From the NCBI GenBank assembly GCA_026396255.1, contig JAPLXD010000006.1, positions 1 to 58,341 of the forward strand: a stretch of 58,341 nucleotides of DNA, read 5' to 3'. A model generated the notes under the pieces. The model saw nothing but the letters and a program-made list of their open reading frames with translations. It was not told where the DNA came from and did not search any database. The position numbers were made by a program, and so were the translations under genes. Origin of the DNA: Candidatus Moraniibacteriota bacterium. GTDB taxonomy: Bacteria; Patescibacteriota; Minisyncoccia; Moranbacterales; UBA11712. Below, piece after piece: positions 1-58,341 of this stretch; position 1 is the stretch's first letter, and the number at the start of each line of letters is the position of its first letter.

Positions 1-117
1 AGGAGGGAAAAATTGCATCTTTATCTCGGAGAATATGTTTGGATATACAATCACAGAAAATTGAATTTCAAAGAACGAAATAATCTGTTATTTAAACTAA
101 TAATCAACAACCATTAG
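1..117 (+). mobile_element. 3' end of a transposase/integrase-like CDS entering from the left edge (partial)
   Basis: Frame 1 is open from nt 1 to TAG 115-117: RREKLHLYLGEYVWIYNHRKLNFKERNNLLFKLIINNH*. The L..Y...YNH.R pattern resembles the tail of DDE (rve-type) transposases. Only 38 codons are visible. Confidence 0.3.
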
Positions 118-211
118 GTTCAAAAATTGAACTTTACCCTAGATAGATAAGATTGTTTCTAAATGTTCTTATTACAATTCGTGCAACAGCACGCTAGGGG
201 AGGTATTTTCC

Positions 212-445
212 ATGCTTTGGAATATAATAATTTTTTTGGTAAGGGTGATAGTTGTTATTATCTGCATCATTATTGGCATGGATACCATTATTAAATGTAA
301 GAATGCTGCCAAGAAACGCGGTTTAGACATATCTGATATGTCTAATTCTGATGTGCAGCTGCATTGGGCTCTTATAATCATAATGATTAGCGGCCTGTGT
401 ATAGCTCTGGACGCCCTGTCTAAAATGTTTGGGCGGGGAGGTTAA
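212..445 (+). CDS. small hypothetical membrane protein (2 predicted TM helices)
   Basis: GGAGG lies 8 nt upstream of the ATG. Two hydrophobic stretches are present. A hairpin with T-run follows at 489-520. The gene is AT-rich relative to its neighbours. Confidence 0.45.
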   Translation: MLWNIIIFLVRVIVVIICIIIGMDTIIKCKNAAKKRGLDISDMSNSDVQLHWALIIIMISGLCIALDALSKMFGRGG

Positions 446-488
446 GGGCTATATTAGCTGATGCTGAAACATGCCCACTATGTTTGTC

Positions 489-520
489 GGGGTAGTGATT
501 AATTGCTACCCCATTTTATT
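489..520 (+). terminator. intrinsic terminator-like hairpin
   Basis: GGGGTAG-N10-CTACCCC followed by ATTTTATTT. Confidence 0.5.
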
Positions 521-541
521 TCTCCTTCCAATCCAAACGCT

Positions 542-1984
542 TTAGATTTCACGATTTTGACTTTCACGAAACTCCCCACGCACCAATTCCGACGCGTTAT
601 GATGCGGGGCAATGCCGACGGGGATTTTTTTATTGGAGTGAAAAATGACTTTCTTTTGGGTGCGGGTGTGGGCGAGGTATTTTCCCATCCAAGGTTCGAC
701 CTTTCCCTTTCTCGCTGGCGCTCGAAATTCCTCAAGGTCGAACCTTTTGTCAACTAGAACTTCAACGACTTTGCCGATATATTTTTTGTTATTTTCCAGC
801 GCGGTTTTGGAGAGAATGTCCGTAAGCATTTTATCGCGTCTTTCTTTTTCTTTCTTGGAAACATTGTCTTTCATTTTCCAGGCAAGGGTTTGCGGGCGGG
901 GGGAGTATTGGGCGATATAGGCCATATCAAATTTCATCTCGCGAAGAAGCTTGGCCGTGTTTTCAAACTGTTTTTTCGTTTCGCCCGGAAAACCGACGAT
1001 GATATCGGTGGAGATACAAGGTTCAACCTTAGCTGTACAGCTAAGGTTGAACCTTTGAAAAGATCCACGGATTTTTTTGATTAGTCTTTTATAATGTTCA
1101 ATTGAATATTTGCGGTTCATCTTGCGAAGAATTTCGTTGTCTCCAGATTGAGCGGGCAGGGAGATATATTCACAGATTTTTTTGCTTTTGGCGATTATTT
1201 CAATCAGATCGTCAGACATATCTTTCGGGTGCGAGGTGAGAAAAGAGAGCCAGAATTTTCCGGGGATTTTTTCGATGAGGCGGAGAAGTTTTGGAAAATT
1301 TATTTTTTTTTCGCTCCCTCGCCTTGATAAGGAGAGGGTTGGGGTGAGGTTTTTATAGCTGTTCACGTTTTGTCCAAGCAATATAATTTCTTTGCATCCC
1401 TTTTTCACCAAGCTTTTTACTTCTTTCAGGATGTCATCAGCGGGGCGGGAATATTCGCGACCTCTCGCAAAGGGAACGACGCAATAGGCGCAGAAGTTAT
1501 TGCAGCCGGTCATGATTGGTATATATGCTGTGTATGAGTTTGTATATTTGAGTGTTATGTCTAGATAATCAAAGCACTCTCCCTTTACTAAAGGGAGAGT
1601 CGAAGAGAGATTTTTTCTATTGAATTGCTTATTCAAAATCCCCCTTAGTCCCCCTTTAAGAAAGGGGGAGACCGCTTGTGGGAAACTCTTAATTTCGCAA
1701 AACAGATCTACTTTTCCTTTGAGCCTTCGCTGGACGTCTTTTCTATGGGAGAGGCAGCCGGTCAAGACAATTTTTTTATCCAGATATTTTTTCTTTATAT
1801 TATTGATCTGTCCATAAACGCGGTCTTCGGCGGATTGGCGGACGCCGCAAGTGACGAATACGATTAAATTAGCCTCGTCAATTGAAGAGGCTAATTTTAA
1901 TTTATATTTTTCGAGATAAGTGGCGATTCTTTCGGCGTCAGACTGGTTCATTTGACAACCGAAGACTTTGACGAAATATTTCAT
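542..1984 (-). CDS. miaB: MiaB-family tRNA methylthiotransferase (radical SAM), carrying several in-frame inserts
   Basis: N-terminal UPF0004 block VFGCQMNQSDAE..VTCGVRQSAEDR, radical-SAM CNNFCAYCVVP, and a TRAM-like C-terminus. 480 aa. Confidence 0.85.
   Translation of the reverse strand: MKYFVKVFGCQMNQSDAERIATYLEKYKLKLASSIDEANLIVFVTCGVRQSAEDRVYGQINNIKKKYLDKKIVLTGCLSHRKDVQRRLKGKVDLFCEIKSFPQAVSPFLKGGLRGILNKQFNRKNLSSTLPLVKGECFDYLDITLKYTNSYTAYIPIMTGCNNFCAYCVVPFARGREYSRPADDILKEVKSLVKKGCKEIILLGQNVNSYKNLTPTLSLSRRGSEKKINFPKLLRLIEKIPGKFWLSFLTSHPKDMSDDLIEIIAKSKKICEYISLPAQSGDNEILRKMNRKYSIEHYKRLIKKIRGSFQRFNLSCTAKVEPCISTDIIVGFPGETKKQFENTAKLLREMKFDMAYIAQYSPRPQTLAWKMKDNVSKKEKERRDKMLTDILSKTALENNKKYIGKVVEVLVDKRFDLEEFRAPARKGKVEPWMGKYLAHTRTQKKVIFHSNKKIPVGIAPHHNASELVRGEFRESQNREI
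691..746. repeat. 56-bp element with inverted termini AAGGTTCGACCTT/AAGGTCGAACCTT (copy 1, inside miaB)
   Basis: The ends match the copy at 49976-50031 (19 and 20 nt identical) around a 17-nt divergent core. Translated in miaB as FDLEEFRAPARKGKVEPW. Confidence 0.8.
1018..1055. repeat. perfect 38-bp palindrome inside miaB
   Basis: AAGGTTCAACCTTAGCTGT/ACAGCTAAGGTTGAACCTT. Both strands encode FNLSCTAKVEP. Confidence 0.9.
1316..1338. repeat. short interrupted hairpin inside miaB
   Basis: CCCTC-G-CCTT-GAT-AAGG-A-GAGGG, lying in the LSLSRRGSE insert. Confidence 0.5.
1576..1600. repeat. 25-bp palindrome inside miaB
   Basis: ACTCTCCCTTTA-C-TAAAGGGAGAGT. Translated as STLPLVKGE. Confidence 0.8.
1635..1670. 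repeat. C5T3/A3G5 hairpin element inside miaB (antisense to the gene)
   Basis: AAAATCCCCCTTAGTCCCCCTTTAAGAAAGGGGGAG is 33/36 identical to uvrA 50481-50516. Confidence 0.85.
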
Positions 1985-3780
1985 TTTTTATCCTCAATTT
2001 CTTTCTGGATCTTTTCCAAAAACTTCTCAACCTTTATTGCGCCGAGATCGCCTTTTTCGCGGTCGCGAACGGCGACGGATTTGGCTTTCATTTCTTTCTC
2101 GCCGATGATGAGCATATAATTCACTTTCTGGTTCTGGGCGGTGCGGATTCTTTTTCCGAGGGATTCGCCGGTTTTGTTCATCGCGACACGAATATTTTTT
2201 TCTTGGAGTTTTTTCAAAATTTCTTTTCCGAATTTTTCAAACTTTTCCGAAACGGGAATGACTTCAACTTGAACAGGGGAGAGCCAAAGCGGGAAATGGC
2301 CGGCGGTTTGTTCAACTAAAAAGGCGAAAAATCGGTCGAATGATCCCATAATCGCCTTATGGATAATAACCGGCCTTTCTTTCTTTCCTTTTTCGTTTGT
2401 GAACTCGAGATTAAATCGTTCAGGCATATAGAAATCCATTTGAACAGTTGCGATTGAATCTTCTTTTCCGTGGACATTTTTGATTTGAACGTCAATTTTC
2501 GGTCCATAGAAAGCTGCTTCGCCGGCAACTTCTTCGAATTTTACTCCCGATTTTTTCAGGGCTGCGCGGGCAATTCGTGCCGATTCCTCCCAGAGCTTTC
2601 TGTTTTTTATGTCACCATATTTTTCCTTATCATTGAAATCGGGGAGTGATAGTCGAAACCAATAGCCTGTAATGTTGAAATCTTCGTAAACTTTTTTGAA
2701 TAAGCTTAAAACTTTTTCAAGCTCGCTCTGGCTTTGTTCATGCGAGCAATAAATATGAGAGTCATTTTGGGAAAAGCAGCGTGCCCGAATAAGTCCGGTG
2801 AGGACGCCCGATCTTTCAAAGCGATGCAGGAGACTGAAATCAGAATAGCGGACTGGCAAATCGCGATAGCTTTTCGAATCATTGCGAAACATAATGTGAT
2901 GATGGGGGCAATTCATTGGTTTCAAATAATATCTTTCTCCCTCAATATCAATTGGGTTATACATATCATCCTTGTAGTGTGCCAAGTGGCCGGATTTTTT
3001 GTAAAGATTTTCATGCGCGAGAACGGGCGTGTATACAAAATCATAGCCGTTTTGTTTTTCCAATTCGTACATATAATCCTCGAGCTTTTTCCGAATATAA
3101 GCGCCGTTGGGAAGCCAAAGTGGCAATCCTTTTCCCACTTCATCCGAAATCATAAATAGTTTCAGATCTTTCCCGAGTTTTCGATGATCTCTTTTTTCCG
3201 CTTCGGCCATCATGGCAAGATATTGCCGGAGTTCTTTGTCGGTTGCGAAAGCTACGCCATAGATGCGCTGGAGCATCTTGTTTTTTTCGTCGCCCTTCCA
3301 GTAGGCGCCGGAAATCTTGGTGAGCTTGAAAGCCTTCGGGCTTATTTCTCCGGTCGAATCGATGTGAGGACCAGCGCAAAGATCGACAAAATTGCCGGTT
3401 CGATAAATCGAAACAGTTTTTCCGCCAGAGGCGGATCCGCCTTTGGCGGATGCTCTACTACTTTCCTCTTTTGCGATATCTTTGATCAATTCGACCTTCA
3501 GCGGCTGCGCGGCTTTTTTGAAATCTTCCAAAGCTTCGGCAATCGGCAGATTGGCTTTTTCAAATTTGAAATTGGCCTTGATGATGCTCTGCATTTTTTC
3601 TTCGAGGATCGCGAGATCTTCAGGAATCAGTGTACGCGGGAGGTCAAAGTCATAATAGAATCCGTTTTCGATGGCCGGTCCGATGCCAAAGCGGGCGTCG
3701 GGGAACATTTCAAAAACGGCTGCGGCCAGGACGTGGGAGAGGGAGTGCCGAAGAAGCTCTGTTTTTGGTTGTTTTTGCAT
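1981..3780 (-). CDS. thrS: threonyl-tRNA synthetase, short form without the N-terminal TGS domain
   Basis: 599 aa. Starts at the SAD-like block LLRHSLSHVLAAA, with class II core (YLKPMNCPHH, FSLLHRFERSG) and an anticodon-binding C-terminus. Its stop overlaps the miaB start by 4 nt (ATGA). Confidence 0.93.
   Translation of the reverse strand: MQKQPKTELLRHSLSHVLAAAVFEMFPDARFGIGPAIENGFYYDFDLPRTLIPEDLAILEEKMQSIIKANFKFEKANLPIAEALEDFKKAAQPLKVELIKDIAKEESSRASAKGGSASGGKTVSIYRTGNFVDLCAGPHIDSTGEISPKAFKLTKISGAYWKGDEKNKMLQRIYGVAFATDKELRQYLAMMAEAEKRDHRKLGKDLKLFMISDEVGKGLPLWLPNGAYIRKKLEDYMYELEKQNGYDFVYTPVLAHENLYKKSGHLAHYKDDMYNPIDIEGERYYLKPMNCPHHHIMFRNDSKSYRDLPVRYSDFSLLHRFERSGVLTGLIRARCFSQNDSHIYCSHEQSQSELEKVLSLFKKVYEDFNITGYWFRLSLPDFNDKEKYGDIKNRKLWEESARIARAALKKSGVKFEEVAGEAAFYGPKIDVQIKNVHGKEDSIATVQMDFYMPERFNLEFTNEKGKKERPVIIHKAIMGSFDRFFAFLVEQTAGHFPLWLSPVQVEVIPVSEKFEKFGKEILKKLQEKNIRVAMNKTGESLGKRIRTAQNQKVNYMLIIGEKEMKAKSVAVRDREKGDLGAIKVEKFLEKIQKEIEDKK
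3421..3450. repeat. 30-bp near-perfect palindrome in frame in thrS
   Basis: TCCGCCAGAGGCGGATCCGCCTTTGGCGGA, encoding part of SAKGGSASGG. A second copy lies at 13741-13770. Confidence 0.85.
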
Positions 3781-3891
3781 AGAAATAGATTAGTTTTTAC
3801 TCTTGAATAGTACAATTAAACCGCCTAAAAATCAAATCATGAAAGATGACAAAGTAAAAAAAATGATATAGTATAAGGGCATAAATATTAT

Positions 3892-4755
3892 TTGCAAAAT
3901 ATGACGCCTTCAAGCCGTACTATAAAGCGATTGACCATTGTTGTAGCTTACATTGTGATTTTTGGCTTGGTTGGAACGGGATTATATTTTCTTTTCCGGA
4001 CGAAGCCGACCTGCACGGACAAAATTCAAAACCAGGGAGAAACGGGGGTGGATTGTGGCGGATCCTGCTCGGCCTGCGCGGAAATGCCAAAGGCGGAAAG
4101 CCTCAAAGTTGTCGAGAAAGCAATCGTTCCCGGAGAAACGGGAAAATATGACGCGCTGGTGAAGCTCGTGAATCCAAACTCGCTTGTCGGAGCGGCCAAA
4201 TTTGATTATTCCTTCAATCTTCTTGACGGAGCGGGAAAAATAATCGCCAAAAGCGCCGGGTCGAATTTTATTTTGCCGGGGCAGACGAAATATGTCCTTG
4301 CCTTCAATATGTCCTCTGATGCGAAGCCGGAGAGTTTGGACTTTGAAATAAGTTCATTTGAATGGAGCAAGTTTTCCCAATTCGAAGAACCGGATATCAC
4401 GGTCTATGCCAAAGAATTCAGTTTGGCAAGCGGAGGAGAATCCGGATTTGCGCGTCTCACGGCAAAAACAAAAAACCAGAGCGGCTTTGATTTTCATGAG
4501 ATTTCCGCCGTGGTTGTAATCAGAGGGGGAGATGGATCTCCGATCGCGGTCAATGAGACCAACTTCAATGATGTTCGTGCGGGCGAGGAGAGAGAAATCA
4601 ATGTCAGCTGGAACAGCTCGTTTGCGATTGATCCGGTGACAGCAAAAATAGAAATCGTTCCGGAAGTGGATGTTTTCACGAACGACAATTTTATGAAGCA
4701 GCACGGTGTTTCAGGCCAATACGGAACCTATAATGTCAGCGGTGGGCAACAATAA
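3892..4755 (+). CDS. hypothetical N-terminally anchored secreted protein with a Cys-rich neck
   Basis: TM helix (LTIVVAYIVIFGLVGTGLYFLF) followed by CTDKIQNQGETGVDCGGSCSAC. The likely true start is ATG 3901. Confidence 0.6.
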   Translation: MQNMTPSSRTIKRLTIVVAYIVIFGLVGTGLYFLFRTKPTCTDKIQNQGETGVDCGGSCSACAEMPKAESLKVVEKAIVPGETGKYDALVKLVNPNSLVGAAKFDYSFNLLDGAGKIIAKSAGSNFILPGQTKYVLAFNMSSDAKPESLDFEISSFEWSKFSQFEEPDITVYAKEFSLASGGESGFARLTAKTKNQSGFDFHEISAVVVIRGGDGSPIAVNETNFNDVRAGEEREINVSWNSSFAIDPVTAKIEIVPEVDVFTNDNFMKQHGVSGQYGTYNVSGGQQ

Positions 4756-4760
4756 TAAAG

Positions 4761-5867
4761 ATGGTAAAAAATATTTTGAAGATAGATTGGATTTTGCTTG
4801 CAGCCGCTCTCTTGCTTTTGGGGCTGAGCTTAGCCGTCCTTTATCCGATCAGCCATACGGGAAACAGTTTTGTCGGAAATGACACTAGCCATTTTTTCCG
4901 CCAGGCGGCCTTTGCGTTTCTTGGCGTTTTTTTGTTCTTTGCCTTTTCGTTTACCGACTATCGTATTTTTCGATCAATGTCGTCGATATTGTTTCTTGCC
5001 GGAATTTTTCTATTGCTTGCGGTTTTGGTTTTTGGAAAAATCGTCAACGGAACTTCCGGCTGGATCAGCTTCGGAGTTGTCAATTTCCAGCCGGTGGAGA
5101 TTTTCAAGTTGGTCATCGCTGTCGTCCTGGCCAAATATTTTTCTCTCAATGTGAAAACGATCCGGGAGCCGAGGCATATTTTCATTTCACTTGTTCCCGT
5201 TGCTTTTTCGGTTGCGTTGATCATGATTCAGCCTGACTTGGGATCGGCCCTGGTCATCGTCGGGACGTGGGCGGGAGTCCTGCTTCTTTCCGGAGTGCGG
5301 AAAAGCTATTTGGCCGCCCTGGTGATTGCCGGGATGCTGTTGGGAATTTTCAGCTGGCATTTTGTTTTGAAAAATTATCAAAAAGAAAGAATCATGGTGC
5401 TTGTGAGTCCGACGAGCGATCCGCACGGTGCGGGCTACAATGTTCTCCAATCAACCGTGGCGGTCGGTTCGGGCGGCATGTGGGGAAAAGGGTTGGGCCA
5501 CGGCTCGCAAAGCCAGCTCAACTTTCTCCCGGAAAAACACACTGACTTTATTTTCGCGGTGATTGCGGAAGAACTTGGATTCACGGGCGTGGCATTTGTT
5601 CTGATTCTGCTGTTTGTCCTTCTAATGCGGCTTTTTTCCATCGCCCGTGAAAGCCGGGACAATTTCGGAAAACTGCTGGTTGGTGCCGTGGCAATAGTAT
5701 TTTTCATCCAAATTGTCGTAAATATCGGGATGAATATCGGCATAGCGCCGGTGGCGGGAATTCCGCTTCCGCTCCTGAGTTATGGCGGAAGTTCGCTTGT
5801 GGCGACATGCGCAATGCTTGGAATTGCCGAAAGCGTGTACAGAGGCAGTCGGCAAAGGTACGGCTAG
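4761..5867 (+). CDS. SEDS-family peptidoglycan polymerase (RodA/FtsW)
   Basis: 368 aa, polytopic. SEDS blocks QPDLGSALV, FIFAVIAEELGF and GIPLPLLSYGGSS. Confidence 0.88.
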   Translation: MVKNILKIDWILLAAALLLLGLSLAVLYPISHTGNSFVGNDTSHFFRQAAFAFLGVFLFFAFSFTDYRIFRSMSSILFLAGIFLLLAVLVFGKIVNGTSGWISFGVVNFQPVEIFKLVIAVVLAKYFSLNVKTIREPRHIFISLVPVAFSVALIMIQPDLGSALVIVGTWAGVLLLSGVRKSYLAALVIAGMLLGIFSWHFVLKNYQKERIMVLVSPTSDPHGAGYNVLQSTVAVGSGGMWGKGLGHGSQSQLNFLPEKHTDFIFAVIAEELGFTGVAFVLILLFVLLMRLFSIARESRDNFGKLLVGAVAIVFFIQIVVNIGMNIGIAPVAGIPLPLLSYGGSSLVATCAMLGIAESVYRGSRQRYG

Positions 5868-5884
5868 GATTCAACCGGGGTTGA

Positions 5885-5953
5885 CCCCCACACCAATTTT
5901 CGTCACTATTTATTTGAATTCCTATATATTACAAATAGAATTGGTGTAGGGGG
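5885..5953. repeat. CCCC[AG]CACCAATT inverted-repeat element (copy 1)
   Basis: CCCCCACACCAATT ... AATTGGTGTAGGGGG with a ~40-nt AT-rich loop. It abuts the rplY promoter -35. Confidence 0.75.
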
Positions 5954-5982
5954 TTGACGAAAAAAGTTTTTTTTGTTAGATT
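5954..5982 (+). promoter_or_regulatory. sigma70-like promoter for rplY
   Basis: TTGACG-N17-TAGATT, 27 nt upstream of the ATG. Confidence 0.55.
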
Positions 5983-6009
5983 GTATCGGTACTGTTTAAC
6001 TAACCAAAG

Positions 6010-6735
6010 ATGACAAAAAATATCACACTTGATGCGAAAATCAGAACGAAATCCGTCGGCAAGGTTGCGGACAAAGAGAATATTCCGGGCATCCTCTATG
6101 GTCGGGGGATTGAAAATGTGATGGTTTCGCTCGACAAGAAAAAATTCAACCATACATATGAAGAAGTGGGAGAGAGCACGGTTTTCAAATTGGCGCTTGA
6201 CGGCAATGATGAGCGGAATGTGCTGATCAAAGATGTCCAGAAAGACGTCTTGAGCGGACTGGCGCGGCACGTTGATTTCTATCAAGTGCGGATGGATGAG
6301 GAAATCGAAGCCGAAATTGAATTAGTCTTCACAGGCGAGTCAGCCGCAGTGAAAGAGTTGGGCGGTATCCTGGTGAAAAATATGGATGCGATTCAGGTGA
6401 AATGTTTGCCGGGCGATCTGCCGCCGGAAATGGAAGTGGACATCACGCCGATCAAAACCTTTGATGATTATATCTATGTGAAGGATCTTCCGTTCTCTGA
6501 AAAAGTCGAAGTGCTTGTCGATCCGGAAACCGTGGTAGCGATGGTCTCGGAGCCGCGCTCGGAAGAAGAGCTGGCCGATCTTGAAACCGAAGTGAAGGAA
6601 GATGTCACGAAAGTCGAGGGAGTGGTGAAAGAAGAAACTCCGGCTGAAGGGGAGGAAGTCAAGCCCGAATCTGCCTCTACGGCAGACAGGGAGAAAAAAG
6701 AACCTGCCTCTTCGGCAGGCAAGGACAAGAAATAA
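6010..6735 (+). CDS. rplY: 50S ribosomal protein L25, Ctc (long) form with acidic low-complexity tail
   Basis: L25 N-domain (RTKSVGKVADKENIPGILYG) plus a Ctc C-domain. The tail contains two small hairpins at 6670-6686 and 6703-6719. Confidence 0.9.
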   Translation: MTKNITLDAKIRTKSVGKVADKENIPGILYGRGIENVMVSLDKKKFNHTYEEVGESTVFKLALDGNDERNVLIKDVQKDVLSGLARHVDFYQVRMDEEIEAEIELVFTGESAAVKELGGILVKNMDAIQVKCLPGDLPPEMEVDITPIKTFDDYIYVKDLPFSEKVEVLVDPETVVAMVSEPRSEEELADLETEVKEDVTKVEGVVKEETPAEGEEVKPESASTADREKKEPASSAGKDKK

Positions 6736-6750
6736 TCTGAAATATTTCAA

Positions 6751-6782
6751 AACACCCGATGCAAGAGCGTCGGGTGTTTTTA
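6751..6782 (+). terminator. intrinsic terminator after rplY
   Basis: AACACCCGA-N10-TCGGGTGTT followed by a T-run. Confidence 0.7.
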
Positions 6783-6850
6783 ATAATCCCTCTCCATGCT
6801 GCATTATAAAGGTACTTGTAAAAAAATCATAAGAACCTTAGAATTATTTT

Positions 6851-7507
6851 ATGAATAGTATAAAAGCATTGATATTTGATATGGACGGGGTAATTGTTGA
6901 CTCCGAACCTATCCATGAAAAAGCGGAAATAGAAGTTTGTCGCGAATTTGGTATGCTTGTCCCGAAAAGCGAGTGGGATAATTTTCGGGGCAAAAAGATC
7001 GAAGATATTTTTTTATACGCCAGCCAAAAATACGGAACTGGGAGTGAACCTATAGAAAAAATGATTGAGCGAAAAATCAGCATGTATTTGGATTATGCCT
7101 TGAATGATATGGGGCTCGTTGCCGGAGTCTATGATTTCCTGCAAGAATTAAAGAAAAATAAAAAATATCAATACGCTTTGACAACTTCGGGACGGAAAAG
7201 AATGCAAGAGAAAATACTGAAAAAATTCAATCTGGATGATTTTTTCGAAATTATGGTTACGGCCGAAGACGTAACCAATGGGAAACCGCATCCTGAACCG
7301 TACGCGATTACGGTTCAAAAACTTGATGAGCAACCAGGGGATTGTCTGGTTATCGAAGATTCGGATAATGGTATTCTCTCCGCGAGAGCGGCTGGATGCC
7401 AAGCATGCGGTATTACTACGACTTTTTCCGAAGACCGCCTTGAATCAGCTGGCGCAGATGTGGTTGTTTCTGATTTTTTTGAATTGTCAAAATTATTATT
7501 TGTTTGA
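6851..7507 (+). CDS. HAD-superfamily hydrolase (beta-phosphoglucomutase-like subfamily IA)
   Basis: Motif I FDMDGVIVDSEP, KPHPEPY, and motif IV VIEDSDNGILSA. Confidence 0.85.
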   Translation: MNSIKALIFDMDGVIVDSEPIHEKAEIEVCREFGMLVPKSEWDNFRGKKIEDIFLYASQKYGTGSEPIEKMIERKISMYLDYALNDMGLVAGVYDFLQELKKNKKYQYALTTSGRKRMQEKILKKFNLDDFFEIMVTAEDVTNGKPHPEPYAITVQKLDEQPGDCLVIEDSDNGILSARAAGCQACGITTTFSEDRLESAGADVVVSDFFELSKLLFV

Positions 7508-7557
7508 AACCAATAAAAATAGCAATTTGCGAAAGGATGCGTGATCCACGTGTTTTT

Positions 7558-7586
7558 TTGACTAAAATCATCCGATGATATAGAAT
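7558..7586 (+). promoter_or_regulatory. sigma70-like promoter for the radical SAM gene
   Basis: TTGACT-N17-TAGAAT. GGAGGAGG RBS lies just before ATG 7658. Confidence 0.6.
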
Positions 7587-7657
7587 GTTCATACAGCTGT
7601 TTAACAATAAAATCACATATAAATACTATCGGATTAATAGAGTCGGAGGAGGACAAG

Positions 7658-9040
7658 ATGCGTAAAAACTGGAATTCTAGAACGTTTTCTTTCAGGATTG
7701 ATGACTTCTTTCACCTTTTCATTAACACCACAACTGGGGCTATCGATATTGTCCCCGAGAGGGTAGCCTATGGAGTTATGAGTCAGGACGAGAGGCAAAT
7801 CTTGATCCAGCGTGGCCACATAGGAAACAGGAGAGGTGAGCAAACGGCTCTTACCCTCCTCCGTGAGGCGAATCTCAATCATAGTGAACACATGCCTTAC
7901 TGGTTTTATGTCTCGACTACGCTCAACTGCAACTTCGCCTGTACCATTTGTTACGAGAGAAAGATTTTGGGAAGCGGTGAAATTTCTCCCGAAGTACTGC
8001 ATGGTTCACTCCAAGCTATCAAGGGTTTGCAGGAAAAATGGGCGATACCCCCGAGTAAAATGAACCTGGTTCTGTTTGGGGGAGAACCACTTCTTGTATC
8101 CAATCCCGAAATCCTCCGCACGGCTTTAAAATTCGCCGAGCGGAACAGATGGAAGTGCGTCATCATCACTAATGGTACGAGAGCAATAAGTTTTTCGGAT
8201 CTGTTCGATGAGTTTCGGGAAATCATCTCGGATTTTCGGATTACCATTGACGGGCCGCCCCGAATCCACGATTCCCGACGACCCTATAGAGGAGGCAAGG
8301 GATCTTTCGCGGACGTGGTATCCGCCATTGAGCATCTGCTCCAAAAGGGTCATCAGGTGAAGATGCAAACTATCCTCGGGGCGGGGAATATCCTAAAGCT
8401 CGAAGCGCTCCTAAAAATCGTCAGGCAAAAAGGATGGCTGGAGCTCTCGAACTTCCAGTGGCGGATCGAAGCCTCCCACGACTATGCTAATCTAGACAAC
8501 GCCGAAGATGAGTATTCCGAAGCGGCAATCGTGAAAACCCTTGTTGATCTTTTCCAAAAATATCCGATACTGATGGGGAAGATGAAATTCGAGAGTTTCA
8601 AGTATCTCGCTCATCTCACCAACAGCTTCGGGTGGCTGGGAAACTTCAAGACATATTGGGGGCCGAAGTTCAACTTCTGCGAACCGCAAAAGGGTTTTCA
8701 ATATATCTTCTCGATTGACGGGAAAATTTACCACTGTCCCAGGACAATCGGCAAATCTGAATTTTGCGTGGGAGACATAACTCAAGGTCTCTCCGGGAGA
8801 GATGCGGAGTTGAAAAGGACTTCGATGCTCGATAGGGACAAATGCAAAGCCTGCATAGTCAACACTCTATGCGGGGGAGGGTGTCCCGTTCAGGCGAAAA
8901 ATTTCCCGAAGATGGACTGCCAAAATGCCGTTCTCTTCAAAATCGATGCTTTCATCGAACTTTTGCAGGGCAGAATCCTAGAACAAGCAACGCCCGACAG
9001 GATCACTTCGGTGAATGAATTATGGCTGCCGGAAATGTAA
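7658..9040 (+). CDS. radical SAM / SPASM-domain enzyme (peptide-maturase-like)
   Basis: CNFACTICY (CxxxCxxC) at aa 91-98 follows an ~85-aa N-terminal extension. The C-terminal Cys-rich SPASM-like region reads HCPRT..FCVGD..DKCKACIVNTLCGGGCP. Confidence 0.85.
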   Translation: MRKNWNSRTFSFRIDDFFHLFINTTTGAIDIVPERVAYGVMSQDERQILIQRGHIGNRRGEQTALTLLREANLNHSEHMPYWFYVSTTLNCNFACTICYERKILGSGEISPEVLHGSLQAIKGLQEKWAIPPSKMNLVLFGGEPLLVSNPEILRTALKFAERNRWKCVIITNGTRAISFSDLFDEFREIISDFRITIDGPPRIHDSRRPYRGGKGSFADVVSAIEHLLQKGHQVKMQTILGAGNILKLEALLKIVRQKGWLELSNFQWRIEASHDYANLDNAEDEYSEAAIVKTLVDLFQKYPILMGKMKFESFKYLAHLTNSFGWLGNFKTYWGPKFNFCEPQKGFQYIFSIDGKIYHCPRTIGKSEFCVGDITQGLSGRDAELKRTSMLDRDKCKACIVNTLCGGGCPVQAKNFPKMDCQNAVLFKIDAFIELLQGRILEQATPDRITSVNELWLPEM

Positions 9041-9059
9041 CCACAGGAGGCGAACATAG

Positions 9060-9100
9060 AGACCTCATTCGGGTGCGAACTCGCGTGAGGTCTTTTTCTT
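9060..9100 (+). terminator. intrinsic terminator after the radical SAM gene
   Basis: AGACCTCA-N18-TGAGGTCT followed by TTTTTCTTTT. Confidence 0.65.
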
Positions 9101-9201
9101 TTCCTCTAAGTAAAAGCATGATAGTTCCTGTACAAATAAGCGTCGGGTGTTTTTTTGTAGGGAATAAAGTATAATAAAAATAGAATTGAAAAGAATATAA
9201 A

Positions 9202-10479
9202 ATGAAAGGTTATATTTCGAAAATAACAATATATTTTTGTTTGCTTGTTTTGTTTTTGGCGTCCGATGTATCTTTGGCTGCCCAGAATGATGCCCAGCAG
9301 CAGGATTTGAAAATGAAAATAAATATTCTGCGGAACCAGATCCAGGAATATCAAAAAGAAATTGATGTCAAAAATAACCAAGCAGAAACTCTTCAGGGCG
9401 ATATCGACGCTATCGAAAAAGACATTGCAAAAATAAAGCTTGAAATGCAGGAGACTCAGTTGGTGATCCAAGGCCTTGATCTTGAGATCGCGGACAAAGA
9501 AGCGGGCATAGCCGCGATGCAGAAAGAGGTGGAGGCCAAAAAGAAAGTCCTCGCGCAATTTATGCAGGAATTGTATGAAAACGGCAATGCTACGTCCGTG
9601 GAATTGGCCCTGGGAAACAATACTTTTTCAGACTACTTTTTTCAGGCGGACAGCCTCGAATCATTTGAGGAGAGGACGAGGGAGATATATGACCGGTTCG
9701 TTTTTCTTCGTGAAGGTATCCAGAAAGAAAAGGATGATCTACTCTCTCAAAAAGAAGAACAGATGAATCTCAGAGCGATGCAAAACGACCAGCAAAATAC
9801 TTTGGATTCGCAAGAGCAGGCAAAAAATTCTCTTTTGGGCAAAACAAAGAATGACAAGCAGGCGCTTTCGGATCAGATGGGAAAATTGCAAGATCAGCTG
9901 AACGCTTTGCAGGCGCTCGGTGAGCCGATCAATATTGATGAAGCAATCAGCGCCGCCAAATATGCATCCGGTTTCACGCATGTTGCGCCGGAATTTTTGC
10001 TCGGCGTCTTGCGCGTCGAATCGGGACTTGGAACGAATGTCGGGGGAGGGAGATATAAAACTGACATGAATCCGGCCCAGTGGGACACTTTCAAAAAAAT
10101 TTGCGGTGAACTCGGAGTTGATCCGAACAGCGTGCCGGTGTCGCGCCGGGCTTGCTACAATTCAAATTCGAAGGACGGATGCGGGGGATGGGGAGGAGCG
10201 ATGGGGCCGGGACAATTCATGCCGACCACCTGGCTCGGATACAAAAGCAAGGTGGAAAAACTCACAGGGAATAGTCCGGCGAACCCGTGGGATCTCAAGG
10301 ACTCCCTTGTCGCGATGGGTCTCAAGCTGGTGGCGGTGAACGGCGTGACGGCGGGCGACCGGTCGGCTTGGGCGAAAGCGGCGGCGATGTATCTCGCGGG
10401 CGGCAACTGGGAAAACTATTCGTGGTATTCGGATCGGGTGTTGTCTTATGCCGACGGATTCAAAAAAATAATGAAATAA
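9202..10479 (+). CDS. secreted coiled-coil protein with C-terminal SLT_2-type lytic transglycosylase domain
   Basis: Signal/anchor sequence, a ~200-aa Q/E/K-rich coiled coil, then ESGLG...GAMGPGQFMPTTW. Confidence 0.75.
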   Translation: MKGYISKITIYFCLLVLFLASDVSLAAQNDAQQQDLKMKINILRNQIQEYQKEIDVKNNQAETLQGDIDAIEKDIAKIKLEMQETQLVIQGLDLEIADKEAGIAAMQKEVEAKKKVLAQFMQELYENGNATSVELALGNNTFSDYFFQADSLESFEERTREIYDRFVFLREGIQKEKDDLLSQKEEQMNLRAMQNDQQNTLDSQEQAKNSLLGKTKNDKQALSDQMGKLQDQLNALQALGEPINIDEAISAAKYASGFTHVAPEFLLGVLRVESGLGTNVGGGRYKTDMNPAQWDTFKKICGELGVDPNSVPVSRRACYNSNSKDGCGGWGGAMGPGQFMPTTWLGYKSKVEKLTGNSPANPWDLKDSLVAMGLKLVAVNGVTAGDRSAWAKAAAMYLAGGNWENYSWYSDRVLSYADGFKKIMK

Positions 10480-10480
10480 A

Positions 10481-10558
10481 TCCCCGCACTAAATTTTAGC
10501 AAAACTATTTTATTATAATGGTCATAATTGCCTTCGGGTATTGAATTTAGTGCGGAGA
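10481..10558. repeat. CCCCGCAC-type inverted-repeat element (copy 2)
   Basis: TCCCCGCACTAAATT ... AATTTAGTGCGGA, starting 2 nt after the stop codon. Confidence 0.7.
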
Positions 10559-10600
10559 TAAATTTGTCAAGTCTTTTTGGAAAAATATTCCTTCGCATCA

Positions 10601-10629
10601 TTGACTAATGCAAAAAATAGTTATATAAT
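10601..10629 (+). promoter_or_regulatory. consensus sigma70-like promoter
   Basis: TTGACT-N17-TATAAT. Confidence 0.65.
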
Positions 10630-10672
10630 AAGAAAGTAAGATCCATAAAGAAGGGGGTTTTGCGCAAGTAAG

Positions 10673-10710
10673 GGTGATTTATACATGGGTGTAAATCGCC
10701 TTTTGTTTTT
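10673..10710 (+). terminator. terminator/attenuator hairpin ~40 nt downstream of the predicted start site
   Basis: GGTGATTTA-N10-TAAATCGCC followed by TTTTGTTTTT. Confidence 0.55.
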
Positions 10711-10721
10711 CTGTCTTTCTC

Positions 10722-10753
10722 TACGAATTACGAATCTGTACGAATATACGAAT
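10722..10753 (+). repeat. four TACGAAT heptamers
   Basis: TACGAAT TACGAAT ctg TACGAAT a TACGAAT. An inverted counterpart lies at 23868-23898. Confidence 0.8.
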
Positions 10754-10805
10754 ATTATAAAACGCCTTTGAGGCGTTACTGAAGAATAAATTATTTCGAG
10801 TCAGG

Positions 10806-12122
10806 GTGAGCTCAATTCAAGAAATGCAAATACCTGCTAAATGGGTGGCAGAACGAATAGGGGTGAGCTCAAGAGGAAGAACGAAAATATTTTCGCTGGT
10901 TTTTGTTTCGGTGATAATTTCGGCAAGCGCGCTTGTTGTCTCCTCATCCGGAAAAACGGTTGCTTCCGACATTACCGTGGAAAAAGTGATCGAGCTTACC
11001 AATGCATCAAGGGCGGAGGCGGGCGAGAGCGCGCTTACTGTGAACTCGAAATTGTCCCAGGCGGCCGAAACGAAAGCTTCGGATATGGTTGCCAACAATT
11101 ATTTTTCGCATACTTCTCCGGCCGGGGCGACGCCCTGGAGCTGGATCCAAAAAGAAAACTACGACTATATCTATGCCGGAGAGAACCTGGCAATGGATTT
11201 TCATGCAGCGGAAAATATGGAAGAGGCTTGGATGGCCAGTCCCACGCATCGGGCGAACATACTTAACCAGAATTATCACGAGATGGGAACGGCAGTGAAA
11301 GAGGGGATTATAAACGGCCACGATACAATTCTGGTCGTTGTGATGTTCGGCTCGGGAGACAAAAATTCGTCAAGCTTGAATGACGTAAACAAGAAAACAT
11401 TGAATCCGGAAAAGCGTGTGGACAGCGGGAAAAATTTCCCAACGCTGTCCGTGGGAGAAGAGGGGAGGAGCCAAAGCCTTTTCGAACAGCCGACGATCAC
11501 CAGTCCGCAATCGGGGGAAATATTTTCCGGTAGCGAGGTCAAAATCACTGGACGGGCTAAGCCGGAAGAAACTGTCGCAATTTTCGACAATGGAAATTTT
11601 GTCGGTTCAGCGGTTGCAGATCCGGATGGATGGTTTTCTTTTTCGGAGACAGGATTGGCTGAAGGGACACATGGCCTTGCTCTGCAAAATAAAAACGTAT
11701 TCGCGGATGCAACAACCAATTTCTTTGTTGACCGGGAAAAGCCGAATGTCGATTTCCGCCTCTATGCCGACCAAAACGATCCAAGCCGATTTTTTCTTGA
11801 AGCAAGCGCTGACAAAAACAATTGTACGTTCCAGTTCAACGGAGAGTCGAGGCCTGTTCTGGGAGAAGATAAGGCTTTGTTTTCCGTTGACGCGGAAAAG
11901 TCATCCATCATTCTGCGAGTGTCGGATCAGGCAGGAAACAAAAATTTCCGACAGATCAATCTGGCCAACTACTATCCGGGCAGCGGCAACAGTGGAAACA
12001 ATATTTCAGACAAGCTGGCAGCGCTTATGTCCGCGCCAGAAAATATCTTCGCGAATGATCCAGGGAGAGACGCGATGAAGAACAATTTGGGACTAGCGAT
12101 GGGAGGGATAAATAATTATTAA
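10806..12122 (+). CDS. membrane-anchored CAP/SCP (PR-1-like) domain protein with Ig-like C-terminal region
   Basis: CAP blocks YFSHTSPAG..W, GENLA and SPTHRANIL. An alternative GTG start at 10863 follows a 12-nt direct repeat GGGTGAGCTCAA. Confidence 0.8.
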   Translation: MSSIQEMQIPAKWVAERIGVSSRGRTKIFSLVFVSVIISASALVVSSSGKTVASDITVEKVIELTNASRAEAGESALTVNSKLSQAAETKASDMVANNYFSHTSPAGATPWSWIQKENYDYIYAGENLAMDFHAAENMEEAWMASPTHRANILNQNYHEMGTAVKEGIINGHDTILVVVMFGSGDKNSSSLNDVNKKTLNPEKRVDSGKNFPTLSVGEEGRSQSLFEQPTITSPQSGEIFSGSEVKITGRAKPEETVAIFDNGNFVGSAVADPDGWFSFSETGLAEGTHGLALQNKNVFADATTNFFVDREKPNVDFRLYADQNDPSRFFLEASADKNNCTFQFNGESRPVLGEDKALFSVDAEKSSIILRVSDQAGNKNFRQINLANYYPGSGNSGNNISDKLAALMSAPENIFANDPGRDAMKNNLGLAMGGINNY

Positions 12123-12385
12123 TTTTTAATAAATGTGATGTAAAAGAAAAACGAAAATCAAAAATCAAAAAGTTCCTTAAAAAAACAAAATAAAAAAATT
12201 GGGTGATCTAAACACCAAAAAAGTGTTTTATCAAAAAAGTAAGTGTCCTTTCTTTTTGTCCTTCGGGGCAGTCTGGCAAACCATCCGCCTGAGTTTTTTC
12301 AAAAAACTTGGGCGGATTTTGTTTACCCTGTTAAATAATTTCGCAAGACGAAATTACTGTCTCGCAGTATTTAACAGGGTGAAGG

Positions 12386-12414
12386 TTGATTATATTATCA
12401 ATTTCAGATATAAT
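12386..12414 (+). promoter_or_regulatory. sigma70-like promoter for murA
   Basis: TTGATT-N17-TATAAT. Confidence 0.55.
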
Positions 12415-12438
12415 AGCAATGCTTGTAATTCGATATTC

Positions 12439-13695
12439 ATGTCATATTTTGAAATAATCGGGGGAAAAAAGTTGAACGGGGAAATTGAAGTAAAAGGAGC
12501 GAAAAACGCGGCTTTGAAGGCAGTGGCGGCGGCTCTTTTGTCACGGGAAAAATGGACGATCACAAATTTTCCTTTCATTGAGGATACGAAAAGAATTTTG
12601 GAGCTGATTGAGGATCTTGGGGTGAGAGTGAAAAGGTTTAGCAACAAAGTCGAAATCCAGGCCGATCAGATCAAAAAAAGCCAGCTTGACGACGAGCTCG
12701 CGAAAAAATTGCGCGCGTCGATCATCCTGGCGGGGCCGGTCTTGGCGCGGAAAGGCGAAGTGCGGATGCATCATCCGGGCGGGTGCGTGATCGGCAAGCG
12801 ACCGATCGATATGTTTCTCGACGGCTTTCAGAAATTCGGAGCTGTCGTGAAATGGGAGAACGACCATTTCCGGATGAGCGCGAAGAAGCTGAAAGGCGCG
12901 AAAATATTTTTTCCGCGTATCACCGTGACCGGGACGGAAACAATGATGATCACGGCGGTTCTGGCTGAAGGGGAAACCGTTCTTTCCAATGCGGCGATGG
13001 AGCCGGAAATTCCGGCGCTGGCAGAATTTTTGAACAAGTGCGGAGCGAAAATATCCGGCGCAGGAACGCCAACAATCAAGATACGCGGAGTGAAGAGCAT
13101 AAAAGGCGGAAAATTGGAATTGATTCCCGACCGGATTGAAGCGGGAACATTTGCAATTCTTGGGGCGCTTGCGGGCGGAAAAGTAAGGATCAAGAATTGC
13201 GTTCCCGACCATGTTCGGGCGCTTCTCACGTATCTCGAAAAAGCGGGAGTGAAGATTGAAGAGAAAAAAAATGAGTTGATCGTCTGGGGCGCGAAAAAAT
13301 TGAAACCGGTGAATATCGCGACGCATGAGTATCCGGGATTCGCAACGGACATACAACCTCCGTTTACGCTCTTGATGACACAAGCCAAGGGATCAAGCCT
13401 CATTCATGATTCAATTTTTGAGAGCCGTCTGATGTTCACGGATGCGCTCAATTTGATGGGCGCTCATATTGCGATGAATGATCCGCACCGAGCGACAGTC
13501 AACGGACCGACGAAATTGACCGGAAGAAAAATTGCCAGTCCTGATCTTCGGGCCGGCATCACCTTGGTTCTGGCCGGTCTTATTGCCAATGGAAAAACCA
13601 AGATTGAAAATATTTATCAGATTGACCGGGGATATGAGAAAATTGAAGAGCGTCTTCAAAAATTGGGAGCGGACATCCGGAGAGTGAAAAAATAA
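12439..13695 (+). CDS. murA: UDP-N-acetylglucosamine 1-carboxyvinyltransferase
   Basis: Starts MSYFEIIGGKKLNGEIEVKGAKNAALK. Active-site loop is HHPGGCVIGKRPID. The ORF-track start at 12199 is a spurious 5' extension. Confidence 0.92.
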   Translation: MSYFEIIGGKKLNGEIEVKGAKNAALKAVAAALLSREKWTITNFPFIEDTKRILELIEDLGVRVKRFSNKVEIQADQIKKSQLDDELAKKLRASIILAGPVLARKGEVRMHHPGGCVIGKRPIDMFLDGFQKFGAVVKWENDHFRMSAKKLKGAKIFFPRITVTGTETMMITAVLAEGETVLSNAAMEPEIPALAEFLNKCGAKISGAGTPTIKIRGVKSIKGGKLELIPDRIEAGTFAILGALAGGKVRIKNCVPDHVRALLTYLEKAGVKIEEKKNELIVWGAKKLKPVNIATHEYPGFATDIQPPFTLLMTQAKGSSLIHDSIFESRLMFTDALNLMGAHIAMNDPHRATVNGPTKLTGRKIASPDLRAGITLVLAGLIANGKTKIENIYQIDRGYEKIEERLQKLGADIRRVKK

Positions 13696-13740
13696 AAACA
13701 AAAAGCTCAAAGCGCAAAAATAAAAACAACAAGAGTTTTG

Positions 13741-13770
13741 TCAGCCAGAGGCTGATCCGCCTTTGGCGGA
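13741..13770. repeat. 30-bp palindrome, intergenic copy
   Basis: TCAGCCAGAGGCTGATCCGCCTTTGGCGGA is 28/30 identical to the thrS copy. The two changes are a compensatory pair. Confidence 0.85.
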
Positions 13771-13797
13771 AATTTTAAGTTTTGAGTTTTTATTATC

Positions 13798-14805
13798 GTG
13801 TTTATCAAAAAAATTGGAATTGATCTTGGGACGGCCAATACTTTGGTATTTCTGCCGGGTGAAGGAATTGTTGTCAATGAGCCGTCGGTTGTGGCAATTT
13901 CACTCGTGGACAACAAGATTATGGCGGTCGGCAACGAAGCCAAAGAGATGCTTGGCCGCACCCCGGAAGCAATCACGGCCATGAGGCCACTAAAAGACGG
14001 TGTGATTGCGGATTATCGGATCACGGAAGCGATGCTTCGCTATTTTATCAACAAGGTGGCGGGCGGTTTTCGGCTGTTCCGTCCCGAGGTGATGGTTTCC
14101 ATTCCGGCCGGTGTCACTTCAACGGAACGGCGGGCCGTTGTCGACGCAACCGTGAAGGCGGGGGCGAAGACCGCCTATGTTGTCAAAGAGCCGATCCTGG
14201 CGGCGATTGGGGCGGGTATTCCGATCAACAGTGCAGCGGGGAATATGATTGTTGATATTGGCGGCGGGACCAGCGAAGTGGCGATTATCTCTTTGGGGGG
14301 AGTCGTGGCGGCGCACAGCGCGCGAGTTGGCGGAAACAAGATTGACCAAGCGATTGCCGATTTCATCAAAAAGAAACACGGGCTTGCCATCGGGGAACGG
14401 ACGGCGGAAGAAATCAAGATCACAATCGGCAGCGCGATTCCGCAGATGAAGGACGAATATATGGAAGTGCGCGGACGCGATCTCATCGCGGGCTTGCCGA
14501 AAACGATCCGGGTTTCGGCCAACGAAATCACGGAAGCGATCCAGGATGAGTTGCGCGAAATCATCAATGCGATCAAAAAGGTTTTGCAGGAAACTCCGCC
14601 GGAGCTCGCCGCTGATGTGATCGACAAAGGGATGATCCTTTCGGGCGGCGGCGCTTTGCTTCGCCATCTTGACCAGCTGATCTCGAAGACTACAGGTGTG
14701 CCGTGCTATGTCGCGGATGATCCTCTTTTCTGCGTGGTGAAGGGAACGGGAATCGCGCTCGAGAATTTGGATATGTACAAAAGAACGATAATGCTGACAA
14801 AATAA
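13798..14805 (+). CDS. mreB: rod-shape actin homologue MreB (paralogue 1)
   Basis: IGIDLGTANTLV, DIGGGTSEVAIISLGG and GGGALL. GTG start. Confidence 0.92.
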   Translation: MFIKKIGIDLGTANTLVFLPGEGIVVNEPSVVAISLVDNKIMAVGNEAKEMLGRTPEAITAMRPLKDGVIADYRITEAMLRYFINKVAGGFRLFRPEVMVSIPAGVTSTERRAVVDATVKAGAKTAYVVKEPILAAIGAGIPINSAAGNMIVDIGGGTSEVAIISLGGVVAAHSARVGGNKIDQAIADFIKKKHGLAIGERTAEEIKITIGSAIPQMKDEYMEVRGRDLIAGLPKTIRVSANEITEAIQDELREIINAIKKVLQETPPELAADVIDKGMILSGGGALLRHLDQLISKTTGVPCYVADDPLFCVVKGTGIALENLDMYKRTIMLTK

Positions 14806-14882
14806 TTCACAAAACATATAACATGTAACACAAAACACAAGATTATTTTTCAAAATGTTACATGTTACATGCTTCGTGTTAT

Positions 14883-16004
14883 ATGACAATAGGGATTGAC
14901 GCTTCGCGAGCGTTCGTGAAAACAAAAACCGGAATTGAGGAATACGCTTATCGGGTGATCAAGCATTTGCGGGATTGTTTGGGTGACCGGTCCGTTGTTT
15001 TGTATTTGGATCCGAGAGTGAATGAAAAAAAATATATCGACTTCAAACTTCCCGAAAATTGGGAAGTGAAATTTCTGCGCGCGCCGATTTTTTGGACGCA
15101 GGCGCGGTTGTCGCTTGAGATGCTTTTTCGTCCGGTGGACGTGCTGTTCATCCCGGCGCATACGGTACCCCTCATTCATCCGAAAAATACCATTGTCACA
15201 ATTCATGGACTGGAATATGAATTCTGCCCCAAAGCTTATTCTTTGTTTGAAAGGCTTTATATGCGCTGGTCGATCCGGAATTCATGCCGGTCTGCCAGGC
15301 GAATTATTACGGTGAGCAAGAACACAAAGAATGATTTGGTGAGATTGTACAAAGTGCCGGAAAGGAAGATTGAAGTGATTTACGAAGGAATTGGTGATTT
15401 TGAGGATAAAGCGCAAAGTGAAAAGATCAAAAATACAACTCAAAAATTACAACTTTTGGGTTGTGGCTATTTTTTGTTCATTGGAAGGCTGGAAGACAGG
15501 AAAAATATTCTGGGAATAATCGAGGCTTTTGAAATATTGAAGAAAAAATATAAAATTTCGCAAAAATTGATTTTGGTCGGCAAGTTTGGTTTCGGAGGAG
15601 AAAAAATAAAGGGCAAAATTGATAGCAGTGCGTGCAAAAGCGATATGATCCTGACCGGTTATGTGAGCGATGAGGATAAGTTTTATTTACTCTCAAACGC
15701 GGATGTGTTTTTGTTCCCGACTTTCTATGAAGGTTTTGGTCTGCCGATTCTTGAGGCCCAGAGTGTCGGTACGCCGGTGATTGCTTCCGACACTTCTTCA
15801 ATGCCCGAAGTTGCGAATGATAGTGCGGTTTTAGTTGATCCAAAGGACGCCAATGCTATCGCCGAAGCGGCGCATAAACTGATCTCGGACGAATCCTATA
15901 AAAATGATATAATAGAAAAAGGATTGGAGAATGTGAAAAGATTCAGCTGGGAGAAGTGCGCGTTGGAGGTAAGTAGCTTGTTACGTAACAAGGTTAGTAA
16001 TTAA
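14883..16004 (+). CDS. GT4-family glycosyltransferase
   Basis: Starts MTIGIDASRAF. C-terminal signature is FPTFYEGFGLPILEAQSVGTPVIAS. The ORF-track start 14862 lies inside a repeat. Confidence 0.85.
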   Translation: MTIGIDASRAFVKTKTGIEEYAYRVIKHLRDCLGDRSVVLYLDPRVNEKKYIDFKLPENWEVKFLRAPIFWTQARLSLEMLFRPVDVLFIPAHTVPLIHPKNTIVTIHGLEYEFCPKAYSLFERLYMRWSIRNSCRSARRIITVSKNTKNDLVRLYKVPERKIEVIYEGIGDFEDKAQSEKIKNTTQKLQLLGCGYFLFIGRLEDRKNILGIIEAFEILKKKYKISQKLILVGKFGFGGEKIKGKIDSSACKSDMILTGYVSDEDKFYLLSNADVFLFPTFYEGFGLPILEAQSVGTPVIASDTSSMPEVANDSAVLVDPKDANAIAEAAHKLISDESYKNDIIEKGLENVKRFSWEKCALEVSSLLRNKVSN

Positions 16005-16030
16005 TTATGTAATTTGCAATGTTATTTTGC

Positions 16031-16161
16031 TTGTCATTCCGACCGAAGCGAAGCGGAGTGGAGGAATCTGCGTGTGTACGCAATGGCTAGTTATTTGCTA
16101 ATGGACGCAGATCCCTCGGCTTCGTCTCGACTATTCGTCGAGACTCCGCTCGGGATGACAA
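16031..16161. repeat. 131-bp imperfect inverted-repeat element
   Basis: Ends are TTGTCATTCCGA...GGAATCTGCG and CGCAGATCCC...TCGGGATGACAA, with an inner hairpin GTCTCGAC-N5-GTCGAGAC. Confidence 0.6.
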
Positions 16162-16229
16162 ATTAAAGTTTCCCAAATAAAAAAAGCCGGACCGGCTCGG
16201 TAGTTTGAGCGGATCCGGCAAACAGACGA

Positions 16230-16463
16230 TTAAACAATCTGTTTGAGACAAGTGATAATTCCTATTGCCAATAATATGGCGGAAAGAACGAAAAAACATT
16301 TATACTCTGATTCGGTCAGTGCAGTTTCATCTGTAGTTGGCAACTTTTTAGCTCTTTCGCGCTCCCTGTTGATAAAAATAAAAGTAGCTACGCTAAAGAG
16401 AATAAAAATTATGCCCTCTATGATAAGTTTTTGAGCCTGGGATAATTCCATATTTTCCTCCAA
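16230..16463 (-). CDS. small hypothetical membrane protein (2 TM)
   Basis: GGAGG RBS. A terminator hairpin AGCCGGTCCGGCT with T-run lies downstream on the minus strand. Confidence 0.55.
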   Translation of the reverse strand: MEENMELSQAQKLIIEGIIFILFSVATFIFINRERERAKKLPTTDETALTESEYKCFFVLSAILLAIGIITCLKQIV

Positions 16464-16495
16464 AATACAGGATATTCAGGACATAATATTGTACT

Positions 16496-17656
16496 ATGGA
16501 TAATAATTTTAGTCAATTAAAAGTCGCGCTTGTCCATGATTTTCTGAACCAATATGGCGGGGCGGAGAGAGTTTTGAAGTCGCTCACGGAAATTTTTCCC
16601 GAGGCGCCGATCTATACGATGCTGTATGACCCGAAAAAGATGCGGGGGAAATTCAAAAATGCGGATATTCGACCGTCGTTTCTCCAGAAATTTCCGAAGC
16701 TTTTGAAAAAACGGCCCAAGTGGCTTTTGCCTTTTTTGCCGACTGCGCCGGAGACTTTCAATTTGAGAGACTATGATCTCGTGATTTCGTCTTCAGGCGC
16801 CTGGTCGAAAGGCATCATTGTGAAACCGAAAACGATTCATATCTGCTATTGCCACAGTCCGATGCGTTTTGCCTGGGACTGGAACGAAAAATATCTGGGC
16901 GAACAGAATCTCGGAAAAGGGCGGAGAATTTTCGCGCGGCTCCTTCTTAATTATGTCCGGATGTGGGACAAAGCGGCGGCGGACCGGCCGGACTTTTTCA
17001 TCGCAAATTCGAAGACTACGCAGACGCGGATCAAAAAATATTACGGCCGGGAAAGCGAAGTTGTTTATCCCCCGGTAGAAGTTGGGGGCGATCAGGGAAA
17101 TTTGGATGATAAGGGAGATAGGGGTAAAAAGGAAGATTACTTTTTGATCGTTTCCCGGCTTTCGCCCTACAAAAAAATCGAAGTGGCGATTGAAGCAATG
17201 AATAAATTGAATTTGCCGCTCGTGGTGATCGGGGAGGGCGCGCCGAAATATGTGAAATATCTGAAAACGATTACCGGACCCAAGACGAAGTTTTTGGGCT
17301 GGAAATCAGACGAGGAGACGAAAAAATATTTTGCCGCTTGTCGGGCGTTCATTTTTCCGGGCGAGGATGATTTTGGGATCGCGCCGGTTGAAGCGATGAG
17401 CTTTGGAAAACCGGTGATCACGCTTCGCAAAGGCGGGGCGACGGAAACGGTCATCGAAGGCGAGACGGGTGAATTCTTCGATGAATCGGCCGTTGAAGTG
17501 GTGGCCGATGCCGTGCGCCGGTTCCAGGAAAACGAAAAAAACTATGACCCCGCCAAAATCCGCGCCCAAGCTGAAAAGTTTTCGAAAGAAAAATTTGTGG
17601 AGAATATCGAAAAAATGATTGGGGAGATGGTGGGGGATTATAAAAATAATTTTTAG
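16496..17656 (+). CDS. GT4-family glycosyltransferase
   Basis: LKVALVHDFLNQYGGAERV and FIFPGEDDFGIAPVEAMSFGKPVI. Confidence 0.85.
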   Translation: MDNNFSQLKVALVHDFLNQYGGAERVLKSLTEIFPEAPIYTMLYDPKKMRGKFKNADIRPSFLQKFPKLLKKRPKWLLPFLPTAPETFNLRDYDLVISSSGAWSKGIIVKPKTIHICYCHSPMRFAWDWNEKYLGEQNLGKGRRIFARLLLNYVRMWDKAAADRPDFFIANSKTTQTRIKKYYGRESEVVYPPVEVGGDQGNLDDKGDRGKKEDYFLIVSRLSPYKKIEVAIEAMNKLNLPLVVIGEGAPKYVKYLKTITGPKTKFLGWKSDEETKKYFAACRAFIFPGEDDFGIAPVEAMSFGKPVITLRKGGATETVIEGETGEFFDESAVEVVADAVRRFQENEKNYDPAKIRAQAEKFSKEKFVENIEKMIGEMVGDYKNNF

Positions 17657-17676
17657 GTAATAAAAGCTCTGATGAG

Positions 17677-18342
17677 TTGCTTATGTATAATTATGCTTAT
17701 TTAACAGGTGCCTTAATAATTCTGCCAGTCTGGTTAATATTATTTTTTTTCGGAGCGAAGGGTAGAAAAGGCATGATATCCGTTGGACTGTATGTTGCTT
17801 TTTTAGCAATACCTCTGGAATTTATTTGGTTTTTGAAAGATTATTGGTACCCATTGAAGTATGTTTCGGCATCGATGTTCGTTTCTCAAGAACTTATTTT
17901 TGGATTTTTTGTGGGAGGGATTGTATCAGTTATTTTCTCTGATAAAAATAATAAAAAGAGTAAGGAAAATTTTAATGTAATAAGGTTTTTGATTCCCCTA
18001 GGGGTCTTATTTTCTTCAATGATTGTTTTTTCAAATTTAATCGGATTTAATTCCATATACGCTTGCGATATTGGTTTCGCAATTACTGCATGTATGATTT
18101 TATATCTAGAGCCGGACTTAATAAAAAAATCTTTTATAAGCGGCTTTCTCATGGTTGCAACATCAGTTATTGGATATTTAATTCTGCTCACGATATATCC
18201 CAATATCGTTCGTGACTGGTGGTTGCTACGAAACATTTCAGGTATACTTGCTTTCGGAATTCCCATTGAAGAAATTTTATTTTTTTTATTGTTTGGTTTA
18301 TCTTTCGGACCTATTTATAATTTTTGGCAGGAAACGCAGTAG
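17677..18342 (+). CDS. polytopic membrane protein, possibly lycopene-cyclase-domain-like
   Basis: About 6-7 TM helices with two P-x-E-(E/F) motifs (IPLEFIWF, IPIEEILFF). AT-rich. The likely start is ATG 17683. Confidence 0.5.
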   Translation: MLMYNYAYLTGALIILPVWLILFFFGAKGRKGMISVGLYVAFLAIPLEFIWFLKDYWYPLKYVSASMFVSQELIFGFFVGGIVSVIFSDKNNKKSKENFNVIRFLIPLGVLFSSMIVFSNLIGFNSIYACDIGFAITACMILYLEPDLIKKSFISGFLMVATSVIGYLILLTIYPNIVRDWWLLRNISGILAFGIPIEEILFFLLFGLSFGPIYNFWQETQ

Positions 18343-18352
18343 ATTAAATCTT

Positions 18353-19168
18353 ATGAATTCATTAATCAATCCCAAAATAAAATCCTATCTTGATCGTTTG
18401 GTCGATTCCACTAGTCGGCCGGGATCATATATTTTTGCTGGATCGAGTGAAGCGGAAAAGGATAAGGCGGCGCTCTATTTCGTTTCGAAAATTGCCGGAA
18501 AATTCGGCAATGCGGATTTTTTGGCCAGAATAAAGGCAAAAAACCATCCCGACGTGGTGATCATCGAGCCGGAAATTGAGGAGAAAAAGGGAAAAACAAG
18601 AGAAAAGGAAATCAGCATCTCCCAAGTCCGGGAGGCGCTCGAAAGGCTGAAATTTTTTCCGTACGAACTTAAGACAAAATTCTGCATCGTCAAAAGATCC
18701 CAAAAAATGAACGCCGAAGCCGCGAATGCCTTGCTCAAATCTCTGGAAGAGCCGTCCGAAAAAGCGGTATTTCTGCTTCTTGTGGATAATATGGATTCGC
18801 TTTTGCCCACGATTGCTTCCCGCTGCGCTGTTCTTCGCTTTCCGCAAACAAATTTTCCGGAATGGAGCGAAGAGAATAGGGGGCAGCTGAAAAATATTTT
18901 TCGGCAGGAAATTTTTGAGAGGTTTGATTATATTGAAAAGATTTCAAAAAACAAAAATGAAATGACTTCGGTCTTGAAAGACTGGGAGCTGGTGATGGCG
19001 GAAAGTTTGCGAAAGTTGGTTGTTAGTCAGGGAAATTTGGATAATCTGGCTAAAATCAGAAAAGTTGTCGAGCTTGTTGAAAATACAAGAAAAGCAATCA
19101 ACCGGCTCGAGCGCACAAACGCGAACGCGAGAGGGGTGGGAGAAGTATTGGCCTTGAGGATGAGCTAG
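18353..19168 (+). CDS. holB: DNA polymerase III delta' subunit
   Basis: HPDVVIIEP, ISISQVREA, NAEAANALLKSLEEP and TIASRC. The ORF-track start 18212 is a spurious extension. Confidence 0.8.
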   Translation: MNSLINPKIKSYLDRLVDSTSRPGSYIFAGSSEAEKDKAALYFVSKIAGKFGNADFLARIKAKNHPDVVIIEPEIEEKKGKTREKEISISQVREALERLKFFPYELKTKFCIVKRSQKMNAEAANALLKSLEEPSEKAVFLLLVDNMDSLLPTIASRCAVLRFPQTNFPEWSEENRGQLKNIFRQEIFERFDYIEKISKNKNEMTSVLKDWELVMAESLRKLVVSQGNLDNLAKIRKVVELVENTRKAINRLERTNANARGVGEVLALRMS

Positions 19169-19214
19169 TTTTTGCGAAAATGACAAGTATAAGAGTTCAA
19201 GTTATAATAGAAAT

Positions 19215-20264
19215 ATGAACAAAACAAAAATATTAGGCTTGTTTGTTTCAGTATTTCTTCTCACCGGCTGTTCTCTCGTCTCCAGTTCCTCTGATGGCGG
19301 GGTTTTTTGCTCGGATGATGGCGGAAAAAATTTCACGCAAAAAGTGATGATCGATGACAAGACAAAAATCGGCTCTGTTGATGTCTTGAGTCTCGCCGTG
19401 AATCCCCAAAACGGAAACGAAGTTTATATCGGCACCGTTTCAAGCGGCATATTCAAAACGACCGATGCCGGTGAAAAATGGCAAGTGCTCAAGGTTTCGA
19501 CGAGCGCGGTGACAAAAGCCTATGCGATGGCGGTTGATCCGACCAACGCGAATACGGTCTATGCGGCGGCGATCGTGGATGGCCTGGGAAAAATTTTGAA
19601 ATCAACGGACGCGGGCGCGAATTGGAAAGACATCTATACCGAGCCGTCGAGCGGGTCGTTTGTTTTGGCCCTGGCAATTGATCCGGCGGGGTCGGGAAAG
19701 ATTTTCGGCGGGACGACGGAAGGCCAGATCATTTTTTCGGACAATAGCGGCGATACTTGGAAAAATCTGTATAAGACCCAGGGCGGCGTTTTCAAGATAG
19801 CGGTTGATTCAATGAACTCGAATCTGGCCTATTTTGCGGTGAGTCAAGGCGGATTGCTCAGGACTCGGGACGGGGGGAAAAATTTTGAAGATCTTGGAGA
19901 AAAGAGCAATTTGAACGGCCAGCAGCAGTTCGGAAGTCCGACGGCGATTGCGGCTGACCCAAACAGGACGAATTGGGTCTATGCCGGAACGACCACGGGA
20001 TTGTTTCGAAGCAAAAACGGCGGGGATGATTGGGAATCCGTGAAAGTACTCAATAGCCTCAAAGAAAACGCAATCCGGGGAATTGCGATCAATTCTCAAA
20101 ATTCGGACGAGATAATATATGGGGCGGCGCAGGCTTTTTATAAATCCGTGGATGGCGGGCAAAGCTGGGCGACGACGCAACTTGGCGGAAGCCGGACAGC
20201 CGAGGCGGTTGCGTACAACCGACAGAACCCGGGCGTGATATACGTAGGAATGAACAAGCGGTAA
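19215..20264 (+). CDS. lipoprotein with BNR/Asp-box repeats (Ycf48/sialidase-like beta-propeller)
   Basis: Lipobox LLTGCS and six SxDxGxxW-type boxes (TTDAGEKW, STDAGANW, SDNSGDTW, SKNGGDDW, SVDGGQSW and others). Confidence 0.75.
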   Translation: MNKTKILGLFVSVFLLTGCSLVSSSSDGGVFCSDDGGKNFTQKVMIDDKTKIGSVDVLSLAVNPQNGNEVYIGTVSSGIFKTTDAGEKWQVLKVSTSAVTKAYAMAVDPTNANTVYAAAIVDGLGKILKSTDAGANWKDIYTEPSSGSFVLALAIDPAGSGKIFGGTTEGQIIFSDNSGDTWKNLYKTQGGVFKIAVDSMNSNLAYFAVSQGGLLRTRDGGKNFEDLGEKSNLNGQQQFGSPTAIAADPNRTNWVYAGTTTGLFRSKNGGDDWESVKVLNSLKENAIRGIAINSQNSDEIIYGAAQAFYKSVDGGQSWATTQLGGSRTAEAVAYNRQNPGVIYVGMNKR

Positions 20265-20338
20265 TATCGAATATTCTGAAAAAATAAATTTCTGCGAAAA
20301 TTCATATTTTTCAGAATTTAATATTTTTTGTTAAACAT

Positions 20339-20896
20339 ATGCTCGAGCAAATTGTTTCCAATGCAAAACCAAAAATGGAAAAAGGAGTCGAACGCTTCAG
20401 AGAAGAAATAAACAAATTGAGGACGGGGCGGGCCAATCCGGCGATGGTGGAAGGCCTGACTGTTGAATACTATGGCGCAAAAACTCCTTTGAAGCAGGTG
20501 GCAAGCATCAATGTTCCCGAGCCGCGGCTCATCGTTGTCCAGCCGTGGGACAAAGACAGTCTGGTGAACATTGAAAAAGCGATCAATGAGGCGCAACTCG
20601 GATTCAATCCGGTGAACGACGGCCAAGTGATCCGTCTGGCCATACCGCCGCTCAATGAAGAGCGCCGCACGGAGCTGGTGAAAACTCTCGGAAAATATGC
20701 GGAAGAGTCAAAAGTGGCAGTCCGGAAGGCACGGGAAGAGGCTTGGGACGAGATCCAGGAAATGGTCAAGGATGGGAAATTGGCCGAGGATGACAAATTC
20801 CGCGGAAAGGATATGCTTCAGAAGAGCGTAGATGAATACAATGGAAAAATCGAAGAAATCCGAGGGAAAAAAGAGAAAGAAATGATGGAAATCTAA
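20339..20896 (+). CDS. frr: ribosome recycling factor
   Basis: 185 aa with RTGRANPAMVEGLTVEYYG and INVPEPRLIVVQPWD. Confidence 0.95.
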   Translation: MLEQIVSNAKPKMEKGVERFREEINKLRTGRANPAMVEGLTVEYYGAKTPLKQVASINVPEPRLIVVQPWDKDSLVNIEKAINEAQLGFNPVNDGQVIRLAIPPLNEERRTELVKTLGKYAEESKVAVRKAREEAWDEIQEMVKDGKLAEDDKFRGKDMLQKSVDEYNGKIEEIRGKKEKEMMEI

Positions 20897-20901
20897 TTTT
20901 T

Positions 20902-22068
20902 ATGTTTACAGTCTTAATCTTCATAATAATTCTTGGCCTTCTTGTTTTCGTCCACGAACTGGGACATTTTTTGGTTGCGCGGCGAAATGGAGTGATGGCG
21001 GAAGAGTTTGGCTTTGGTTTTCCACCAAGGATTTTTGGCTTGTTTAAAACGAAAAATGGCAAGAGAAAACTGGTTTGGGGATCGAAAGAAGTGGTATCGA
21101 CCGATACGATATATTCCGTCAATTGGATCCCTCTCGGGGGATTTGTGAAGATCATGGGCGAAGACGGGGAGGAAAAAAGGGATCCGAAAAGTTTTGCTTC
21201 GAAATCGGCTTTCACGCGGACGAGAATTTTGGCGGCCGGTGTGGCCATGAATTTTTTGCTGGCGGCGGTTCTTTTGTCAATTGGATATTTTGTCGGTATT
21301 CCGCAGGCGGTGGATGACACGGTGGCCGGGAATCTCAAAAACGAAAAAATCCAGATCATTGAAACAATTCCCGGAACGCCCGCTTCGCAGATGGGAATCC
21401 AAGTTGGCGACCAGATTGTCGGGGCGGTTGAAGAAAACGATCAGGTTGCGCGCTTCAACACTATTGAAGATGTCCAGAATTATATCAACGCCAAAAAAGG
21501 ACAGGAAATCAGATTGGACGTGAAGAGGGGAAACGAGACACTTGATCTCACCGGCACTCCGCGGACCGATTTTCCGGCGAGCGAAGGCGCGCTTGGGATT
21601 AGTCTCGTGAAAACCGCCATCGTTTCCTATCCCTGGTATGAATCAATTTGGCGAGGAGTGCAGACGACGGTTGATCTCGCTGGAATGATCATTGTCGCTT
21701 TCGGGAATTTGCTTTGGAAACTCATCACCGGCCATTCTGTGGGGATGGATGTTTCCGGTCCGGTGGGTATCGCAGTTTTTACCGGGCAAGTGGCCAAACT
21801 CGGTTTCATCTATATTTTGCAATTCACCGCCTTGCTCTCGGTTAACTTAGCCATTATAAATATCCTGCCCATTCCGGCCCTTGACGGCGGGCGGATTTTG
21901 TTTATAATTATCGAGAAGCTCAAGGGCAAGCCCGTGAGCCAAAAATTCGAGGCACGCGCCCACAACATTGGGTTTGCGCTTCTCATCACCTTGATGGTGG
22001 CTGTCACCTTCCGGGACGTGGCGAGGCTTGAAGTTCTTCAAAAATTGAAAAACTTACTGGGGAGATAA
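20902..22068 (+). CDS. rseP: RIP metalloprotease RseP (site-2 protease, M50)
   Basis: HELGHF, a PDZ segment, and NILPIPALDGG. Confidence 0.88.
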   Translation: MFTVLIFIIILGLLVFVHELGHFLVARRNGVMAEEFGFGFPPRIFGLFKTKNGKRKLVWGSKEVVSTDTIYSVNWIPLGGFVKIMGEDGEEKRDPKSFASKSAFTRTRILAAGVAMNFLLAAVLLSIGYFVGIPQAVDDTVAGNLKNEKIQIIETIPGTPASQMGIQVGDQIVGAVEENDQVARFNTIEDVQNYINAKKGQEIRLDVKRGNETLDLTGTPRTDFPASEGALGISLVKTAIVSYPWYESIWRGVQTTVDLAGMIIVAFGNLLWKLITGHSVGMDVSGPVGIAVFTGQVAKLGFIYILQFTALLSVNLAIINILPIPALDGGRILFIIIEKLKGKPVSQKFEARAHNIGFALLITLMVAVTFRDVARLEVLQKLKNLLGR

Positions 22069-22208
22069 GAGAGTGTCGGAATTTATTTCGAAGTGGTCGG
22101 CGAAGATTATTTTTTTCGCGCTGGTAAAAGGCATCGGGTTATTGGATGCTTGGGCGGCTTTCAAAAGATGGCTCTCAGATAGCCTGAAAGCTAAAGGGGG
22201 AAATACAA

Positions 22209-22469
22209 ATGGCGGACATAATTCCTGAAATTGGTCAGTGGCTTACCGTGAATACAGATATGCCGTGGTGTAGTACGCCTGGAAAAGTGGTTTCCGTCGA
22301 TTTGGACAAAAAAACATTTCAGGCGGAATTTGTATGTGACCCGGACCAAGGTGAATATCCAAGCTTTGAAGCGGCCACAACGCATGAATTTCATGCCATA
22401 AATGAGATTATCCGTAACCCGAAAATGATTGAGGATTTCGAAATTTGGCATCGAGAGTCTAACGGATAA
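22209..22469 (+). CDS. hypothetical 86-aa protein
   Basis: AAAGGGGGA RBS and a strong terminator at 22492-22519. No recognisable motif. Confidence 0.5.
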   Translation: MADIIPEIGQWLTVNTDMPWCSTPGKVVSVDLDKKTFQAEFVCDPDQGEYPSFEAATTHEFHAINEIIRNPKMIEDFEIWHRESNG

Positions 22470-22491
22470 TTTTGAAGGAAATTTTTAAGAC

Positions 22492-22519
22492 GGGCGATGT
22501 TGCGACATCGCCCTTTTTT
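22492..22519 (+). terminator. intrinsic terminator
   Basis: GGGCGATGT-TGCG-ACATCGCCC followed by TTTTTT. Confidence 0.75.
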
Positions 22520-22535
22520 CTTGGCAAAGCGAACT

Positions 22536-22564
22536 TTGACACAATATGTGTTTTCAAGTAAGAT
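22536..22564 (+). promoter_or_regulatory. sigma70-like promoter upstream of mreB-2
   Basis: TTGACA-N17-TAAGAT. Confidence 0.55.
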
Positions 22565-22687
22565 TAGGTACTAGGAACAGGAAAATAAATATAAAAATGG
22601 CTTCAAATTCACCTATCGTTGAAATGCTTTTTTAAGTTTGTTTAGCTCTTGTGTTTTGTGTTGCGTGTTACATGATTTCGTGAAATT

Positions 22688-23740
22688 ATGCTTTCAAGAA
22701 TTTTTGGAAGATTTTCAAAGGATATCGGGATTGACCTGGGGACGGCCAATACTCTTGTGTATGTCGCCGGACGAGGAATTGTGATCAATGAGCCATCGGT
22801 CGTGGCCGTCAACCAGAAAACCGGGCAAATTCTGGCCATCGGTGTGGAGGCCAAAAAAATGGTCGGCAAAACTCCCGCTCATATTGTCGCGACCCGGCCG
22901 CTCGTGGACGGAGTCATTTCGGACTTCGAAGTGACGGAGCAGATGCTTCGCTATTTCATTGAAAAAGTCCACAAAGACAGTTTTGCTCTGATGCCGCGGC
23001 CACAAGTGGTCATCGGAATTCCTTCAGGCGTGACGGAAGTGGAAAAGCGGGCGGTAGTGGACGCGGCGATGAGCGCCGGCGCCCGGCGGGCGTACCTTGT
23101 TGATGAGCCGATGGCGGCCGCGATCGGAGCGCGTCTCCCGATCCAGGAAGCGTCCGGGAATATGATCGTTGATATCGGCGGAGGGACGACGGAAATCGCC
23201 GTGATTTCTCTTGGCGGGGTGGTCGTTTGCCGGAGTTTGCGTATTGCCGGGGATGAAATGAATGAAGACATCATCCGCTATGCCCGCGATGAATTCAACC
23301 TTCTCCTGGGACTGAAGACCGCCGAAGACATCAAAATCGGGATCGGAAGCGCCTATGAGCTCGATGAAGTTTTGGAAATGCCGATGCGCGGACGCGATCT
23401 GGTGACGGGTCTGCCGAAAGAAGTGATCGTGAATGATTCACAGATCCGGGAAGCCATTTTCCGTTCCATAAAAATAATCGTCAACAACATCAAATCGACG
23501 GTCGAAGAAACTCCGCCGGAACTTCTTTCCGACATTATGCAAAGAGGCATCATTCTGGCGGGCGGGGGCAGCTTGATCCGGGGGCTCGAAAAATTGATCG
23601 CCGAGCAGACCGATATCCCCACGCGGGTGATGGACGATCCCTTGACGGCGGTGGCGCGGGGAACGGGAATCATCCTGGAACATCTCGATGAGCTGAAAAA
23701 CGTTTTGGCCGAAACGCAGTATGACAAAGTTTCTTTTTAA
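22688..23740 (+). CDS. mreB: rod-shape actin homologue MreB (paralogue 2, heads mreBCD-mrdA)
   Basis: IGIDLGTANTLVYV, DIGGGTTEIAVISLGG and GGGSLI. Confidence 0.92.
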   Translation: MLSRIFGRFSKDIGIDLGTANTLVYVAGRGIVINEPSVVAVNQKTGQILAIGVEAKKMVGKTPAHIVATRPLVDGVISDFEVTEQMLRYFIEKVHKDSFALMPRPQVVIGIPSGVTEVEKRAVVDAAMSAGARRAYLVDEPMAAAIGARLPIQEASGNMIVDIGGGTTEIAVISLGGVVVCRSLRIAGDEMNEDIIRYARDEFNLLLGLKTAEDIKIGIGSAYELDEVLEMPMRGRDLVTGLPKEVIVNDSQIREAIFRSIKIIVNNIKSTVEETPPELLSDIMQRGIILAGGGSLIRGLEKLIAEQTDIPTRVMDDPLTAVARGTGIILEHLDELKNVLAETQYDKVSF

Positions 23741-23764
23741 TTTAATCCGATTTATGTGAAGCTC

Positions 23765-23857
23765 GCGAAAAAATGATTTCTCGAGTAGGCTATCCGTCCC
23801 AACTAAAGATCAGGGACGGATACACGCAATACTCTCGAAATTCATTTTTTCACTCGC
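23765..23857. repeat. 93-bp nested inverted repeat between mreB-2 and mreC
   Basis: The outer arms are GCGAAAAAATGATTTCTCGAGTA and TACTCTCGAAATTCATTTTTTCAC. The inner arms are TATCCGTCCC and GGGACGGATA. Confidence 0.6.
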
Positions 23858-23867
23858 TAGAATAAAT

Positions 23868-23898
23868 TTCGTATATTCGTAAAGTTTCGTAGTTCGTA
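23868..23898 (-). repeat. four TACGAA(A/T) units, inverted counterpart of 10722-10753
   Basis: The plus strand reads TTCGTA t ATTCGTA aag TTTCGTA g TTCGTA, ending 5 nt before the mreC start. Confidence 0.75.
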
Positions 23899-23902
23899 GA
23901 GA

Positions 23903-24703
23903 ATGCCCATGTTTTCCCGCAAAAACCTAAAATATCTTTCAATAACAGGCGTATTGCTGATCGTCATCTTTGCCAGTCTTCGCTCTGACAACAATCCGTT
24001 GAAGGGAGCCATTTTGACTGTTTCCAGTCCGTTTCTCAAAACTTTCCGAATTTTTTCCGGGGGAGTGTCGGGTTTTTTTCAATTTATGGGATCGATCGGA
24101 GATCTCAAAAGTGAAAATGAAAAATTGGTCGGGGAAAACCAAAGCTTGCTTGCCCAAAACAACCGGCTCAAGGATGCGGAGAAAGAAAATCAAACTTTGC
24201 GGCAGCAGCTGGATCTTGCTCCCAGAAAAAATTTTGACCTTGAGGCCAGTTTTGTCATCGCCCAAGACCCGCAAGGGCTTGGCAATTATTTTCTCATTGA
24301 CAAAGGAGAAAATTCCGGGATCAAAACGGGAATGGCAGCCATAGTTTCAAACGGAATTTTGATCGGACAGGTCACTGAATCATATTCGAGCTCGGCGAAA
24401 GTCACACTTATCACCGATCCCTCGAGTGCCGTCAACGCCGAGGTGCAAAGCTCCGGGGCGAAGGGAATTGTGAATGGAGAATACGGCTTGGGACTCAAAA
24501 TGGGCATGATCTCGCAAACGGATGTTTTGAGCGAAGGCGACACGGTGATTACATCAGGTCTTGGCGGGAAAATTCCGCGAGGACTAACAGTCGGAAAGAT
24601 CGGCCAGGTCGGACAATCGCCCGACAAACTCTTTCAGGCGGCCTCGGTTGTTCCGGCCATCGATGTGTCGGACTTGAGAATGGTATTTATCATAAAGAAA
24701 TGA
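23903..24703 (+). CDS. mreC: rod shape-determining protein MreC
   Basis: N-terminal TM helix, a coiled coil (ENEKLVGENQSLLAQNNRLKDAEKENQTLRQQL), and a beta-rich C-domain. Confidence 0.85.
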   Translation: MPMFSRKNLKYLSITGVLLIVIFASLRSDNNPLKGAILTVSSPFLKTFRIFSGGVSGFFQFMGSIGDLKSENEKLVGENQSLLAQNNRLKDAEKENQTLRQQLDLAPRKNFDLEASFVIAQDPQGLGNYFLIDKGENSGIKTGMAAIVSNGILIGQVTESYSSSAKVTLITDPSSAVNAEVQSSGAKGIVNGEYGLGLKMGMISQTDVLSEGDTVITSGLGGKIPRGLTVGKIGQVGQSPDKLFQAASVVPAIDVSDLRMVFIIKK

Positions 24704-25245
24704 AAAATTTCGCGTTGTTCATCCTTTGCGTGGCTACGGTTTTTCTGCAGTTCTCCGTTGAAGGTGTCTTTTTTTCCGCGCGGAGGATTCCGGATCTGGC
24801 ATTGGCGCTCGTGATCACTCTGGTGTTGGCCATGGGTTTCAAGGAATCTCTCAAATGGATATTGCTCACGGGAATGTTGATCGATGCCGGGTCAAGCACT
24901 GTTTTCGGAACGGCGGCTCTGGCGTATTTTCTGGTCGGATGGATGGTTGCCGGTCTCATCGATGTGGCGGACATAAGGTCGCGGAAAACATTTTTTCTGG
25001 CAGTTTTTGCGGCGGCTGTCCTGGTTTCGGAGATTGCGAAGGATATATTTATTTTTGCCATTTTGAAAATAAAGGCAAATTTTCTCCACGAACCGTTCGG
25101 CGTTTCTTTGAACATTTTCAGCGCGGACTATTTTTTCAAGATCCTATATTCAATCATTGCGGCTTATGCCATTTATTATATTTTTAGAAGAATCAGCCGA
25201 GCATTGTTTTTGGAACCGGTGAGATTGGCGAAAAGGAACTACTGA
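24700..25245 (+). CDS. mreD: rod shape-determining protein MreD
   Basis: About 5 TM helices. It overlaps mreC by 4 nt and sits between mreC and mrdA. Confidence 0.65.
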   Translation: MKNFALFILCVATVFLQFSVEGVFFSARRIPDLALALVITLVLAMGFKESLKWILLTGMLIDAGSSTVFGTAALAYFLVGWMVAGLIDVADIRSRKTFFLAVFAAAVLVSEIAKDIFIFAILKIKANFLHEPFGVSLNIFSADYFFKILYSIIAAYAIYYIFRRISRALFLEPVRLAKRNY

Positions 25246-25256
25246 TAAATATTGCC

Positions 25257-27134
25257 ATGTTTGAAAATTATTTCAATAAAAAAAGACAGTTGCGAGGAGC
25301 CGAAATCGACGAGATCACGGAAAATTCTTCCGATCTTGATGAAACACGGGTTGTTGGGAGTGCTGTTTCGGGAAACAGGCTCAAAATTTTTCGCGTGATC
25401 GTTTTTGTGATATTTCTGCTCCTTGGGGCAAGGGTTTTTTATCTTCAAATAGCGAGAGGTGGATATTATAGCGAACTGTCGCGGGAAAACCGGGTGCGCT
25501 CGATTGTCATCAAGGCGCCGCGGGGGATCATATATGACCGGAACGGAGAAAAGCTTGTAAACAACGTCCCGAGTTTCGACCTGATCGCCATTCCGGTGGA
25601 TATTCCGAAAGATCAAAATTTGAAAAAACAGGAGATGGCGGATATTGCCGAGATGTTTGGCATGAACAGTCAAAACATTGAAGTGATCGTTGGCTCGCAA
25701 AATGAGAGCTCGATGAATCCCGTTTTGATCAAAGAAAACGTGAGCCAGGATGAATCTCTCATTTTTACCGAAAAATACCTGAATCTCAAGGGCTTCGCTC
25801 TCGATCAGACGGCGGTGCGCCAGTATGAAGACGGCCCGTACTTTTCTTCCTTCATCGGATACAGCGGAAAAATATCAAAGGACGATCTGGCCGCCCATCC
25901 GGACTATCTGATGACGGACTATATCGGAAAAACCGGCGTGGAATATAGCTATGAAAAAAATCTGCGGGGAGTGAACGGAAAACAGGAAGTCGAGGTGGAT
26001 TCGGCCGGGAATATCCAAAAGGACTTCGGCGTCACGGAGCCGGTCCCGGGTAGCGATTTGGTTTTGGGGATTGACGCTGATCTTCAGAAAAAGCTCGAAG
26101 ACTCCCTGCAGGCAAAGCTCAACGAGACGGGGACGAAAACAGCGGCAGCGGTCGCGATCGATCCGAGAAACGGCGAAATTTTGGCGATGGTCAATCTTCC
26201 CAGTTATGACAACAATCTTTTCGCCAAAGGAATTTCAGCGGACGACTATCAAAAATTGATGTCCGATCCGGACAAGCCGATGTTCAACCGTTCGATTTCC
26301 GGGGAGTATCCGCCCGGTTCAACTTTCAAACCGCTTGTGGCGGCGGCGGCGCTGCAAGAGGGGACGATCACGCCGAGCACGACGCTTGACTGTCCGGCAG
26401 CAATCAATATCGGGAGCTACAGTTTTCCGGACTGGAAAACGCACGGCCTCACGGATGTCCGCAAAGCGATCGCAGAAAGCGTGGACATCTTTTTTTATGC
26501 GGTGGGCGGAGGCTGGGGAGATATCACAGGACTTGGTATAGACAAAATTCAGCAATACGCCGACAAGTTCGGTCTCGGCCGCAAGCTCGGGATTGATATT
26601 CCGGGAGAAGTTTCGGGGCTCATTCCGACCGAGCAGTGGAAACAGGACAAACTCGGCGAGAGGTGGTACCTGGGAGACGATTATCACTGCGCTATCGGGC
26701 AAGGGTTTGTGACGGTCACGCCGCTTCAGCTCGCGAACTATATTGCGGCGATTGCCAACGGCGGAACAGTTTTCCAGCCGCACCTTGTCGACTCGATCAA
26801 AAAAATTGACGGATCGGTGGAAAAATTGAACAAAAATTTTGTTTCTGCAGCCAACTTGCAAGTCGTGCGGGAAGGAATGCGCCAGACGGTGCTTTCCGGA
26901 ACAGCGCAGCCTTTGAAAGACTTGCCGGTCGAAGTGGCGGGAAAAACAGGAACAGCCCAATTCGGCAGCGGCAACGAGCGCGAGCATGGTTGGTTCGTCT
27001 CTTTCGCGCCCTACAACAACCCGACGATCGCCATGGCGGTTCTGGTGGAAGGCGGGGGGGAAGGCTTCTCGACGGCCGAACCGGTGACCCACGATGTCTA
27101 TCAGTGGTATTTCGGAGATAGAAATAAGCAGTAG
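25257..27134 (+). CDS. mrdA: penicillin-binding protein 2 (elongation transpeptidase)
   Basis: PBP dimerisation domain, GSTFKP (SxxK), and GKTGTAQ (KTG). Confidence 0.9.
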   Translation: MFENYFNKKRQLRGAEIDEITENSSDLDETRVVGSAVSGNRLKIFRVIVFVIFLLLGARVFYLQIARGGYYSELSRENRVRSIVIKAPRGIIYDRNGEKLVNNVPSFDLIAIPVDIPKDQNLKKQEMADIAEMFGMNSQNIEVIVGSQNESSMNPVLIKENVSQDESLIFTEKYLNLKGFALDQTAVRQYEDGPYFSSFIGYSGKISKDDLAAHPDYLMTDYIGKTGVEYSYEKNLRGVNGKQEVEVDSAGNIQKDFGVTEPVPGSDLVLGIDADLQKKLEDSLQAKLNETGTKTAAAVAIDPRNGEILAMVNLPSYDNNLFAKGISADDYQKLMSDPDKPMFNRSISGEYPPGSTFKPLVAAAALQEGTITPSTTLDCPAAINIGSYSFPDWKTHGLTDVRKAIAESVDIFFYAVGGGWGDITGLGIDKIQQYADKFGLGRKLGIDIPGEVSGLIPTEQWKQDKLGERWYLGDDYHCAIGQGFVTVTPLQLANYIAAIANGGTVFQPHLVDSIKKIDGSVEKLNKNFVSAANLQVVREGMRQTVLSGTAQPLKDLPVEVAGKTGTAQFGSGNEREHGWFVSFAPYNNPTIAMAVLVEGGGEGFSTAEPVTHDVYQWYFGDRNKQ

Positions 27135-27190
27135 AGACGCGATTTATCGCGTCTTTCGTGTTTCGAGACGCAATAAATTGCCGTCTCTAC
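27131..27190. repeat. composite double hairpin overlapping the mrdA stop codon
   Basis: AGACGCGAT-TTA-TCGCGTCT and GAGACG-N11-CGTCTC sit within the outer inverted repeat GTAGAGACG/CGTCTCTAC. Confidence 0.6.
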
Positions 27191-27245
27191 TTAATTCAGA
27201 AATAACCCTTATACAAGCCATTATTCCCCAAATGTTTCACGACCA

Positions 27246-27274
27246 TTGACGCGGTCCGTTTTTGGGTGTATAAT
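27246..27274 (+). promoter_or_regulatory. sigma70-like promoter
   Basis: TTGACG-N17-TATAAT. Confidence 0.6.
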
Positions 27275-27352
27275 TCGAAATTAAGGATGAAGGTACATTC
27301 TTCCCTTAATAATTTATTTTTTTATTAAACCAATCCAAGCAAGAAGGAGGAG

Positions 27353-27613
27353 GTGAATATGTTCGGTCCCCTGGAAAGAGATGATAAAAATGGCGGGGAG
27401 GAGCTGAAGTTGGATAAGGATTTTAAGGGCATACTAATCGTCCTGTTGGTGTACGTTGTGGGCTTCGTCATAACTTATTTCCTGCCACATAATGGCTTGG
27501 AGAGCGAGGAGCTTGATCTGATCACACTGGCGATGACTACCTTCGGATTTTTCGGGGGCGTATGTCTCTACATCACTATGCTCTTTATGGCCGCGGAGCA
27601 ATGTTTTGAATAG
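27353..27613 (+). CDS. small hypothetical membrane protein (2 TM)
   Basis: AAGGAGGAGG RBS. ATG 27359 is the likely start. Confidence 0.55.
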   Translation: MNMFGPLERDDKNGGEELKLDKDFKGILIVLLVYVVGFVITYFLPHNGLESEELDLITLAMTTFGFFGGVCLYITMLFMAAEQCFE

Positions 27614-27742
27614 GTTCAATGCTCCGTTCGTCAAAGTGCCGCTTTTCGGGAAACCGGGAAGTGGCATTTTTCTTTTTACCATCATTGACAACACTTTCTT
27701 TTTCGACTATCATTCTAATCGTTATCGTTATTAGGAATAAAA

Positions 27743-27842
27743 CCCCGCACCAATTTTTTTCGCAATATTCATCTTGTTCAAACTTAAATATATTTTTCTG
27801 TATTTATGTCTACATGATGTTGCGATGAGAATTTGTGCGGGG
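27743..27842. repeat. CCCCGCACCAATT inverted-repeat element (copy 3)
   Basis: CCCCGCACCAATT ... AATTTGTGCGGGG followed by CAAGC. It ends 12 nt before the greA ATG. Confidence 0.7.
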
Positions 27843-27854
27843 CAAGCAAATCAT

Positions 27855-28322
27855 ATGACAAAATTTCTCACCCCGGAAGGACGCAAAAAACTTGAAGAAG
27901 AGCTGGCGATGCGCAAGACCGAAATGCGCCAGAAGATCGCCGAGATCATCAAAGAAGCCAAGGAGCAGGGCGACTTGAGCGAGAACGCGGAATATTCGGA
28001 AGCGAAGCGTCAGCAATCCGACAATGAACGGCGAATAATGGAAATTGAAAATGACGTGCGCACTTCCCAAGTGGCCAGTTTCAACCAGGAAAGCAATGTT
28101 GTCCAAATGGGATCCAAAGTCAAAGTGAAATGCTCCGCCAATGGCGGAGGCGATGAGCAGGCTTTTTGCATTGTCGGTTCAAACGAATCCGATCCTTTGG
28201 GCGGAAAAATTTCCAACGAATCGCCGATCGGTCAGGCTTTGATGGGCAAAAGCGCGGGCGAAAAGATGAAAGTGAACACGCCAGCGGGAGAAAAAGAATA
28301 TACGGTGATGGAAGTGAAATAG
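27855..28322 (+). CDS. greA: transcription elongation factor GreA
   Basis: Starts MTKFLTPEGRKKLEEEL. Contains GDLSENAEYSEAK. The ORF-track start 27774 is a spurious extension. Confidence 0.92.
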   Translation: MTKFLTPEGRKKLEEELAMRKTEMRQKIAEIIKEAKEQGDLSENAEYSEAKRQQSDNERRIMEIENDVRTSQVASFNQESNVVQMGSKVKVKCSANGGGDEQAFCIVGSNESDPLGGKISNESPIGQALMGKSAGEKMKVNTPAGEKEYTVMEVK

Positions 28323-28339
28323 ATTATTGCATATACAGG

Positions 28340-28376
28340 CAACCCTGCCCTTCGCGAAAGGCAGGGTTGTTTTTTT
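28340..28376 (+). terminator. intrinsic terminator after greA
   Basis: CAACCCTGCC-N10-GGCAGGGTTG followed by TTTTTTT. Confidence 0.8.
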
Positions 28377-28426
28377 GTGGGAAAAAGCTATAATAGAAAA
28401 GGATAGAATCGTGAATCTATATAAAT

Positions 28427-29902
28427 ATGCTTGACGAAATAAAGGAAATAAAACTGAAAAAACTGGAAAATCTGCGAAAAGCGGGTCTTGATCCGTATCC
28501 GGAAAAAACCAGCCGGACGATGGTGAACAAAGAAGCGTTGGAAAAATTTGATGAATTGCAGAGCAAAGAAATAATCTTGGTTGGAAGAGTGAAGTCTCTC
28601 CGTCCGATGGGCGGGTCGGCTTTTGCCCACATTGAGAATGAATCAGGGAAAATCCAGATTTTTTTGAGCAAAAAAAACATTGATCCGGAAAAATATAAGC
28701 TTTTTGTCGATTCGATCGAGCTTGGCGATTTTGTCGAGGTCAAGGGGAAATTATTCAAGACCAAAACGGAAGAAATCACCCTTGAAGTGTCGGATTGGAA
28801 AATATTGAGCAAAAGTCTGGCACCCGTGCCGACGGAACATTTTGGGGTGAAAGATACGGAAGAACTTCTGCGCCGGCGCTATCTGGATCTCATGATGAAT
28901 TCCGAAACGCGCGAGCTTTTCCGCAAGAAAAACATTTTTTGGCAAACAGCCCGAACTTTTCTCGCTAAAAAAGGCTTTTTGGAAGTGCAGACTCCCGTTC
29001 TTGAAAATATTCCCGGCGGAGCCGAAGCGGAGCCGTTCGTCACGCATCACAACGCGCTTGATCGCGACTATTTCATGCGCATTTCGCTGGAATTGCCGCT
29101 CAAAAGGCTGCTGGTCGGCGGATACGAAAGAGTCTTCGAGATCGGCCGGGTTTTTCGCAACGAGGGCATTGACAGAGAGCATTTGCAGGAATATGACACG
29201 CTCGAATATTATGAAGCCTATGCGGATCTGAAAAAGGGGATGAAGCTGGTTGAAAAATTGTTCAAGGAAATTGTGAGGAATATCTTGGAGATCGAATCTC
29301 CAAGGGGAGATTCGATCTCCCTTGCAACGGAATACGAGGGAAACAAAATCAATTGGGGAGAAAAATGGGAAACAAAAGACTATTTCAAGCTTCTCAAGCA
29401 AGAGACGGGAATCGATCTCGATAAAGAAATTTCTGTCGCCGATCTCCAGAAGAAAGCGGACGAGTTGGGGATCAAATATGAAAAAAACTATGGCAAGGGG
29501 CGGATGATCGATACGATATACAAAAAAACCGTGCGGCCGAAATTGATCCAACCTTGTTTTTTGGTCGGCCATCCGGTCGAAGTATCGCCGCTGGCCAAAA
29601 AAGATCCCAAAGACCCCCGAAAAGTTTTGCGCCTTCAGGTAATTGCCTGCGCCTCGGAGCTTGGAAACGGTTTTGCGGAGCTGAACGACCCGGTTGACCA
29701 GCGCGCCAGATTTTCCGACCAAATGAAACTTCGCGCCGAAGGGGACACAGAAGCGCAAATGCTCGATGAAGATTTTGTCGAAGCGCTTGAATATGGCATG
29801 CCTCCAGCGTTTGGTTTCGGCTTTTCGGAAAGATTGTTTGCGCTTTTGATGAACAAATCGGTGCGAGAAACAGTCATCTTCCCGCCGATGAAAGAGAAAT
29901 AA
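28427..29902 (+). CDS. lysS: lysyl-tRNA synthetase, class II
   Basis: OB-fold N-domain, RVFRNEGIDREHLQEYDTLEYYEAY, and GFGFSERL. Confidence 0.95.
   Translation: MLDEIKEIKLKKLENLRKAGLDPYPEKTSRTMVNKEALEKFDELQSKEIILVGRVKSLRPMGGSAFAHIENESGKIQIFLSKKNIDPEKYKLFVDSIELGDFVEVKGKLFKTKTEEITLEVSDWKILSKSLAPVPTEHFGVKDTEELLRRRYLDLMMNSETRELFRKKNIFWQTARTFLAKKGFLEVQTPVLENIPGGAEAEPFVTHHNALDRDYFMRISLELPLKRLLVGGYERVFEIGRVFRNEGIDREHLQEYDTLEYYEAYADLKKGMKLVEKLFKEIVRNILEIESPRGDSISLATEYEGNKINWGEKWETKDYFKLLKQETGIDLDKEISVADLQKKADELGIKYEKNYGKGRMIDTIYKKTVRPKLIQPCFLVGHPVEVSPLAKKDPKDPRKVLRLQVIACASELGNGFAELNDPVDQRARFSDQMKLRAEGDTEAQMLDEDFVEALEYGMPPAFGFGFSERLFALLMNKSVRETVIFPPMKEK
29287..29320. repeat. twin-palindrome element in frame in lysS
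   Basis: GGAGATCGAATCTCC-aagg-GGAGATTCGATCTCC. Translated as EIESPRGDSIS. Confidence 0.9.
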
Positions 29903-29920
29903 TAATTATTTTTATTGAGA

Positions 29921-30148
29921 ATGACTAGAATTGAAGGCGAAAAAAAAATATCAGAAATAAGGCGTCTTGAAAATATTAAGCAAAAGGCAGTGCAAGAATT
30001 AGCCAGTCTTTCTGATGCGAAATTAGCTGAAAGAGAAAAAGTGCTGAGAGAAGAACGTCCTGCGCTAATAGAAAGAATAGAAGTTTTAGATCAAGAGCTG
30101 AAGGCAATAAGTGAAATTAAATTAATTAAGAAGCCTGAAAAGCCATAA
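29921..30148 (+). CDS. small coiled-coil hypothetical protein
   Basis: 75 aa, K/E-rich. About 28% GC in a hand-counted 60-nt line. No clear SD sequence. Confidence 0.4.
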   Translation: MTRIEGEKKISEIRRLENIKQKAVQELASLSDAKLAEREKVLREERPALIERIEVLDQELKAISEIKLIKKPEKP

Positions 30149-30153
30149 CTTTT

Positions 30154-31422
30154 ATGTTAGACATCAAATACATTCGGGAAAACAAGGACGCTGTGAAGAA
30201 AAATTGCGAACTGCGCAACATCAAGTGCGATGTTGGCCGGCTTTTGGAATTGGATGAGAAAAGGCGAAAACTGATCGTCGAAATAGGGGAACTAAAAGAA
30301 AAGAAGAATGAAATTAACGATAAAATGAAATCGGGCGAGGATAAAGAAAATTTGATTGTCGAAGGGAAAAAAATAAAAGAAGATTTGGACAAGCTTAATC
30401 CGGAATTTGAGGAAACTGAAAAAGAATACAAAAAACTGATTATCCAGATTCCCAATATGACGCATCCGGATTCGCCGATCGGGAAAGATGATTCGGAAAA
30501 CAAAGAAATCGAGAGATATGGCGAACCGGCAAAATTCAATTTCGAACCGAAAGGACACGAGGAGTTGATGAAAAATTTGGATCTGATTGACTTTGAGCGC
30601 GGGGCGAAAGTGGCCGGAGCCAAATTCTATTTTCTCAAAAACGAGGGAGTACTTCTTGAACAAGCTTTGATAAATTATGCCTTGGATACGTGCATTCAGG
30701 AAAAATTCACGCCTTTCACAACTCCAGATCTCGCCAAAGACAAAATTCTGCTTGGAGTCGGTTTCAATCCGCGGGGGCAGGAATCGCAAATATATTCCGT
30801 GGAAGATACTGATCTGAATTTGGTTGGAACGGCCGAAATCACGATGGGCGGATATCATATGGACGAAATTATTAATGAGGAAAAATTGCCCTTGAGGTAT
30901 GTCGCTCTTTCGCATTGTTTTCGGACAGAAGCGGGGAGCTATGGACGGCACAGCGCGGGTTTGTATCGCGTGCATCAATTTTCGAAAGTGGAAATGTTTG
31001 CCTATACTTTGCCGGAAAAATCGGAAGAAATGCATACCTATTTCAAAGAAATGGAAGTGAAAATTTTCAAAGGACTTGGGATTCCGTTTCGAGTGGTGGA
31101 TATTTGCACGGGAGATCTGGGCGGACCGGCGTATCGCAAATATGACCTCGAAGCTTGGATGACTAGTCGCAACGGGTGGGGCGAGGTGACATCAACATCA
31201 GACACGACGGATTATCAAGCAAGAAGATTGAACATCAAAGTCGAAAGAGAAGATGGCAAAAAAGAATATCTGCATATGCTCAACGGAACCGCGATTGCTG
31301 TTTCACGAACCCTGATCGCCATCATCGAAAACGGGCAGCAAGCCGACGGGTCGGTCGTCATTCCGGAAGTTTTGCGCAAGTGGATGCCGGGGAATATGGA
31401 AGTTATCAAGAAGAATGGATAA
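30154..31422 (+). CDS. serS: seryl-tRNA synthetase
   Basis: Coiled-coil arm, FRTEAGSYGR, and GTAIAVSRTLIAIIEN. Confidence 0.95.
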   Translation: MLDIKYIRENKDAVKKNCELRNIKCDVGRLLELDEKRRKLIVEIGELKEKKNEINDKMKSGEDKENLIVEGKKIKEDLDKLNPEFEETEKEYKKLIIQIPNMTHPDSPIGKDDSENKEIERYGEPAKFNFEPKGHEELMKNLDLIDFERGAKVAGAKFYFLKNEGVLLEQALINYALDTCIQEKFTPFTTPDLAKDKILLGVGFNPRGQESQIYSVEDTDLNLVGTAEITMGGYHMDEIINEEKLPLRYVALSHCFRTEAGSYGRHSAGLYRVHQFSKVEMFAYTLPEKSEEMHTYFKEMEVKIFKGLGIPFRVVDICTGDLGGPAYRKYDLEAWMTSRNGWGEVTSTSDTTDYQARRLNIKVEREDGKKEYLHMLNGTAIAVSRTLIAIIENGQQADGSVVIPEVLRKWMPGNMEVIKKNG

Positions 31423-32614
31423 GAAAATCAATCTTTCACCAATAAAAGAAATGGAACTCCGGGCATCGCGCATTCCCGGAGTTGTTTCGCTCGCCCAAGG
31501 CGTGCCGTCTTTTGACACGCCCGAGCCGATCAAGCGGGCGGCCATCGAGGCAATCGAGAAGGGAAAAGTGGCCAAATATTCACTCTCACCCGGCCTTCTG
31601 GAGTTACGCGAGGTGATCGCGCACAATCTTGAAAAAGAAAACAAGTTTTATGACTTTGAAGAAGAAGTTATCGTGACGGCCGGGTCGATCGAAGCGATCA
31701 CGGCGACGATGCTGGCAATTCTTTCTCCGGGAGATGAAGTTTTGATTCCCGATCCGACATATACATCCTATCAGCCGGCTATCAAGGTGGCGGGTGGGGT
31801 GCCGGTCTTTGTCCCGCTGGATGAAAAGAAGCACTGGGCGTTTGATATTGCGGAATTGGAAAAAAGAATCACTCCAAAAACGAAAGCCCTGCTTTTTTGC
31901 AATCCGAACAATCCGACGGGGACGATTTTCACGCGCAATCAGCTTCACGCGGTGGCGCAGCTCGCGATCAAGCACAATTTCTATATTCTGAGCGATGAAG
32001 TTTACAAAGATTTTGTTTTTGAGGAAAATGGAGGTTCGACCTCCACGGGGAGGTCGAACCTCCAACGTTTGTACTCCCTCGCCCAGATGCGCGGGATTCG
32101 GGACAGATTGATCTATATCTTCTCTTTTTCCAAAGCCTACGCGATGACGGGCTGGCGGATTGCGTATCTTGCAACTCATCACGATCTCGCGAAGAAGATC
32201 CTCGGCGTGCACGACGCGCTGGTCACGTGCGCTCCCGTAGTCTCACAGTATGCAGCTCTTGCGGCTCTCGAAATGGCGGACGAGGAACTGGCGAAATATC
32301 ACGCGATATATAAAAACAGGCGGGATCTGATCTGCCGGCGGCTCGATAAGCTGAAAAATATATTTGAATATCAAAAACCGGACAGTGCCTATTTCGTTTT
32401 TCCGCGCATCAAAGAAGATATTTTGCAAAAAATCACTCCAAGTGGCGGTTCAAAGGAATTTGCGATAGAATTGCTGGAGAAGGCCAAAGTGGCGACGGTT
32501 CCCGGATCAGCCTTCGGTCCGGTCGGGGAGAATCATATCCGGATGTGTTTTGGGCGCAGTGAAGAGGATATCAACTTGGCGTTTGATCGGATGGAAAAAT
32601 TTTTCTCAAAATAA
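31415..32614 (+). CDS. class I/II PLP-dependent aminotransferase (aspartate-aminotransferase-like)
   Basis: NPNNPTG and SFSKAYAMTGWRIAY (PLP lysine). Overlaps the serS stop by 8 nt. Confidence 0.88.
   Translation: MDKKINLSPIKEMELRASRIPGVVSLAQGVPSFDTPEPIKRAAIEAIEKGKVAKYSLSPGLLELREVIAHNLEKENKFYDFEEEVIVTAGSIEAITATMLAILSPGDEVLIPDPTYTSYQPAIKVAGGVPVFVPLDEKKHWAFDIAELEKRITPKTKALLFCNPNNPTGTIFTRNQLHAVAQLAIKHNFYILSDEVYKDFVFEENGGSTSTGRSNLQRLYSLAQMRGIRDRLIYIFSFSKAYAMTGWRIAYLATHHDLAKKILGVHDALVTCAPVVSQYAALAALEMADEELAKYHAIYKNRRDLICRRLDKLKNIFEYQKPDSAYFVFPRIKEDILQKITPSGGSKEFAIELLEKAKVATVPGSAFGPVGENHIRMCFGRSEEDINLAFDRMEKFFSK
32030..32063. repeat. twin-palindrome element in frame in the aminotransferase gene
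   Basis: GGAGGTTCGACCTCC-acgg-GGAGGTCGAACCTCC. Translated as GGSTSTGRSNLQ. Confidence 0.9.
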
Positions 32615-32621
32615 TTTCAAT

Positions 32622-33365
32622 ATGAAGCCTTTTTTCAAGAAAATCGTCCAGTTTTATCTCAAACTTTTCACAAAGATTATTCTCTGGAGAAAAAAACCCT
32701 TTATCATTGCCGTCGCCGGAACAACCAACAAAACGACGGTCAAAGAATATATTTTGAAGTTCTTGCGCGAAAAATATGGTGAGCAGGAAGTGCGGGGAAA
32801 TCCACGGAGCTACAACACGGAAATCGGCTTGCCGCTCGCGATATTGTACCTCGAGTCGGGAGAGTCTTCGTTCTGGAAATGGTGGAAAATTTTGATTCAG
32901 GCCAAATTGAGGGCGCTATTCTCGAGAAAATTTCCCTCGAAACTGGTTTTGGAATTGGGTGTGGAAAAGAAAGGCGATATGGAATATCTGCTTGAGATGG
33001 TTCGTCCAACTTGGGCAGTTGTGACGAATATTGAAGGCAGCTATTCGGACGCGGAATCGAACTTGGATGAGATCTTTGAGGAAATGAAATTGCTGGCGGA
33101 AAAACTGCCCAAAAATGGCAAATTGATTCTCAATTTCGACGATGAACGGGTAAGAGAACTGGCCGATTTTTCGAAGACGGAAAAGATCAGTTATGGCTTT
33201 TCTGACGGTGCGGAAGCGCGGACGACGAACCTCAAAACAACCGTTCAGGGACAAACGTTCGATTTTTCTTTTCGAGACAAGCATGAATCCGTTGAGATCA
33301 AGAAATATGGCCGGCACAACGTGTATGCCTGGATGATCGCGAAGATTGTGAAAGAAGTTATGTAA
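32622..33365 (+). CDS. truncated Mur-ligase-family protein (MurF-like central domain only)
   Basis: IIAVAGTTNKTT sits at the P-loop position, with VVTNIEGSY and ILNFDDERV. 247 aa with no C-terminal domain. Confidence 0.55.
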   Translation: MKPFFKKIVQFYLKLFTKIILWRKKPFIIAVAGTTNKTTVKEYILKFLREKYGEQEVRGNPRSYNTEIGLPLAILYLESGESSFWKWWKILIQAKLRALFSRKFPSKLVLELGVEKKGDMEYLLEMVRPTWAVVTNIEGSYSDAESNLDEIFEEMKLLAEKLPKNGKLILNFDDERVRELADFSKTEKISYGFSDGAEARTTNLKTTVQGQTFDFSFRDKHESVEIKKYGRHNVYAWMIAKIVKEVM

Positions 33366-33374
33366 GGGTTTTTC

Positions 33375-34256
33375 ATGGGAATATTTTCCAAAAAAAAGAA
33401 AAACAAAACTATCCAAAAATCCTGGCAAAGAAAAGAGACGAAGGCGTATCCCGGAGCGCCGAAAAAAGAAAAACCGAAAAAGGGCGGGTTTTTTTCTCGC
33501 TTCCTTTTTTGGTTGCTTTTGGTCGGTTTTCTCGGGATTTGCGTTTTTTTGCTTTTTTTCTCGACTTTTTTGGATATCAGCAAAATAACTATTCAGGGGA
33601 ATCAGGATATTTCGAGCGTGGAGATTTCGAAAGTGGTGGAAAAATCACTCGAAGGGAATTATTTGAAGTATTTGCCGAAAAAAAATTTCTTTCTGGCGAG
33701 CGAGGCGAATATTGGCAATGCGGTGAAAAACAATTTTAATCGTCTGGAGGTTGCGTCGATCGGGAAAAAATTTCCTGATACGATTGTCGCGAAAGTGGTT
33801 GAGCGGAAAGCGGAATTGGCCTGGTGCAGCGCGGGTGTGTGCTATTTCGTCGACGGCAGCGGTTTGGTATATGGAGGAGCGGCGGGTAGCGAAGATGATT
33901 TGCGGGTCGGCAATTTCTTGGTGGTGGTCGACGACAGCGCCATCCCGGTGGAGATCGGCAAAACAAAAATAAGCCCGGATTTTATCGGATATGTTGAAGG
34001 AGCGAATGCAATGATGCGGGACGATTTGAAGATTGAACCTGTGGCGAGCTACCATACTCCCGGGATAGCTTCGCAGGAGGTCAGCGTGATGACCAGTGAG
34101 GGCTGGATCCTCAAAATCAGTTCGGAATATTCAATCGATGAAGCAAAAAATATCATCCAGACCCTTTTCGAGAAAGATTTGAACGGAGAAACAAGAAAAA
34201 ATATGGACTATTTGGACTTGAGAGTGAAGGGGAAAGTTTATTATAAAACGAAATAG
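33375..34256 (+). CDS. FtsQ/DivIB-like cell division protein
   Basis: Basic N-terminus, one TM helix, POTRA-like ITIQGNQDISSVEI, and a beta-rich C-domain. Confidence 0.55.
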   Translation: MGIFSKKKKNKTIQKSWQRKETKAYPGAPKKEKPKKGGFFSRFLFWLLLVGFLGICVFLLFFSTFLDISKITIQGNQDISSVEISKVVEKSLEGNYLKYLPKKNFFLASEANIGNAVKNNFNRLEVASIGKKFPDTIVAKVVERKAELAWCSAGVCYFVDGSGLVYGGAAGSEDDLRVGNFLVVVDDSAIPVEIGKTKISPDFIGYVEGANAMMRDDLKIEPVASYHTPGIASQEVSVMTSEGWILKISSEYSIDEAKNIIQTLFEKDLNGETRKNMDYLDLRVKGKVYYKTK

Positions 34257-34258
34257 TT

Positions 34259-36055
34259 TCAATCAATTTTGTAGATCAATATCGACCCGCCGATCTCGAC
34301 CGTGGGAGTTCGCTCCCGCAGCCATTCATAGTCCGGTTTTCCTTCCGTGATCTTGTAGTAGAGGGAATTTTGGAGAAAGGTCGCCGAAATTGCGTACCAG
34401 CCCGGCTCCTGACCCAAATCGGAGTGCCACATAATGGCCTTGTCTCCGAGATAATGTACCACATCTCCGCCGCCGAAATAATCGACGCGGATTTTTTGAA
34501 TATTGTTGTCCTCAACAAATTTTTCCAGCCGCTTCAGATCCTGACCCCAATCCACGTTTGAATCCGTCACATACTTGTAGCCATTTTTTGGTCCGCCGAC
34601 AGTTTCGTTGAAGTAGGCCAGATAGTTCGGATAGGCGAAAGCGACTTCAGCTACAAGCCAAGTGACCAGCAAAAGCACAATTGTCCAAAAATATTTTTGG
34701 TATTTTTTTGCCGCTCTATTTCCAAAAATAGTCACTTCTTTGGCGATCAGGATATACATGAACGGCAGGGTCGGGAAGAGATGGCGGAGGCCGATGTTGA
34801 GATTCCCAGTGATGCTCACATACCAATATAAAGCGATGAAAGAAAGCATCGAGAACTCGGCGATGTGGCCATCAAAATAATCCTGGATGTTGGTCCAAAT
34901 TCTTTTGGGGAAACTCGGCAAATTTTTTTTCAGAAGCATTGTCAAGCCCACGGCGATCGAGAAAAAAAGCAGGATCAAAAGCGGTAAACTCTCTTTTATC
35001 AAGAAAACAAGTGGGAAATAGGCTCGGAAGCTCTGGTTGGTCACTTGGCCGAAGAAATAGGTCGTATTTCCGCCTTCGACGCGGCCGAAAACCATGAAGA
35101 ACCCGGTGAGATATTGGGCATAGGGGCGGAGGACGGCGTTGTTGACCATTTTGTGAAGATAGGGAATGGCTATTTTCTGCAACCCATTGGGAGAAAGCTG
35201 GGTATCAATCAGCTGATGGATTTTTTCGGTCGGCATTTTATATGTGTTGGCCTCATAAACAAGCCCGATCAACAGTCCGTGGATAGCCAGAATGACAACG
35301 AAAGTCGCGATATACAACCATAATTTTTGCAGCCAAAATATTTTCACTTTCCCGGATCCCAAAAAAGAAAAATTGAGCTTGTCTTTTCGGAAAATCGCAT
35401 AAAGAACGAGCGCGATGCCAAAAATTGGAAAAAGCAAAACGGAGGAAAATTTGGCGAGAGCCGCCAGTCCCAAAAATATCCCGGCCAGAGTGATCGTTTT
35501 CCAATTGGGATTTTTGAGATATTTGATAAAAGTGAAAAAAGCAAAAAGAGAAAAAGCGGCGATGCCGAGGTCGGTTGTCACATAGTGGTCGTGTCCCAAA
35601 ATATTCGGATCAAAAGCAAAGAGGGTGAGCGCCAAAAGGCCGGCTTTGGTGCCGAACAGCTCTTTGGCCCACTTGAAGATCATAAATCCGAAAGCCAGAG
35701 CGATCAGGATGATTGGAAAGCGGGACCAAAAAAGAATGGCTTCGGTATTGTTTCCCGGAAAGTACAAAAATGTCGATCCGGCGTCCCATTGGCCGTTGGC
35801 GTCGGTTGTCCAATAGTTTTCATCTGTCGGAAAAGTGACTTTCAAAAATTGCAGGGGAATTCCGGCGAGGTCTTTGAGAAGGGGCGGATGCTCGGGATTG
35901 AGGCGATAATCGTGAAAGTGGATATATGAATATCCCGACGGAATATGGGCCACTTCGTCCATGATGGCCGCATCGCCGAGGGCAACGCTGATGGACAGGA
36001 TCAACATAATGCCAAGAATCCCGCCAACGATCCAATATTGGTACTTTTCGAGCAT
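34259..36055 (-). CDS. GT39/PMT_2-type (ArnT-like) lipid-carrier-dependent glycosyltransferase
   Basis: 598 aa with more than 10 TM helices. N-terminal loop motif is DEVAHIPSGYSY. Confidence 0.8.
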   Translation of the reverse strand: MLEKYQYWIVGGILGIMLILSISVALGDAAIMDEVAHIPSGYSYIHFHDYRLNPEHPPLLKDLAGIPLQFLKVTFPTDENYWTTDANGQWDAGSTFLYFPGNNTEAILFWSRFPIILIALAFGFMIFKWAKELFGTKAGLLALTLFAFDPNILGHDHYVTTDLGIAAFSLFAFFTFIKYLKNPNWKTITLAGIFLGLAALAKFSSVLLFPIFGIALVLYAIFRKDKLNFSFLGSGKVKIFWLQKLWLYIATFVVILAIHGLLIGLVYEANTYKMPTEKIHQLIDTQLSPNGLQKIAIPYLHKMVNNAVLRPYAQYLTGFFMVFGRVEGGNTTYFFGQVTNQSFRAYFPLVFLIKESLPLLILLFFSIAVGLTMLLKKNLPSFPKRIWTNIQDYFDGHIAEFSMLSFIALYWYVSITGNLNIGLRHLFPTLPFMYILIAKEVTIFGNRAAKKYQKYFWTIVLLLVTWLVAEVAFAYPNYLAYFNETVGGPKNGYKYVTDSNVDWGQDLKRLEKFVEDNNIQKIRVDYFGGGDVVHYLGDKAIMWHSDLGQEPGWYAISATFLQNSLYYKITEGKPDYEWLRERTPTVEIGGSILIYKID

Positions 36056-36173
36056 AGATTTTTGTTTATTTTTTATTTATCTCAAGAGTGCTTACGCCCA
36101 CATTATACAACAACCAAGAAAAGTTATCCACAAGATACTATTGCACTAGTTTTTGTGGTATAATTTCAGTACA

Positions 36174-36253
36174 CCCCCACACCAATTCTAATTATGAATC
36201 AGATTTTTTCAATTATTCAACGAAGAAGATGATAACTGGAATTGGTGTGGGGG
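36174..36253. repeat. CCCCCACACCAATTC inverted-repeat element (copy 4, perfect 15-bp arms)
   Basis: CCCCCACACCAATTC-N50-GAATTGGTGTGGGGG. An extended -10-like TGGTATAAT at 36156-36164 lies just upstream. Confidence 0.8.
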
Positions 36254-36332
36254 TAAAAGACAAAAAGAAAATCCGGAAAAAGCTGAAGCGTATTCAAAGC
36301 GCCGGTTTTGTTTGAGTTAAAAAAAATTAAAA

Positions 36333-39300
36333 ATGGAAAAAGGAAGAGGAAATTTTATAGAAGCAATGGGAGAAGAAGGCTATATCAGCAGAGATGCCGG
36401 AAAGAAAAAACCGCATGCGCGGAAAAGGAAATCGACGGACGCTAAATATAGGGAAGCTAGAGAATCTTTTGAAGAAAGCGCGGTTGAGGAAGCACCACCT
36501 CCAGCCAGAAATTTGCATGTAGTTGCAAGAATACCGGATAAAAAAGCGGCATATCGCGTCGAGCCAACACGAGAAGCGGCAGTACGAGAACTCTTACTGC
36601 CTGAAAGCGGTGAAGAAGGATTGGAAGGGCTTGAGGAGAAAATCAACAGCGAACTCACGGAGCTGGAGCAGGGATTTGCCAAATCCTGCATAGATGAATA
36701 TCCGAAAGAACTTGAAAAAGCCATAAGCAAAATTGAAAGCAAGGGTTCGACGGTTGTTGAAAAGCAAATTTCAGCAATTCGGACAAGTTATATAAGTGAT
36801 GCAAAAAGATGGGGTCTTGGCAGACAGCTTGCGCCGGAAAAGGCGGAGCTTATCGGAAAATATCTTGAACTGAAATTGCCGGTCGGAATTCCGGAGGAAA
36901 AATTGAAGGAAACACCGAAAAATACAGTGGAGACAAGTGGCGAGTCTTTAAAAGATTTAAATAAAAAAGATAAACATATGGAAATACCCGTAAAGGAAAT
37001 AACAAATATAAATATAAGAGAACAGCTCAAGCAAGATAAGGAAGAGCTAGGGGCGGCTGGGATGATGTCAAATTCCGCCGATCCGAAAAATAATGTAAAT
37101 ATTTCTTCAGGTGGGAAAAAGGTGGAGGAGACTGTAAGTGATCAAGCAGTGATAAATCAACGCAAAATAAATAGAGCGAGAGAATTTGCGCCGAAAGGGA
37201 TGAGAAACATTGCCAAAGTGAGCACGGACGGGCTCGCGCCTGAATTTTCTGACGTTCCCCTGGCGCCGGGAGAAAAGGCTAATTTAGAAAGGGTTGAACA
37301 GGCGCCGGTTGCTCCAGAGTCGAAATCGGATGCGGAGCCTAAGAAGGGCGAAAAAACTCTCGAAGAATTAAAAGCGGATTTGGACGCGAAAAGAGCAGTT
37401 TATGCGAAGGTAGATCTAGACGCGTTCAGAAAATGGTCAAGGTTAAAAAATCTGCTTGGTGCGAGCATAAAAGAGGTTTCAGACGAAGATTACTCTAAAG
37501 CATTTCATGATTATAACGGAGCGTGGCAAGACTACCTGGAAGCTAAGCGTGGAGATGTATTGAAAAAAGGCAATAAAGAAGATGCACGGGAATTTTTGCG
37601 GGAATTTGAGGGAGCAGAAGAAGCGGCCAAATTTTTGAATTTAAAATACGATTTGAAAAAGGAGCAGTCAGGCTATCCGGCAAAAATTCTCTATGGATTC
37701 GAAAAAATGGCCAATGGCTGGAAAGAAATGAATTGGAAGAAAAAGATAGCAATATCAGCAGCTATATTCGGAGTCGGAGCATTGGCGGGCGTAACCGGCG
37801 GTGCGAGTTTTGGCCTAATTGGAGCGACTGCGTTCACTCTCCGGACAGTTCAGAGGACATTGGGGGCGGGTGCGATGTATATTGGAGCGAAAAGATTTCA
37901 AGACCAACGTTTCCTTGGAAAAATGAATAAAGAATTGGAACATAAGCTTGATACATTTCTTGGTTCTGATGAATGGCTCGAGAGAATAAAGAATCTTGAA
38001 TCTGGATTTACAATGAAATCGACGGAAAATCTTTTTAAAAGCAAGGAACGGATTGAGGAGATGGACAGCAAACACAAGCGAAGAGCGCTTGCTCTCGCTG
38101 GATTGGTTGGCGTCGGGGGAACAGCTTTCGACATGTATCGGCATGGAGTTTTTAATGGGCTAGGTGGAGCTATTAAAGAAAAAATGGTTAATTCCTCTAT
38201 TTTAGCATCTTCAATATCCGCGGAAGGTATGGGAGGCGGAGCTGCGGCGATGCAGGCGCATGAAGTTCTTACTGCCCACACTCCCGAAATAAAAAGCGGC
38301 GGGTCATTGCTTAATTGGGCCGAAAGTACTAATGCGGCAGGAGCTGATGCTAATGTTTCCGATCAATTTCACAAACCTTCTAGTTTGGTAGCAACTCCGC
38401 TTGACCAGTCGATGAGACCGGGTGTCCATCCAGGTGCGTCGGCTTCGGATGTGCATTCCGGACAGCCGCATCCGACGGAATATCCAGGCAAAGCGCCGGT
38501 AAATATGAATGATCAGGGCGGGAATTTTTCCGAGCATGTGCCAGCGGACAATGCGAGCCCTCGGATACTGGGATCTCATGAGGTTGTGCGGAACGGTGGA
38601 ATTGAAAGATCGGCACAGGATATAATAAAAGCCAACCCAAAAGCCTTTGGGCTTGATCCCGAAAATCCGCGATTTCACAGTCAGGTTGGGGCAAAGGCGC
38701 ATGAACTGGCAGAAGACCTTCGTGGCAGATTGGGGCTGAAAAAGGGTGTATTTGATAATTTTGCAAGTCATCGGGTTCAGCCGGGGGATCATATAAAAAT
38801 ATTCGAAGATTCATCCACGGGAAAGCCCAAGCTGTCATATGAAGGGAAAGCCTTCGGCAATAGAATTCCAGTGGGCGATCTTCATCATGGCAGCGCGGCC
38901 GAAGATTTAGCGACCAGCCATCCGGCGAAGGTCATGGGAGGACACGCCGGTGCATCCCAAGAAATTGCTCCGAGCAAGGGAGGTATGCCCGTTGAAGATG
39001 TGAAACCAAAAATGGGCGTTAATCCCGAGGATATAAAACCAAGAACGGGGGCGGTGCCTGAAAATACCTTAAGTAAGCCACATTTTACGCCCGAAAATGC
39101 TGTGGAGCCAAGGGCGGGAGCCGGTGAGGGCGCAGCCAACGCAGAAAAGTTGGCCAATATCAATCATCGCGTGTATCTGGCAAATCGTCCTCTTTTGGGA
39201 AATATATTCCACAAATTTGGAATAAGCGAATACTACAATATCTATGATCAGCCGATGAGTAAATGGGACGACCTGATCGGAACCGGTCCCAATGTCGCCC

Positions 39301-39527
39301 AAGATGTTTCACAGGCCGACGTAGTCAATGTTTCGAATGAGAGCTGGAAGAAATTGAATGATTTGCGCAGTATTTTGAAATATTACAATACAAGCGGCCA
39401 TGAAAACATCGGTGAATGTTTGAGGCGGGCTTTGGCGGATTCGAGGATTGCCCCAATTGGGCATGGAGAATCAATTGGAGCCAAGGTTCAACAGGCTATC
39501 AACGAGATATTAAATAATAAAAAATAA
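36333..39527 (+). CDS. 1064-aa hypothetical membrane protein
   Basis: Long uninterrupted ORF. It has a charged coiled-coil-like N-half, central hydrophobic helices (AISAAIFGVGALAGVTGGASFGLIGATAF; ALALAGLVGVGGTAF), and a P/G/E-rich C-half. No motif recognised. Confidence 0.7.
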   Translation: MEKGRGNFIEAMGEEGYISRDAGKKKPHARKRKSTDAKYREARESFEESAVEEAPPPARNLHVVARIPDKKAAYRVEPTREAAVRELLLPESGEEGLEGLEEKINSELTELEQGFAKSCIDEYPKELEKAISKIESKGSTVVEKQISAIRTSYISDAKRWGLGRQLAPEKAELIGKYLELKLPVGIPEEKLKETPKNTVETSGESLKDLNKKDKHMEIPVKEITNINIREQLKQDKEELGAAGMMSNSADPKNNVNISSGGKKVEETVSDQAVINQRKINRAREFAPKGMRNIAKVSTDGLAPEFSDVPLAPGEKANLERVEQAPVAPESKSDAEPKKGEKTLEELKADLDAKRAVYAKVDLDAFRKWSRLKNLLGASIKEVSDEDYSKAFHDYNGAWQDYLEAKRGDVLKKGNKEDAREFLREFEGAEEAAKFLNLKYDLKKEQSGYPAKILYGFEKMANGWKEMNWKKKIAISAAIFGVGALAGVTGGASFGLIGATAFTLRTVQRTLGAGAMYIGAKRFQDQRFLGKMNKELEHKLDTFLGSDEWLERIKNLESGFTMKSTENLFKSKERIEEMDSKHKRRALALAGLVGVGGTAFDMYRHGVFNGLGGAIKEKMVNSSILASSISAEGMGGGAAAMQAHEVLTAHTPEIKSGGSLLNWAESTNAAGADANVSDQFHKPSSLVATPLDQSMRPGVHPGASASDVHSGQPHPTEYPGKAPVNMNDQGGNFSEHVPADNASPRILGSHEVVRNGGIERSAQDIIKANPKAFGLDPENPRFHSQVGAKAHELAEDLRGRLGLKKGVFDNFASHRVQPGDHIKIFEDSSTGKPKLSYEGKAFGNRIPVGDLHHGSAAEDLATSHPAKVMGGHAGASQEIAPSKGGMPVEDVKPKMGVNPEDIKPRTGAVPENTLSKPHFTPENAVEPRAGAGEGAANAEKLANINHRVYLANRPLLGNIFHKFGISEYYNIYDQPMSKWDDLIGTGPNVAQDVSQADVVNVSNESWKKLNDLRSILKYYNTSGHENIGECLRRALADSRIAPIGHGESIGAKVQQAINEILNNKK

Positions 39528-39536
39528 ATAAAAATT

Positions 39537-39893
39537 ATGCCAAACGACACAATCCTCCAGCAGTCGATCATTGAAGAGTTGGGACTGCAGAGTCTTCCCA
39601 AAGAAAAGCAGGAAGAAATTCTTGTCAAAATGACGGAAGTGCTTCTCAAAAAAATATATCTTGAGACTTTCGAGAAGCTTGCCGATCCGGACCGCGAGGA
39701 ACTGGCCAAGATGCTCGACACCGAAGAGGCGGAACCGGAAAAAGTGGAAGCGTATCTGCGCACGAAAATTGAAGACTATGACGGATTCGTCAAAAAAATC
39801 GTTGAAGATTTCACGGATGAGATGAAAAAAACAACGGGCGATTTGGGAAAGATCAAGGAAGAAGAATTGGCGAAAGCGGGCGGGGAAGTCTAA
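39537..39893 (+). CDS. hypothetical acidic helical protein (118 aa)
   Basis: Tightly spaced after the large ORF (9-nt gap). No motif recognised. Confidence 0.55.
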   Translation: MPNDTILQQSIIEELGLQSLPKEKQEEILVKMTEVLLKKIYLETFEKLADPDREELAKMLDTEEAEPEKVEAYLRTKIEDYDGFVKKIVEDFTDEMKKTTGDLGKIKEEELAKAGGEV

Positions 39894-39906
39894 TTTTCTG
39901 AAAATT

Positions 39907-40527
39907 ATGAAGTCAGTACACATCTGTGTTTTTGGAGCCAGCATAACTTGGGGCGCGTACGACGCTGAAAAAGGCGGCTGGGTGGAGCGGCTGAAAATTC
40001 ATTTTTTCAACCAAGAGGATGAAAATTTTGCCAGTGTCTATAATCTCGCGGTTTCAGGCGCGACGGCAGAATATTTACTGAAAAGATTCGATGTCGAATG
40101 CGAAGCGCGAAGGCCGGATATTATTGTTTTTTCGATTGGAAATAATGATTCTCAGTTTTTAAAATCAGAGGATAGGAATCTAACTCCAATCGAAAAATTT
40201 CAGAAAAATATTGAAAAGCTGTACGAAAAATCCCTGAAATTCGCTGAAAAAATAGTTTTCATAGGATTAACCGGAGTTGATGAGGAGAAAACGAAGCCTG
40301 TCTATTGGAATGAAGATAGTTGGTATACAAATGAAGAGATAACGAAATACGATTCAGCTATTGAAAAATTTTGTCAGGAGAAAAATTTGAAATATGTCAG
40401 CTTGAAAGGAGTTTTGAAACCCGGCGATTGGGAAGATGGTCTGCATCCCAATGCAAAAGGGCACGAAAAAATATTCGAGAAAATAAAACCGGAAGTTTTG
40501 AGTATTTTTCAGGAAATTAAAGATTAA
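39907..40527 (+). CDS. SGNH/GDSL-type hydrolase
   Basis: Block I VFGASITWG, block III SIGNND, block V DGLHPN. Confidence 0.75.
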   Translation: MKSVHICVFGASITWGAYDAEKGGWVERLKIHFFNQEDENFASVYNLAVSGATAEYLLKRFDVECEARRPDIIVFSIGNNDSQFLKSEDRNLTPIEKFQKNIEKLYEKSLKFAEKIVFIGLTGVDEEKTKPVYWNEDSWYTNEEITKYDSAIEKFCQEKNLKYVSLKGVLKPGDWEDGLHPNAKGHEKIFEKIKPEVLSIFQEIKD

Positions 40528-40538
40528 ATCAAGAAAAA

Positions 40539-41009
40539 ATGGCGCAAAGCAATTATCAAGAGCCGATCGAGCAAAAGGATCTGGATCTGGCGAAAAAACT
40601 GAGAGAAGCGAATATTGACGCTGGGGAAAAAGAAACTATTCCGACCCCGGAAGTATCAAAAGAAGTCCAAGTTGAAACAATTGCGGAATCACCCGAAGAA
40701 AAAGTTTCCGAAAAAATTGAGACAGCCAGGCAGACCATTGGAACGCAGCAAGCGGCTCCGGCTGCAAATATTGCGAGCGATGCTCAGTCCGTCTCCGGAA
40801 TTGAAGAATTTGAGAAAAAGGTGGAAAAATTGGTCGAAATTGCCGGGAAATATGGACCGGAACACGCGATCCAGGTGGCGCAGCATATGGACAAAGGAAA
40901 AGATTCGGCGGCGGCCGACAACTATACTCTTGATGAGATTCATGATCGTTTGATGGAAGATGAACTCCGAAGTCAACTGATGCAGAAGGGACTTTTGACG
41001 GAATTATAA
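40539..41009 (+). CDS. hypothetical acidic protein (156 aa)
   Basis: ORF in the operon-like series. No motif recognised. Confidence 0.5.
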   Translation: MAQSNYQEPIEQKDLDLAKKLREANIDAGEKETIPTPEVSKEVQVETIAESPEEKVSEKIETARQTIGTQQAAPAANIASDAQSVSGIEEFEKKVEKLVEIAGKYGPEHAIQVAQHMDKGKDSAAADNYTLDEIHDRLMEDELRSQLMQKGLLTEL

Positions 41010-41032
41010 ATTTTCCAAAAACAAAAATAAAA

Positions 41033-43564
41033 ATGGATGCTTATAGTTTAAATTTAATATTATACCCTCTGGCCGGGCTGGCCGCGATTGTCTGTTTTGC
41101 CTCGGGCGCTCTTTTGGTATTCAAAAGTTTCATGGGTTTTCGCGGTCTGGTCACGCGGTCGCTCAATATGGATCTCGACGTGGTGAAAGTGAGCCGGCCG
41201 ATGAAGCGGGAAGCGCAAGGCGAACAGCAGCAACAGCCCAAATCGGAAAAAGAATTGATCTCGGTGATGGAGCATCTTTTCGCGAGTCTCGGGAACATCA
41301 AAGAAAAATCAAACATTTGGCATCGAATTATATATGGAGACGCGGTCGTAGCGCTCGAAATGGCCAATCCCGCCGACAATGACGAAATTTCCTTCTACGT
41401 CGGGGCGCCGAAAAAATTCATCAACATTGTCGAGCGGCAGATTCACAGCTTTTATCCCAAGGCCTCGATTGAACGGGTGAAAGACTACAATATTTTTTCT
41501 CCCGGCAGTTTCACAGCGGCTTCAAGCCTCACTCTCAAGGATAAGCATCATTTTCCGATCCGGACATATCAGACACTGGAAGCCGATCCTCTCAACAACA
41601 TCACGAACGTGCTTGGAAAGTTCGACGAGAAAAAGGAAGGGGCGGCCATCCAGCTTCTCATGAAACCGGCGCGGAGCGGCTGGCGGCAAAAAGGGAAGCA
41701 AGTCGCCCACAAAATGCAGCAGGGCCGGCAACTTTCGGATGTCAAAAGGGATACGATCGTGCGCCAGGTCGGCCGCGGACTGTTGAGCCTTTTTCATCAG
41801 AAAAAAGACAAACAGGAAGATATTTTGAAGCAAAACAAAGATGTCATCCAACTTACACCGGAAGAGCAGGAGGTGGTGAAAAAAATCGAAGGCAAAGCCG
41901 GAAAATCCGGTTTCAGCGTGAATATCCGTCTGGTGGCTTCGGCGCTCACTCAGGAGCGCTCGGAAGTGATTCTTTCCGAGCTCGAAAATGGCTTTATACA
42001 ATATGAAAATCCGGGACTAAACAGCTTCAAGGTTTTGCGCGAAGACAAGCGGCGTCCGAAGAATATCGCTTTTGATTTCATCTTCCGCAACTTTCGGAGC
42101 GACCAAAGTTTTGTTCTGTCTTCAGAGGAAATTGCCAGCGTTTTTCATTTTCCGCTGTTCTCGACCGAAACGCCTAAGATCGCCTGGCTCAAGGCCCGCA
42201 CGGCCGCCCCGCCTTCAAACATTTCGAAAGATGGCATCACGCTCGGCTTCAACGACTATCGCGGAGTGGAAACGGTGATTCGGCACGCAGAGGACGATCG
42301 ACGGCGCCACTTCTATGTCGTCGGACAAACCGGAACCGGAAAATCAACGATGATGGAAGAAATGGTGAAACAGGACATCAAAAACGGAAAAGGCGTGTGC
42401 GTTATCGATCCCCACGGAGAGTTTGTTGATCATGTGCTTGAATGTGTTCCGAAAGAACGGGCGGAGGACGTGATCTATTTCGATCCGGCGGACATGGAGC
42501 GGCCGTATGGGCTCAATATGCTTGAATTTGACCAAAACAAGCCGGAGCAAAAAACTTTTGTCATCAATGAAATGATCAATATCTTTGACAAGCTCTATGA
42601 TCTGCGCCAGACGGGCGGCCCGATGTTTGAACAATATATGCGCAACGCGGCCCTGCTCGTGATGGAACACCCGGATTCCGGTTCGACCTTGATGGAGATT
42701 CCGCGAGTCCTGGCCGATGAAGAATTTCGGCATTTGAAACTGTCGCATTGCACCAATCCGGTCGTCAAAAATTTCTGGGAAAAAGAAGCGGAAAAGGCGG
42801 GCGGGGAAGCGGCTCTCGCCAATATGGTCCCGTATATCACTTCGAAACTCACCCAGTTTATTTCGAACGATATGATGCGGCCGATCATCGCTCAGGAGAA
42901 ATCGACAATCAACTTTCGCCAGGCGATGGACAACCAGCAAATTATTCTAGTGAACCTTTCAAAGGGAAAGATTGGCGAAATCAACGCCAATCTCCTGGGA
43001 ATGATCATCGTTGGAAAAATATTAATCTCGGCACTTTCGCGGGTGGATATTTCAGAAAGCGAGCGCAAAGATTTTTATCTCTATATCGATGAATTTCAAA
43101 ACTTCACGACCGATTCGATCGCCCAGATTCTTTCGGAAGCACGAAAATATCGGCTGGCTCTAGTCATTGCTCATCAATTCATCGCCCAACTCAAAGAAGA
43201 AATTTCCAAGGCGGTTTTTGGAAACGTGGGATCGATTTGCTCATTTCGGGTGGGGGCGGAAGACGCGGAATTTCTGCAAAAGCAGTTTGAGCCGGTATTC
43301 GATGCGAATGATCTCATGAACGTGGACAATCACAACTGTTTCATGAAACTTTTGATCGCGAGCCAGGTCGCTTCGCCCTTCAATATGAAAACCTATCCGC
43401 CGACGGCCGGCTCGAAAGAGATCGCGGAAGCCATCAAGGAGCTTTCCAAATTGAAGTACGGGCGCAATCGTGATATAGTGAATGAAGAGATCTTGAAAAA
43501 ATCAAGTTTTGTTTCCGCTCCCGCTTCGGCTGACGCTTTTGATATGGGAGAAAAACCGATGTAA
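41033..43564 (+). CDS. membrane-anchored FtsK/HerA-superfamily ATPase, TraD/VirD4 (coupling-protein)-like
   Basis: N-terminal TM helix, Walker A VVGQTGTGKST, IDPHGEF, Walker B LYIDEFQNF, and ARKYRLALVIAHQFIAQL (TraG-D_C-like). Confidence 0.75.
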   Translation: MDAYSLNLILYPLAGLAAIVCFASGALLVFKSFMGFRGLVTRSLNMDLDVVKVSRPMKREAQGEQQQQPKSEKELISVMEHLFASLGNIKEKSNIWHRIIYGDAVVALEMANPADNDEISFYVGAPKKFINIVERQIHSFYPKASIERVKDYNIFSPGSFTAASSLTLKDKHHFPIRTYQTLEADPLNNITNVLGKFDEKKEGAAIQLLMKPARSGWRQKGKQVAHKMQQGRQLSDVKRDTIVRQVGRGLLSLFHQKKDKQEDILKQNKDVIQLTPEEQEVVKKIEGKAGKSGFSVNIRLVASALTQERSEVILSELENGFIQYENPGLNSFKVLREDKRRPKNIAFDFIFRNFRSDQSFVLSSEEIASVFHFPLFSTETPKIAWLKARTAAPPSNISKDGITLGFNDYRGVETVIRHAEDDRRRHFYVVGQTGTGKSTMMEEMVKQDIKNGKGVCVIDPHGEFVDHVLECVPKERAEDVIYFDPADMERPYGLNMLEFDQNKPEQKTFVINEMINIFDKLYDLRQTGGPMFEQYMRNAALLVMEHPDSGSTLMEIPRVLADEEFRHLKLSHCTNPVVKNFWEKEAEKAGGEAALANMVPYITSKLTQFISNDMMRPIIAQEKSTINFRQAMDNQQIILVNLSKGKIGEINANLLGMIIVGKILISALSRVDISESERKDFYLYIDEFQNFTTDSIAQILSEARKYRLALVIAHQFIAQLKEEISKAVFGNVGSICSFRVGAEDAEFLQKQFEPVFDANDLMNVDNHNCFMKLLIASQVASPFNMKTYPPTAGSKEIAEAIKELSKLKYGRNRDIVNEEILKKSSFVSAPASADAFDMGEKPM

Positions 43565-43587
43565 ATATAATTTTTGATATTTCTATT

Positions 43588-43761
43588 ATGGACCAGCACG
43601 ATATGCAGACGGAAAAAACAGATGAAGAAGAAACGCTCGATCCGCATTGCGCAACTTGCAATATGCCATTGAGAAAAGCGGAGGATTTCGGGACGGATTC
43701 CGAGGGCGAGAAGAGCGAAAAATATTGCTGCCATTGTATGCAGGGCGGAAATATGCTTTGA
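43588..43761 (+). CDS. 57-aa zinc-ribbon protein
   Basis: CATCNMPL..DFGTDSEG..KYCCHC matches the 'putative zinc ribbon' pattern CxxCgMPL...G.....YCxxC. Below the ORF-track size cut-off. Confidence 0.55.
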   Translation: MDQHDMQTEKTDEEETLDPHCATCNMPLRKAEDFGTDSEGEKSEKYCCHCMQGGNML

Positions 43762-43812
43762 GTGATAGATAATATTTTATATTACTCTAAAAACTAGAAA
43801 GAGAGGTGTACT

Positions 43813-43947
43813 ATGACTGACGATATGAATCCAGTGACTCCCGTTGAGCCGATGGCTCCGGAAGCTCCGGTCGAACCAGTAATGCCGGCGGAACCAACTC
43901 CGGAAGCTCCGGTTGAGCCTATGACTCCGCCGCCAGCAGCCGAGTAA
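43813..43947 (+). CDS. 44-aa proline-rich acidic peptide
   Basis: AGAGAGG RBS. Sequence is MTDDMNPVTPVEPMAPEAPVEPVMPAEPTPEAPVEPMTPPPAAE. A weak hairpin with T-run follows. Confidence 0.4.
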   Translation: MTDDMNPVTPVEPMAPEAPVEPVMPAEPTPEAPVEPMTPPPAAE

Positions 43948-44042
43948 TTTTTCGAAATTTCTCATCAAAAAAGCCAGCCGAGAGGGACCGGCTTTTTTGT
44001 TTGCATAAAAAAAATAACCGCCGGGGCAGTGCCAAGGCGGGG

Positions 44043-44357
44043 TTAAGCTGCTGATTTTCTTTCTCCCCGCATTTTTGCGAGTCCGCGGCGGATAAGGGGA
44101 TCCACCTCATTGATCAAGTCGTCAAGATTTTCGAAATCGAGTTGTCTAACCAACTTGTCATTGAAATCAATTTCATTGTCCGTAATTTTGCGAAGAACCT
44201 CTGCAATTTCCGAATTGGGAATACCGTCTTCGAGATTCGGGCTGCTAGCGAGAACATTCAAAACTCGAGCGGCTATCGTATTCGCAATAGCAGAACGGTT
44301 TTCGGCCCGAATTTTTGCCATATTATCCGTTATTCTTTTCTTTTCCAATCGGCTCAT
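44043..44357 (-). CDS. hypothetical 104-aa protein downstream of DUF763
   Basis: Its start lies 1 nt after the DUF763 stop. A hairpin with T-run follows on the minus strand. Confidence 0.55.
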   Translation of the reverse strand: MSRLEKKRITDNMAKIRAENRSAIANTIAARVLNVLASSPNLEDGIPNSEIAEVLRKITDNEIDFNDKLVRQLDFENLDDLINEVDPLIRRGLAKMRGERKSAA

Positions 44358-44358
44358 A

Positions 44359-45564
44359 TTATTTCAGTCTCCCAATTATCTTATTTTTCTCACTATATCC
44401 AATTTTCATCTTGGACGCAAGCGTTTGCATAGTGGCAATTGTTTGGTCATATGTCGGGCGATCGACGGGGTAGGGGATGAAATCTTTTCCGCCGTGGGCG
44501 AAGGAATAACGGGCCGGATCTTCATAGGAAGCTTTCGCGCCGTAAATAACTTCCGCTGTCAGCGCCAAAGCTCTGATGGTCTTTGGCCCGACGCCTTTCA
44601 AAGATAAAAGCTGTTCATAATTTTTCGGCTTGACTACATTCACTTCGTATAATATTTTTTCCAAATACTTGCTTTTGGTGAAATCCTCCGTGATGACGGG
44701 CAACACCTTGAAATCGCGGTCATGCAGGTGTATTTTGGTGAGTTCTTGATTCTCGTTTCCAACCGAGATCACTTCGCTTTGAGCTGTTGAGTGGTCGCGC
44801 AGAATGGAGATCGGATCTCCATCGGGGAGATCCGATCTCCGAGGAGTCGCGTATTTGCTCAATAATGCTAGATCTTTCATGAGAGTATTATAGCTTCCTT
44901 GAACGAGCTCTGTGCTGATTTTTTGGGTGTTTTCGCTTTCTCTGGCGGTCATATTGAGCCCGGTGTGCTGGCCGTCCGAAATAATCCCGCTGTGCGGTTC
45001 AATCACTAGGTTCTTTACTTCGTCCGAGAACCAGTGATAGCGTCGCGCCGTCACCTCTTTTTCGTTCATGCCTTGTTGAACGACGGCCCACGTGCCGTTG
45101 CGTGAGAAAAAGAAGCAGTGATGATAAATCTGGAACCCGTCCTGGACGAGGGAAGAATCGACTTTCGCCGCCATCCGGGAATTGTATTCGAGCGAATTTA
45201 TTTTTTCCTGCGAGAGTTCGGCTCGCGCGCCGAAGAGTGAAATTTGCTCCGGAGTTTTGAGCGACGCTTTGCCTTTCCCGCCACAAATATATATTCCCAA
45301 ATCTCTTTCCTCGCCGCGGATAGCCTCTTTCAAAGCCGCGGTTAAAATAGTGATGAGTCCCGACGCGTTCCAGTCAAAAGCGAGCACCGTTCCGAGCGCC
45401 TGAAACCAGACCGGATCGGCGATCCGTTTCACAAACTCATCCGGCCCATATTCGGCAATGATGACCCGTGACATCTCCCGTCCCAGTTTCACCATCCGTT
45501 CGAACAGCCATTTGGGGCACTTGCCATAGTCAAGAGTGAAGGTGGCAATTCCGCGCTTGAACAT
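44359..45564 (-). CDS. DUF763-family protein with helix-hairpin-helix-like C-terminal motif
   Basis: N-terminus GKCPKWLFERMVKLG...DPVWFQALGTVLAFDWNASG is typical of DUF763 as I recall it. LLSLKGVGPKTIRALAL is HhH-like. Confidence 0.7.
   Translation of the reverse strand: MFKRGIATFTLDYGKCPKWLFERMVKLGREMSRVIIAEYGPDEFVKRIADPVWFQALGTVLAFDWNASGLITILTAALKEAIRGEERDLGIYICGGKGKASLKTPEQISLFGARAELSQEKINSLEYNSRMAAKVDSSLVQDGFQIYHHCFFFSRNGTWAVVQQGMNEKEVTARRYHWFSDEVKNLVIEPHSGIISDGQHTGLNMTARESENTQKISTELVQGSYNTLMKDLALLSKYATPRRSDLPDGDPISILRDHSTAQSEVISVGNENQELTKIHLHDRDFKVLPVITEDFTKSKYLEKILYEVNVVKPKNYEQLLSLKGVGPKTIRALALTAEVIYGAKASYEDPARYSFAHGGKDFIPYPVDRPTYDQTIATMQTLASKMKIGYSEKNKIIGRLK
44816..44850. repeat. twin-palindrome element in frame in the DUF763 gene
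   Basis: GGAGATCGGATCTCC-atcgg-GGAGATCCGATCTCC. Translated on the minus strand as RRSDLPDGDPIS. Confidence 0.9.
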
Positions 45565-45608
45565 ACTATCACTATATCACTATATTATGAATTATGCTAG
45601 TCTGTATA

Positions 45609-45637
45609 TGGACATTTCAATTTTCTGCGTATATAAT
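45609..45637 (+). promoter_or_regulatory. sigma70-like promoter ending 8 nt before the uvrB ATG
   Basis: TGGACA-N17-TATAAT. There is no SD sequence in the 8-nt gap. Confidence 0.5.
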
Positions 45638-45645
45638 AATTGAAC

Positions 45646-47685
45646 ATGAAATTTCAAATATCTTCCAAGTTTAAACCCGATGGAGACCAACCGCGTGCGA
45701 TCAAGCAATTGACCGCGGGTCTTCGGCGTGGGGATAAGTTTCAGACGCTTCTCGGTGTGACCGGGTCGGGAAAGACTTTTACTATTGCCAACGTCATTGA
45801 AAATGTGCGAAAACCCACGCTGGTGATTGCGCCGAACAAGACGCTGGCGGCGCAACTCGCGCAGGAATTTCGGACATTTTTCCCCAAAAACGCGGTGGAA
45901 TATTTTGTTTCCTATTATGATTACTATCAGCCGGAAGCGTATATTTCTTCATCCGACACATATATCGAAAAAGAATCCCAGATCAACGACGAGATTGACC
46001 GGCTACGCCACGCGGCCACGGTGGCGGTGATGTCGCGGCGTGACGTGGTCATTGTTGCTTCGGTATCGTGCATATACGGTCTCGGTTCACCCGAATACTA
46101 TTCCGAAATTTCTTTGAGCCTCAAAATCGGCGAAGCGATTGACCGGCAAAAGCTCATCAAAGACCTCACGGAGATGCATTTTCTCCGCTCGGAGCATTTG
46201 TCCCGCGGAAAATTTCGCTCTCACGGAGAGACGGTTGAAATAATGTCTCCATCCCGGGAAATCGTGACAAGAATAGAACTCAAGAATGATAAAATAGCGA
46301 AAATCAGCGAATATGATTTTTTGACCGGCGAAGCGCTGGGAAACCTGGAAAAAGCTTTGATCTATCCGGCGAAGCACTTTGTTGTTCCGGAGCCGGTGAT
46401 GCAGGACGCTCTCCTGGAAATTGAAAAAGAACTCGACGAGCGCGTGGTATATTTCAAAAAGAACAATAAATTGCTCGAAGCCGAGAGGATATACCGCCGG
46501 ACAAAGCAGGATCTCGAAATGATGCGGGAAATCGGATACTGCAACGGAATTGAAAACTATTCCCGATATCTGACCGGCCGCGCGCCGGGTGAAGCGCCGT
46601 ATACCTTGATCGATTATTTTGCCCGCCTCGACTCGCCGTCTCGGCGAGGCTGGGCCAAAAATTTCCTCATTGTTATTGACGAATCACACGTGACCGTTCC
46701 CCAGCTCAACGGGATGTATAACGGCGACCACGCGCGCAAATATGCGCTGATTGACAACGGTTTCCGCCTTCCGAGCGCTTATGACAACCGGCCATTAAAG
46801 TTTAAAGAGTTTGAGGATAAGATTAGTCAAGTGATATTTACATCCGCTACACCGGGAAATTATGAATTAGTGCAAAGTGCAAAGTGCAAAGTGCAAAATT
46901 ACAGTTCAAAATTAAAAGTTGATGAAAGATGCGTAGTCGAGCAGATAATTAGACCTACAGGGTTAGTAGATCCAGAGTTAGTGATTAAACCAGCGAAGGG
47001 GCAAGTTAAAGATGTAATAAATGAAGTGAAAAAAGTAATTGAAAAGAAAGAAAGAGTATTAATCACGACGCTCACCAAAAAAATGTCCGAAGATCTTTCG
47101 GATTTTCTCAAAGAAAGCCAGATAAAAGCCGAATATTTGCATTCAGGAGTGGATACGATGGAGCGGGTGCGCATTTTGGAAAGTTTACGCCGAGGAAAAT
47201 TCGATGTGCTTGTAGGCGTGAACTTGCTCCGCGAAGGCTTGGATTTGCCGGAAGTTTCGCTCGTCGCTATTCTTGACGCGGACAAAGAAGGGTTTTTGCG
47301 CAGTGAAACTTCACTCATCCAGACCATCGGCCGGGCGGCGCGGAATATTTCCGGACGGGTGATTTTATACGCCGACCATATCACCGGCTCGATGAAACGG
47401 GCGATTGACGAGACAAATCGCCGGCGCGAAACGCAGACGAAATACAATAAAAAACATCACATCACGCCGCAAACGATCAAGAAAAAAATCGAATCAATCA
47501 TCGATCACGAACTGAAACCCGAAATCCCGCGCGAATTTGTGAAATTGGAATCGCTTGAGGATATCGCCGGCTATATCAAGCAAAAAGAAACCGAAATGAA
47601 AACCGTCGCCCGGAATATGGAATTCGAAAAAGCGGCGGTGATTCGGGATGAGATAATTCAGCTCCGGAAGTTGCAGATGAAGTAA
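45646..47685 (+). CDS. uvrB: excinuclease ABC subunit B
   Basis: FKPDGDQPRAI, GVTGSGKT, helicase motifs, and a C-terminal UVR domain EFEKAAVIRDEIIQLRK. Confidence 0.95.
   Translation: MKFQISSKFKPDGDQPRAIKQLTAGLRRGDKFQTLLGVTGSGKTFTIANVIENVRKPTLVIAPNKTLAAQLAQEFRTFFPKNAVEYFVSYYDYYQPEAYISSSDTYIEKESQINDEIDRLRHAATVAVMSRRDVVIVASVSCIYGLGSPEYYSEISLSLKIGEAIDRQKLIKDLTEMHFLRSEHLSRGKFRSHGETVEIMSPSREIVTRIELKNDKIAKISEYDFLTGEALGNLEKALIYPAKHFVVPEPVMQDALLEIEKELDERVVYFKKNNKLLEAERIYRRTKQDLEMMREIGYCNGIENYSRYLTGRAPGEAPYTLIDYFARLDSPSRRGWAKNFLIVIDESHVTVPQLNGMYNGDHARKYALIDNGFRLPSAYDNRPLKFKEFEDKISQVIFTSATPGNYELVQSAKCKVQNYSSKLKVDERCVVEQIIRPTGLVDPELVIKPAKGQVKDVINEVKKVIEKKERVLITTLTKKMSEDLSDFLKESQIKAEYLHSGVDTMERVRILESLRRGKFDVLVGVNLLREGLDLPEVSLVAILDADKEGFLRSETSLIQTIGRAARNISGRVILYADHITGSMKRAIDETNRRRETQTKYNKKHHITPQTIKKKIESIIDHELKPEIPREFVKLESLEDIAGYIKQKETEMKTVARNMEFEKAAVIRDEIIQLRKLQMK
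46869..46896 (+). repeat. AGTGCAA x4 heptanucleotide tandem repeat in frame in uvrB
   Basis: Four perfect tandem copies lie within an AT-rich patch (46793-47063). Confidence 0.9.
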
Positions 47686-47698
47686 CAGTTCAAACTTC

Positions 47699-47727
47699 TT
47701 GATTCACTTGGCTGAAAATGTTATAAT
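47699..47727 (+). promoter_or_regulatory. consensus sigma70-like promoter for the flavoprotein-cupredoxin cluster
   Basis: TTGATT-N17-TATAAT. Confidence 0.6.
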
Positions 47728-47753
47728 TAAAGTAGTTTTGTAAGGTTAAATTA

Positions 47754-48449
47754 ATGGCGAAATTGAAACTTTTGGGAATTTCCACTTCCGCCAGGGGCCG
47801 GGAATCAAATAGCTATCACCTGCTCAACAGAGCCTTTGAGAAACTGGCAGACGGGGAAATCGAAAAAGAAATCATCGTCGCCTCCGAACTTAAGCTTCTC
47901 CCGTGCCGTCATCACTATTCAATCAACGCCAAAATGTGCGTTCATCCTTGTTTGATTACCCAGACGGACAAAAGCGACGAGATGAAGAAAATATACGATG
48001 GGATATTGTCAGCTGACATGGTGATTTTTTCCACTCCCATTTATTGGGGAAACCATTCGCAACTCATGCAGCTTATTATCGAACGCCTCAATTCGTTGGA
48101 AAATTCAAATTCGGTTCATAAAAAAGTGTTGGTGAAAAACAAAGTGGCCGGAATGATGATTTTGGGACACGAAGACGGGTATCAGCATGTGGCGGGAGGA
48201 CTCATGAATTTTCTGACAGAACTGGGAATGATTTTTCCGCCTCAAGCCTACGCTGCTTGGGTCGGAGAGAGCAATGAAGATACCAAATCAGATCGAAAAA
48301 GAATAGAAACTGATTCTACGATTTTCGAGCAGTTTGACGATTTGGTGAATAATGTCGTCAATTTTTCCAAAAAAATTCTTATTTGCTCCGATTGCGGCGA
48401 AAAGCTTGATTATGAGCATCTTTCCAAGAAGAAACTTTATAAAAAATAA
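47754..48449 (+). CDS. flavodoxin-fold NAD(P)H-dependent FMN reductase / iron-sulfur flavoprotein-like
   Basis: LLGISTSARGRESNSY, Cys cluster PCRHH..CVHPC, and VIFSTPIYWGN. Confidence 0.7.
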   Translation: MAKLKLLGISTSARGRESNSYHLLNRAFEKLADGEIEKEIIVASELKLLPCRHHYSINAKMCVHPCLITQTDKSDEMKKIYDGILSADMVIFSTPIYWGNHSQLMQLIIERLNSLENSNSVHKKVLVKNKVAGMMILGHEDGYQHVAGGLMNFLTELGMIFPPQAYAAWVGESNEDTKSDRKRIETDSTIFEQFDDLVNNVVNFSKKILICSDCGEKLDYEHLSKKKLYKK

Positions 48450-48463
48450 TTTTGCGTCCAGAA

Positions 48464-48700
48464 ATGAAAAAACCCGAAAATAATCAAGACAATTTTTCCG
48501 GGTGTATTTGCCTCGATTGCTCCCTTTTCACTTCTTGCAATCAAAAAAAGAACGAGAAATTATTCTGCGCCCGGAAGAAATCAGATTGCGAAATGGACTC
48601 TCAGAAAATGTGCATTTGCGGAATGTGCCCGATATACAGCGAGAACGAACTTTCCGGAGGGTATTTTTGCATCAATGAAATAGTTGAAGAAAAAGCCTAG
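48464..48700 (+). CDS. small Cys-rich protein, DUF2769-like
   Basis: CICLDCSLFTSC..LFCARKKSDC..CICGMCP..YFC pattern. Confidence 0.55.
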   Translation: MKKPENNQDNFSGCICLDCSLFTSCNQKKNEKLFCARKKSDCEMDSQKMCICGMCPIYSENELSGGYFCINEIVEEKA

Positions 48701-48724
48701 CCTAATTCAATAAGCGCAAATCAA

Positions 48725-49105
48725 ATGAAAAAAAGTGCAAGTCTGATCCTGGCCGTCTCGGCCGTCTTCTTTTTGGGCGGCTGTGGATATCAAGCCAGCA
48801 AACAAATACCGCCGGTTCAAATTCCAGGCCAATCGGCGCAAACAGGCGCAAGCACTGTCGGAGAGGCAAGCACGGTGGCTATCAAGAATTTTTCTTTCAG
48901 TCCCAGTACGCTCACTGTGAAAGCGGGGACGACGGTAACTTGGACCAATGAGGATAGCGCGGCGCATACGATAAAATCGGACACTTTTGGTTCGGGAGAG
49001 TTGAGCAACGGCCAACAATTTGATTTCAAATTTGAAAAGGCCGGAAGTTTTGATTATAGCTGCGCGATTCATCCATCAATGACAGGCAAGATAATTGTTG
49101 AATAA
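48725..49105 (+). CDS. cupredoxin-fold (plastocyanin/amicyanin-like) lipoprotein
   Basis: Lipobox FLGGCG, VTWTNEDSAAHT, and YSCAIHPSMTGKIIV (His/Cys/His/Met copper ligands). Confidence 0.75.
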   Translation: MKKSASLILAVSAVFFLGGCGYQASKQIPPVQIPGQSAQTGASTVGEASTVAIKNFSFSPSTLTVKAGTTVTWTNEDSAAHTIKSDTFGSGELSNGQQFDFKFEKAGSFDYSCAIHPSMTGKIIVE

Positions 49106-49116
49106 TTTTGCAAACA

Positions 49117-49341
49117 ATGAATATATTGGCACATTTGGCCTATTATCAAATTTTGGGCAAGCCCGTTTTGATGTATTCGGGAATTTTGACTTTGACTTCT
49201 TTCATGTTCACCGCCTTGATTCCGATTCTCAATCAAAAGGGCATTCACAAGATTCCCTTTTCGTGGCACTCGCGAATGGCAAAATTGTCATTTGCTTTGG
49301 TAATTATCCACGCCGTGCTGGGATTGTCGGTTTATTTTTGA
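49117..49341 (+). CDS. small membrane protein (2-3 TM)
   Basis: Directly follows the cupredoxin gene and is hydrophobic throughout. Confidence 0.5.
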   Translation: MNILAHLAYYQILGKPVLMYSGILTLTSFMFTALIPILNQKGIHKIPFSWHSRMAKLSFALVIIHAVLGLSVYF

Positions 49342-49344
49342 GGA

Positions 49345-49416
49345 ATGGAAAAATTCGAAAAAGCAGCGGTGATTCGAGATGAAATTGTGCAATTGAGGAA
49401 AGTGCAGATGGGGTAA
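49345..49416 (+). pseudogene. relic of a uvrB 3' end (UVR-domain tail)
   Basis: MEKFEKAAVIRDEIVQLRKVQMG* compares with the uvrB tail MEFEKAAVIRDEIIQLRKLQMK* (47617-47685). That is 19/22 aa identical, with many synonymous nucleotide differences. Confidence 0.65.
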
Positions 49417-49485
49417 GAAAAGTTGCAAATTACGTTTAAGTTTGCTAGGTTTATTTTATCAAATACGAGAGAGGAGGCACATTAT

Positions 49486-49730
49486 ATGTGTCAGATGATG
49501 AAGCCGAAAGAATTAGACGAGAAGATTTTCGCCATCGTAACCGAAGCCTGTGGCAAAGATAATCTTCTAAAGTACATGGATGTGCAGAAAAAGTCTTAAA
49601 AAGCCACCCCGACCAGGTTGGAAAAAATGACGTAAAATTTTCGGTCAAACGACTGATGGACAGCGGTCGGCTGAAGTATGCCTATCTCGGTGGCAGCTTC
49701 CTGGTAACGCCAGAGTGGAGGGATCGGTAA
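49486..49730 (+). pseudogene. small winged-helix-like gene split by a -1 frame change at G AAA AAG
   Basis: GAGAGGAGG RBS. Frame 0 gives MCQMMKPKELDEKIFAIVTEACGKDNLLKYMDVQKKS*. The -1 frame continues VLKSHPDQVGKNDVKFSVKRLMDSGRLKYAYLGGSFLVTPEWRDR*. Confidence 0.45.
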
Positions 49731-49838
49731 AATTTTCCCAGAGACTTGTTCTCTGGTGGGGCATTCCTGGTTGGGATGCCTCTTTTTTTATAACAACTGA
49801 AATTGATTTATTAACTCAATAGTATTATATTGAAGAAA

Positions 49839-49920
49839 CCCCCGCACCGAAATAGGTCGGTGTGTATAAGTGCCAATTTGGGGTAAGTTTTTGTATTTGC
49901 GAAATAAATTTGGTGCGGGG
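49839..49920. repeat. CCCCGCACC inverted-repeat element (copy 5)
   Basis: CCCCGCACCGAAAT ... AATTTGGTGCGGGG followed by CAAGC. TTGATT-N17-TATATT (49803-49831) lies directly upstream. Confidence 0.7.
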
Positions 49921-49975
49921 CAAGCCTTAAATGGGGCATTTTTGTGTTAGGTAAAGAATCATTCAGGGAAAATCA

Positions 49976-50031
49976 AAGGTTCGACCTTTCCCTTGTCGGC
50001 TGTCACCTCCAATTCCTCAAGGTCGAACCTT
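49976..50031. repeat. 56-bp element with inverted termini (copy 2), 10 nt upstream of the uvrA ATG
   Basis: Same ends and same length as 691-746, with a different 17-nt core. Confidence 0.8.
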
Positions 50032-50041
50032 GAAGAAATCT

Positions 50042-53020
50042 ATGGATAAAATAATCATAAAAGGCGCCAGGGAGCACAACCTGAAGAACATCGACCTCGA
50101 ACTTCCGCGGGGGAAGTTTATTGTGTTCACGGGGATCAGCGGGTCAGGGAAATCGACTTTGGCTTTTGATACCATTTTTGCCGAAGGTCAACGTCGTTAT
50201 CTCGAAAGTCTTTCGAGCTATGCCCGGCAGTTTTTGGGTCAGATGGAAAAACCGGACGTTGATTCGATCGAGGGCTTGAGCCCGGCGATTTCCATTGACC
50301 AGAAAGCGTCGTCGCACAATCCGCGCTCGACGGTGGGGACGGTGACGGAAATTCATGACTACTTGCGGCTTCTCTATGCCAAAATTGGCCGGCCGCATTG
50401 TCCGGTTTGCGGAAAAGAAATTTCGAAACTGTCGATTGATGAGATTGTGGATCGGATTATCGATATGTGCGCGAGTTGCAAAAATCCCCCTCAATCCCCC
50501 TTTAAAAAAGGGGGAGGAGCGAGTTCTTCTCCTTTGAAAAAGGAGGGGTTAGGGGAGGATTTTAAAATTGAAATTCTTTCACCGGTGGTGCGGGAGCGAA
50601 AAGGCGACTATGCGACCTTGCTCGCGGAGATGTGGAAACGCGGATTTGCCGAAGCCTATGTGGACGGGAAAAAAGTGATTCTGGAGGAAGAAGCCAAAAA
50701 AGGCAAGATATTGGCGAGATACAAAAAACACAGCATTGATATTTTGATTGACACGGTGGAGGTAAACGACAAAAATATCAGCCGAATTTTTGAAAGCACG
50801 GAAAGCGCGCTCAAGCTTTCAAAAGGACTTGTTAAGATAAAATCCCAATTTCAAAATCCAAATGTCAAATCAAATCCAAAATCCAAAATCCAAAAAAGTG
50901 ATGAGTATAAAGAAGTTATTTATAATCAGAATTTAGCTTGCGCAGAGCACGAAGAAGCTATTTTTCCCGAGCTTGAGCCGCGGCTGTTTTCTTTCAACAG
51001 TCCGCAGGGGGCGTGTCCGGCTTGCGAAGGACTGGGGACAAAAAAAGAAATTGATCCCGGTCTCATCATTCCGGACAAAACCCGGACGATTGCCGAAGGG
51101 GCGATCATGCCTTGGAGCTACAAGCCGAACAACTATCAAGGCTCGATCTTGCGCGCGGTGACAAACTATTATCGCATACCGGACAATGTGCGTTTCCGGG
51201 ATCTCTCCGAGAAGCAGCAAAATATTCTGCTTCACGGCGATGAAGAGCCGGATGATATCGAAGTTCGCTTTCGGACCAAAACCGGGGCAGTTTGGAGATT
51301 TAATGTTGAGTGGAACGGGATTTTGGGTTTCATGCGCGACCGCTATTTCAAGACCGAATCCGAAAACGTGCGGCAGGACATCGAAAAATATATGTCACCG
51401 AGCAAATGTCCGGCCTGCAAAGGTTCACGGTATAAGCCGGAAGCATTGCTTATCACAGTGGGAAATAAAAATATTTCTGAAATTTCGGAGGTGAGCGTGA
51501 ATAAAACACTGAAATTTTTCGAGGGTATCAAATTAAACGAACGGGAAAAAATAATTGCGGACAAGATTTTGAAAGAAGTGAAAAATCGCCTGAAATTTTT
51601 GGAAGATGTGGGTTTGGGATATCTCACTCTGGCTCGTTCGGCGAATACGCTCGCGGGCGGAGAAACACAGAGAATTCGCCTGGCTTCTCAAATCGGCTCG
51701 CAACTGGTCGGAGTCCTCTATATTCTCGACGAGCCATCAGTCGGTCTTCACGCAAGAGATAATAAAAAATTGCTGGAAACATTGTTGAAATTGAGAGATA
51801 TCGGCAACACGGTGATTGTCATTGAACACGATGAAGAGACGATCCGAGCGGCCGATCATTTGGTGGATATCGGCCCCGGAGCCGGGCGTCTTGGCGGAGA
51901 AATCGTAGCCGAGGGGACGGTAAAAGATATTGAAAAAGAGAAAAAATCCATCACAGGAAAATATTTGCGGGGAGACTCAAAAATAGAAATTCCCAAATTT
52001 CGCCGTCCGGTTAAAAACAAAAAATGGCTCACCGTCAAAGGAGCGACAGAACACAATCTCAAAAGCATAACCGTTGAATTTCCTTTGAAAACATTGACTT
52101 GCGTGACAGGTGTTTCGGGGTCAGGGAAATCAACGCTAGTTGAAGATATTCTGGGAAAAGGTTTATCGGTGAAGATTATGAGAAGCCTTGAGCGGCCGGG
52201 CCGGCACAAAGAAATTCTTGGAACGCAATATGTGGACAAAGTGATCCACATCGACCAGTCTCCGATCGGGCGCACGCCGCGCTCGAACCCGGCAACTTAT
52301 GTCGGATTTTTCACACTGATCCGCGAACTTTTCGCGATGACGAAAGACGCGCGGGGGCACGGCTATGGCCCGGGACGTTTTTCTTTCAATGTGAATGGGG
52401 GACGGTGCGACAATTGTCGAGGAGAGGGATTTTTGAAAGTGGAAATGCAGTTTATGCCGGACGTTTTTTTGCCGTGCGATGTTTGCAAAGGAAAAAGATA
52501 CAACCGCGAAACGCTGGAAGTGAAGTATAAAGGCAAGAATATCGCCGATGTGCTCGCGATGACGGTTTCGGAGGGAAAAGAATTTTTTGAAAACTATCCG
52601 CGGATCTTCGAACCGCTGAAAGTCCTGGAAGAAGTGGGGCTGGGGTATATCAATCTTGGACAGGCGGCGACGACGCTTTCCGGCGGAGAAGCGCAGAGGA
52701 TCAAATTGGCGTCGGAACTTTCGCGGCGGATGACGGGGAACACTTTATATATTCTCGACGAGCCGACCACCGGGCTGCACTTCGATGATGTGAAAAAACT
52801 TTTGAACGTCCTGCATCGCCTGGTGGACGCGGGGAACACGGTGATTGTGATTGAGCACAATATGGATGTCATCAAAACCGCCGATTGGATCATCGACCTC
52901 GGTCCCGAAGGGGGAGACCTCGGCGGCCGCGTGATTGTCACCGGTCCGCCGGAAGAAGTGGTGAAATATCATCAGGAAAGCTATACGGGGAAGTTTTTGA
53001 GGGAAGTGTTGAAAAAATGA
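50042..53020 (+). CDS. uvrA: excinuclease ABC subunit A
   Basis: Starts MDKIIIKGAREHNLKNI. Two ABC modules (GISGSGKST, GVSGSGKST, LSGGE x2). The ORF-track TTG 50030 lies inside the repeat. Confidence 0.95.
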   Translation: MDKIIIKGAREHNLKNIDLELPRGKFIVFTGISGSGKSTLAFDTIFAEGQRRYLESLSSYARQFLGQMEKPDVDSIEGLSPAISIDQKASSHNPRSTVGTVTEIHDYLRLLYAKIGRPHCPVCGKEISKLSIDEIVDRIIDMCASCKNPPQSPFKKGGGASSSPLKKEGLGEDFKIEILSPVVRERKGDYATLLAEMWKRGFAEAYVDGKKVILEEEAKKGKILARYKKHSIDILIDTVEVNDKNISRIFESTESALKLSKGLVKIKSQFQNPNVKSNPKSKIQKSDEYKEVIYNQNLACAEHEEAIFPELEPRLFSFNSPQGACPACEGLGTKKEIDPGLIIPDKTRTIAEGAIMPWSYKPNNYQGSILRAVTNYYRIPDNVRFRDLSEKQQNILLHGDEEPDDIEVRFRTKTGAVWRFNVEWNGILGFMRDRYFKTESENVRQDIEKYMSPSKCPACKGSRYKPEALLITVGNKNISEISEVSVNKTLKFFEGIKLNEREKIIADKILKEVKNRLKFLEDVGLGYLTLARSANTLAGGETQRIRLASQIGSQLVGVLYILDEPSVGLHARDNKKLLETLLKLRDIGNTVIVIEHDEETIRAADHLVDIGPGAGRLGGEIVAEGTVKDIEKEKKSITGKYLRGDSKIEIPKFRRPVKNKKWLTVKGATEHNLKSITVEFPLKTLTCVTGVSGSGKSTLVEDILGKGLSVKIMRSLERPGRHKEILGTQYVDKVIHIDQSPIGRTPRSNPATYVGFFTLIRELFAMTKDARGHGYGPGRFSFNVNGGRCDNCRGEGFLKVEMQFMPDVFLPCDVCKGKRYNRETLEVKYKGKNIADVLAMTVSEGKEFFENYPRIFEPLKVLEEVGLGYINLGQAATTLSGGEAQRIKLASELSRRMTGNTLYILDEPTTGLHFDDVKKLLNVLHRLVDAGNTVIVIEHNMDVIKTADWIIDLGPEGGDLGGRVIVTGPPEEVVKYHQESYTGKFLREVLKK
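50481..50563. repeat. 83-bp composite hairpin element in frame in uvrA
   Basis: Outer inverted repeat AAAATCC/GGATTTT, with inner hairpins TCCCCCTTT-AAA-AAAGGGGGA and CTCCTTT-GAA-AAAGGAG. Translated as NPPQSPFKKGGGASSSPLKKEGLGEDF. Confidence 0.85.
50854..50892 (+). repeat. AAATCCA heptanucleotide tract in frame in uvrA
   Basis: Three perfect tandem copies lie at 50872-50892, preceded by degenerate copies. Translated as QNPNVKSNPKSKIQK. Confidence 0.85.
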
Positions 53021-53023
53021 TTT

Positions 53024-54307
53024 ATGAATTACGATTTAAGAATTAAGAATAAAATATTCAACCTTCCCAAATCTCCCGGCGTGTACGAATTTCGTGATAA
53101 ACAAGGGAAAATTCTTTATATCGGGAAAGCGACATCGCTCAAGGATCGGGTAGGGAGTTATTTTCGCTCCCAAAGTTCAACTTTAGGAGCGCCTAAAGTT
53201 GAACTTTTAGTGTCCCAAATCGCCGACATCAAAATTCATGAAACGGATTCGGTGCTGGAAGCTTTGATCTTGGAATCCAATCTCATCAAAAAGCACCAGC
53301 CGAAATATAATGTGATGGCGAAAGACGACAAGAGTTTCGGCTATTTCGTGATCACCCGCGCACCAAAGCACAGCTTGGTGCGGGGCAAGGCTTCAGAAGA
53401 ATTTCCGCGAGTTGTTATTCTGAGAAAAACAAACTTAGGAACTGTATCGGCAAAAAGAATTTATGGTCCGTATTTATCAAAGCGACAGATGGAGATCGCA
53501 TTAAAAATAATTCGTAAAATATTTCCCTTTCACTCCATCAAAGCCAAAACGGAAAAGGGTTGTCTTGATTTCCAGATCGGGCGGTGTCCGGGACCGTACG
53601 CGGATGCGATCAGCAAAAAAGACTATCTTAAAAATATCCACGGGATAGAGATGATTTTACAGGGGAAAAAGAAAGGCTTGCTCACCGAGCTCAAAAAACA
53701 GATGAGAACATATTCAAAGAATAGCGAATTTGAAAAGGCGGCCGAAGCGCGGAATCGGATCTTCGCGCTTGAGCATATTCGGGACGTGGCGTTGATATCA
53801 AAAGATATGGCTGGAGATTCGATCTCCACAAGGGAGATCGAATCTCCATTACGTATCGAAGCGTATGATATTTCAAACATCGGCGGAGATTTTGCCGTAG
53901 GCTCCATGGCAGTCTTTAAAAACAACCATCCGAACAAGAGCCAGTACCGGAAATTCAAGATAAAAAACGTGTCCGGAGTTGATGATGTGGCAATGATGCG
54001 CGAAATGCTGCGACGGCGTTTCCAAAACGATTGGCCTTTGCCGGATATCATTTTTGTCGATGGGGGAAAGGGACATCTCAATATGGCGGAGAATGTCGTC
54101 AGCGAGTTCGGCCATAATATCCCCGTTGTCGGCGTCGCCAAAGGGCCGACGCGCAAAAAACTGGATATGTATCACGGCAAAGAAGCTTTGATTTTCCAAA
54201 ACATCATCAGCGATGAAAAATTGGTCGAAAGAATTCGCAACGAAGCCCACCGCTTTGCGATCAGCTATCACAAGAAACTACGGAGAAAAAATTGGAAAGA
54301 CAAATAA
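53024..54307 (+). CDS. uvrC: excinuclease ABC subunit C, short form lacking the C-terminal (HhH)2 domain
   Basis: GIY-YIG (GVYEFRDKQGKILYIGKA), UVR (EFEKAAEARNRIFALEHI), and endonuclease-domain block IEAYDISNIGG. 427 aa. Confidence 0.85.
   Translation: MNYDLRIKNKIFNLPKSPGVYEFRDKQGKILYIGKATSLKDRVGSYFRSQSSTLGAPKVELLVSQIADIKIHETDSVLEALILESNLIKKHQPKYNVMAKDDKSFGYFVITRAPKHSLVRGKASEEFPRVVILRKTNLGTVSAKRIYGPYLSKRQMEIALKIIRKIFPFHSIKAKTEKGCLDFQIGRCPGPYADAISKKDYLKNIHGIEMILQGKKKGLLTELKKQMRTYSKNSEFEKAAEARNRIFALEHIRDVALISKDMAGDSISTREIESPLRIEAYDISNIGGDFAVGSMAVFKNNHPNKSQYRKFKIKNVSGVDDVAMMREMLRRRFQNDWPLPDIIFVDGGKGHLNMAENVVSEFGHNIPVVGVAKGPTRKKLDMYHGKEALIFQNIISDEKLVERIRNEAHRFAISYHKKLRRKNWKDK
53172..53207. repeat. 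36-bp palindrome in frame in uvrC
   Basis: AAAGTTCAACTTTAGG-agcg-CCTAAAGTTGAACTTT. Confidence 0.9.
53355..53385. repeat. miniature CCCGCGCACCAA/TTGGTGCGGGG inverted repeat in frame in uvrC
   Basis: It shares the right arm plus flank TTGGTGCGGGGCAAG with the intergenic CCCCGCACC elements. Confidence 0.7.
53813..53847. repeat. twin-palindrome element in frame in uvrC
   Basis: GGAGATTCGATCTCC-acaag-GGAGATCGAATCTCC. Translated as GDSISTREIESP. Confidence 0.9.
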
Positions 54308-54327
54308 CAGCCATATAAATAAAAACA

Positions 54328-54357
54328 AAACCTCTCAAAGCCTTTCGGGAGGTTTTT
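54328..54357. terminator. bidirectional terminator between uvrC and the DUF378 gene
   Basis: AAACCTC-N14-GAGGTTT, flanked by an A-run and a T-run. Confidence 0.65.
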
Positions 54358-54391
54358 AAAATTGATATTTATTTTTTATTCTTTTGTTTTC

Positions 54392-54607
54392 CTATTCGCC
54401 TTTGTCACCGGCCATCGAAAACTTCCAGAAAACCATGTAGAGAGCGGAGAGTCCAACAAGGGCATAGATCACTCTCGTCAGTCCGGACATGGCGCCGAAA
54501 ATGGCCGCGACCAGATTATAGTTGAAAAATCCGATCAAGCCCCAATTCAAACCGCCGATGATCACGAGGATCACTGCAATCCAGCTCACGGGATTCATTT
54601 TCTTCAT
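54392..54607 (-). CDS. DUF378-family small membrane protein
   Basis: IGGLNWGLIGFFNYNLVAAIFG..RVIYALVGLSA, with a GGGAGGTG RBS. Confidence 0.75.
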   Translation of the reverse strand: MKKMNPVSWIAVILVIIGGLNWGLIGFFNYNLVAAIFGAMSGLTRVIYALVGLSALYMVFWKFSMAGDKGE

Positions 54608-54682
54608 TTCTATTTCACCTCCCTTCTTTGCGCATATACTAGCATAAAAAAAGCACCCATGTAAGGGCGCTTTTTTCAGAAA

Positions 54683-54805
54683 CTATTCTTTATCCGGGCC
54701 GCAGGGATGGCCGCAGTGGGAGCAACCACAGTGGGACTCTTTTTCGTCCGAACCGCACTTGCAGTTTTCCATCGGCTGACCGCAGCCGGGGCATTTCTCG
54801 TCCAT
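54683..54805 (-). CDS. 40-aa Cys/His-rich peptide (metallothionein-like)
   Basis: MDEKCPGCGQPMENCKCGSDEKESHCGCSHCGHPCGPDKE* has 9 Cys and 3 His. GC-rich relative to its flanks. No clear SD sequence. Below the ORF-track cut-off. Confidence 0.4.
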   Translation of the reverse strand: MDEKCPGCGQPMENCKCGSDEKESHCGCSHCGHPCGPDKE

Positions 54806-54866
54806 ATAAAATTATTTAATTCTTAAGCGCAACAGCTATTACGAATTTTTTTATTTCGTCTTTCAA

Positions 54867-55064
54867 CTATATCCCCAGTGTTGAATTCAGGGTTTTCAGG
54901 AAGTAAGGGATCACAAAAGCCAGAGCGATGAGCGGCAAGACAAACAACACAACCGTGCCAACCATCGTCCAAAAAAACAGACTCCAGGTTTTTTGAGCCA
55001 AAACACGGGTTTCTTCAACTTTTTGTTCCAGTCGATTTAATTTTTCAAGAAGATCTTGATCCAT
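54867..55064 (-). CDS. small hypothetical protein with C-terminal TM hairpin
   Basis: N-terminal coiled segment followed by WSLFFWTMVGTVVLFVLPLIALAFVIPYF. Confidence 0.5.
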   Translation of the reverse strand: MDQDLLEKLNRLEQKVEETRVLAQKTWSLFFWTMVGTVVLFVLPLIALAFVIPYFLKTLNSTLGI

Positions 55065-55161
55065 ATATTTTTAATTTATTTACGATACGTGTGCAAATTA
55101 TAGCATTTTCTGATATAATGGGACAAATTTACTCTAAAAATAAAAATTAAGCCAAAACAAA

Positions 55162-56001
55162 ATGCAAATGACAAAAACAAAAATTATCGTCGGCCTTCTT
55201 GTGCTGTCTTTCTGTCTTCCAGTTTTTGCGTCTTCCGAAAATAAATTGGGTTTTGGCAACAGTGTTCGGCCGGTGGTGGGAGTACTGGGCGGGAAAAGCA
55301 AAAAATATAGCGTCCCGCTCAATAATTCGACATATCAAGCTCTTTTCAATCTGCCGAACTATACTTGTAGCCAGTATGGCTATACGGACGCGACCCTCGG
55401 AGCCTGCCACAATTTTTTGAACTATGACCGGCCTGACCAGAAAGTGGCAATGCAGCCGCTCGTCGATTGGATCAAGAAAAAAATAAAAAAATCCGACGAC
55501 CAGATGCGGGTGGCGGCGAGCATCGTCCAAAACATGGAGTATGATTACGACAAATACTACAATAATAATATCGAAACCAACGGCCGTGGGCACGGGTCTC
55601 GTTATCCCTATGAAACACTTTATGAAAACAAAGGAATCTGCGGGGAAAAGGCAAATGTTATTGTATATCTGCTCAAGCAATTCGGCTACGGAACGGCCGA
55701 AATCACTTTCATTTCGCCCGGGCTTCACGAAGTGGCGGGAGTGAAATGCGCCGACGCATATGATTTTCAAAACACGGGCTATTGTTTCATCGATCCGGTC
55801 GCGAGACATATGATCACCTTCGCCGGATCATATGCAAACAGTACGCCTTATCTCGTCACTCCGATTTCGGACGGAAAAACTTTCGATGCGGGAAGTGATT
55901 TCCAGGATTCGCAAAACTGGTGGAAAGTGTTGTTGGAAGGGACAGGAAACAAGGCAAATTACAAGCTTTATAAAAAATTGGTGAAGAAATACGGGATGTA
56001 A
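55162..56001 (+). CDS. secreted transglutaminase-like cysteine-protease-fold protein
   Basis: Signal peptide, then a Cys..His..Asp arrangement: GICGEKANVIVYLLKQFG, GLHEVAGV, CFIDP. Confidence 0.5.
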   Translation: MQMTKTKIIVGLLVLSFCLPVFASSENKLGFGNSVRPVVGVLGGKSKKYSVPLNNSTYQALFNLPNYTCSQYGYTDATLGACHNFLNYDRPDQKVAMQPLVDWIKKKIKKSDDQMRVAASIVQNMEYDYDKYYNNNIETNGRGHGSRYPYETLYENKGICGEKANVIVYLLKQFGYGTAEITFISPGLHEVAGVKCADAYDFQNTGYCFIDPVARHMITFAGSYANSTPYLVTPISDGKTFDAGSDFQDSQNWWKVLLEGTGNKANYKLYKKLVKKYGM

Positions 56002-56167
56002 AAATAGTATTTGGTATTTTGTATAAAGTATTAAGTATTTTTTTGTGTCTAAAACAATTATCGAAAATATAAAAAGGCCTAAAAAAGCCCTAAAAACTGT
56101 TGCTCGGGTAGGGATTCGAACGTCTCCGCCCGGGGCGGACAGGCGCCGGCCGCTGTTCAAAACAATG

Positions 56168-56239
56168 CTGGGGCGGTAGGATTCGAACCCACGAATGGGG
56201 GCTTCAAAGGCCCCTGCCTTACCACTTGGCGACGCCCCA
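56168..56239 (-). tRNA. tRNA-Gln (anticodon UUG)
   Basis: The minus strand reads TGGGGCGTCGCCAAGTGGTAAGGCAGGGGCCTTTGAAGCCCCCATTCGTGGGTTCGAATCCTACCGCCCCAG. It folds as a cloverleaf with the U1:A72 pair typical of bacterial tRNA-Gln. CCA is not encoded. Confidence 0.9.
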
Positions 56240-56247
56240 ATGATTCC

Positions 56248-57846
56248 TCATACTATTTTTCCTCCGAAGATATCCACCGCCTCTTGCATCAGGCTTTTTT
56301 TCTCTTTGAAATTAGGATACTCCTCGGAAAGTTCTTTTTCGGTGACAGGCTTCAGTTTCAAGACAACGCCCGTTATCTTATCAATCGCTTTCTCGATTGT
56401 CAATCGGTTGGTCATTTCAACAAGCTTTTCTTTATAAAAATCGTATTTCGTCTTGAGAATGAGGTAATTTCCGTCAATGAGCGCGGGGCTCGACATCTTG
56501 AGAACGGAGGAAAGAGAATGGTTGTAGCTTTTGAGCGATTCGATGATTTCGGACCAATTGGAGGTGATGAGGTCGATATCGGCAGATGTATTTTTGCTTG
56601 CTGATTTATTTTTTTCGGCTGCAGGCGGAATATTTTGGACTTGGCTATCTTTGGACATCCGATGTCCAAAAACATCGCTTGAAGCATTTTTTTGAACGAT
56701 TTCTTTTTTTACTGGAGGATCATCTTTCACGGGTATTATGGACATCGGATGTCCTGATTGTTTGGCGGCAAGTTTCGCAATGCTGACTTCAAGAAAAAGC
56801 TGAGGGATTGGGCTGGATTTGAATTTTTCCGTATTTTCTTGGAGGATATTGATAAAATTCAGAATTTCTTCGGTTTCGATGTTTGTGATTTGCTTTTTGA
56901 TCTGCTCGAGGCGTTCTTTGGTGATTTCATAGGAAAGTTTTTGGCCGAGGTCGGGGTTTATTTTCAAAACCAGCATTTGGCGCAGATAGTTCAGCAAAGA
57001 TTTCGCAAAATTTTTGAAATCGATTCCCATTTCCCGCAGCTCGCCGATTTTCGCAAATACCTCGGCGTATTTTTTTTGGATCGCAAGATCGACAAACTCG
57101 GCCGTGAATTTTTCCGAAACGGTTCCCAAAATGAATTCCACTTCTTTGACGGTTATTTTTTTGTCTTCAAGGGCAATGACTTGACCGAGCAGGCTTTCGG
57201 CATTGCGCATTCCGCCTTCTGAAGAAGAGGCGATGATCTCGAGCGCCTCGCGGTCGACTTTCACTTTTTCGAGCTTGGCGATTTCTTCGAGGCGGTTGAT
57301 GATTTCTTCAATCGTGAGACGGGTGAAATCAAAACGCTGGACGCGGGACAAAATCGTCTCCGGAATTTTGTGAACCTCGGTTGTGGCCAAAATGAAAACG
57401 ACATTCGTGGGCGGTTCTTCGAGGGTCTTTAGTAGAGCATTAAATGCACCACCCGAGAGCATATGAACTTCGTCGATGATATAGACCTTGTATTTAAGGG
57501 ATGAAGGTGGCAATTTGACTGTTTCGCGCAGTTCGCGGATATTGTCCACGCCCGTGTTGGAAGCCGCGTCGATCTCGATGATATCTAGCGCGCGATTGTC
57601 GAGAATATTCTGGCACGAATCGCATTTGAGGCAGGGCTCGCCGTTTTTGAGATGCTGACAATTGATCGTCTTCGCAAAAATCCTCGCAATCGAAGTTTTT
57701 CCCGTCCCGCGGGGTCCGGCAAAAAGATAGGCTTGCCCAATCCGCCCCGTTTTCACGGCGTTTTTGAGCGTCTGGACAACGTGCTTTTGTCCGATCAATT
57801 CGGAAAAAGTGACTGGACGATATTTTCGATAGAGAGTGGTGCTCAT
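56248..57846 (-). CDS. dnaX: DNA polymerase III gamma/tau subunit
   Basis: GPRGTGKTS, a zinc module CQHLKNGEPCLKCDSC, DEVHML and SRVQRF. Confidence 0.92.
   Translation of the reverse strand: MSTTLYRKYRPVTFSELIGQKHVVQTLKNAVKTGRIGQAYLFAGPRGTGKTSIARIFAKTINCQHLKNGEPCLKCDSCQNILDNRALDIIEIDAASNTGVDNIRELRETVKLPPSSLKYKVYIIDEVHMLSGGAFNALLKTLEEPPTNVVFILATTEVHKIPETILSRVQRFDFTRLTIEEIINRLEEIAKLEKVKVDREALEIIASSSEGGMRNAESLLGQVIALEDKKITVKEVEFILGTVSEKFTAEFVDLAIQKKYAEVFAKIGELREMGIDFKNFAKSLLNYLRQMLVLKINPDLGQKLSYEITKERLEQIKKQITNIETEEILNFINILQENTEKFKSSPIPQLFLEVSIAKLAAKQSGHPMSIIPVKDDPPVKKEIVQKNASSDVFGHRMSKDSQVQNIPPAAEKNKSASKNTSADIDLITSNWSEIIESLKSYNHSLSSVLKMSSPALIDGNYLILKTKYDFYKEKLVEMTNRLTIEKAIDKITGVVLKLKPVTEKELSEEYPNFKEKKSLMQEAVDIFGGKIV
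56651..56754. repeat. pair of GGACATC(C/G)GATGTCC palindromes bracketing ~70 bp in the dnaX linker region
   Basis: TTGGACATCCGATGTCCAA at 56651-56669 and GGACATCGGATGTCC at 56740-56754 are reverse complements of each other. Confidence 0.8.
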
Positions 57847-57854
57847 ACTTGGTT

Positions 57855-57883
57855 ATTATAGAGAATTGGGGTTGGGAAATCAA
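57855..57883 (-). promoter_or_regulatory. sigma70-like promoter ending 8 nt before the dnaX ATG
   Basis: The minus strand reads TTGATT-N17-TATAAT, then AACCAAGT-ATG. Confidence 0.5.
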
Positions 57884-58241
57884 ATACTTGACAGTATTTG
57901 ATGAAGTGATAGTATAAGACTGAAGATTGAAGGGGAAGAAAAAAGCAATTGCGATTCCCAATGCTAGCAAAAGGGAAGAGTTCAAACCGCAGTGGTGCAA
58001 AAGCCGGCAAGCGTTGCCATTTGCGGGGTTGTGGGAACAGCTTGGAGAAATTTGCCGATTTCTCGGAAAGCTGAAGCGTATGCTTTCTGGAGCTGATTCC
58101 CGAGTACTGCCTAATACAGGTAGGAAACTGGCTGATCGATACACCAATCAACAGCCAAAACTAAACTTGCCATCAATCTTCTTCAAAAAGGGGCGATCCA
58201 CTTGAAGTGTACCCTCTGAAGTAGACACAAGTAAAAAAGGT

Positions 58242-58341
58242 CAGACGCAAGTCAAAAGATGATTTCTGTAGTTCACAGGGGTCATCTTTTTTAAATTCCA
58301 CTGCTGTCTTTCTTGATTGTAGTATTTCACATATTCAGTGA
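58242..58341 (-). mobile_element. 3' end of an IS3-family transposase (OrfB) entering from the right edge (partial)
   Basis: The minus strand reads TEYVKYYNQERQQWNLKKMTPVNYRNHLLTCV*, the characteristic Y.NxER...L....P..YR tail of IS3/IS150-type integrase-fold transposases. A possible terminal repeat TGTACCCTCTGAAGTAGACAC starts near 58208. Confidence 0.6.

Follow-up and report, generated by a model that had tools for sequence, protein, structure and literature searches.

The 58,341-nucleotide window analyzed here, positions 1 to 58,341 of contig JAPLXD010000006.1 from a metagenome-assembled genome (MAG) of a Candidatus Moraniibacteriota bacterium, contains a miaB gene on its minus strand, called as an open reading frame (ORF) of 480 amino acids at positions 542 to 1984. 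The encoded protein is identical to an NCBI entry from a Candidatus Moranbacteria MAG. It has the UPF0004 N-terminal domain, the Radical_SAM domain with its CxxxCxxC core and a MiaB-like fold, and its closest solved structure is MiaB 7MJZ (E = 1.3e-64 by sequence; E = 5e-36 and TM 0.71/0.76 by fold). The C-terminal TRAM domain is not intact, being split by one insert (element E, see below), and its last ~19 conserved residues no longer share the reading frame. These residues belong to a conserved TRAM C terminus (SFVKVKIVKSKAFGLEGEI / SFVKVKIVKSKAFGLEGEIKWGSN, followed by a stop) that lies on the minus strand at 499 to 573, out of frame with the miaB ORF and separated from it by a frame-breaking 40-nucleotide insert at 574 to 613. 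Within the AATTGGTGYGGGGG inverted-repeat family, this insert represents a solo end, and it formed no hairpin alone when folded as single-stranded DNA; its exact excision would restore both the frame and the conserved, undecayed C terminus. TRAM was not detected in a Pfam scan of the called protein, which fits both the truncation caused by this insert and the splitting of the domain by element E. Thus, the claim of the initial annotation that miaB stays open holds across the inserts it described but overlooked a sixth one, which shifts the frame and cuts off the TRAM C terminus.

All five palindromic segments previously noted within miaB were present where reported, folded stably as single strands and lay far above chance expectation, and the peptides quoted for them were correct on translation. 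Element E (691 to 746), at the tip of the TRAM beta-hairpin, is a 56-nucleotide twin mini-hairpin with perfect 13-nucleotide arms 30 nucleotides apart (AAGGTTCGACCTT, 30 nt, AAGGTCGAACCTT) and encodes RFDLEEFRAPARKGKVEPW. Element D (1018 to 1055), which belongs to the same D/E family as a TTCAA variant, is a perfect 38-nucleotide palindrome (19+19) that follows helix 295-316 and encodes RFNLSCTAKVEP. The hairpin of element C (1316 to 1338) consists of a pyrimidine run, a triloop and a purine run, with a 10-bp stem containing one mismatch, and lies in an insert of about 1307 to 1351 (NLTPTLSLSRRGSEK) in the loop after GQNVNSY. Finally, a composite element, A+B (1576 to 1670), lies in the linker that connects the UPF0004 domain to the radical-SAM domain and is made up of a hairpin at 1576 to 1600 (12+12 stem), a hairpin at 1649 to 1669 (9+9 stem, within 1635 to 1670) and a central pairing. 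The z-scores for single-stranded DNA folding were −4.5 for E, −9.5 for D, −2.4 for C and −5.9 for the A+B composite; C was the weakest fold, as 6 of 200 shuffles folded equally well. Because A and B were never seen apart in the orthologues and together fold into a unit of three hairpins, the segments described as five separate mini-insertions represent four insertion sites.

Perfect hairpins with a stem of at least 10 bp numbered 14 in the window, compared to 0 to 3 in shuffled sequences, and those with a stem of at least 9 bp numbered 22, compared to 2.3. The AAGGTTSRACCTT arm was found at 6 sites in the window, with 0.37 matches expected. We recovered the related copies that had been reported in uvrA, uvrC, thrS, lysS, dnaX and intergenic DNA at the places named. 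A non-coding copy of element E (49976 to 50031; 82% identity over 60 nucleotides, with arms identical to those at 691 to 746) ends 11 nucleotides before the likely uvrA ATG, and uvrA itself contains an A/B-family composite (50484 to 50568) that encodes NPPQSPFKKGGGASSSPLKKEGLGEDF and has the same DNA orientation as in miaB, though the two genes occupy opposite strands. Within uvrC, a D-like twin hairpin (AAAGTTCAACTTT...) is found at 53172 to 53207, and another twin hairpin (TGGAGATTCGATCTCC / GGAGATCGAATCTCCA) occupies the linker that leads into the RNase H-like domain at 53812 to 53848. The twin hairpin in lysS (29287 to 29320; GGAGATCGAATCTCC / GGAGATTCGATCTCC) falls exactly on a 9-residue gap in the alignment with PDB 3A74, and the 30-nucleotide doublet in thrS (3421 to 3450; TCCGCC-NNN-GGCGGA, twice) lies within an insert of 11 codons when compared to two orthologues. 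The single hairpin in dnaX (56648 to 56672; GGACAT-CCG-ATGTCC) contains a T-YCR-A core, and its family provides the doublet at miaB site C of other strains. Further twin hairpins lie in an aminotransferase gene (32029 to 32064; TGGAGGTTCGACCTCC / GGAGGTCGAACCTCCA) and a DUF763 gene (44806 to 44840; GGAGATCGGATCTCC / GGAGATCCGATCTCC). Of the window's eight twin hairpins, seven are genic.

The miaB segments had been suspected to lack counterparts in canonical MiaB, and the comparison with 7MJZ bore this out: the alignment has an 8-residue gap at C and gaps of 4 and 6 residues at D, the A/B linker is 10 residues longer, and many close orthologues are without the segments. When mapped onto structure, the inserts coincided with loops or low-confidence AlphaFold segments (117-138, 216-218 and 421-425), with E lengthening a beta-hairpin. 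We compared 76 close MiaB orthologues, all of them called as complete ORFs and hence a set biased to in-frame cases. The four sites proved to be loop hot spots, each occupied by a short base state, by the same element or by unrelated repeat peptides. The base state comprised 6 amino acids at site C (24 of 74 orthologues), 14 at site D (24 of 66) and 5 or 12 at site E (18 of 66); outside these base states, sites C, D and E held at least 10 unrelated repeat peptides. In one orthologue (P0013), an RFDL-type insert was represented by its left half, without the right arm, and a SLAL-type peptide came next, likely the outcome of a nested or partly replacing insertion. In another (L082), an identical 44-nucleotide copy was present at both the D and the E site and differed from both window copies.

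Whole cassettes differed even between orthologues with 94 to 97% core identity. In strains with 95 to 97% DNA identity, replaced cassettes were accompanied by 40 to 100 nucleotides of raised divergence in one flank, a pattern that points to recombination, not fresh transposition, as the route of recent cassette turnover. Since the cassettes were replaced together with a flank tract, no precise empty site was captured among these strains; insert junctions were blurred in orthologues at 59 to 75% protein identity, and pairs of related metagenome contigs yielded ambiguous intergenic indels only.

Beyond the window, the D/E twin hairpin was found in at least 127 copies (121 distinct) across at least 120 metagenome contigs, on both strands. 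Of the 121 copies, 64 were located in ORFs of at least 150 amino acids (phases 28/24/14), with host genes including secA, a murD-like ligase gene, a class I aminoacyl-tRNA synthetase gene, argS, gatB, dnaG, tsaD, recG, dinB, uvrB, uvrC and a UvrD-like helicase gene. One TPR gene (L125) carried two identical 37-nucleotide copies in different phases. The unit of this family is 13 to 15 nucleotides long and consists of a 5- to 6-bp stem closing the T-YCR-A core; two such units in inverted orientation, with a spacer of 0 to 30 nucleotides, can form either one long or two small hairpins. The core was constant, while the outer stems varied (AAGG, AAAG, GGAGA, GGAGG and GGACA), and the spacer was non-palindromic in most copies. 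Neither twin-hairpin pattern matched IMG/VR, which we searched for phage carriage.

No direct repeat of 3 to 8 nucleotides, as expected for a target-site duplication, flanked any of 125 copies. Arm-to-arm lengths divisible by 3 were not enriched among the genic copies (23 of 64; 36% versus 35%), and therefore the arms are not the exact boundaries of the inserted unit. For site D, orthologues gave a net change of only +4 codons, though the palindrome measures 38 nucleotides. Together with the lengths not enriched in multiples of 3, this indicates that the elements are not simple clean insertions. The palindromes themselves are not multiples of 3, and thus frame preservation stems from selection on the net change and is not intrinsic to the element.

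The stem of hairpin B was fixed among orthologues while its loop varied, and synonymous codon identity was 92% inside A/B versus 58% in the rest of miaB. On this comparison, the hairpin nucleotides are conserved beyond what the protein needs. In the D/E family, the variable arm position was complementary in 115 of 121 copies, a covariation that could partly reflect two related subfamilies instead of selection. Such conservation, the covarying arms and the constant core within variable stems would all be expected if the hairpins were host-selected functional motifs and not selfish DNA, for instance DNA-uptake or recombination signals, sites for nucleoid or repair proteins, or mRNA hairpins acting in stability, pausing or processing. 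CPR bacteria depend on DNA uptake, and the uptake sequences of Neisseria, which reportedly show a bias to genome-maintenance genes, offer a parallel: our raw host list contains many such genes (uvrA/B/C, the UvrD-like helicase gene, recG, dinB, dnaG and dnaX), and one copy lies 11 nucleotides upstream of the uvrA start. However, at least 10 unrelated families occupy the same loops, where uniformity would be expected of a single uptake or binding signal; the hairpins are not followed by terminator-like T runs; and presence or absence varies between near-identical strains, so no given copy is required. We therefore consider a host function quite unlikely.

An origin in situ, by slippage during replication or by template switching (quasi-palindrome correction) within variable loops and with no copying between loci, would account for the several perfect palindromes, such as that at 1018 to 1055, and for net length changes that are not those of clean insertions; miaB also has a native, non-inserted coding palindrome at 1866 to 1897. 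Yet 13-nucleotide arms and even whole units of 37 to 56 nucleotides are shared by unrelated genes and genomes, identical copies occur at two sites of the L082 gene, and in most copies the spacer is non-palindromic. The multi-locus copies largely refute this explanation, and we regard it as highly improbable. We give similarly little credence to the idea that the segments are untranslated intervening sequences that are excised from the transcript or skipped by the ribosome. The restoration of the frame and the TRAM C terminus by removal of exactly 574 to 613 fits this idea, and hairpins could serve as processing signals, but all other inserts in miaB, thrS, lysS, uvrA and uvrC are in frame and without stops, as are those of the 76 orthologues within the bias of that set to complete ORFs. 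Moreover, the elements are far below the size of any known self-splicing intron, and Rfam returned a single tRNA at the gathering threshold and no intron or ribozyme family; around miaB, it gave chance miRNA-like matches far below threshold. Because the window is a MAG contig, an assembly or amplification artefact was also considered, and the single frame-breaking insert could conceal a 1-nucleotide consensus error. For the elements as a whole, the chance of an artefact is close to negligible, as the same elements occupy the same loop positions in independent NCBI, JGI, ENA and Logan assemblies.

In our best reading, to which we assign a probability of roughly 0.7, the miaB segments represent copies from several families of very short (about 25 to 95 nucleotides), non-autonomous hairpin repeat elements, that is, REPIN/RPE-like hairpin DNA that is kept only in permissive loops and translated. 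We infer from the sequences that the inserts are translated into extra peptide, that an enzyme mobilizes the elements via a single-stranded hairpin intermediate and that the elements are selfish. They would be copied into the Moranbacteria genome at the DNA level and reach many places; in so gene-dense a genome, the genic copies that persist would be those with a net length divisible by three and no in-frame stop, located in a surface loop or a domain linker. The ribosome would read through the element, giving the protein a loop extension, while the hairpin sequence would be kept or homogenized at the nucleic-acid level and loop cassettes would be replaced quickly, at least partly via recombination patches between strains.

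The initial annotation had likened the segments to the Rickettsia palindromic elements (RPEs) described by Ogata et al. in 2000, which comprise ten families of about 100 to 150 bp confined to Rickettsia (PMC10969869, PMC6649704). The likeness stands in that repeated, hairpin-forming palindromic DNA is inserted in many unrelated housekeeping genes at tolerated positions, with the frame kept (574 to 613 being the exception) and the protein recognizable, and non-coding copies occur in both systems. Membership among the RPEs did not stand: the elements described here span 23 to 95 nucleotides, reside in CPR bacteria (Moranbacteria) and differ from RPEs in architecture, with twin triloop hairpins and pyrimidine/purine-run hairpins, in the competition of several families for one loop and in the turnover of cassettes between near-identical strains.

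REPINs likewise consist of two short, imperfect inverted palindromes around a less conserved spacer, can form one long hairpin or a "clover" of two small ones, produce no target duplication and leave singlet remnants, but by definition they lie outside genes, and every family adjoins a single-copy RAYT gene (PMC3116915). In contrast, most copies in the window (7/8) and about half of those in metagenomes (64/121) are genic. At one end, REP sequences carry a conserved tetranucleotide, GTAG or CGTC (PMC3733652); the flank profile of our element ends contained no such tetranucleotide and showed only that 52% of ends have a C at position −1. Bacterial MITEs (ERIC, Coxiella QMITE and BOX) are also non-autonomous inverted-repeat elements with occasional in-frame fusions, typically 100 to 400 bp long, mostly intergenic, and characterized by both terminal inverted repeats and duplicated target sites (PMC10969869, PMC5896051), whereas the CPR elements have inverted arms without duplication, are much smaller and are as a norm genic. 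In the mitochondria of Nematomorpha, stable inverted repeats are found in translated coding sequences, come and go from one species to another and are preserved as nucleotide sequence, but they are long (up to 284 bp), their two arms both encode conserved native residues, and they do not form dispersed repeat families (PMC6649704). The twin-hairpin architecture is reminiscent of the hairpin-bearing ends of IS200/IS605 elements, and the hairpins and the missing target duplication would also suit PATE-like miniature elements derived from that group, for which a TnpA in the genome is expected as well; unlike IS608, the CPR elements are strand-symmetric. Small dispersed repeats (SDR), reportedly described by Elhai and colleagues in 2008 in heterocyst-forming cyanobacteria, a study that PMC3116915 and PMC2884548 cite, are said to have units of ~20 to 30 nucleotides, to be possibly mobile and sometimes nested, and to lie at times within genes; their phylum and sequences differ from those of the CPR elements.

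Pfam scans of ~40 window ORFs identified no transposase, RAYT or IS200/IS605 TnpA. When three TnpA sequences from the PDB were run by hmmsearch against 5,633 ORFs from 1.33 Mb of element-bearing contigs, the best E-value was 0.13, a result that is weak evidence for absence because this sample amounts to only about one genome-equivalent. A broader proposal, which we hold to be doubtful, is that a large, so far undescribed CPR superfamily of T-YCR-A twin hairpins is moved by a hairpin-specific enzyme other than an IS200/IS605 TnpA and serves as exchangeable loop cassettes of essential proteins. Under this proposal, cassettes swapped between strains by recombination could diversify protein surfaces, and some copies, the frame-breaking 40-nucleotide one among them, might be tolerated through removal or bypass at the RNA level.

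A full-text search of the literature on CPR/Patescibacteria found no description of such in-frame hairpin elements. In-frame palindromic repeats have so far been treated as a peculiarity of Rickettsia; here, they occur in an unrelated and very large radiation of ultra-small bacteria, in many families, at a size three to five times smaller, in recurrent loops and with cassette replacement at 95 to 97% identity. On our reading, the elements would explain much of the length variation and many of the "low-complexity" loop peptides of CPR proteins, variation that affects annotation, alignment, phylogeny and structure prediction. The inserts would also provide a natural map of the loops in which essential enzymes tolerate insertions, and the cassettes may be usable as strain-level markers for CPR populations. 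They raise the question of which enzyme moves hairpins of 30 to 60 nucleotides in genomes with almost no recognizable transposases.

The coding potential of the elements differed between families, some of which are closed in most reading frames. Both the GGAGATCGAATCTCC family and the thrS doublet were open in six of six frames, but the CCCCCTTT family was open in only 1 to 2 of the six, and a comparison with random windows gave no significant excess; openness in all six frames was therefore rejected as a general property.

The window is a contig from a metagenome-assembled genome (MAG) of Candidatus Moranbacteria (CPR/Patescibacteria). Its miaB gene (542..1984, minus strand) encodes a 480-aa product with UPF0004 and radical-SAM domains that is 100% identical to an NCBI MAG protein named MiaB. 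It aligned with the solved MiaB 7MJZ at E=1.3e-64, and 7MJZ was the best structural match (E=5e-36, TM 0.71/0.76) of its AlphaFold model (mean pLDDT 76.6). All five palindromes reported by the initial annotation were present exactly where it had placed them: E (691-746, 13-nt arms with 30 nt between), D (1018-1055, a perfect 19+19), C (1316-1338, a 10-bp stem with one mismatch), A (1576-1600, 12+12) and B (1649-1669, 9+9). Folded as single-stranded DNA, they were far more stable than shuffles, with z = -4.5 (E), -9.5 (D), -2.4 (C) and -5.9 (1570-1675 as a whole). The window held 14 perfect hairpins with stems of at least 10 bp, compared with 0-3 in shuffles, and 22 hairpins with stems of at least 9 bp, compared with 2.3; the arm AAGGTTSRACCTT occurred at six sites (0.37 matches expected). 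A native, non-inserted coding palindrome with an 11-bp stem lies at 1866-1897 in the conserved N-terminal domain (KLASSIDEANL). A hairpin is kept there with different, compensating stems in the related loci L082, L083, L004, L002 and L012, not in L081, L001 or L204-206, and its pairing is partly forced by A-S...E-A codons.

Relative to 7MJZ, the window MiaB has 8 extra residues at site C, 4+6 at site D and a net 10 in the A/B linker, so at these sites the segments indeed have no counterpart in canonical MiaB, as had been proposed. When the 76 closest MiaB orthologues (61-75% identity by BLASTP) were aligned with MAFFT, length variation was confined to the positions of the window inserts, and the palindromic segments proved to be insertions at hot spots. 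Measured between conserved anchors, site C was in its short base state of 6 residues in 24/74 orthologues and 10-55 residues long in the others, site D was in a 14-residue base state in 24/66, and site E had 5 or 12 residues in 18/66 and up to 42 in the rest. Because A and B always co-occurred in orthologues and fold together as one three-hairpin unit, we counted four insertion sites. Filled sites carried at least 10 unrelated, recognisably repeat-derived peptide types, such as RFDL..KVEPW, KSLALRNSES..KPSFE, SPLIPLF..LPFAKGG, VRPHSSLAARS, CHPE..EGS, NTKYQIPDTK and IARSEATKQS..LRYARNDK. One orthologue (P0013) seems to show nesting or partial replacement: an RFDL-type insert lacks its right arm, and the remaining left half is followed by an SLAL-type peptide. 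Mapped onto the AlphaFold model, the inserts fall in loops or in stretches of low confidence (117-138, 216-218, 421-425); insert E lengthens a TRAM-domain beta-hairpin, and insert D comes after helix 295-316.

Related elements were found in every other place for which they had been claimed, namely uvrA, uvrC, thrS, lysS, dnaX and intergenic DNA. A copy of E with identical arms (49976-50031, 82% identity over 60 nt) ends 11 nt upstream of the probable uvrA start, an A/B-type composite lies in uvrA (50484-50568), and two elements lie in uvrC, one of them D-like (53172-53207), the other a further twin hairpin (53812-53848). The twin hairpin GGAG(A/G)T-YCR-A(T/C)CTCC occurs once each in lysS, an aminotransferase gene and a DUF763 gene, a TCCGCC-NNN-GGCGGA doublet in thrS, and a single hairpin, GGACAT-CCG-ATGTCC, in dnaX. 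The lysS element falls exactly in a 9-residue gap relative to PDB 3A74, and the thrS element lies within 11 codons that are extra compared with two orthologues. A T-YCR-A core (TTCGA, TTCAA, TCCGA) is common to all twin hairpins with a triloop, and their outer stems vary (AAGG, AAAG, GGAGA, GGAGG, GGACA). An AAATCC-type low-complexity repeat in uvrA (50837-50894) encodes QFQNPNVKSNPKSKIQKS; in L082 and L206, site C of miaB is filled by a repeat of this kind. A murA-like ORF has a long N-terminal extension that contains a 62-nt inverted repeat with 16-nt arms (12322-12383); since the EPSP_synthase domain begins at residue 88, this repeat is probably 5' of the true start.

We scanned public metagenome contigs with the pattern AAGGTTCRACCTT-N(0-30)-AAGGTYGAACCTT and obtained matches on at least 120 contigs, mostly from groundwater; twin-hairpin copies numbered at least 127, of which at least 121 were distinct. 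Among the matches listed, 64/121 distinct copies lay in ORFs of at least 150 aa; both strands and all three phases (28/24/14) were represented, which gives three peptide series (RFDL..RSNL, QGSTL..GRTL and KVRP..KVEP). Clear Pfam families were assigned to 18/20 host ORFs sampled from the matches listed: SecA, Mur ligase, class I aaRS, ArgRS, GatB (twice), three TPR proteins, a UvrD-like helicase-nuclease with two copies, UvrC (twice), DnaG, TsaD, RecG, beta-CASP RNase, DinB and UvrB. IMG/VR viral contigs gave no match to either twin-hairpin pattern. Other element families of the window recurred in fetched CPR loci, mostly within long ORFs.

Several observations point to copying and to constraint at the nucleic-acid level. 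In L082 (MiaB 73% identical), sites D and E share an identical 44-nt copy, unlike both window copies, which indicates that one active variant was inserted recently or that one copy converted the other; in L125, two identical 37-nt copies lie within one gene in different phases. Among the matches listed, the single variable arm position (R left, Y right) was complementary in 115/121 distinct copies (G-C 63, A-T 52, mismatched 6), a count that could be inflated by subfamily relatedness; two spacers were found with both arm types. Codon choice for identical residues agreed in 92% of pairs in A/B compared with 58% elsewhere in miaB, the pairs from the window gene, L081, L082 and L083 being non-independent. 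Hairpin B has a fixed stem and a variable triloop (AGT, AGG, AAA, AGA). Among the matches listed, element copies showed no target-site duplication, C was enriched at position -1 of the ends (52%), and spacers were mostly 10-15 nt and non-palindromic. At site E of L001, a mini-hairpin (CCCCGAC-GAAAA-GTCGGGG) is nested in the twin-hairpin spacer, and the related contigs L195 and L202 are set apart by indels that carry hairpins (20 and 49 nt; L202 about 700-860).

Orthologues with a 94-97% identical conserved core differed by whole cassettes at C, D or E. Among L204, L205 and L206 (95-97% DNA identity over 3.4 kb), a GGACATCCGATGTCC doublet at site C was swapped for an AAATCC/ATTACC low-complexity repeat, and a twin hairpin at site E for an SLAL-type element. 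At each exchange, mismatch density rose for 40-100 nt in one flank. The exchanged cassettes therefore look like recombination patches bringing in alternative alleles, and recent turnover need not mean fresh transposition. At the thrS 3' end, L204 and L205 show a gap-free high-divergence patch (alignment columns 60-240, 22 mismatches per 60 nt, nearby ~99% identity), indicating that homologous recombination with diverged donors is frequent in these populations.

The claim that miaB stays open held for the five palindromes but not for a further insert. Codon alignment revealed 40 extra nt at 574-613 (minus strand), after ...KKIPVG near the 3' end, that shift the frame; the called ORF continues into an unrelated 24-residue tail with its stop codon at 542-544, and the conserved TRAM C-terminus SFVKVKIVKSKAFGLEGEI is intact at 499-573 in another frame. 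This insert formed no hairpin on folding (z = +1.3). Its end matches the AATTGGTGYGGGGG family (8 matches, 0.9 expected), whose intergenic inverted pairs lie at 5885-5952, 27742-27843, 36173-36254 and about 49841-49921. Judged by its sequence, the insert is a solo end of the intergenic inverted-repeat family CCCC(R)CAC(C/T)AAWT ... AWTT(G/A)GTG(Y)GGGG, which always lies between genes, has arms 40-70 nt apart and also occurs at 10474-10565. The frame break could be a very recent truncation or a 1-nt error in the MAG consensus, or the segment could be bypassed.

The best-supported reading is that the elements are non-autonomous hairpin DNA, RPE-like in behaviour and REPIN- or IS200/IS605-end-like in build. 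The small hairpin pair able to inter-pair, the conserved loop core with variable stems, the lack of duplication and the singlet remnants suggest structure-specific recognition of single-stranded DNA. Selection would keep only in-frame copies in tolerant loops. Because arm-to-arm lengths of genic copies were not enriched for multiples of three among the matches listed, and some element families are not open in all frames, frame preservation results from filtering and is not built in. An artefact is excluded by the presence of the elements in independent assemblies, and a purely local origin of the palindromes is contradicted by the dispersal of identical copies. Removal at the RNA level is at odds with the consistently preserved frame, the 40-nt insert excepted; host selection of the hairpins as functional signals is a possible contributor. 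Neither the window nor 5633 ORFs in 1.33 Mb of related DNA yielded a transposase; as this DNA is about one genome-equivalent, the absence has little weight.

RPEs are about 150 bp long and form ten families; in R. conorii, 44 copies are genic (PMC10969869). The parallel drawn by the initial annotation stands for how the phenomenon works; size and host set the window elements apart from the RPE families themselves. In build they resemble REPINs (PMC3116915), but they are not confined to the extragenic location that defines REPINs, show no GTAG/CGTC tag (PMC3733652) and have so far revealed no RAYT linkage in the window and the 1.33 Mb of related DNA. Without target duplication, they also differ from classical MITEs. 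No elements of this sort were reported from CPR/Patescibacteria in the full-text literature searched, whose coverage is incomplete.

Elsewhere in the window, the UVR-motif C-terminus of uvrB (47621-47685) has a duplicate in a 23-codon mini-ORF (MEKFEKAAVIRDEIVQLRKVQMG*, 49345-49416; 78% nt identity over 65 nt), located 1.7 kb downstream of the gene. Two mreB paralogues (13798-14805 and 22688-23740) have an 83-nt stretch in common (77% identity), the second being followed by mreC and a PBP2-like gene. The TrwB/TraG/HerA-like coupling-ATPase domain of an 843-aa protein (41033-43564) is a hint that this small genome encodes a function in type IV secretion or DNA transfer.

Follow-up and report, generated by a model that had tools for sequence, protein, structure and literature searches.

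Hairpin elements in miaB and upstream of uvrA

Two 56-bp sequences with identical 19- and 20-nt ends were located at positions 691–746 and 49976–50031 of the window (i.e., the whole 58,341-nt stretch of DNA that was analysed). The former lies within miaB (542–1984, minus strand), and the latter in the spacer preceding uvrA (50042–53020, plus strand). The original prediction had described these copies and the perfect inverted repeats formed by their outer 13 nt; the copies were reproduced from the window sequence, and both pairs of repeats were recovered in a hairpin search. Agreement at 7 of 17 core positions was likewise obtained in our own recount. The 17th core base is part of the conserved flank, so the true variable core comprises 16 nt (710–725 and 49995–50010), and the two copies share the layout AAGGTTCGACCTT-TCCCTT-[core]-AATTCCTC-AAGGTCGAACCTT.

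Copy 1, together with a trailing G at position 690, forms a 57-nt unit on the minus strand (690–746) that scored 79 bits against covariance model R1. Its purine-rich 'top' strand coincides with the miaB sense strand, and the copy is translated in-frame within this gene, as had been proposed, yielding the peptide ...VDK-RFDLEEFRAPARKGKVEPW-MGKY.... The outer arm AAGGTTCGACCTT (691–703), itself a palindrome (AAGGT-TCG-ACCTT), pairs with the arm AAGGTCGAACCTT (734–746). Between them lie two conserved internal-loop motifs, which read AAGGGA (704–709) and GAGGAATT (726–733) on the top strand, and a variable core designated type A (710–725; top strand TCGAGCGCCAGCGAGA), which folded into a small hairpin with tandem G.A mismatches.

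Copy 2 is intergenic, is also oriented on the minus strand (49976–50031) and scored 74 bits against the same model. Its arms occupy 49976–49988 and 50019–50031, TCCCTT occupies 49989–49994, and AATTCCTC occupies 50011–50018, flanking a core of type B (49995–50010; top strand GGAGGTGACAGCCGAC). The distance of 10 nt between its end and the uvrA ATG at 50042 was reconfirmed. The pyrimidine strand runs in the same direction as uvrA, and a promoter-like site (49803–49831) and a terminator-like site (49758–49782) are found upstream; copy 2 is probably located in the 5' UTR of uvrA.

Six shorter hairpins of the same design, consisting of the arms and a small loop alone, were present in the window, all in-frame within housekeeping genes. 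One of them, a perfect 19-bp palindrome (1018–1055; arms AAGGTTCAACCTT and AAGGTTGAACCTT), also resides in miaB, where comparison with the solved MiaB structure marks its peptide RFNLSCTAKVEP as inserted; the gap found for MiaB was 10 aa. In lysyl-tRNA synthetase, the hairpin at 29287–29320 (GGAGATCGAATCTCC/GGAGATTCGATCTCC) coincides with a 9-aa gap relative to the solved LysRS structure. The 36-nt hairpin in a class I aminotransferase (32029–32064; 16-bp stem GGAGGTTCGACCTCC) corresponds to an exact 12-aa insertion, GGSTSTGRSNLQ. The remaining relatives were found in a DUF763 protein (44806–44840; GGAGATCGGATCTCC twice) and in uvrC (53172–53207, AAAGTTCAACTTTAGG..., and 53812–53848, TGGAGATTCGATCTCC...).

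The 13-mer arm recurs beyond chance: allowing up to two mismatches, it occurred 12 times in the window versus 1.6 expected, and none of 100 shuffled sequences contained as many. Perfect hairpins with a stem of at least 11 bp numbered 15, compared with approximately 0.1 in shuffles. Two other origins of the motif were rejected. A DNA-uptake sequence does not fit, as single-arm occurrences in the window are at the chance level and the motif is essentially only found paired; regarding a tRNA or T-arm origin of GGTTCGA, inspection gave an arm loop of 3–5 nt versus the 7 nt of a T-loop.

Architecture, core types and distribution of the family

On its purine-rich strand, the long form reads as a 13-nt arm, GAGGAATT, an inner hairpin, AAGGRA, the inverted arm and a trailing G. 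Each 13-nt arm is itself palindromic in a 5-3-5 arrangement (X-TCG-X'), as AAGGT-TCG-ACCTT or AAGGT-CGA-ACCTT. Core diversity was tabulated at 35 long-form metagenome loci and fell into discrete types of only 16, 19 or 22 nt, giving units of 57, 60 or 63 nt once the trailing G is counted. A length divisible by three is a property of the long form including this G, and not of the bare palindrome. The copies have 3–5 open frames versus approximately 2.5 in shuffles, an enrichment that falls short of all six frames being open. The purine internal loop (GAGGAATT/AAGGRA) is kept in diverged copies and across genomes, and the inner helix covaries, with 74 double-change cells versus 28 in shuffles (0 of 500 shuffles as high).

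The 'swapped core' of the two copies in the window therefore reflects a replaceable inner-hairpin slot occupied by discrete types, A in copy 1 and B in copy 2. The two cores are not reverse complements on inspection, and an invertible segment was accordingly rejected. The original prediction had also suggested a structured RNA with a variable loop. The hairpin fold, the variable inner stem-loop and the covariation bear out the structural part, whereas no known RNA family was matched: an Rfam scan yielded no hit at the gathering threshold except a tRNA, and a relaxed search (E ≤ 1) around both copies gave sub-threshold noise alone. Nor are the ends universally fixed, because covariance-model matches revealed other subfamilies that have different arms with four-way compensatory changes. 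The arms were preset by the search patterns in most copies, so what is known of arm variation comes solely from these covariance-model matches and the orthologs of MiaB and TsaD.

The same arms were found at more than 119 genome loci, nearly all of them in Patescibacteria lineages, which rules out that the two copies are the sole ones; among 2.9 M viral contigs, there was one arm match. Identical copies occurred at separate loci of one genome (L066/L074/L008/L076, and L005 twice/L116). Most copies (102 of 133) fall within an open frame of 100 aa or longer; all three frames and either orientation are represented, and no stops occur. The copies outside ORFs are all truly intergenic, and no split or frame-broken genes were seen; a split gene, intron or bypass was therefore rejected. 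Regarding orientation, the purine strand was on the C-rich strand in 30 versus 7 cases and the pyrimidine strand was the sense strand in 28 versus 15, where the cases discordant between a replication-linked and a transcription-linked bias are few and non-independent. A literature search for the element sequence and for in-frame palindromes of the Candidate Phyla Radiation (CPR) found no description. Overall, the two 56-bp copies are members of a family of tiny hairpin repeats in Patescibacteria/CPR that appears to be undescribed and whose copies lie mostly in-frame within essential genes.

Insertion sites, translation and core switching

Comparison among genomes demonstrated that copies were inserted into many unrelated genes and spacers. 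At one point in the MiaB orthologs, there is either an empty site (VEVLVDADGKGHTRTQKK), an element of the 56-bp family or a member of other palindromic families, and decayed copies are also present (P0035 and P0021). Presence and absence in related strains were likewise found at other loci of the window: a related strain has no element upstream of uvrA, and in a related strain 40 nt replace the 73-nt stretch that holds the aminotransferase hairpin.

Copies that persist in genes keep the reading frame and remain free of stops. The AlphaFold pLDDT is below 50 at MiaB residues 417–432, between TRAM strands and exactly over the inserted peptide(s), and the MiaB TRAM domain escapes Pfam detection. 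The best reading, which draws on these structure predictions, is that intragenic copies are translated as tolerated, disordered surface loops. Words of the window were absent from RNA runs of the same samples.

Among nine orthologous MiaB genes, synonymous third positions in the arm codons were identical in 136 of 136 comparisons (100%), as opposed to 2138 of 4323 (49%) in the rest of the gene. At the orthologous sites in both MiaB and TsaD, the core differs by its whole type while the arms are kept. The argument of the original prediction that the two copies do not reflect simple decay is upheld by these observations, which also confirm core switching at the same locus in relatives. Strict arm conservation over saturated synonymous divergence is unexpected for neutral decay and could indicate a host-level function.

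The core behaves as a slot. Of the 35 copies, nine are whole elements lodged in an older copy's core slot, with matching orientation, and the state of locus L164 is chimeric in comparison with L165. Renewal of the core probably occurs either through nested insertion and subsequent collapse or through gene conversion; the nest-and-collapse route is read from static contig snapshots, in which no insertion or excision event was observed.

Origin of the elements and relation to known systems

We consider it likely that both copies represent a non-autonomous, mobile family of mini-hairpins, REPIN/RPE-like in character and widespread in Patescibacteria (CPR). Incoming copies would preferentially enter the core slot of a resident copy, matching its orientation. 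If the duplicated arm and flank sequences then collapse, or if short-patch conversion occurs between copies, a single element would remain whose arms are fresh and whose core is new. This sequence of events would explain the insertion hot spots, the conservation of the arms past synonymous saturation and the core switching. Movement may involve single-stranded folds (hairpin or 'clover') that a trans-acting enzyme recognises; the model is an HUH/Y1 transposase (RAYT or IS200 type), for which the invariant purine internal loop would be the likely recognition site. No Y1/HUH protein, integrase, transposase or IS-type protein was found among the window ORFs, and phmmer with the E. coli RayT as query returned only one spurious match in approximately 1.1 Mb of loci translated into six-frame ORFs. 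A check for flanking duplications was negative, with neither a target-site duplication nor a direct duplication in 35 flank pairs. Flank preferences were weak (−3 Y, −1 A and +1 G in 35 copies), and the flanks did not share a conserved target of four or five nucleotides.

A bolder and rather doubtful reading is that the element is a structure-constrained landing pad whose nucleotide sequence is maintained in essential genes of different CPR phyla, at which a putative enzyme swaps hairpin 'cargo' in the core slot. Such an enzyme would read the invariant purine internal loop and the hairpin or clover fold, and would insert or exchange at the slot. If true, this would constitute an undescribed hairpin-targeted, cassette-like system of mobility or conversion, which might affect translation or genome maintenance in ultrasmall bacteria. 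A host-beneficial structured module is also unlikely, though conceivable: the hairpin, as RNA or DNA, would be bound by a cellular protein or would influence translation, mRNA stability, replication or repair, and purifying selection would maintain it, with dispersal being secondary. The complete synonymous identity of the arm codons would be expected of such a module, as would compensatory changes that preserve the structure in arms and inner helix, a purine internal loop invariant across genomes, the two orientation biases and the likely 5' UTR position of copy 2 so close to a start codon. However, copies are found at loop positions of dozens of unrelated genes, and every frame and either orientation is used, so no single RNA-level role fits. 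Moreover, orthologs and related strains fare well without the element, the nested and decayed copies (P0035 and P0021) resemble transposon behaviour, and no Rfam family was matched.

Three further explanations are much less probable than mobility of the hairpins. The original prediction had pointed to recombination or cassette sites, and an attC-like arrangement, in which the ends are recombinase half-sites and the core is the exchanged segment, would agree with inverted conserved ends around a variable centre, with a slot that takes whole elements in one orientation and with different core types at orthologous sites. This is very unlikely, given that the window encodes no tyrosine or serine recombinase, integron integrase or transposase, that the copies are situated within the ORFs of unrelated housekeeping genes and do not separate promoterless cassettes, that the arms do not follow the attC R/L box consensus and that the 'cargo' is a hairpin of 16–22 nt and nothing more. 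Palindromes made in place by replication template switching (perfection or growth of quasi-palindromes), without any mobility, would account for perfect stems that often reach into variable flanks and for the nested palindromic symmetry, and hairpin-templated correction would hold the arms complementary. Nevertheless, the same 13-nt arms, loop motifs and core types occur at non-homologous loci in different phylum-level lineages, and local template switching cannot be the source of sequence common to such loci; we regard this origin as highly improbable. Perfect hairpins in metagenome-assembled DNA could also arise as assembly or sequencing artefacts from chimeric hairpin reads. This can practically be dismissed: both copies are reproduced exactly in independent Logan contigs from several metagenome runs, reading frames are preserved, MAGs of many unrelated studies carry copies, and orthologous copies occur in nine MiaB genes.

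Proteins of CPR/Patescibacteria contain many unexplained short insertions that break domain models, such as that of the MiaB TRAM domain in Pfam. As a mobile family, the hairpins and the sister families in the window would explain part of these insertions as translated selfish hairpins, which matters when CPR genes are annotated, used in phylogenetics or subjected to structure prediction. The copies may be used as natural markers of strain history, and they map permissive loops in essential proteins. They also offer an unusually small and clean model for the movement and renewal of hairpin repeats, combining four-way symmetric arms, an invariant purine loop, a 3-nt-quantised core slot, nesting and core switching. 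The family further points to a putative enzyme in organisms with almost no characterised mobile-DNA biology.

Several known systems resemble the CPR element in part. The SDRs of cyanobacteria are very small mobile repeats, and mitochondria carry double-hairpin or 'byp' elements, of which the byps are bypassed by the ribosome. Such elements are hairpins of tens of nucleotides that nest in one another and sometimes reside inside coding regions. The CPR element is equally tiny, nests and can lie within coding regions, but its hosts and sequences are different and, unlike the bypassed byps, it is probably translated, to judge by its frame conservation and 3n lengths. Integron attC sites share conserved imperfect inverted ends and a variable central structure, and they are recognised as a folded single strand, as is proposed for the CPR element; the CPR element, in contrast, has no R/L boxes, cassettes or integrase in the window, and its copies lie inside ORFs. 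IS200/IS605 elements and their MITE derivatives (PATEs) carry small end hairpins readable on one strand, which TnpA recognises along with a specific target of four or five nucleotides on the 5' side, and generate no target-site duplication; for single-strand transposition of this kind, a preferred orientation with respect to the replication or coding strand would be expected. The CPR element also has small hairpins at either end, no target-site duplication and an orientation bias, although no TnpA/TnpB partner or conserved target was seen and the element is far smaller. With classical MITEs it shares terminal inverted repeats, but its size is below 70–300 bp and no target-site duplication was found in the 35 flank pairs.

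The likeness to REPINs is closer. In a REPIN, the spacer is less conserved, forms a hairpin and shows compensatory changes, and the REPIN can adopt two folds, a hairpin and a clover (Bertels & Rainey 2011, PMC3116915). A REP unit measures 20–40 bp and bears an unpaired tag, GTAG or CGTC, on one side (PMC3733652). The CPR element similarly consists of two inverted, individually palindromic units around a less conserved hairpin-forming spacer, which is held to length and hairpin formation with compensatory changes; it has alternative folds (a long hairpin versus a 'clover'), and its copies are dispersed, non-autonomous and long-persisting, forming clusters by insertion into one another. It differs in its 13-nt arms (versus 20–40 nt in REPs) and 34–63-nt unit (versus approximately 100 nt), in having no GTAG or CGTC next to the stems in 35 aligned copies and no RAYT among the window ORFs or the approximately 1.1 Mb of loci, in its length quantised in 3-nt steps and in its conserved purine internal loop. 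Roughly three-fourths of its copies are intragenic and in-frame, whereas REPINs are predominantly extragenic.

In this last respect, the element recalls the Rickettsia palindromic elements (RPEs) and intragenic REPs, which are in-frame palindromic repeats in housekeeping genes, including uvr (Ogata et al. in PMC10969869; Di Nocera et al. 2013, PMC3733652). RPEs are likewise in-frame insertions translated as extra peptide segments tolerated in loops, their hosts also have reduced genomes, and a dedicated transposase is not known for either group. RPEs measure approximately 100–150 bp, are restricted to Rickettsia (RPE-1 to RPE-10) and carry a conserved peptide each. The CPR elements are set apart by their length of 34–63 bp, their occurrence in many CPR phyla and in all six frames, and their self-palindromic arms around a swappable inner hairpin.

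The two window copies and neighbouring palindromes

On the plus strand, the two 56-bp copies (691–746 and 49976–50031) read AAGGTTCGACCTT-TCCCTT-[16 nt]-AATTCCTC-AAGGTCGAACCTT, and they differ solely in the middle, where positions 710–725 are TCTCGCTGGCGCTCGA and 49995–50010 are GTCGGCTGTCACCTCC. The outer 13 nt of each copy are perfect inverted repeats; equal ends, a differing core, and 13-nt inverted termini were thus as the original prediction had described them, as were the two locations. Copy 1 lies in frame in miaB (542–1984, minus strand; identity from a PDB match), and copy 2 ends 10 nt 5' of the uvrA ATG at 50042. With up to two mismatches, the 13-mer occurred 12 times in the window (1.6 expected; none of 100 shuffles had as many), and contigs assembled independently from several freshwater metagenome runs contained both copies without any difference; thus, the pair is genuine and does not stem from faulty assembly.

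When perfect hairpins with stems of 11 bp or more and loops of up to 40 nt were searched for blindly, 15 turned up in the window, versus approximately 0.1 in shuffles. Eight of them were built alike, with a 5-3-5 or 6-3-6 palindrome forming each arm (AAGGT-TCG-ACCTT, AAGGT-TCA-ACCTT, GGAGGT-TCG-ACCTCC, GGAGAT-TCG-ATCTCC, GGAGAT-CGG-ATCTCC, and AAAGT-TCA-ACTTT). Hairpins of this design lie in frame in miaB (1018–1055), the genes for lysyl-tRNA synthetase (29287–29320), a class I aminotransferase (32029–32064), and a DUF763 protein (44806–44840), and uvrC (53172–53207 and 53812–53848). The hairpins within genes are insertions, since alignment with solved homologues left gaps of 12 aa in the aminotransferase (the size of the 36-nt palindrome), 9 aa at the LysRS hairpin, and 10 aa at the MiaB hairpin. 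At the aminotransferase site of a related strain from the same metagenomes, 40 nt replace the 73-nt stretch holding the hairpin; in another related strain, 49955 is joined to 50042 by just 8 nt, and that strain therefore has no element ahead of uvrA.

Further families of in-frame palindromic inserts were seen at 1576–1600 and 1640–1690 (miaB), 50483–50563 (uvrA; peptide NPPQSPFKKGGGASSSPLKKEGLGEDF), and 3421–3450 (thrS; carrying TCCGCCAGAGGCGGATCCGCCTTTGGCGGA). Such families include CTCTCCCTTTAGTAAAGGGAGAG, translated as LPLVKGE, and TCCCCCTTTCTTAAAGGGGGA..AAGGGGGATTT, translated as SPFLKGGLRGI, and still others occupy the same sites in relatives, including locus L012. Four intergenic inverted repeats (5885–5952, 10474–10565, 36173–36254, and 49838–49925) are of a common type, CCCC[CG]CAC..AAAT/AATT ... 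AATT..GTG[TC]GGGG, and lie upstream of genes, where they enclose 36–60 nt of AT-rich DNA; one of them is in the uvrA leader just upstream of copy 2. They may be promoter-associated hairpins or constitute another repeat family; a similar CCCCGCACC motif lies 3' of the element in locus L148. Long-range inverted repeat pairs with TACGAA-type and ACA/TGT-rich motifs (10717–10758/23862–23903 and 14811–14842/22647–22678; 88% complementary) lie near mreC and two mreB paralogs (13798–14805 and 22688–23740). The perfect GC-rich palindrome CAACCCTGCCCTTCGCGAAAGGCAGGGTTG at 28340–28369, just after greA and followed by a T-run, looks like an ordinary intrinsic terminator and not a family member. Beyond the stop codon of a small membrane-like ORF, 49345–49416 holds a 23-codon remnant or mini-ORF (MEKFEKAAVIRDEIVQLRKVQMG-stop), whose DNA is 78% identical to the UVR-motif C-terminus of uvrB (47621–47685). 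Among housekeeping genes, 41033–43564 encodes an 843-aa putative type IV secretion or conjugation ATPase, as judged from its HerA/DUF87 and TrwB/VirD4-type coupling-protein domains.

Spread, anatomy, and constraint of the family

The pattern AGGTTCGACCT-N6-36-AGGTCGAACCT matched more than 119 genome loci. Among the matches listed, nearly all hosts were Patescibacteria (Saccharibacteria, Paceibacterota/Parcubacteria lineages, Moranbacteria, Microgenomates, Doudnabacteria, and Minisyncoccia), and a small number of loci were labelled Omnitrophota or Anaerolineae; 2.9 million viral contigs yielded a single match. Open frames 100 aa or longer contained 102 of 133 copies, in all three frames and both orientations without stops, while the remaining copies were plainly intergenic and none split a gene. 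Because several loci of one genome hold identical copies, and different lineages hold subfamilies with the same loop, the family behaves as a dispersed mobile repeat. One MAG labelled ‘uncultured Bdellovibrionales’ (CAZFIH01; L029, L032, and L158) has three long elements within 2 kb and a MiaB 68% identical to that of the window; the label is probably wrong, since the thrS-miaB-miaA locus is Moranbacteria-like, as the MAG itself likely is. The Omnitrophota chromosome CP070780.1 (L017, L058, and L072) carries longer self-palindromic arms (ATTGTTCGAGGT-TCG-ACCTCGAACAAT) in tandem or truncated arrangements; the family is therefore not confined to Patescibacteria and has variants of its own there.

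The long form was recovered at 35 loci in a metagenome scan. Along the purine-rich strand, its order is arm, GAGGAATT, core, AAGGRA, and arm, followed by a G in 30–31 of the 35–36 copies counted. Cores are solely 16 (22 copies), 19 (13), or 22 nt (1) long, so that every unit (57, 60, or 63 nt) is a multiple of three. The core diversity that the original prediction had proposed to tabulate resolves into discrete types, all of which form small hairpins: type A, TCGAGCGNCAGCGAGA (copy 1, L152, L154, and L157); type B, GGAGGYNNNAGCCGAC (copy 2, L130, L135, L141, and L149); type C, CCCCGAC-N5-GTCGGGG (L012 and others); GGCGGAT-TY-ATCCGCC; CCGACAGC-TGG-GCTGTCGG; and additional types besides these five. 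The type A and type B hairpins include tandem G.A/A.G mismatches. In a 33-copy alignment, seven inner-helix pairs had changed on both sides (74 cells versus 28 shuffled), a level reached by 0 of 500 shuffles, a control that overstates significance as the sequences are related by subfamily; slid-partner controls were far lower, and the compensatory inner stems are plain by eye. Given the discrete hairpin types and the covarying inner helix, the swapped cores of the window are two of a range of alternative inner hairpins. Either strand can fold, with RNA of the purine strand usually the more stable.

Since the search patterns fixed the arms, R1, a covariance model of the long form, was used to find copies in the fetched loci that were not so chosen. 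It found further long copies whose arms differ with four-way compensation (AAAGTCCGACTTT/AAAGTCGGACTTT, AAAGCTTGGCTTT/AAAGCCGAGCTTT, and AAAGCTAAGCTTT/AAAGCTTAGCTTT), with the internal-loop motifs GAGGAATT and AAGGRA unchanged. As the arms vary with compensation while the loop motifs stay, what is constrained is the outer stem, the ability of each arm to pair with itself, and the purine internal loop.

Orthologous sites and nesting

Among MiaB relatives (61–75% identity), the site between VEVLVD and GHTRTQKK was empty in, for example, P0007, P0031, P0045, P0046, P0066, P0068, and P0069, and held a long element, partly decayed in some, in P0006, P0008–P0010, P0014–P0016, P0021, P0025, P0032, P0035, and P0061. 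A variant-arm subfamily occupied it in P0012 and P0017, and other relatives carried different palindromic families (peptides SPLIPLF..KGG, LDSRFRGNDN, and VRPHSSLAARSD). In the DNA of nine orthologs, the arms were nearly invariant, while the core varied: six had type A, L012 had type C, and L158 and L159 had other types. At conserved residues in four-fold codon boxes of MiaB orthologs, third-position identity was 49% (2138/4323) outside the element versus 100% (136/136) in arm codons. Three TsaD genes (70–73% identical) had the element at a shared position, each with a different core. Because both proteins keep the arms and change the cores, the original prediction was right that this is not ordinary decay, and the presence, absence, and core switching that it proposed to look for all occur among MiaB orthologs. 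The AlphaFold model of MiaB (mean pLDDT 75) falls below 50 exactly across the inserted segments (residues 113–137, 214–224, and 417–432), the last being the 56-bp element, predicted to lie between two TRAM-domain strands. TRAM was undetected by Pfam in the window MiaB and was detected in relatives with an empty site.

Nine of the 35 long copies are nested in the core slot of a further long copy and share its orientation; the surrounding copy is often older or has different arms, as in L131 (outer arms AAAGCTTGGCTTT...AAAGCCGAGCTTT, canonical arms inside), L140, L126, and L091. In the MiaB of L164, a canonical left half directly precedes a complete variant-arm element that stands alone in L165. 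No target-site duplication was seen in the element flanks, where preferences were weak (−3 pyrimidine, −1 A, +1 G). Twenty-eight copies had the pyrimidine strand as the sense strand, versus 15 with the purine strand in that role. With respect to GC skew, 30 copies carried the purine strand on the C-rich strand (negative skew), and 7 carried it on the G-rich one; in the window, GC skew is positive throughout, with the pyrimidine strand on the plus strand for both copies. This bias may be replication-linked, as expected for single-strand transposition, or may reflect selection against purine-rich, Shine-Dalgarno-like, more stable mRNA hairpins.

Possible mechanism and comparison with known systems

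These comparisons establish the family, at the sequence level, as a dispersed repeat inserted into many sites and translated in frame; it is constrained at the nucleotide and structure levels, its inner hairpin is replaceable, and its copies nest in one another. We infer that incoming elements insert into the core or loop of copies already in place, after which slippage between close direct repeats (left, arm plus GAGGAATT; right, AAGGRA plus arm), or instead short-patch conversion between copies, would leave just one element, its arms renewed and its core replaced. Such insertion and resolution would jointly explain the hot spots, arm conservation, and core switching. By analogy with REPINs, whose spacer is less conserved yet hairpin-forming and for which a choice of two folds has been put forward (PMC3116915), mobility may involve a Y1/HUH enzyme together with single strands folded as a hairpin or clover; no such enzyme was found in the window or approximately 1.1 Mb of loci, a sample too small to exclude one.

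Membership of the REP, RPE, MITE, and attC classes was rejected on their defining tests. The element differs from REPs in having no GTAG/CGTC tag, arms of just 13 nt, and a mostly intragenic location, from RPEs in size and host, and from MITEs in its small size and missing target-site duplication. The suggested likeness to cassette sites did not hold, as the R/L boxes and cassettes of attC systems are absent and no integrase was found in the window. No Rfam family matched, nor did full-text literature searches for the sequence or for in-frame palindromes in CPR bacteria. In architecture the element is closest to REPINs; in lifestyle it comes nearest to Rickettsia palindromic elements and to the intragenic REPs described by Di Nocera et al., which likewise occur in uvr genes (PMC3733652, PMC10969869). 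Overall, we rate the element as a variety of the known class of small palindromic mobile repeats, its unusual features being four-way symmetric arms, an invariant purine loop, a swappable core quantised in steps of 3 nt, and self-nesting.

What the first reader, a model, noticed from the sequence alone, without database searches (positions are those of the whole stretch)
5885..5953. Family of 70-100-bp elements bounded by CCCC(A/G)CACCAATT inverted repeats, one miniaturised inside uvrC
Five intergenic copies occur at 5885-5953, 10481-10558, 27743-27842, 36174-36253 (perfect 15-bp arms) and 49839-49920. Their arms are CCCC[AG]CAC[CT]AA(A)TT / AATT(T)GGTG[CT]GGGG, with AT-rich interiors of about 40-75 nt that do not resemble each other. 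A short version lies in frame in uvrC (53355-53385). Three copies (27842, 49920, 53385) share the 3' flank GGTGCGGGGCAAG. At two copies a promoter-like sequence ends 7-10 nt upstream of the left arm: TGGTATAAT at 36156-36164, and TTGATT-N17-TATATT at 49803-49831. In those cases the stem would form the 5' end of the transcript. The elements could be MITE-like DNA, 5' stabilising stem-loops, or a small-RNA family.
Basis: seen in the sequence. Interest (0 to 1): 0.6.

Follow-up and report, generated by a model that had tools for sequence, protein, structure and literature searches.

The report
Hairpin mini-elements tied to GIY-YIG nuclease
These 30-100-bp repeats are gene-less copies of a tiny hairpin-ended selfish DNA element whose 291-bp full form carries only a small GIY-YIG nuclease gene. 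The element has spread through this ultra-small bacterium's genome, including essential genes and tRNA genes, and does not look like a family of regulatory RNAs.

Summary
The arm motif occurs 13 times in the window against 2.2 expected, as six convergent pairs.

- **Copies genome-wide.** The 0.93-Mb genome (CPR/Moranbacteria-like) has about 44 copies.
- **Where they sit.** Eight lie in frame in protein genes: DnaE, TopA (two copies), SecA, a Nuo51-like gene, a RibD_C gene, UvrC and a 942-aa ORF. Two lie inside the tmRNA and RNase P RNA genes.
- **tRNA carriers.** Five enclose a whole tRNA gene. For two I showed they sit inside a resident tRNA gene with the same anticodon.
- **Nuclease carrier.** One 291-bp copy encloses only an 84-aa GIY-YIG nuclease ORF. 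Eleven of its 13 best homologues elsewhere are bracketed by arms of this family.
- **Relatives.** Four congeners have 3, 0, 0 and 1 copies. Their sites at the rplY promoter, the greA leader, TopA and UvrC are empty.
- **RNA evidence.** There is no Rfam match, no conserved interior and no strand logic.

My reading: these are non-autonomous hairpin elements (MITE/RPE-like) of a GIY-YIG-associated family. The closest published system is the Ssn nuclease with SRM repeats. How they move is not shown.

This scan found the same kind of element earlier on other DNA.

The parts
5886..5952 (.). ORF-less copy, A-type arms (CCCCACACCAATT / AATTGGTGTAGGGG). It is inserted at the -35 box of the rplY (L25) promoter.
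   Evidence: Four congeners and other genera have a single GGTTGACG-17-TAGATT promoter and no element.
5880..5885 (.). Left copy of the GTTGAC direct repeat (apparent target-site duplication).
   Evidence: Empty sites read GGGTTGACGAAAA. G000 reads GGGGTTGAC[element]GTTGACGAAAA.
5953..5958 (.). Right copy of the GTTGAC direct repeat. It doubles as part of the -35 box (TTGACG, 5954-5959) of the intact rplY promoter; the -10 box TAGATT is at 5977-5982.
10481..10558 (.). ORF-less copy, G-type arms with one mismatch. It starts 2 nt after the stop of ORF 9202-10479 and is flanked by ATAAAT on both sides.
27743..27842 (.). ORF-less copy, G-type, 100 bp. It lies between the conserved greA promoter and the greA start codon (27855), and the right end carries the CAAG extension.
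   Evidence: It is absent at this site in G001-G004, G006 and G009. G005 has an unrelated copy at the same leader.
36174..36253 (.). ORF-less copy, A-type, with the best arms. It lies 10 nt downstream of TGGTATAAT (36156-36164) and upstream of the 1064-aa ORF.
   Evidence: The congeners hold almost no exact-arm copies anywhere, so it is taken as absent there; this site was not aligned directly.
49839..49920 (.). ORF-less copy, G-type. It lies 7-8 nt after the conserved uvrA promoter (TTGATT-17-TATATT, 49803-49831). Its interior holds a diverged second copy of the host leader hairpin CCTTAAATGGGGCATTTTTGTG.
   Evidence: The site is filled in G006, G009 and G005, and empty in congeners G002 and G003 and in G008.
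53355..53385 (+). Miniature copy (12-13-bp arms, 5-nt loop) translated in frame inside uvrC.
   Evidence: G000 has a net 12-codon insertion against five relatives.

Best explanation
The six window copies are gene-less members of a family of very small hairpin-ended DNA elements.

**Anatomy.** An element is a 13-21-bp stem enclosing a loop that can hold almost anything. The stem core is (C/T)CCC-N-CACC-A-(A/C). The N is free to vary but stays complementary between the two arms. The loop holds nothing much in the 26-31-bp minis, 35-75 nt of AT-rich unstructured sequence in most copies, a whole tRNA gene in five copies, and in the presumed parent form a single 84-aa single-domain GIY-YIG nuclease ORF that starts 0-5 nt after one arm and ends in or next to the other.

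**Shown here.**
- The family and its arms.
- The nuclease-carrying form, and its recurrence in other genomes.
- Insertion polymorphism against close relatives.
- In-frame copies in genes, and copies inside RNA genes.
- A strong copy-number excess in this genome.

**Inferred.**
- The nuclease recognises the arms folded as a hairpin in single-stranded DNA, as the published Ssn GIY-YIG nucleases recognise their SRM hairpins.
- Cleavage at the foot of the hairpin, followed by host repair or recombination, spreads the elements and keeps the two arms matched.
- Copies survive only where the host tolerates them: between genes, as extra surface loops in proteins, on helices of structural RNAs, or in tRNA genes when the insert carries a working replacement.
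For: 1. **Nuclease-carrying form.** C54:205-495 is 291 bp: 21-bp perfect arms around an 84-aa GIY-YIG ORF.
2. **Recurrence.** Eleven of the 13 best homologues, in 10 other genomes, are bracketed by 14-21-bp perfect inverted repeats of the same family. Arm sequence tracks protein similarity: T-type arms at 83-88% identity, C-type at 55-61%, A- and G-types at 44-48%. Two more cases lie in other CPR contigs.
3. **Matching short copies.** Eight ORF-less G000 copies share the parent's arm for 15-16 nt, TCCCTCACCACTT(T/C)....
4. **Empty sites.** The rplY promoter has a GTTGAC direct repeat around the element. TopA sites 1 and 2, UvrC and the greA leader are also empty in relatives.
5. **Copy number.** G000 has about 29 exact-core pairs against 3, 0, 0 and 1 in four congeners. 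The five relatives with six or more copies by the pattern are G005, G010, G012, G020 and G058. G010, G012 and G020 each hold a GIY-YIG gene bracketed by arms with the CCCC-N-CACC core. G005's bracketed gene has diverged arms (TCGCCACACCATTC), and G058 was not examined.
6. **In-frame copies.** DnaE, TopA (two), SecA, Nuo51-like, RibD_C, UvrC and a 942-aa ORF. Copies also lie inside the tmRNA and RNase P RNA genes.
7. **tRNA carriers.** Removing the Ser(cga) and Pro(tgg) copies restores a second, different tRNA with the same anticodon.
8. **Other candidates excluded.** The seven Y1/RAYT-like genes of G000 are flanked by other palindromes and never by this arm motif. No DDE_Tnp_1 match was found.
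9. **Concerted arms.** At an orthologous copy (G000 C8:3712 and G001 C11:8105) the flanks are 85% identical and the interior about 80%, yet both arms changed together at two positions.
10. **Published precedent.** Single-domain GIY-YIG Ssn nucleases cut ssDNA next to hairpin repeats that flank their own genes (PMC11893778).
Against: - No transposition event, excision product or enzyme activity was observed.
- Interiors of different copies are unrelated. Simple copy-and-paste of a master element does not explain that.
- All five intergenic window copies are A- or G-type, while the only nuclease-carrying copy assembled in G000 is T-type.
- A direct-repeat signal in the flanks is clear for A-type copies (z about 7). 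It is absent for G-type copies.
- GIY-YIG nucleases hydrolyse DNA and are not known to rejoin it.
- In four to five Planctomycetota genomes that hold about 80-bp elements with the same arms, the eight GIY-YIG genes I examined are flanked by other repeats.
- Some sites are shared with other genera but not with congeners: TopA site 2 and the uvrA leader. That needs either repeated clean loss or lateral transfer of alleles, and I found no recombination tract.
Confidence: 0.68

Rival explanations
1. Host-serving nuclease recognition sites. Here the arms are not primarily selfish. They would be genome-wide marks for a domesticated Ssn-like ssDNA nuclease that shapes natural transformation or recombination, as NTS and SsnA do in Neisseria. 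The elements would persist because the host benefits.
For: The nearest published system works this way. Arms stay complementary in place while interiors drift. A CPR paper title (PMC10187176) reports natural competence in Saccharibacteria. The arm core is shared across many CPR classes.
Against: Four congeners do without them. Copies sit inside essential genes and tRNA genes, where a mark has no obvious use. There is no clustering around particular genes in the window. Nothing here tests transformation.
Confidence: 0.14
2. Ordinary MITEs mobilised in trans by a conventional transposase (DDE or Y1/RAYT). The GIY-YIG gene would be just another passenger, like the tRNAs.
For: The elements have terminal inverted repeats. 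There is a GTTGAC direct repeat at the rplY site. A-type flanks carry a direct-repeat excess across genomes. G000 has seven Y1-like genes.
Against: No arm pair more than 300 bp apart encloses a transposase in G000. There is no DDE_Tnp_1 match. The Y1-like genes are flanked by other palindromes and lack the arm motif. The GIY-YIG ORF recurs between these arms in at least 10 genomes with a fixed geometry, which is unlike a random passenger.
Confidence: 0.1
3. Functional RNA stems. These would be 5' stabilisers, RNase III processing stems around tRNAs, or a small-RNA family.
For: The greA and uvrA copies lie between a conserved -10 box and the start codon. Arms abut the carried tRNAs within 0-20 nt, so the pre-tRNA would have a closing stem. 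The arms show compensatory changes.
Against: There is no Rfam match at E<=1. Interiors are unconserved and unstructured, with mean z -0.6. The rplY copy lies upstream of its promoter. Only 5 of 43 tRNAs are enclosed. Copies occur in coding frames on either strand. My hand count of arm mismatches (sequences) showed no preference for G-U pairs on the transcribed strand. Congeners keep the same promoters and leaders without the element.
Confidence: 0.06

Closest known systems
Ssn single-domain GIY-YIG ssDNA nucleases with SRM/NTS hairpin repeats (Chenal et al. 2025, PMC11893778)
   Same: Both have a nuclease of about 90 aa made only of a GIY-YIG domain. The gene is flanked on both sides by the repeat that is also scattered through the genome. 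The repeat works as a hairpin. The authors note that this layout looks like an insertion sequence.
   Different: Each NTS/SRM is a self-contained ~28-nt hairpin (ATTCCC-N8-GGGAAT core). Here the two arms pair with each other across the cargo. The sequences are unrelated. The best solved-structure match of our protein is UPF0213 BH0048, and I could not test membership of cd10448. In-frame, tRNA and RNA-gene insertions are not described for Ssn.
Rickettsia palindromic elements (RPEs)
   Same: Both are short palindromic repeats inserted in frame in housekeeping protein genes and also in RNA genes, and are read through as extra peptide.
   Different: RPE copies share their whole sequence; here only the arms are shared. 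RPEs have no known associated enzyme (from my own knowledge). The sequences are unrelated and the phylum is different.
REPINs with RAYT (Y1) transposases
   Same: Both have two inverted arms forming a hairpin, a single small gene flanked by its own repeat, and arms that evolve together to keep pairing.
   Different: The enzyme here is GIY-YIG, not HUH/Y1. There is no GTAG or CGTC tag. The RAYT-like genes of this genome go with other palindromes.
MITEs and mobile insertion cassettes (TIR elements without, or with passenger, genes)
   Same: Both have terminal inverted repeats and small size, include gene-less and cargo-carrying versions, and show insertion polymorphism. At least one copy here has a target duplication.
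   Different: The interiors are unrelated between copies. The presumed parent is 291 bp and encodes no known transposase.
Non-intron insertions with GIY-YIG ORFs in CPR rRNA genes (PMC11270868)
   Same: That paper reports GIY-YIG ORFs in rRNA insertions that are neither group I nor group II introns and do not look like homing. In G005 and G023, a GIY-YIG unit with related arms has flanks that I read, by eye and from memory, as 16S rRNA (AGGCATGCAAGTCGA | GGCAAACGGGTTAGT); I ran no rRNA model on it.
   Different: The paper's text holds no occurrence of 'inverted repeat' or 'palindrom', and the passages I read do not describe gene-less copies elsewhere in the genome.

Membership tests
MITE (non-autonomous TIR transposon) | Terminal inverted repeats, small size, no ORF | tested here: met
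   Arms are 13-17 bp and elements 26-150 bp.
MITE (non-autonomous TIR transposon) | Target-site duplication | tested here: inconclusive
   GTTGAC is duplicated at the rplY site. A-type flanks have a direct-repeat excess: 3.04 against 2.22 matches of 6, z about 7. G-type flanks have none. The TopA and tRNA sites show 4 extra nt but no repeat.
MITE (non-autonomous TIR transposon) | Copies similar along their whole length, derived from a parent element encoding a transposase with the same ends | tested here: not met
   Interiors are unrelated. The parent-like unit encodes a GIY-YIG nuclease. No DDE_Tnp_1 match was found.
Ssn / SRM system | Single-domain GIY-YIG protein of about 90 aa | tested here: met
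   The protein is 84 aa. PF01541 covers residues 1-73 at 63 bits.
Ssn / SRM system | Protein belongs to the cd10448 clade | not testable with these tools
   No CDD library was on hand. The best PDB match is UPF0213 BH0048, E 8e-4. NCBIfam gave nothing over its cut-off.
Ssn / SRM system | Gene flanked on both sides by the genome's dispersed hairpin repeat | tested here: met
   C54 and 11 of 13 homologues are flanked this way. Here the two flanks are the two halves of one hairpin, not two hairpins.
Ssn / SRM system | Site-specific cleavage of ssDNA only, next to the hairpin | not testable with these tools
   This needs a biochemical assay.
REPIN / RAYT | Y1 (HUH) transposase gene flanked by the repeat; GTAG or CGTC tag | tested here: not met
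   Seven Y1-like ORFs are present, and none has the arm motif next to it. One chance GGTGAGGG lies about 300 bp beyond one ORF. Each is flanked by another palindrome. The arms start with CCCC.
Rickettsia palindromic elements | In-frame insertion in protein genes and insertion in RNA genes | tested here: met
   for protein genes. tmRNA and RNase P RNA are.
Rickettsia palindromic elements | Sequence homology to RPE families; whole-length similarity among copies | tested here: not met
   Copies share only their arms. No comparison with RPE sequences was run.
Described RNA family (Rfam) | Match to a covariance model | tested here: not met
   At E<=1 the whole window gave only tRNA-Gln and a chance CrcZ hit elsewhere.
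Inverton (invertible promoter) | Both orientations present in a population; nearby invertase | not testable with these tools

The most novel reading that the evidence does not exclude
The 291-bp unit (two 21-bp arms plus an 84-aa GIY-YIG nuclease) would be a self-contained mobile element, by far the smallest known, using a nuclease fold not known to act as a transposase. Its gene-less relatives would spread less by jumping than as site-specific insertion alleles. These alleles would pass between lineages by natural transformation and carry a 'spare part' (a tRNA or a leader hairpin) for whatever they interrupt. Nuclease-triggered repair would keep the two arms matched.
Probability: 0.3. Interest if true: 0.85.

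Novelty: new variant of a known kind. Interest (0 to 1): 0.6.

Why it matters
If the small GIY-YIG protein really drives these hairpins, it adds a new enzyme class and a new lower size limit to bacterial mobile DNA. It would also extend the recently described Ssn nuclease/repeat systems into the ultra-small CPR bacteria.

The elements explain several odd features of these genomes:
- extra loops in essential proteins (DnaE, TopA, SecA, UvrC);
- enlarged tmRNA and RNase P RNA genes;
- split tRNA genes with a nested replacement;
- probably some of the non-intron insertions reported in CPR rRNA genes.

For annotation, they warn against calling these stems sRNAs or leaders. They also flag tRNA and protein gene models that are interrupted or lengthened by an insert.

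Tried and rejected
- **Known RNA family.** Rfam gave nothing at gathering score or at E<=1.
- **General tRNA-processing stem.** Only 5 of 43 tRNAs are enclosed. The tmRNA and RNase P RNA genes are not flanked by arms; each has a copy inside it.
- **G-U bias.** In a hand count of arm mismatches (sequences), transitions do not favour the transcribed strand: about 3 fit and 5 do not.
- **Long-hairpin interiors.** Interiors are not structured; mean z is -0.6 and 20% fall below -2.
- **Shared ancestry of interiors.** There are no BLAST hits. Ungapped identity of the seven 80-bp copies is 0.39 against 0.36 for the null, and only three T-type copies are weakly above chance.
- **Interiors as relics of the nuclease ORF.** Similarity to the parent stops after 15-16 nt.
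- **Arms derived from a tRNA 3' end (CCCCGCACCA).** No G000 tRNA ends that way.
- **Mobilising enzymes.** RAYT or DDE transposase as the mobiliser.
- **Recombination tract at TopA site 2.** None seen.
- **Same arms around GIY-YIG genes in Planctomycetota.** Not found in eight genes.
- **rRNA flanks.** No 16S rRNA gene was found in this genome; 23S was not searched.
- **Literature.** I found no paper describing these elements.

Full report
**Observation**

The arm motif CCCCRCACYAA (up to 1 mismatch) occurs 13 times in the window against 2.16 expected, and none of 100 shuffles reaches that number. Twelve hits form six convergent pairs. Interiors are AT-rich (GC 0.22-0.36 against 0.45 for the genome) and have no significant similarity to each other. 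The shared GGTGCGGGGCAAG flank and both promoter-like sequences are present.

**The family in the genome**

The window lies in a 0.93-Mb, 96%-complete genome in 61 contigs. Earlier notes of this scan call it a Moranbacteria (CPR) genome, and named Moranbacteria MAGs carry the same elements.

A scan for arms that stay complementary for at least 12 nt finds about 44 copies, 26 to 291 bp long. Many are exactly 80, 78 or 66 bp.

The arm core is (C/T)CCC-N-CACC-A-(A/C). The N may be A, G, T or C but almost always matches between the two arms. Pairing continues for 2-8 further copy-specific bases. Interiors are not themselves folded (mean z -0.6).

**Where copies sit**
- Eight lie in frame in long ORFs: DNA polymerase III alpha, topoisomerase I (two copies), SecA, a Nuo51-like protein, a RibD_C protein, UvrC and a 942-aa ORF.
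- One lies inside the tmRNA gene and one inside the RNase P RNA gene.
- The rest lie between genes.

**tRNA carriers**

Five copies enclose a complete tRNA gene: Ala-tgc, Leu-cag, Ser-cga, Pro-cgg and Pro-tgg. The other 38 tRNAs are not enclosed.

For Ser-cga and Pro-tgg, joining the flanks restores a second tRNA with the same anticodon but a different sequence. In both, the insert splits the outer gene in its T-loop. The other three have recognisable remnants of a host tRNA next to the arms, but I could not rebuild them cleanly. So in the two cases I could rebuild, the insert carries a working replacement for the gene it breaks.

**Insertion polymorphism**
- **rplY.** Four congeners and eight other relatives have a single GGTTGACG-17-TAGATT promoter. 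G000 has GGGGTTGAC[element]GTTGACG. GTTGAC is duplicated and the promoter remains intact downstream of the element.
- **TopA.** Two sites are filled or empty in a patchy way. Site 2 is filled in G000 and in four other genera with homologous interiors, and is empty in three congeners. Site 1 has long, short and arm-variant forms.
- **UvrC.** G000 alone has the 12-codon insert.
- **greA leader.** G000 alone has this copy. G005 has an unrelated copy at the same place.
- **uvrA leader.** The copy is shared with G006, G009 and G005 but not with congeners G002 and G003. Its interior contains a diverged duplicate of the host leader hairpin that follows it.
- **Copy numbers.** Exact-core copies number about 29 in G000 against 3, 0, 0 and 1 in the four congeners.

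**The associated gene**

One copy, C54:205-495, is 291 bp. It has 21-bp perfect arms around an 84-aa ORF that is nothing but a GIY-YIG domain.

I searched 25 relatives with this protein. Eleven of the 13 best hits, in 10 genomes, are bracketed by 14-21-bp perfect inverted repeats of the same family. The start codon lies 0-5 nt after one arm and the stop lies in or beside the other. Arm sequence follows protein similarity. Two further cases turned up in contigs of other CPR classes.

Eight gene-less G000 copies share the parent's arm for 15-16 nt. The five relatives with six or more copies by the pattern are G005, G010, G012, G020 and G058. G010, G012 and G020 each hold an arm-bracketed GIY-YIG gene with the CCCC-N-CACC core. 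G005's has diverged arms (TCGCCACACCATTC), and G058 was not examined. Most low-copy genomes have no such gene, although G003 has the gene and no short copies.

G000 also has seven Y1/RAYT-like genes. Each is flanked by a different palindrome and none by this motif. No DDE_Tnp_1 match was found.

**How the arms evolve**

G000 C8:3712 and G001 C11:8105 are orthologous. Their flanks are 85% identical over 568 nt and their interiors about 80% identical. Yet both arms differ at the same two positions (A/CCAC against G/CCAA), and the outer flank changes from TGAA to CAAG. So the arms change together. Either pairing is selected or one arm is corrected against the other.

**Wider distribution**

The exact arm pattern occurs in many CPR classes. 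It also occurs in Planctomycetota, Omnitrophota and a few other MAGs. I estimate by hand that roughly 17 chance hits would be expected in that collection.

A-type copies have a TTTAC...GTAAA flank consensus and a per-copy direct-repeat excess (z about 7). G-type copies tend to carry CTTG...CAAG and no direct repeat. In the Planctomycetota genomes I checked, GIY-YIG genes are flanked by other repeats, some of them SRM-like. I therefore do not extend the nuclease link beyond CPR.

**Comparison with what is known**

The nearest published system is the Ssn family. These are ~94-aa single-domain GIY-YIG nucleases that cut only ssDNA next to hairpin repeats (NTS/SRM). The repeats flank the nuclease gene and are scattered in hundreds of copies. 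The authors remark that the layout resembles an insertion sequence (PMC11893778).

A 2024 survey of CPR rRNA insertions found GIY-YIG ORFs in non-intron insertions. Its text holds no occurrence of 'inverted repeat' or 'palindrom' (PMC11270868).

RPEs, REPIN/RAYT and MITEs each share some features and fail others; the membership table lists them. I found no paper describing this element. Earlier agents of this scan reported tiny GIY-YIG hairpin elements with gene-less copies in other Patescibacteria genomes several times. The kind is therefore not new to the scan.

**Limits**
- No movement, cleavage or transcript was observed.
- Unrelated interiors, the A- and G-type copies without a matching parent in this assembly, and sites shared across genera but not with congeners remain unexplained by a simple jump-and-copy model.

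Noticed in passing
window 12322-12383; G000 C48:8287-8576; G004 locus L217:656-945: A second arm family (ACCCTGTTAAATA) shows the same split. A short gene-less copy sits in the window, and GIY-YIG-carrying ~290-bp copies sit in G000 and G004.
   Followed up: partly
G000 C9:25466-25866 and C12:28977-29373: Two more GIY-YIG ORFs are bracketed by nested inverted repeats (TTTGTCATCCC and GGGATCCAGGGT). These resemble the published SRM/NTS core (CGTCATTCCC...GGGAAT).
   Followed up: no
G000 C33:7137-7465, C15:36268-36581, C12:24299-24642: Three of the eight small GIY-YIG ORFs lie 42-50 nt upstream of a tRNA gene in the same orientation (Val-cac, Gln-ctg, Ser-gct). Next to tRNA-Val there is a short duplicate of its 5' end.
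   Followed up: no
L206 (G005:C9) 1464-1773 and L207 (G023:C1) 1474-1785: A GIY-YIG unit with arms TCGCCACACCATTCAGCTTT has flanks that I read, by eye and from memory, as 16S rRNA (AGGCATGCAAGTCGA | GGCAAACGGGTTAGT). It occurs in two genomes of different families, and I ran no rRNA model on it.
   Followed up: no
G000 C12:9446-11395, C28:12516-13139, C40:6461-6967, C51:5168-5839, C53:15640-16341, C48:11353-11931: This 0.93-Mb genome has seven Y1/RAYT-like ORFs. Each is flanked by its own short palindrome (for example CCCAACATTGAATGTTGGG, ATCCTAACATTCAATGTTAGGAT, TTCGAGATACTATCTCGAA). These are candidate drivers of the other hairpin repeat families noted in this genome.
   Followed up: partly
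window 3421-3450; near many G000 tRNAs (e.g. C31:17020-17060, C15:39650-39700): A recurrent hairpin CTGTCCGCC-NNNN-GGCGGA(AG) lies beside tRNA genes. One copy sits inside the dead outer tRNA-Pro(cgg) remnant and one inside the tRNA-Ala remnant.
   Followed up: no
window 49921-49950 and orthologous uvrA leaders: The uvrA leader carries a hairpin plus T-run, CC(C/T)TAAATGGGGCATTTTTGTGTTAGG, conserved in most of the genera compared, directly after the conserved promoter. It may be an attenuator or regulatory site.
   Followed up: no
G000 C37:9688-9800: Two elements and a mini hairpin (CCCCACACTCAAAAGGCGTGGGG) stand in tandem upstream of the split tRNA-Pro(tgg) gene, separated by TGAA.
   Followed up: no
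window 691-746, 1018-1055, 29287-29320, 32029-32064, 44806-44840, 53172-53207, 53812-53848: Other perfect palindromes are common in coding regions of the window: GGAGATCGAATCTCC twins and AAGGTTCGACCTT types. Earlier notes of this scan already cover them.
   Followed up: no

Follow-up and report, generated by a model that had tools for sequence, protein, structure and literature searches.

The DNA analysed here, called the window below, is a stretch of 58,341 nucleotides from a contig of a Candidatus Moranbacteria MAG (Patescibacteria/CPR). It carries short palindromes that come in inverted pairs (twins), most of them within genes. The features concerned are as follows.

29287..29320, in lysS (28427-29902, plus strand): twin GGAGATCGAATCTCC-AAGG-GGAGATTCGATCTCC, peptide EIESPRGDSIS
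32030..32063, in a class I/II aminotransferase gene (31415-32614, plus strand): twin GGAGGTTCGACCTCC-ACGG-GGAGGTCGAACCTCC, peptide GGSTSTGRSNLQ
44806..44840, in a DUF763 gene (44359-45564, minus strand): twin GGAGATCGGATCTCC-ATCGG-GGAGATCCGATCTCC, peptide RRSDLPDGDPIS
53813..53847, linker of uvrC (53024-54307, plus strand), site 2: twin GGAGATTCGATCTCC-ACAAG-GGAGATCGAATCTCC, peptide GDSISTREIESP
53172..53207, GIY-YIG domain of uvrC, site 1: twin AAAGTTCAACTTT-AGGAGCGCCT-AAAGTTGAACTTT, peptide QSSTLGAPKVEL
56653..56754, variable linker of dnaX (56248-57846, minus strand): split pair GGACATCCGATGTCC ... 72 nt ... GGACATCGGATGTCC
49976..50031, intergenic, 5' leader of uvrA: long-spacer twin AAGGTTCGACCTT-30 nt-AAGGTCGAACCTT
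691..746, in a MiaB-like radical-SAM gene (542-1984, minus strand): long-spacer twin AAGGTTCGACCTT-30 nt-AAGGTCGAACCTT
1018..1055, in the MiaB-like gene: 38-bp perfect palindrome AAGGTTCAACCTT-AGCTGTACAGCT-AAGGTTGAACCTT, peptide QRFNLSCTAKVEP
3421..3450, in thrS (1981-3780, minus strand): related element, TCCGCC-NNN-GGCGGA twice, peptide SAKGGSASGG
56167-56239: tRNA-Gln (ARAGORN)

The twin palindromes are genuine. The pattern GGAG-N7-CTCC-N3-7-GGAG-N7-CTCC matches the window at four places (29287-29320, 32030-32063, 44806-44840 and 53813-53847) and has no match in 100 dinucleotide-preserving shuffles. At all four the second arm is the exact reverse complement of the first, and each single arm is itself self-complementary, of the form X-n-X'. 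With the split pair in dnaX these make up the five copies of the preliminary description, whose peptides were correct and most of whose coordinates stand; the DUF763 copy, however, lies at 44806-44840 and not at 44816-44850, and the dnaX arms are corrected to 56653-56667 and 56740-56754, with 72 nt between them. Four further twins with AAGG or AAAG stems had been missed (691-746, 1018-1055, 49976-50031 and 53172-53207), so that the window holds at least nine. One of the four lies in the 5' leader of uvrA, and thus the statement that all copies sit within open reading frames is true of the original five but not of the family as a whole. Arms made of 4 bp, the core T-Y-S-R-A and another 4 bp occur 30 times in the window against 1.9 expected, and 18 of the 30 belong to the nine twins; single arms hardly exceed background in the window, the enrichment being confined to inverted pairs. 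At least five stem variants coexist within these 58 kb, and the core T-Y-C/G-R-A is kept across the differing stems. The doublet core measures 33-36 bp, its units 13-15 nt and the longest window members 56-102 bp, and the copies contain no stop codon in any of the six frames. The thrS element is a doubtful member of the family. It has zero spacer, one central mismatch, and a stem and core unlike those of the twins. A perfect doublet of the same TCCGCC-NNN-GGCGGA type lies in intergenic DNA at L037 2700-2729.

A search of 185,579 species genomes found the strict motif in only 104 stretches. In most genomes it is rare, with no more than about 10 copies in a GTDB representative, and single MAGs carry multiple copies at unrelated loci. 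Among the 80 stretches listed of the 104, Patescibacteria account by name for at least 48 and Elusimicrobia for 13. The matches are symmetric, with exact reverse-complement arms in 97 of 106, even though the search pattern permitted 32 variants per arm. In 1.8 Mb of CPR loci we counted 161 twins (131 of them perfect) and none in shuffled sequence. Empty shuffles and recurrence across species genomes both mark the twins as a family that did not arise by chance.

Changes in the arms are coordinated. The preliminary description held that they are paired and that symmetry is perfect within every locus, and this is true even of one orthologous position, uvrC site 2. Here three lineages have the same flanks and an AnAAG spacer but differently stemmed twins (GGAGGT in L187, GGACAT in L189), the changes being coordinated at four positions; copies in L108, L084 and L115 are intermediate in the number of positions changed. 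Of 103 copies, 10 have a palindrome that runs at least 4 nt into the unique flanks, against 0.4 expected. With DNA parameters, the long hairpin (-16.5 kcal/mol) is favoured over two short ones (-8.3 kcal/mol).

Paired changes of this kind are a classic signature of RNA structure, and it was plausible to ask whether the twins act in mRNA, where they might be cleaved by RNase III, stabilise the transcript or make translation pause, and are kept by selection on RNA structure. The predicted hairpin is very stable (-26.5 kcal/mol, z = -6.5), a single long one being preferred to a pair of short ones, and GT pairing has been reported for some REP families (PMC3733652). However, where imperfect copies lie within genes of confident orientation, six of the transition-type mismatches read A·C on the sense strand and one reads G·U; in view of this missing G·U excess, selection on mRNA structure was rejected. 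Moreover, the element reads alike on both strands, occurs intergenically too, matches no Rfam family, and sister species manage without it. We thus regard a role in mRNA as very improbable. Searched against Rfam at gathering thresholds, the window and 12 loci that carry intergenic copies yielded tRNAs only, and a known structured RNA was rejected as no curated covariance model matched. A tRNA origin was likewise discarded: the arms look like a T-arm (GGTTCGA) but have a loop of 5 nt instead of 7, and ARAGORN finds tRNA-Gln only.

Sites filled in the window are empty in sister genomes at lysS, the aminotransferase gene, the DUF763 gene and the uvrA leader. Relatives, in turn, hold copies in uvrA and in a glycosyltransferase gene where the window has none, and copies have been both gained and lost among relatives. 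The 9-aa insert of lysS is missing from 116 of 120 homologues and from the Geobacillus LysRS 3A74, and in the AF2 model it falls in a coil (289-299) between a helix (268-288) and a strand (300-303). The aminotransferase site is 33 nt longer than the empty alleles of L001, L003 and L004; an identical copy is present in L002, and L008 bears a long AAGG-class element at the same codon. The DUF763 twin sits within an insertion of 60 nt (20 aa) that L185 and L189 do not have. In dnaX, where the arms translate as GHPMS and GHRMS, L189 has neither arm. The 691-746 copy sits in the linker directly past the portion that aligns to solved MiaB, and at 1018-1055 the MiaB-like gene has about 10 residues more than MiaB 7MJZ. 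The leader copy at 49976-50031 lies upstream of the true uvrA start, an ATG at 50042, and its site is empty in L185 and L191. Empty sister sites and structure comparison thus bear out the earlier view of in-frame insertions into loops and linkers of essential proteins. The same host loops also harbour other, unrelated small palindromes.

Palindromes can be chimeric artefacts of assembly or amplification, or the twins might be a protein-level motif under selection for its peptide, which in lysS includes RGD; we give hardly any credence to either idea. The former is effectively refuted by independent JGI, ENA and NCBI assemblies, which have the same copies at the same positions with intact frames. 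As for the latter, KGD replaces RGD in P0002, and the encoded peptides differ with the reading frame used.

Reading frames are not used evenly. The copies fall into frames a, b and c in 61, 56 and 29 cases, and twins with a 5-nt spacer pass from a to b in 20 cases, from b to c in one and from c to a in four. This bias toward hydrophilic peptides suggests that the copies are translated, and, judged from the reading frames, most window copies seem to add short loops to essential proteins on translation. Most copies of the family are intragenic, while at least 25% lie where no long ORF exists. As the noncoding fraction of CPR genomes is typically about 10%, this is as expected under purifying selection.

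How the copies entered is less simple. Filled and empty alleles differ by net lengths of +27, +33, +60 and +3 nt, none of which equals the length of the element, and codons adjoining the palindrome change as well, so that cut-and-paste or peel-and-paste insertion in its simple form is at most a hypothesis. Compared in this way, the alleles resemble either replacement cassettes or imprecise events that were selected. The smallest difference belongs to uvrC site 1, where the cassette stands in place of an ancestral KNAHLDRPNIEP.

One may suppose that nothing moves at all: in lineages whose repair capacity is reduced, template-switch (quasi-palindrome) mutagenesis would create each palindrome on the spot and bring it to perfection, and the likeness between copies would be convergence on stop-free, codon-compatible sequences. 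The exchange of near-equal lengths at uvrC site 1 fits this idea: in-register identity to the ancestral segment is about 51% by hand count, and the right arm resembles the ancestral ATTGAGCTGA. So do the extension of palindromes into unique flanks, the perfect symmetry without wobble preference, and the unrelated palindromes of the same loops. On the other hand, unrelated genes and phyla have the same 15-nt arms, in more than 100 copies. The two isomers are very unequal (TTCGA-first in 23 cases, TCGAA-first in one, the rare form being that of lysS), which argues for common descent and would be unexpected if origins were independent. In the long-spacer class the interior ends are conserved in five copies, and those of the uvrA leader copy (TCCCTT...AATTCCTC) are common to 691-746, L012 and L008. 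Finally, a dispersed repeat of about 110 nt has a twin at its centre. Origin in place is, in our opinion, quite unlikely.

Conservation of some cassettes exceeds that of the genes around them. At lysS, the aminotransferase gene and uvrC site 1 the cassette is near-identical between lineages whose third-codon-position identity is only 0.52-0.68. This is too good for a decaying selfish insertion, and suggests constraint, drive or very recent spread. At uvrC site 2, divergence proceeds at the gene-average rate. The site 1 cassette is nearly identical in L190, L191 and L192, and third-position identity of the window to L190 and L192 is 0.79 at nt 60-330 of uvrC and 0.44-0.47 elsewhere; site 1 is thus embedded in a recombinant tract of about 270 nt that the window has in common with L190 and L192, and this mosaic accounts for the match of the window to L190 and L192. 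Vertical inheritance alone was rejected for this site, as the cassette-bearing lineages are not mutual closest relatives outside variable sites. One cassette allele has passed between lineages by homologous recombination. Flanks of the lysS and aminotransferase copies show no raised identity and hence no such tract, so that recombination is shown for one locus.

Conserved and exchanged alleles could also mean that the twin is a functional DNA signal of the host, either a binding site for a structure-specific protein or a signal for transformation uptake or recombination, tolerated in coding loops and upheld by selection or by transformation-driven molecular drive. In favour of this, the cassette DNA at the three loci named is much better conserved than synonymous sites, homologous recombination moves its alleles, and the T-Y-C/G-R-A core is conserved across stems. 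Furthermore, DNA repair and replication are prominent among the functions of the host genes in the window (uvrA leader, uvrC twice, dnaX), and uptake sequences of Neisseria and Haemophilus have a similar host-gene skew. A comparable skew toward DNA repair and replication has been reported for intragenic REPs (PMC3733652). Still, several stem "dialects" share one 58-kb window, the nearest relatives go without the sites with no apparent consequence, single arms stay near background with only inverted pairs enriched, the strict motif is confined to the 104 stretches mentioned, and uvrC site 2 diverges no slower than its gene. We consider a host signal unlikely. An uptake sequence of the DUS/USS type, which comprises one conserved 9-12-mer per lineage at about 1 copy/kb and works as a single copy, was rejected, as the window holds at least five stem variants, its single arms are near background and the strict motif is rare genome-wide.

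The preliminary description proposed that a target duplication of 1-2 nt restores the frame, but duplications are not consistent: flanking direct repeats of 0, 1, 2 and 3 nt occur in 67, 20, 14 and 2 copies, as by chance. The outer tetranucleotides are weakly biased (ACTT 12, CGTT 11 and GTTT 11 of 212), with a weak preference for NNTT abutting the element. The transposase it suggested looking for is not encoded in the window either; Pfam scans of about 40 ORFs (58 kb of the genome) revealed housekeeping genes only and no Y1_Tnp or other transposase or recombinase domain. A phage vector was rejected, as the viral contigs of IMG/VR yielded 0 matches. MITEs, defined by terminal inverted repeats and a direct target-site duplication at 70-300 bp, were rejected too, given the missing duplication, the core of 33-36 bp and the longest members of 56-102 bp. 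Elements derived from IS200/IS605 use the Y1 (HUH) transposase TnpA, which recognises their hairpin ends as single-stranded DNA; they insert 3' of a conserved tetra- or pentanucleotide and leave no target duplication. The twins share the latter trait, and by analogy a distinction between left and right hairpins such as theirs could account for the 23:1 isomer bias. In contrast to such elements, the window has no TnpA and the twins no conserved target tetranucleotide (only the weak NNTT), and the two arms of a twin complement each other perfectly, as substrates of TnpA need not do. The element may be active or recently active, as the preliminary description supposed.

That no such family has been described, as was stated, proves too strong, since intragenic REP dimers and Rickettsia palindromic elements (RPEs) are on record (PMC3733652). 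In some REP families the units of a dimer lie 1-5 bp apart and fold separately or as one stem-loop; REPs occur in frame in uvrA, uvrB, dnaE and tRNA-synthetase genes, and dimers or grouped repeats encode 20-30 aa (PMC3733652). The twins resemble REP dimers and REPIN-BIME (Di Nocera et al. 2013, PMC3733652) in consisting of short stem-loop units placed head-to-head or tail-to-tail, in being foldable as two hairpins or one large stem-loop, in the complementary stem changes that REP subfamilies also show, and in lying inside ORFs of similar gene classes, where they code for extra residues. A RAYT (Y1 transposase) gene is associated with GTAG REPs and not with CGTC REPs (PMC3733652); the twins may be like the latter in having no dedicated transposase, the 58 kb of the window having revealed no RAYT gene. 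They differ from REPs in that a terminal GTAG/CGTC tag is missing (within 8 nt of either end of 106 symmetric copies, GTAG is found once, CGTC twice and GACG three times, hence in at most 3 of 106) and in their small size, with units of just 13-15 nt in a doublet core of 33-36 bp. Their arms come close to perfect palindromes and keep T-Y-C/G-R-A at the centre, the majority of twins are intragenic, and the hosts are Patescibacteria and Elusimicrobia.

Like RPEs, as summarised in PMC3733652, the twins are palindromes lying in frame in probably still functional genes of small reduced genomes, and the genes that received them stay intact. RPE-4 and RPE-6 are CGTC-type REPs (PMC3733652). The RPE host, though, is an alphaproteobacterium, and the two are probably unrelated in sequence. 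Classic RPE-1 elements, at about 100-150 bp, are several times the size of a twin. Double-hairpin elements of fungal mitochondria and GC clusters of yeast are likewise very short, mobile in compact genomes and built of one or two hairpins. Volvox palindromic repeats (PMC2670323) are short organellar mobile palindromes, too. All of these fold into hairpins, sometimes within coding or rRNA regions, with no known transposase, a likeness that we take as a lead only; they are organellar, unrelated in sequence and mostly noncoding. Coding palindromes of Nematomorpha mitochondria (PMC6649704) are also perfect inverted repeats in translated genes that keep both protein function and hairpin, but they reach 284 bp, both arms encode conserved protein regions, and they form no dispersed family in variable loops. 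The arm sequences themselves were in no paper of the literature searched, which also held nothing pertinent on palindromic insertions or MITEs of this kind in Patescibacteria/CPR. The sequence family thus appears undescribed. It does not seem to be without precedent in kind, but to be a new and unusually small relative of the REP-doublet elements and of the palindromic elements of the Rickettsia type.

On balance, we think it somewhat probable that the twins are a very small non-coding, REP-doublet-like (double-hairpin) repeat family found mainly in Patescibacteria. Its unit would be two inverted mini-hairpins of 13-15 nt, each made of a mostly purine-rich stem X, the core T-Y-C/G-R-A and X', separated by 3-5 nt, by an GGAGCGCC-type spacer of 8-10 nt or by 30-72 nt. 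Copies would enter many unrelated sites by a trans-acting mechanism encoded elsewhere than nearby; an enzyme of the HUH/Y1 type that acts on single-stranded DNA hairpins seems the obvious candidate. In genomes that are about 90% coding, the copies that last would be those in leaders between genes and those that fall into surface loops or linkers of the encoded proteins. They are stop-free in all frames, and only readings that are in frame and mostly hydrophilic would survive, adding about 9-20 aa to a loop. Once inserted, the long hairpin would remain perfect, its changes being coordinated at up to four positions, presumably by hairpin-templated template switching or gene conversion, by selection through the mobilising enzyme, or both, and cassette-bearing gene segments would be exchanged between related lineages through homologous recombination.

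A quite different possibility, to which we assign little probability, is that the cassettes perpetuate themselves independently of any transposase. Hairpin-templated synthesis would then restore the four-fold symmetry, and transformation with short-patch recombination would spread the cassettes, the element itself perhaps favouring uptake or strand invasion, so that essential genes in different CPR lineages would receive them in the same tolerant loops. If true, a process resembling gene drive would operate at the level of DNA, peculiar to competent bacteria with reduced genomes.

For the REP-doublet-like family that we favour, the known range of in-frame palindromic repeats, so far Rickettsia and a few Proteobacteria and PVC bacteria, now also includes the Candidate Phyla Radiation. 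Cassettes bring patchy indels and local mosaicism into markers of CPR phylogeny (aminoacyl-tRNA synthetases, UvrC, DnaX), and can mislead alignment trimming and recombination inference. The twins seem to be a major source of small lineage-specific insertions in otherwise conserved CPR housekeeping proteins. Finally, so small and regular a family offers a tractable model of how REP-like elements without a dedicated transposase spread, and of whether gene conversion or selection preserves the perfect symmetry of hairpins in the course of evolution.

The twin palindromes, in which two inverted copies (arms) of a 13-15-nt mini-hairpin are separated by a spacer, are real in the window: the originally proposed pattern GGAG-N7-CTCC-spacer-GGAG-N7-CTCC has four matches (at 29287, 32030, 44806 and 53813), and none across 100 dinucleotide-preserving shuffles. 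The DUF763 copy occupies 44806-44840, ten bases earlier than the preliminary description had placed it. Two scans, one for unbiased perfect inverted repeats and one for self-complementary arms paired with their own reverse complement, recovered these four twins and a split pair in dnaX, and found four additional copies, built alike but on AAGG or AAAG stems. The observation of in-frame twins is confirmed and extended.

Twins and relatives in the window
29287-29320, lysS twin, GGAGATCGAATCTCC-AAGG-GGAGATTCGATCTCC
56653-56667 and 56740-56754, arms of the split dnaX pair, 72 nt between them
691-746, AAGG/AAAG-stem copy from the inverted-repeat/arm scans
1018-1055, AAGG/AAAG-stem copy, a perfect palindrome of 38 bp
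49976-50031, AAGG/AAAG-stem copy from the inverted-repeat/arm scans
53172-53207, AAGG/AAAG-stem copy from the inverted-repeat/arm scans (uvrC site 1)
3421-3450, thrS, zero-spacer relative with a TCCGCC stem

All arms have a central pentamer T-Y-C/G-R-A in common (TTCGA, TTCAA or TCCGA and their complements). The window contains 30 arms built as 4 bp + TYSRA + 4 bp, versus 1.9 expected, and because 18 of the 30 sit in nine twins, the enriched unit is the inverted pair and not the single arm. Nine twins per 58 kb compare with roughly a dozen per ~985 kb of lysS-anchored metagenome loci, and the lineage of the window is unusually twin-rich.

Hosts of the twins are a MiaB-like radical-SAM enzyme and UvrC (two copies each), DnaX, DUF763, ThrRS, LysRS, a class I/II aminotransferase and the 5' leader of uvrA. 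The other window ORFs are housekeeping ones (FtsW, L25, MreB twice, MreC, PBP2, RRF, RseP, GreA, SerRS, a Mur ligase, FtsQ, UvrB, UvrA, a TrwB/VirD4-like ATPase and others), and none of the window ORFs carries a transposase or recombinase domain. The TrwB/VirD4-like coupling ATPase (DUF87 + TrwB_AAD_bind; 41033-43564, and 1-1596 of the related locus L185) adjoins the DUF763-uvrB-uvrA-uvrC block, an arrangement kept in relatives. UvrC itself (53024-54307, annotated by NCBI as 'GIY-YIG nuclease family protein') has only 427 aa, its clade homologues having 400-470 aa, and no C-terminal HhH-type domain was detected in it. Its closest uvrC relative, L185/L186, bears a free-standing 94-aa GIY-YIG ORF between uvrA and uvrC (9419-9703); the window has none, its uvrA ending at 53020 and its uvrC starting at 53024. 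Directly 3' of the L25 gene, AAAACACCCGA-10 nt-TCGGGTGTTTT (6749-6780) resembles a normal intrinsic terminator and has no relation to the twins.

The twins are insertions or replacements, and the comparison with sister genomes revealed alleles without a twin (empty) for lysS, the aminotransferase, DUF763 and the uvrA leader. Among 120 LysRS homologues, the nine residues EIESPRGDS are present only in P0001, P0002, P0003 and P0008; they are missing from relatives of 86-89% identity and from Geobacillus LysRS 3A74. In the DNA alignment the filled lysS allele is longer by a net 27 nt, and the AF2 model puts the insert in a coil (289-299) that connects helix 268-288 to strand 300-303. Five Moranbacteria LysRS homologues (P0014, P0020, P0026, P0030, P0076; 629-644 aa) have an extra Pfam domain, PF09391, missing from the window protein. 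The aminotransferase twin is identical in the window and L002 (net +33 nt), its site being empty in the closer relatives L001, L003 and L004. DUF763 is 60 nt longer in the window than in L185 and L189. In the uvrA leader, a 56-nt element separates the true ATG (50042) from a conserved box upstream; L185 and L191 lack this element. In MiaB, the 1018-1055 element falls where the protein has extra residues compared with 7MJZ. In the opposite direction, L137 uvrA and an L085 glycosyltransferase have twins where the window has none.

It had been supposed that a target duplication of 1-2 nt restores the reading frame. This is unsupported, as no consistent target-site duplication was found at twin flanks, the net changes in length do not match the size of the element, and palindrome-adjacent codons differ between filled and empty alleles. 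T-richness (54% T at -1, 49% at -2) is the sole flank signal.

The twins appear to be translated. By direct reading, the arms are stop-free in all six frames. Across the GGAG-class twins that are confidently coding (73), 61 arms give GGSTS/GDSIS (frame a), 56 give EVEPP/EIESP (frame b) and 29 give RRFNL/RRSDL (frame c), and twins with a 5-nt spacer use the hydrophilic frame combination a->b in 20 cases, versus 1 and 4 for the alternatives. The frame bias is a filter at the peptide level. The claim of a structure-constrained element tolerated in essential proteins holds in large part.

At uvrC site 2 (the linker twin at 53813-53847), three differently stemmed twins occupy one position; they have their flanks in common, and the spacer is AnAAG.

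Arms at uvrC site 2
Window, GGAGATTCGATCTCC / GGAGATCGAATCTCC
L187, GGAGGTTCGACCTCC / GGAGGTCGAACCTCC
L189, GGACATCCGATGTCC / GGTCATCGGATGTCC, one mismatch

The differences between the window and L187 are exactly the four positions that are mutually paired in the long and the short hairpins. Intermediates exist among the copies: of the four positions, one is changed in L115, three in L084 and two in L108, the latter with a perfect long hairpin and mismatched short ones. It thus appears that the long hairpin is the primary constraint. With DNA parameters it is also favoured, at -16.5 versus -8.3 kcal/mol for two short hairpins. Selection on mRNA structure is unsupported, as the sense-strand transition-type mismatches of imperfect copies in confidently oriented genes are A·C in six cases and G·U in one. 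Hairpin-templated copying would extend the palindrome into the flanks; in 10 of 103 copies, versus 0.4 expected, the palindrome does run at least 4 nt into flanking sequence specific to that copy.

Reverse-complementing the whole element leaves the order of its arms unchanged, which makes the two possible orders separate isomers. Copies with TTCGA first outnumber those with TCGAA first 23 to 1, the lysS copy belonging to the minority; between TTCAA-first and TTGAA-first there is near parity (23 versus 19). The 23:1 bias argues against independent local origins of the twins and for common descent or a left/right-asymmetric mechanism.

We scanned 185,579 GTDB species, one genome each, for GGAGRTYSRAYCTCC-N3-6-GGAGRTYSRAYCTCC and obtained 104 stretches. 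By record titles, the 80 listed of these 104 include 13 Elusimicrobia and at least 48 named Patescibacteria lineages (Moran-, Sacchari-, Nealson-, Harrison-, Giovannoni-, Vogel- and Wolfebacteria, Paceibacterota, Parcubacteria). Arms are exact reverse complements in 97 of 106 matches, with 32 variants permitted per arm, and the spacer measures 3 nt in 28 copies, 4 nt in 37 and 5 nt in 37. A search of IMG/VR viral contigs gave 0 matches. With a relaxed pattern, 1.8 Mb of CPR loci yielded 161 twins (131 perfect, 22 with one mismatch, 8 with two), and shuffled DNA yielded 0. Since 96 lie inside a unique long ORF and 41 where no frame is open for 300 nt, the element is both genic and intergenic. 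CPR genomes are typically ~10% noncoding, a fraction that the intergenic copies exceed.

Twin-bearing loops are hit repeatedly across lineages. The aminotransferase site holds a GGAGG twin in the window and L002 and a long AAGG-class element in L008; in L010 an unrelated 60-nt multi-hairpin insert lies directly upstream. Multi-hairpin in-frame inserts of a 'PVK...NG' family (e.g. CCTGTTAAAT-CCCTGGTAAGACCAGGG-GCTTCGCAAAGCGAAGC-ATTTAACGGG) occur in loops adjoining twin sites, in the L010 aminotransferase (~10060-10120) and L002 lysS (~10900-10940). The aminotransferase C-terminal region is a second hot spot, with 'PPASLR...EALRAGG' inserts in L004, L008 and L016 whose peptides look like palindromic coding; L159 has a GGAGG twin (PPMEVEPPK, 1434-1466) at that position. 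At the lysS site, L028 (67% identity) has a pair with GACAT stems enclosing a 21-nt interior.

Both uvrC sites are hypervariable over 120 homologues, their states being scattered across the neighbour-joining tree, and most inspected variant peptides back-translate by eye to twins with AAAGT, AACAT, AAGGT or AAGAT stems. The site 1 cassette (GIY-YIG domain) replaces ancestral KNAHLDRPNIEP at a cost of only +3 nt, and its DNA is identical but for one base in the window, L190, L191 and L192, the genes being 72-74% identical and these loci not mutual closest relatives outside the uvrC variable sites. In a sliding-window analysis, third-position identity of the window with L190 and L192 was 0.79 over uvrC nt 60-330 and 0.44-0.47 elsewhere, which shows that the site 1 allele moved between lineages by homologous recombination; cassette-free relatives gave 0.60 versus 0.54-0.56. 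The mosaic tract lies in the 5' part of this core repair gene (53024-53350). It accounts for part of the near-identity of the cassette. No elevated-identity tract was found around the lysS or aminotransferase copies, and their cassettes are identical or nearly so between lineages, with a gene-wide third-position identity of 0.60-0.68 for lysS and a 60-nt-window nucleotide identity of 0.67-0.88 for the aminotransferase gene (window versus L002). A passively decaying insertion does not explain this conservation.

Longer relatives also occur. The AAGGTTCGACCTT ... AAGGTCGAACCTT element has five copies (window 691 and 49976, L012, and L008 twice), whose common interior ends TCCCTT...AATTCCTC surround a variable small hairpin. 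A ~110-nt intergenic dispersed repeat with a GGAGG twin at its centre has three copies in one MAG and two elsewhere, that of L146 having a compensated TCCGA/TCGGA core; it has no Rfam match and may represent either a small RNA gene or an element of parent or composite type.

Copies of the ~110-nt repeat
L101 1166-1279, L102 250-358 and L150 6596-6704 (one MAG)
L146 2269-2372
L168 5564-5667
L043 1786-1845 and L051 91-150, partial

The MiaB-like gene also contains, at 1576-1600, a small hairpin cassette of another kind, ACTCTCCCTTTA-C-TAAAGGGAGAGT (its peptide is STLPLVKGEC), resembling CTCTCCCCCTTT-TGT-AAAGGGAGAG and CCCCCTTT-TCGA-AAGGGGG in the uvrC linker of L192 (~2640-2720); such cassettes look like a second in-frame palindrome family.

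Organellar double-hairpin elements and GC clusters are analogues of the twins. Coding palindromes in nematomorph mitochondria (PMC6649704) are an additional one. The arm sequences were not found in the literature searched, nor was anything relevant on palindromic insertions or MITEs of Patescibacteria/CPR. Still, the view that such elements have no precedent was overstated, as the REP dimers of Di Nocera et al. (PMC3733652), the closest described systems, and RPEs are comparable. REP stem-loop units lie head-to-head or tail-to-tail, with only 1-5 bp between them in some families; dimers can fold separately or as one large stem-loop, and subfamilies show complementary stem changes (PMC3733652). 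Intra-ORF dimers and grouped repeats encode 20-30 aa, notably in uvrA, uvrB, recBCD, dnaE and tRNA-synthetase genes; Rickettsia RPE-4 and RPE-6 are CGTC-type REPs, a type without a dedicated transposase (PMC3733652). However, the tag defining the REP superfamilies, GTAG or CGTC, is present in at most 3 of 106 twins, the twins are much smaller, each of their arms comes close to a perfect palindrome, and the DNA available around them shows no RAYT gene. The twins thus work like a REP doublet or RPE, yet stand outside the described families. We infer a mobilising activity and a symmetrising process acting on them, and the best-supported explanation, in which we have modest confidence, is that the twins form a new Patescibacteria repeat family, very small and resembling REP doublets.
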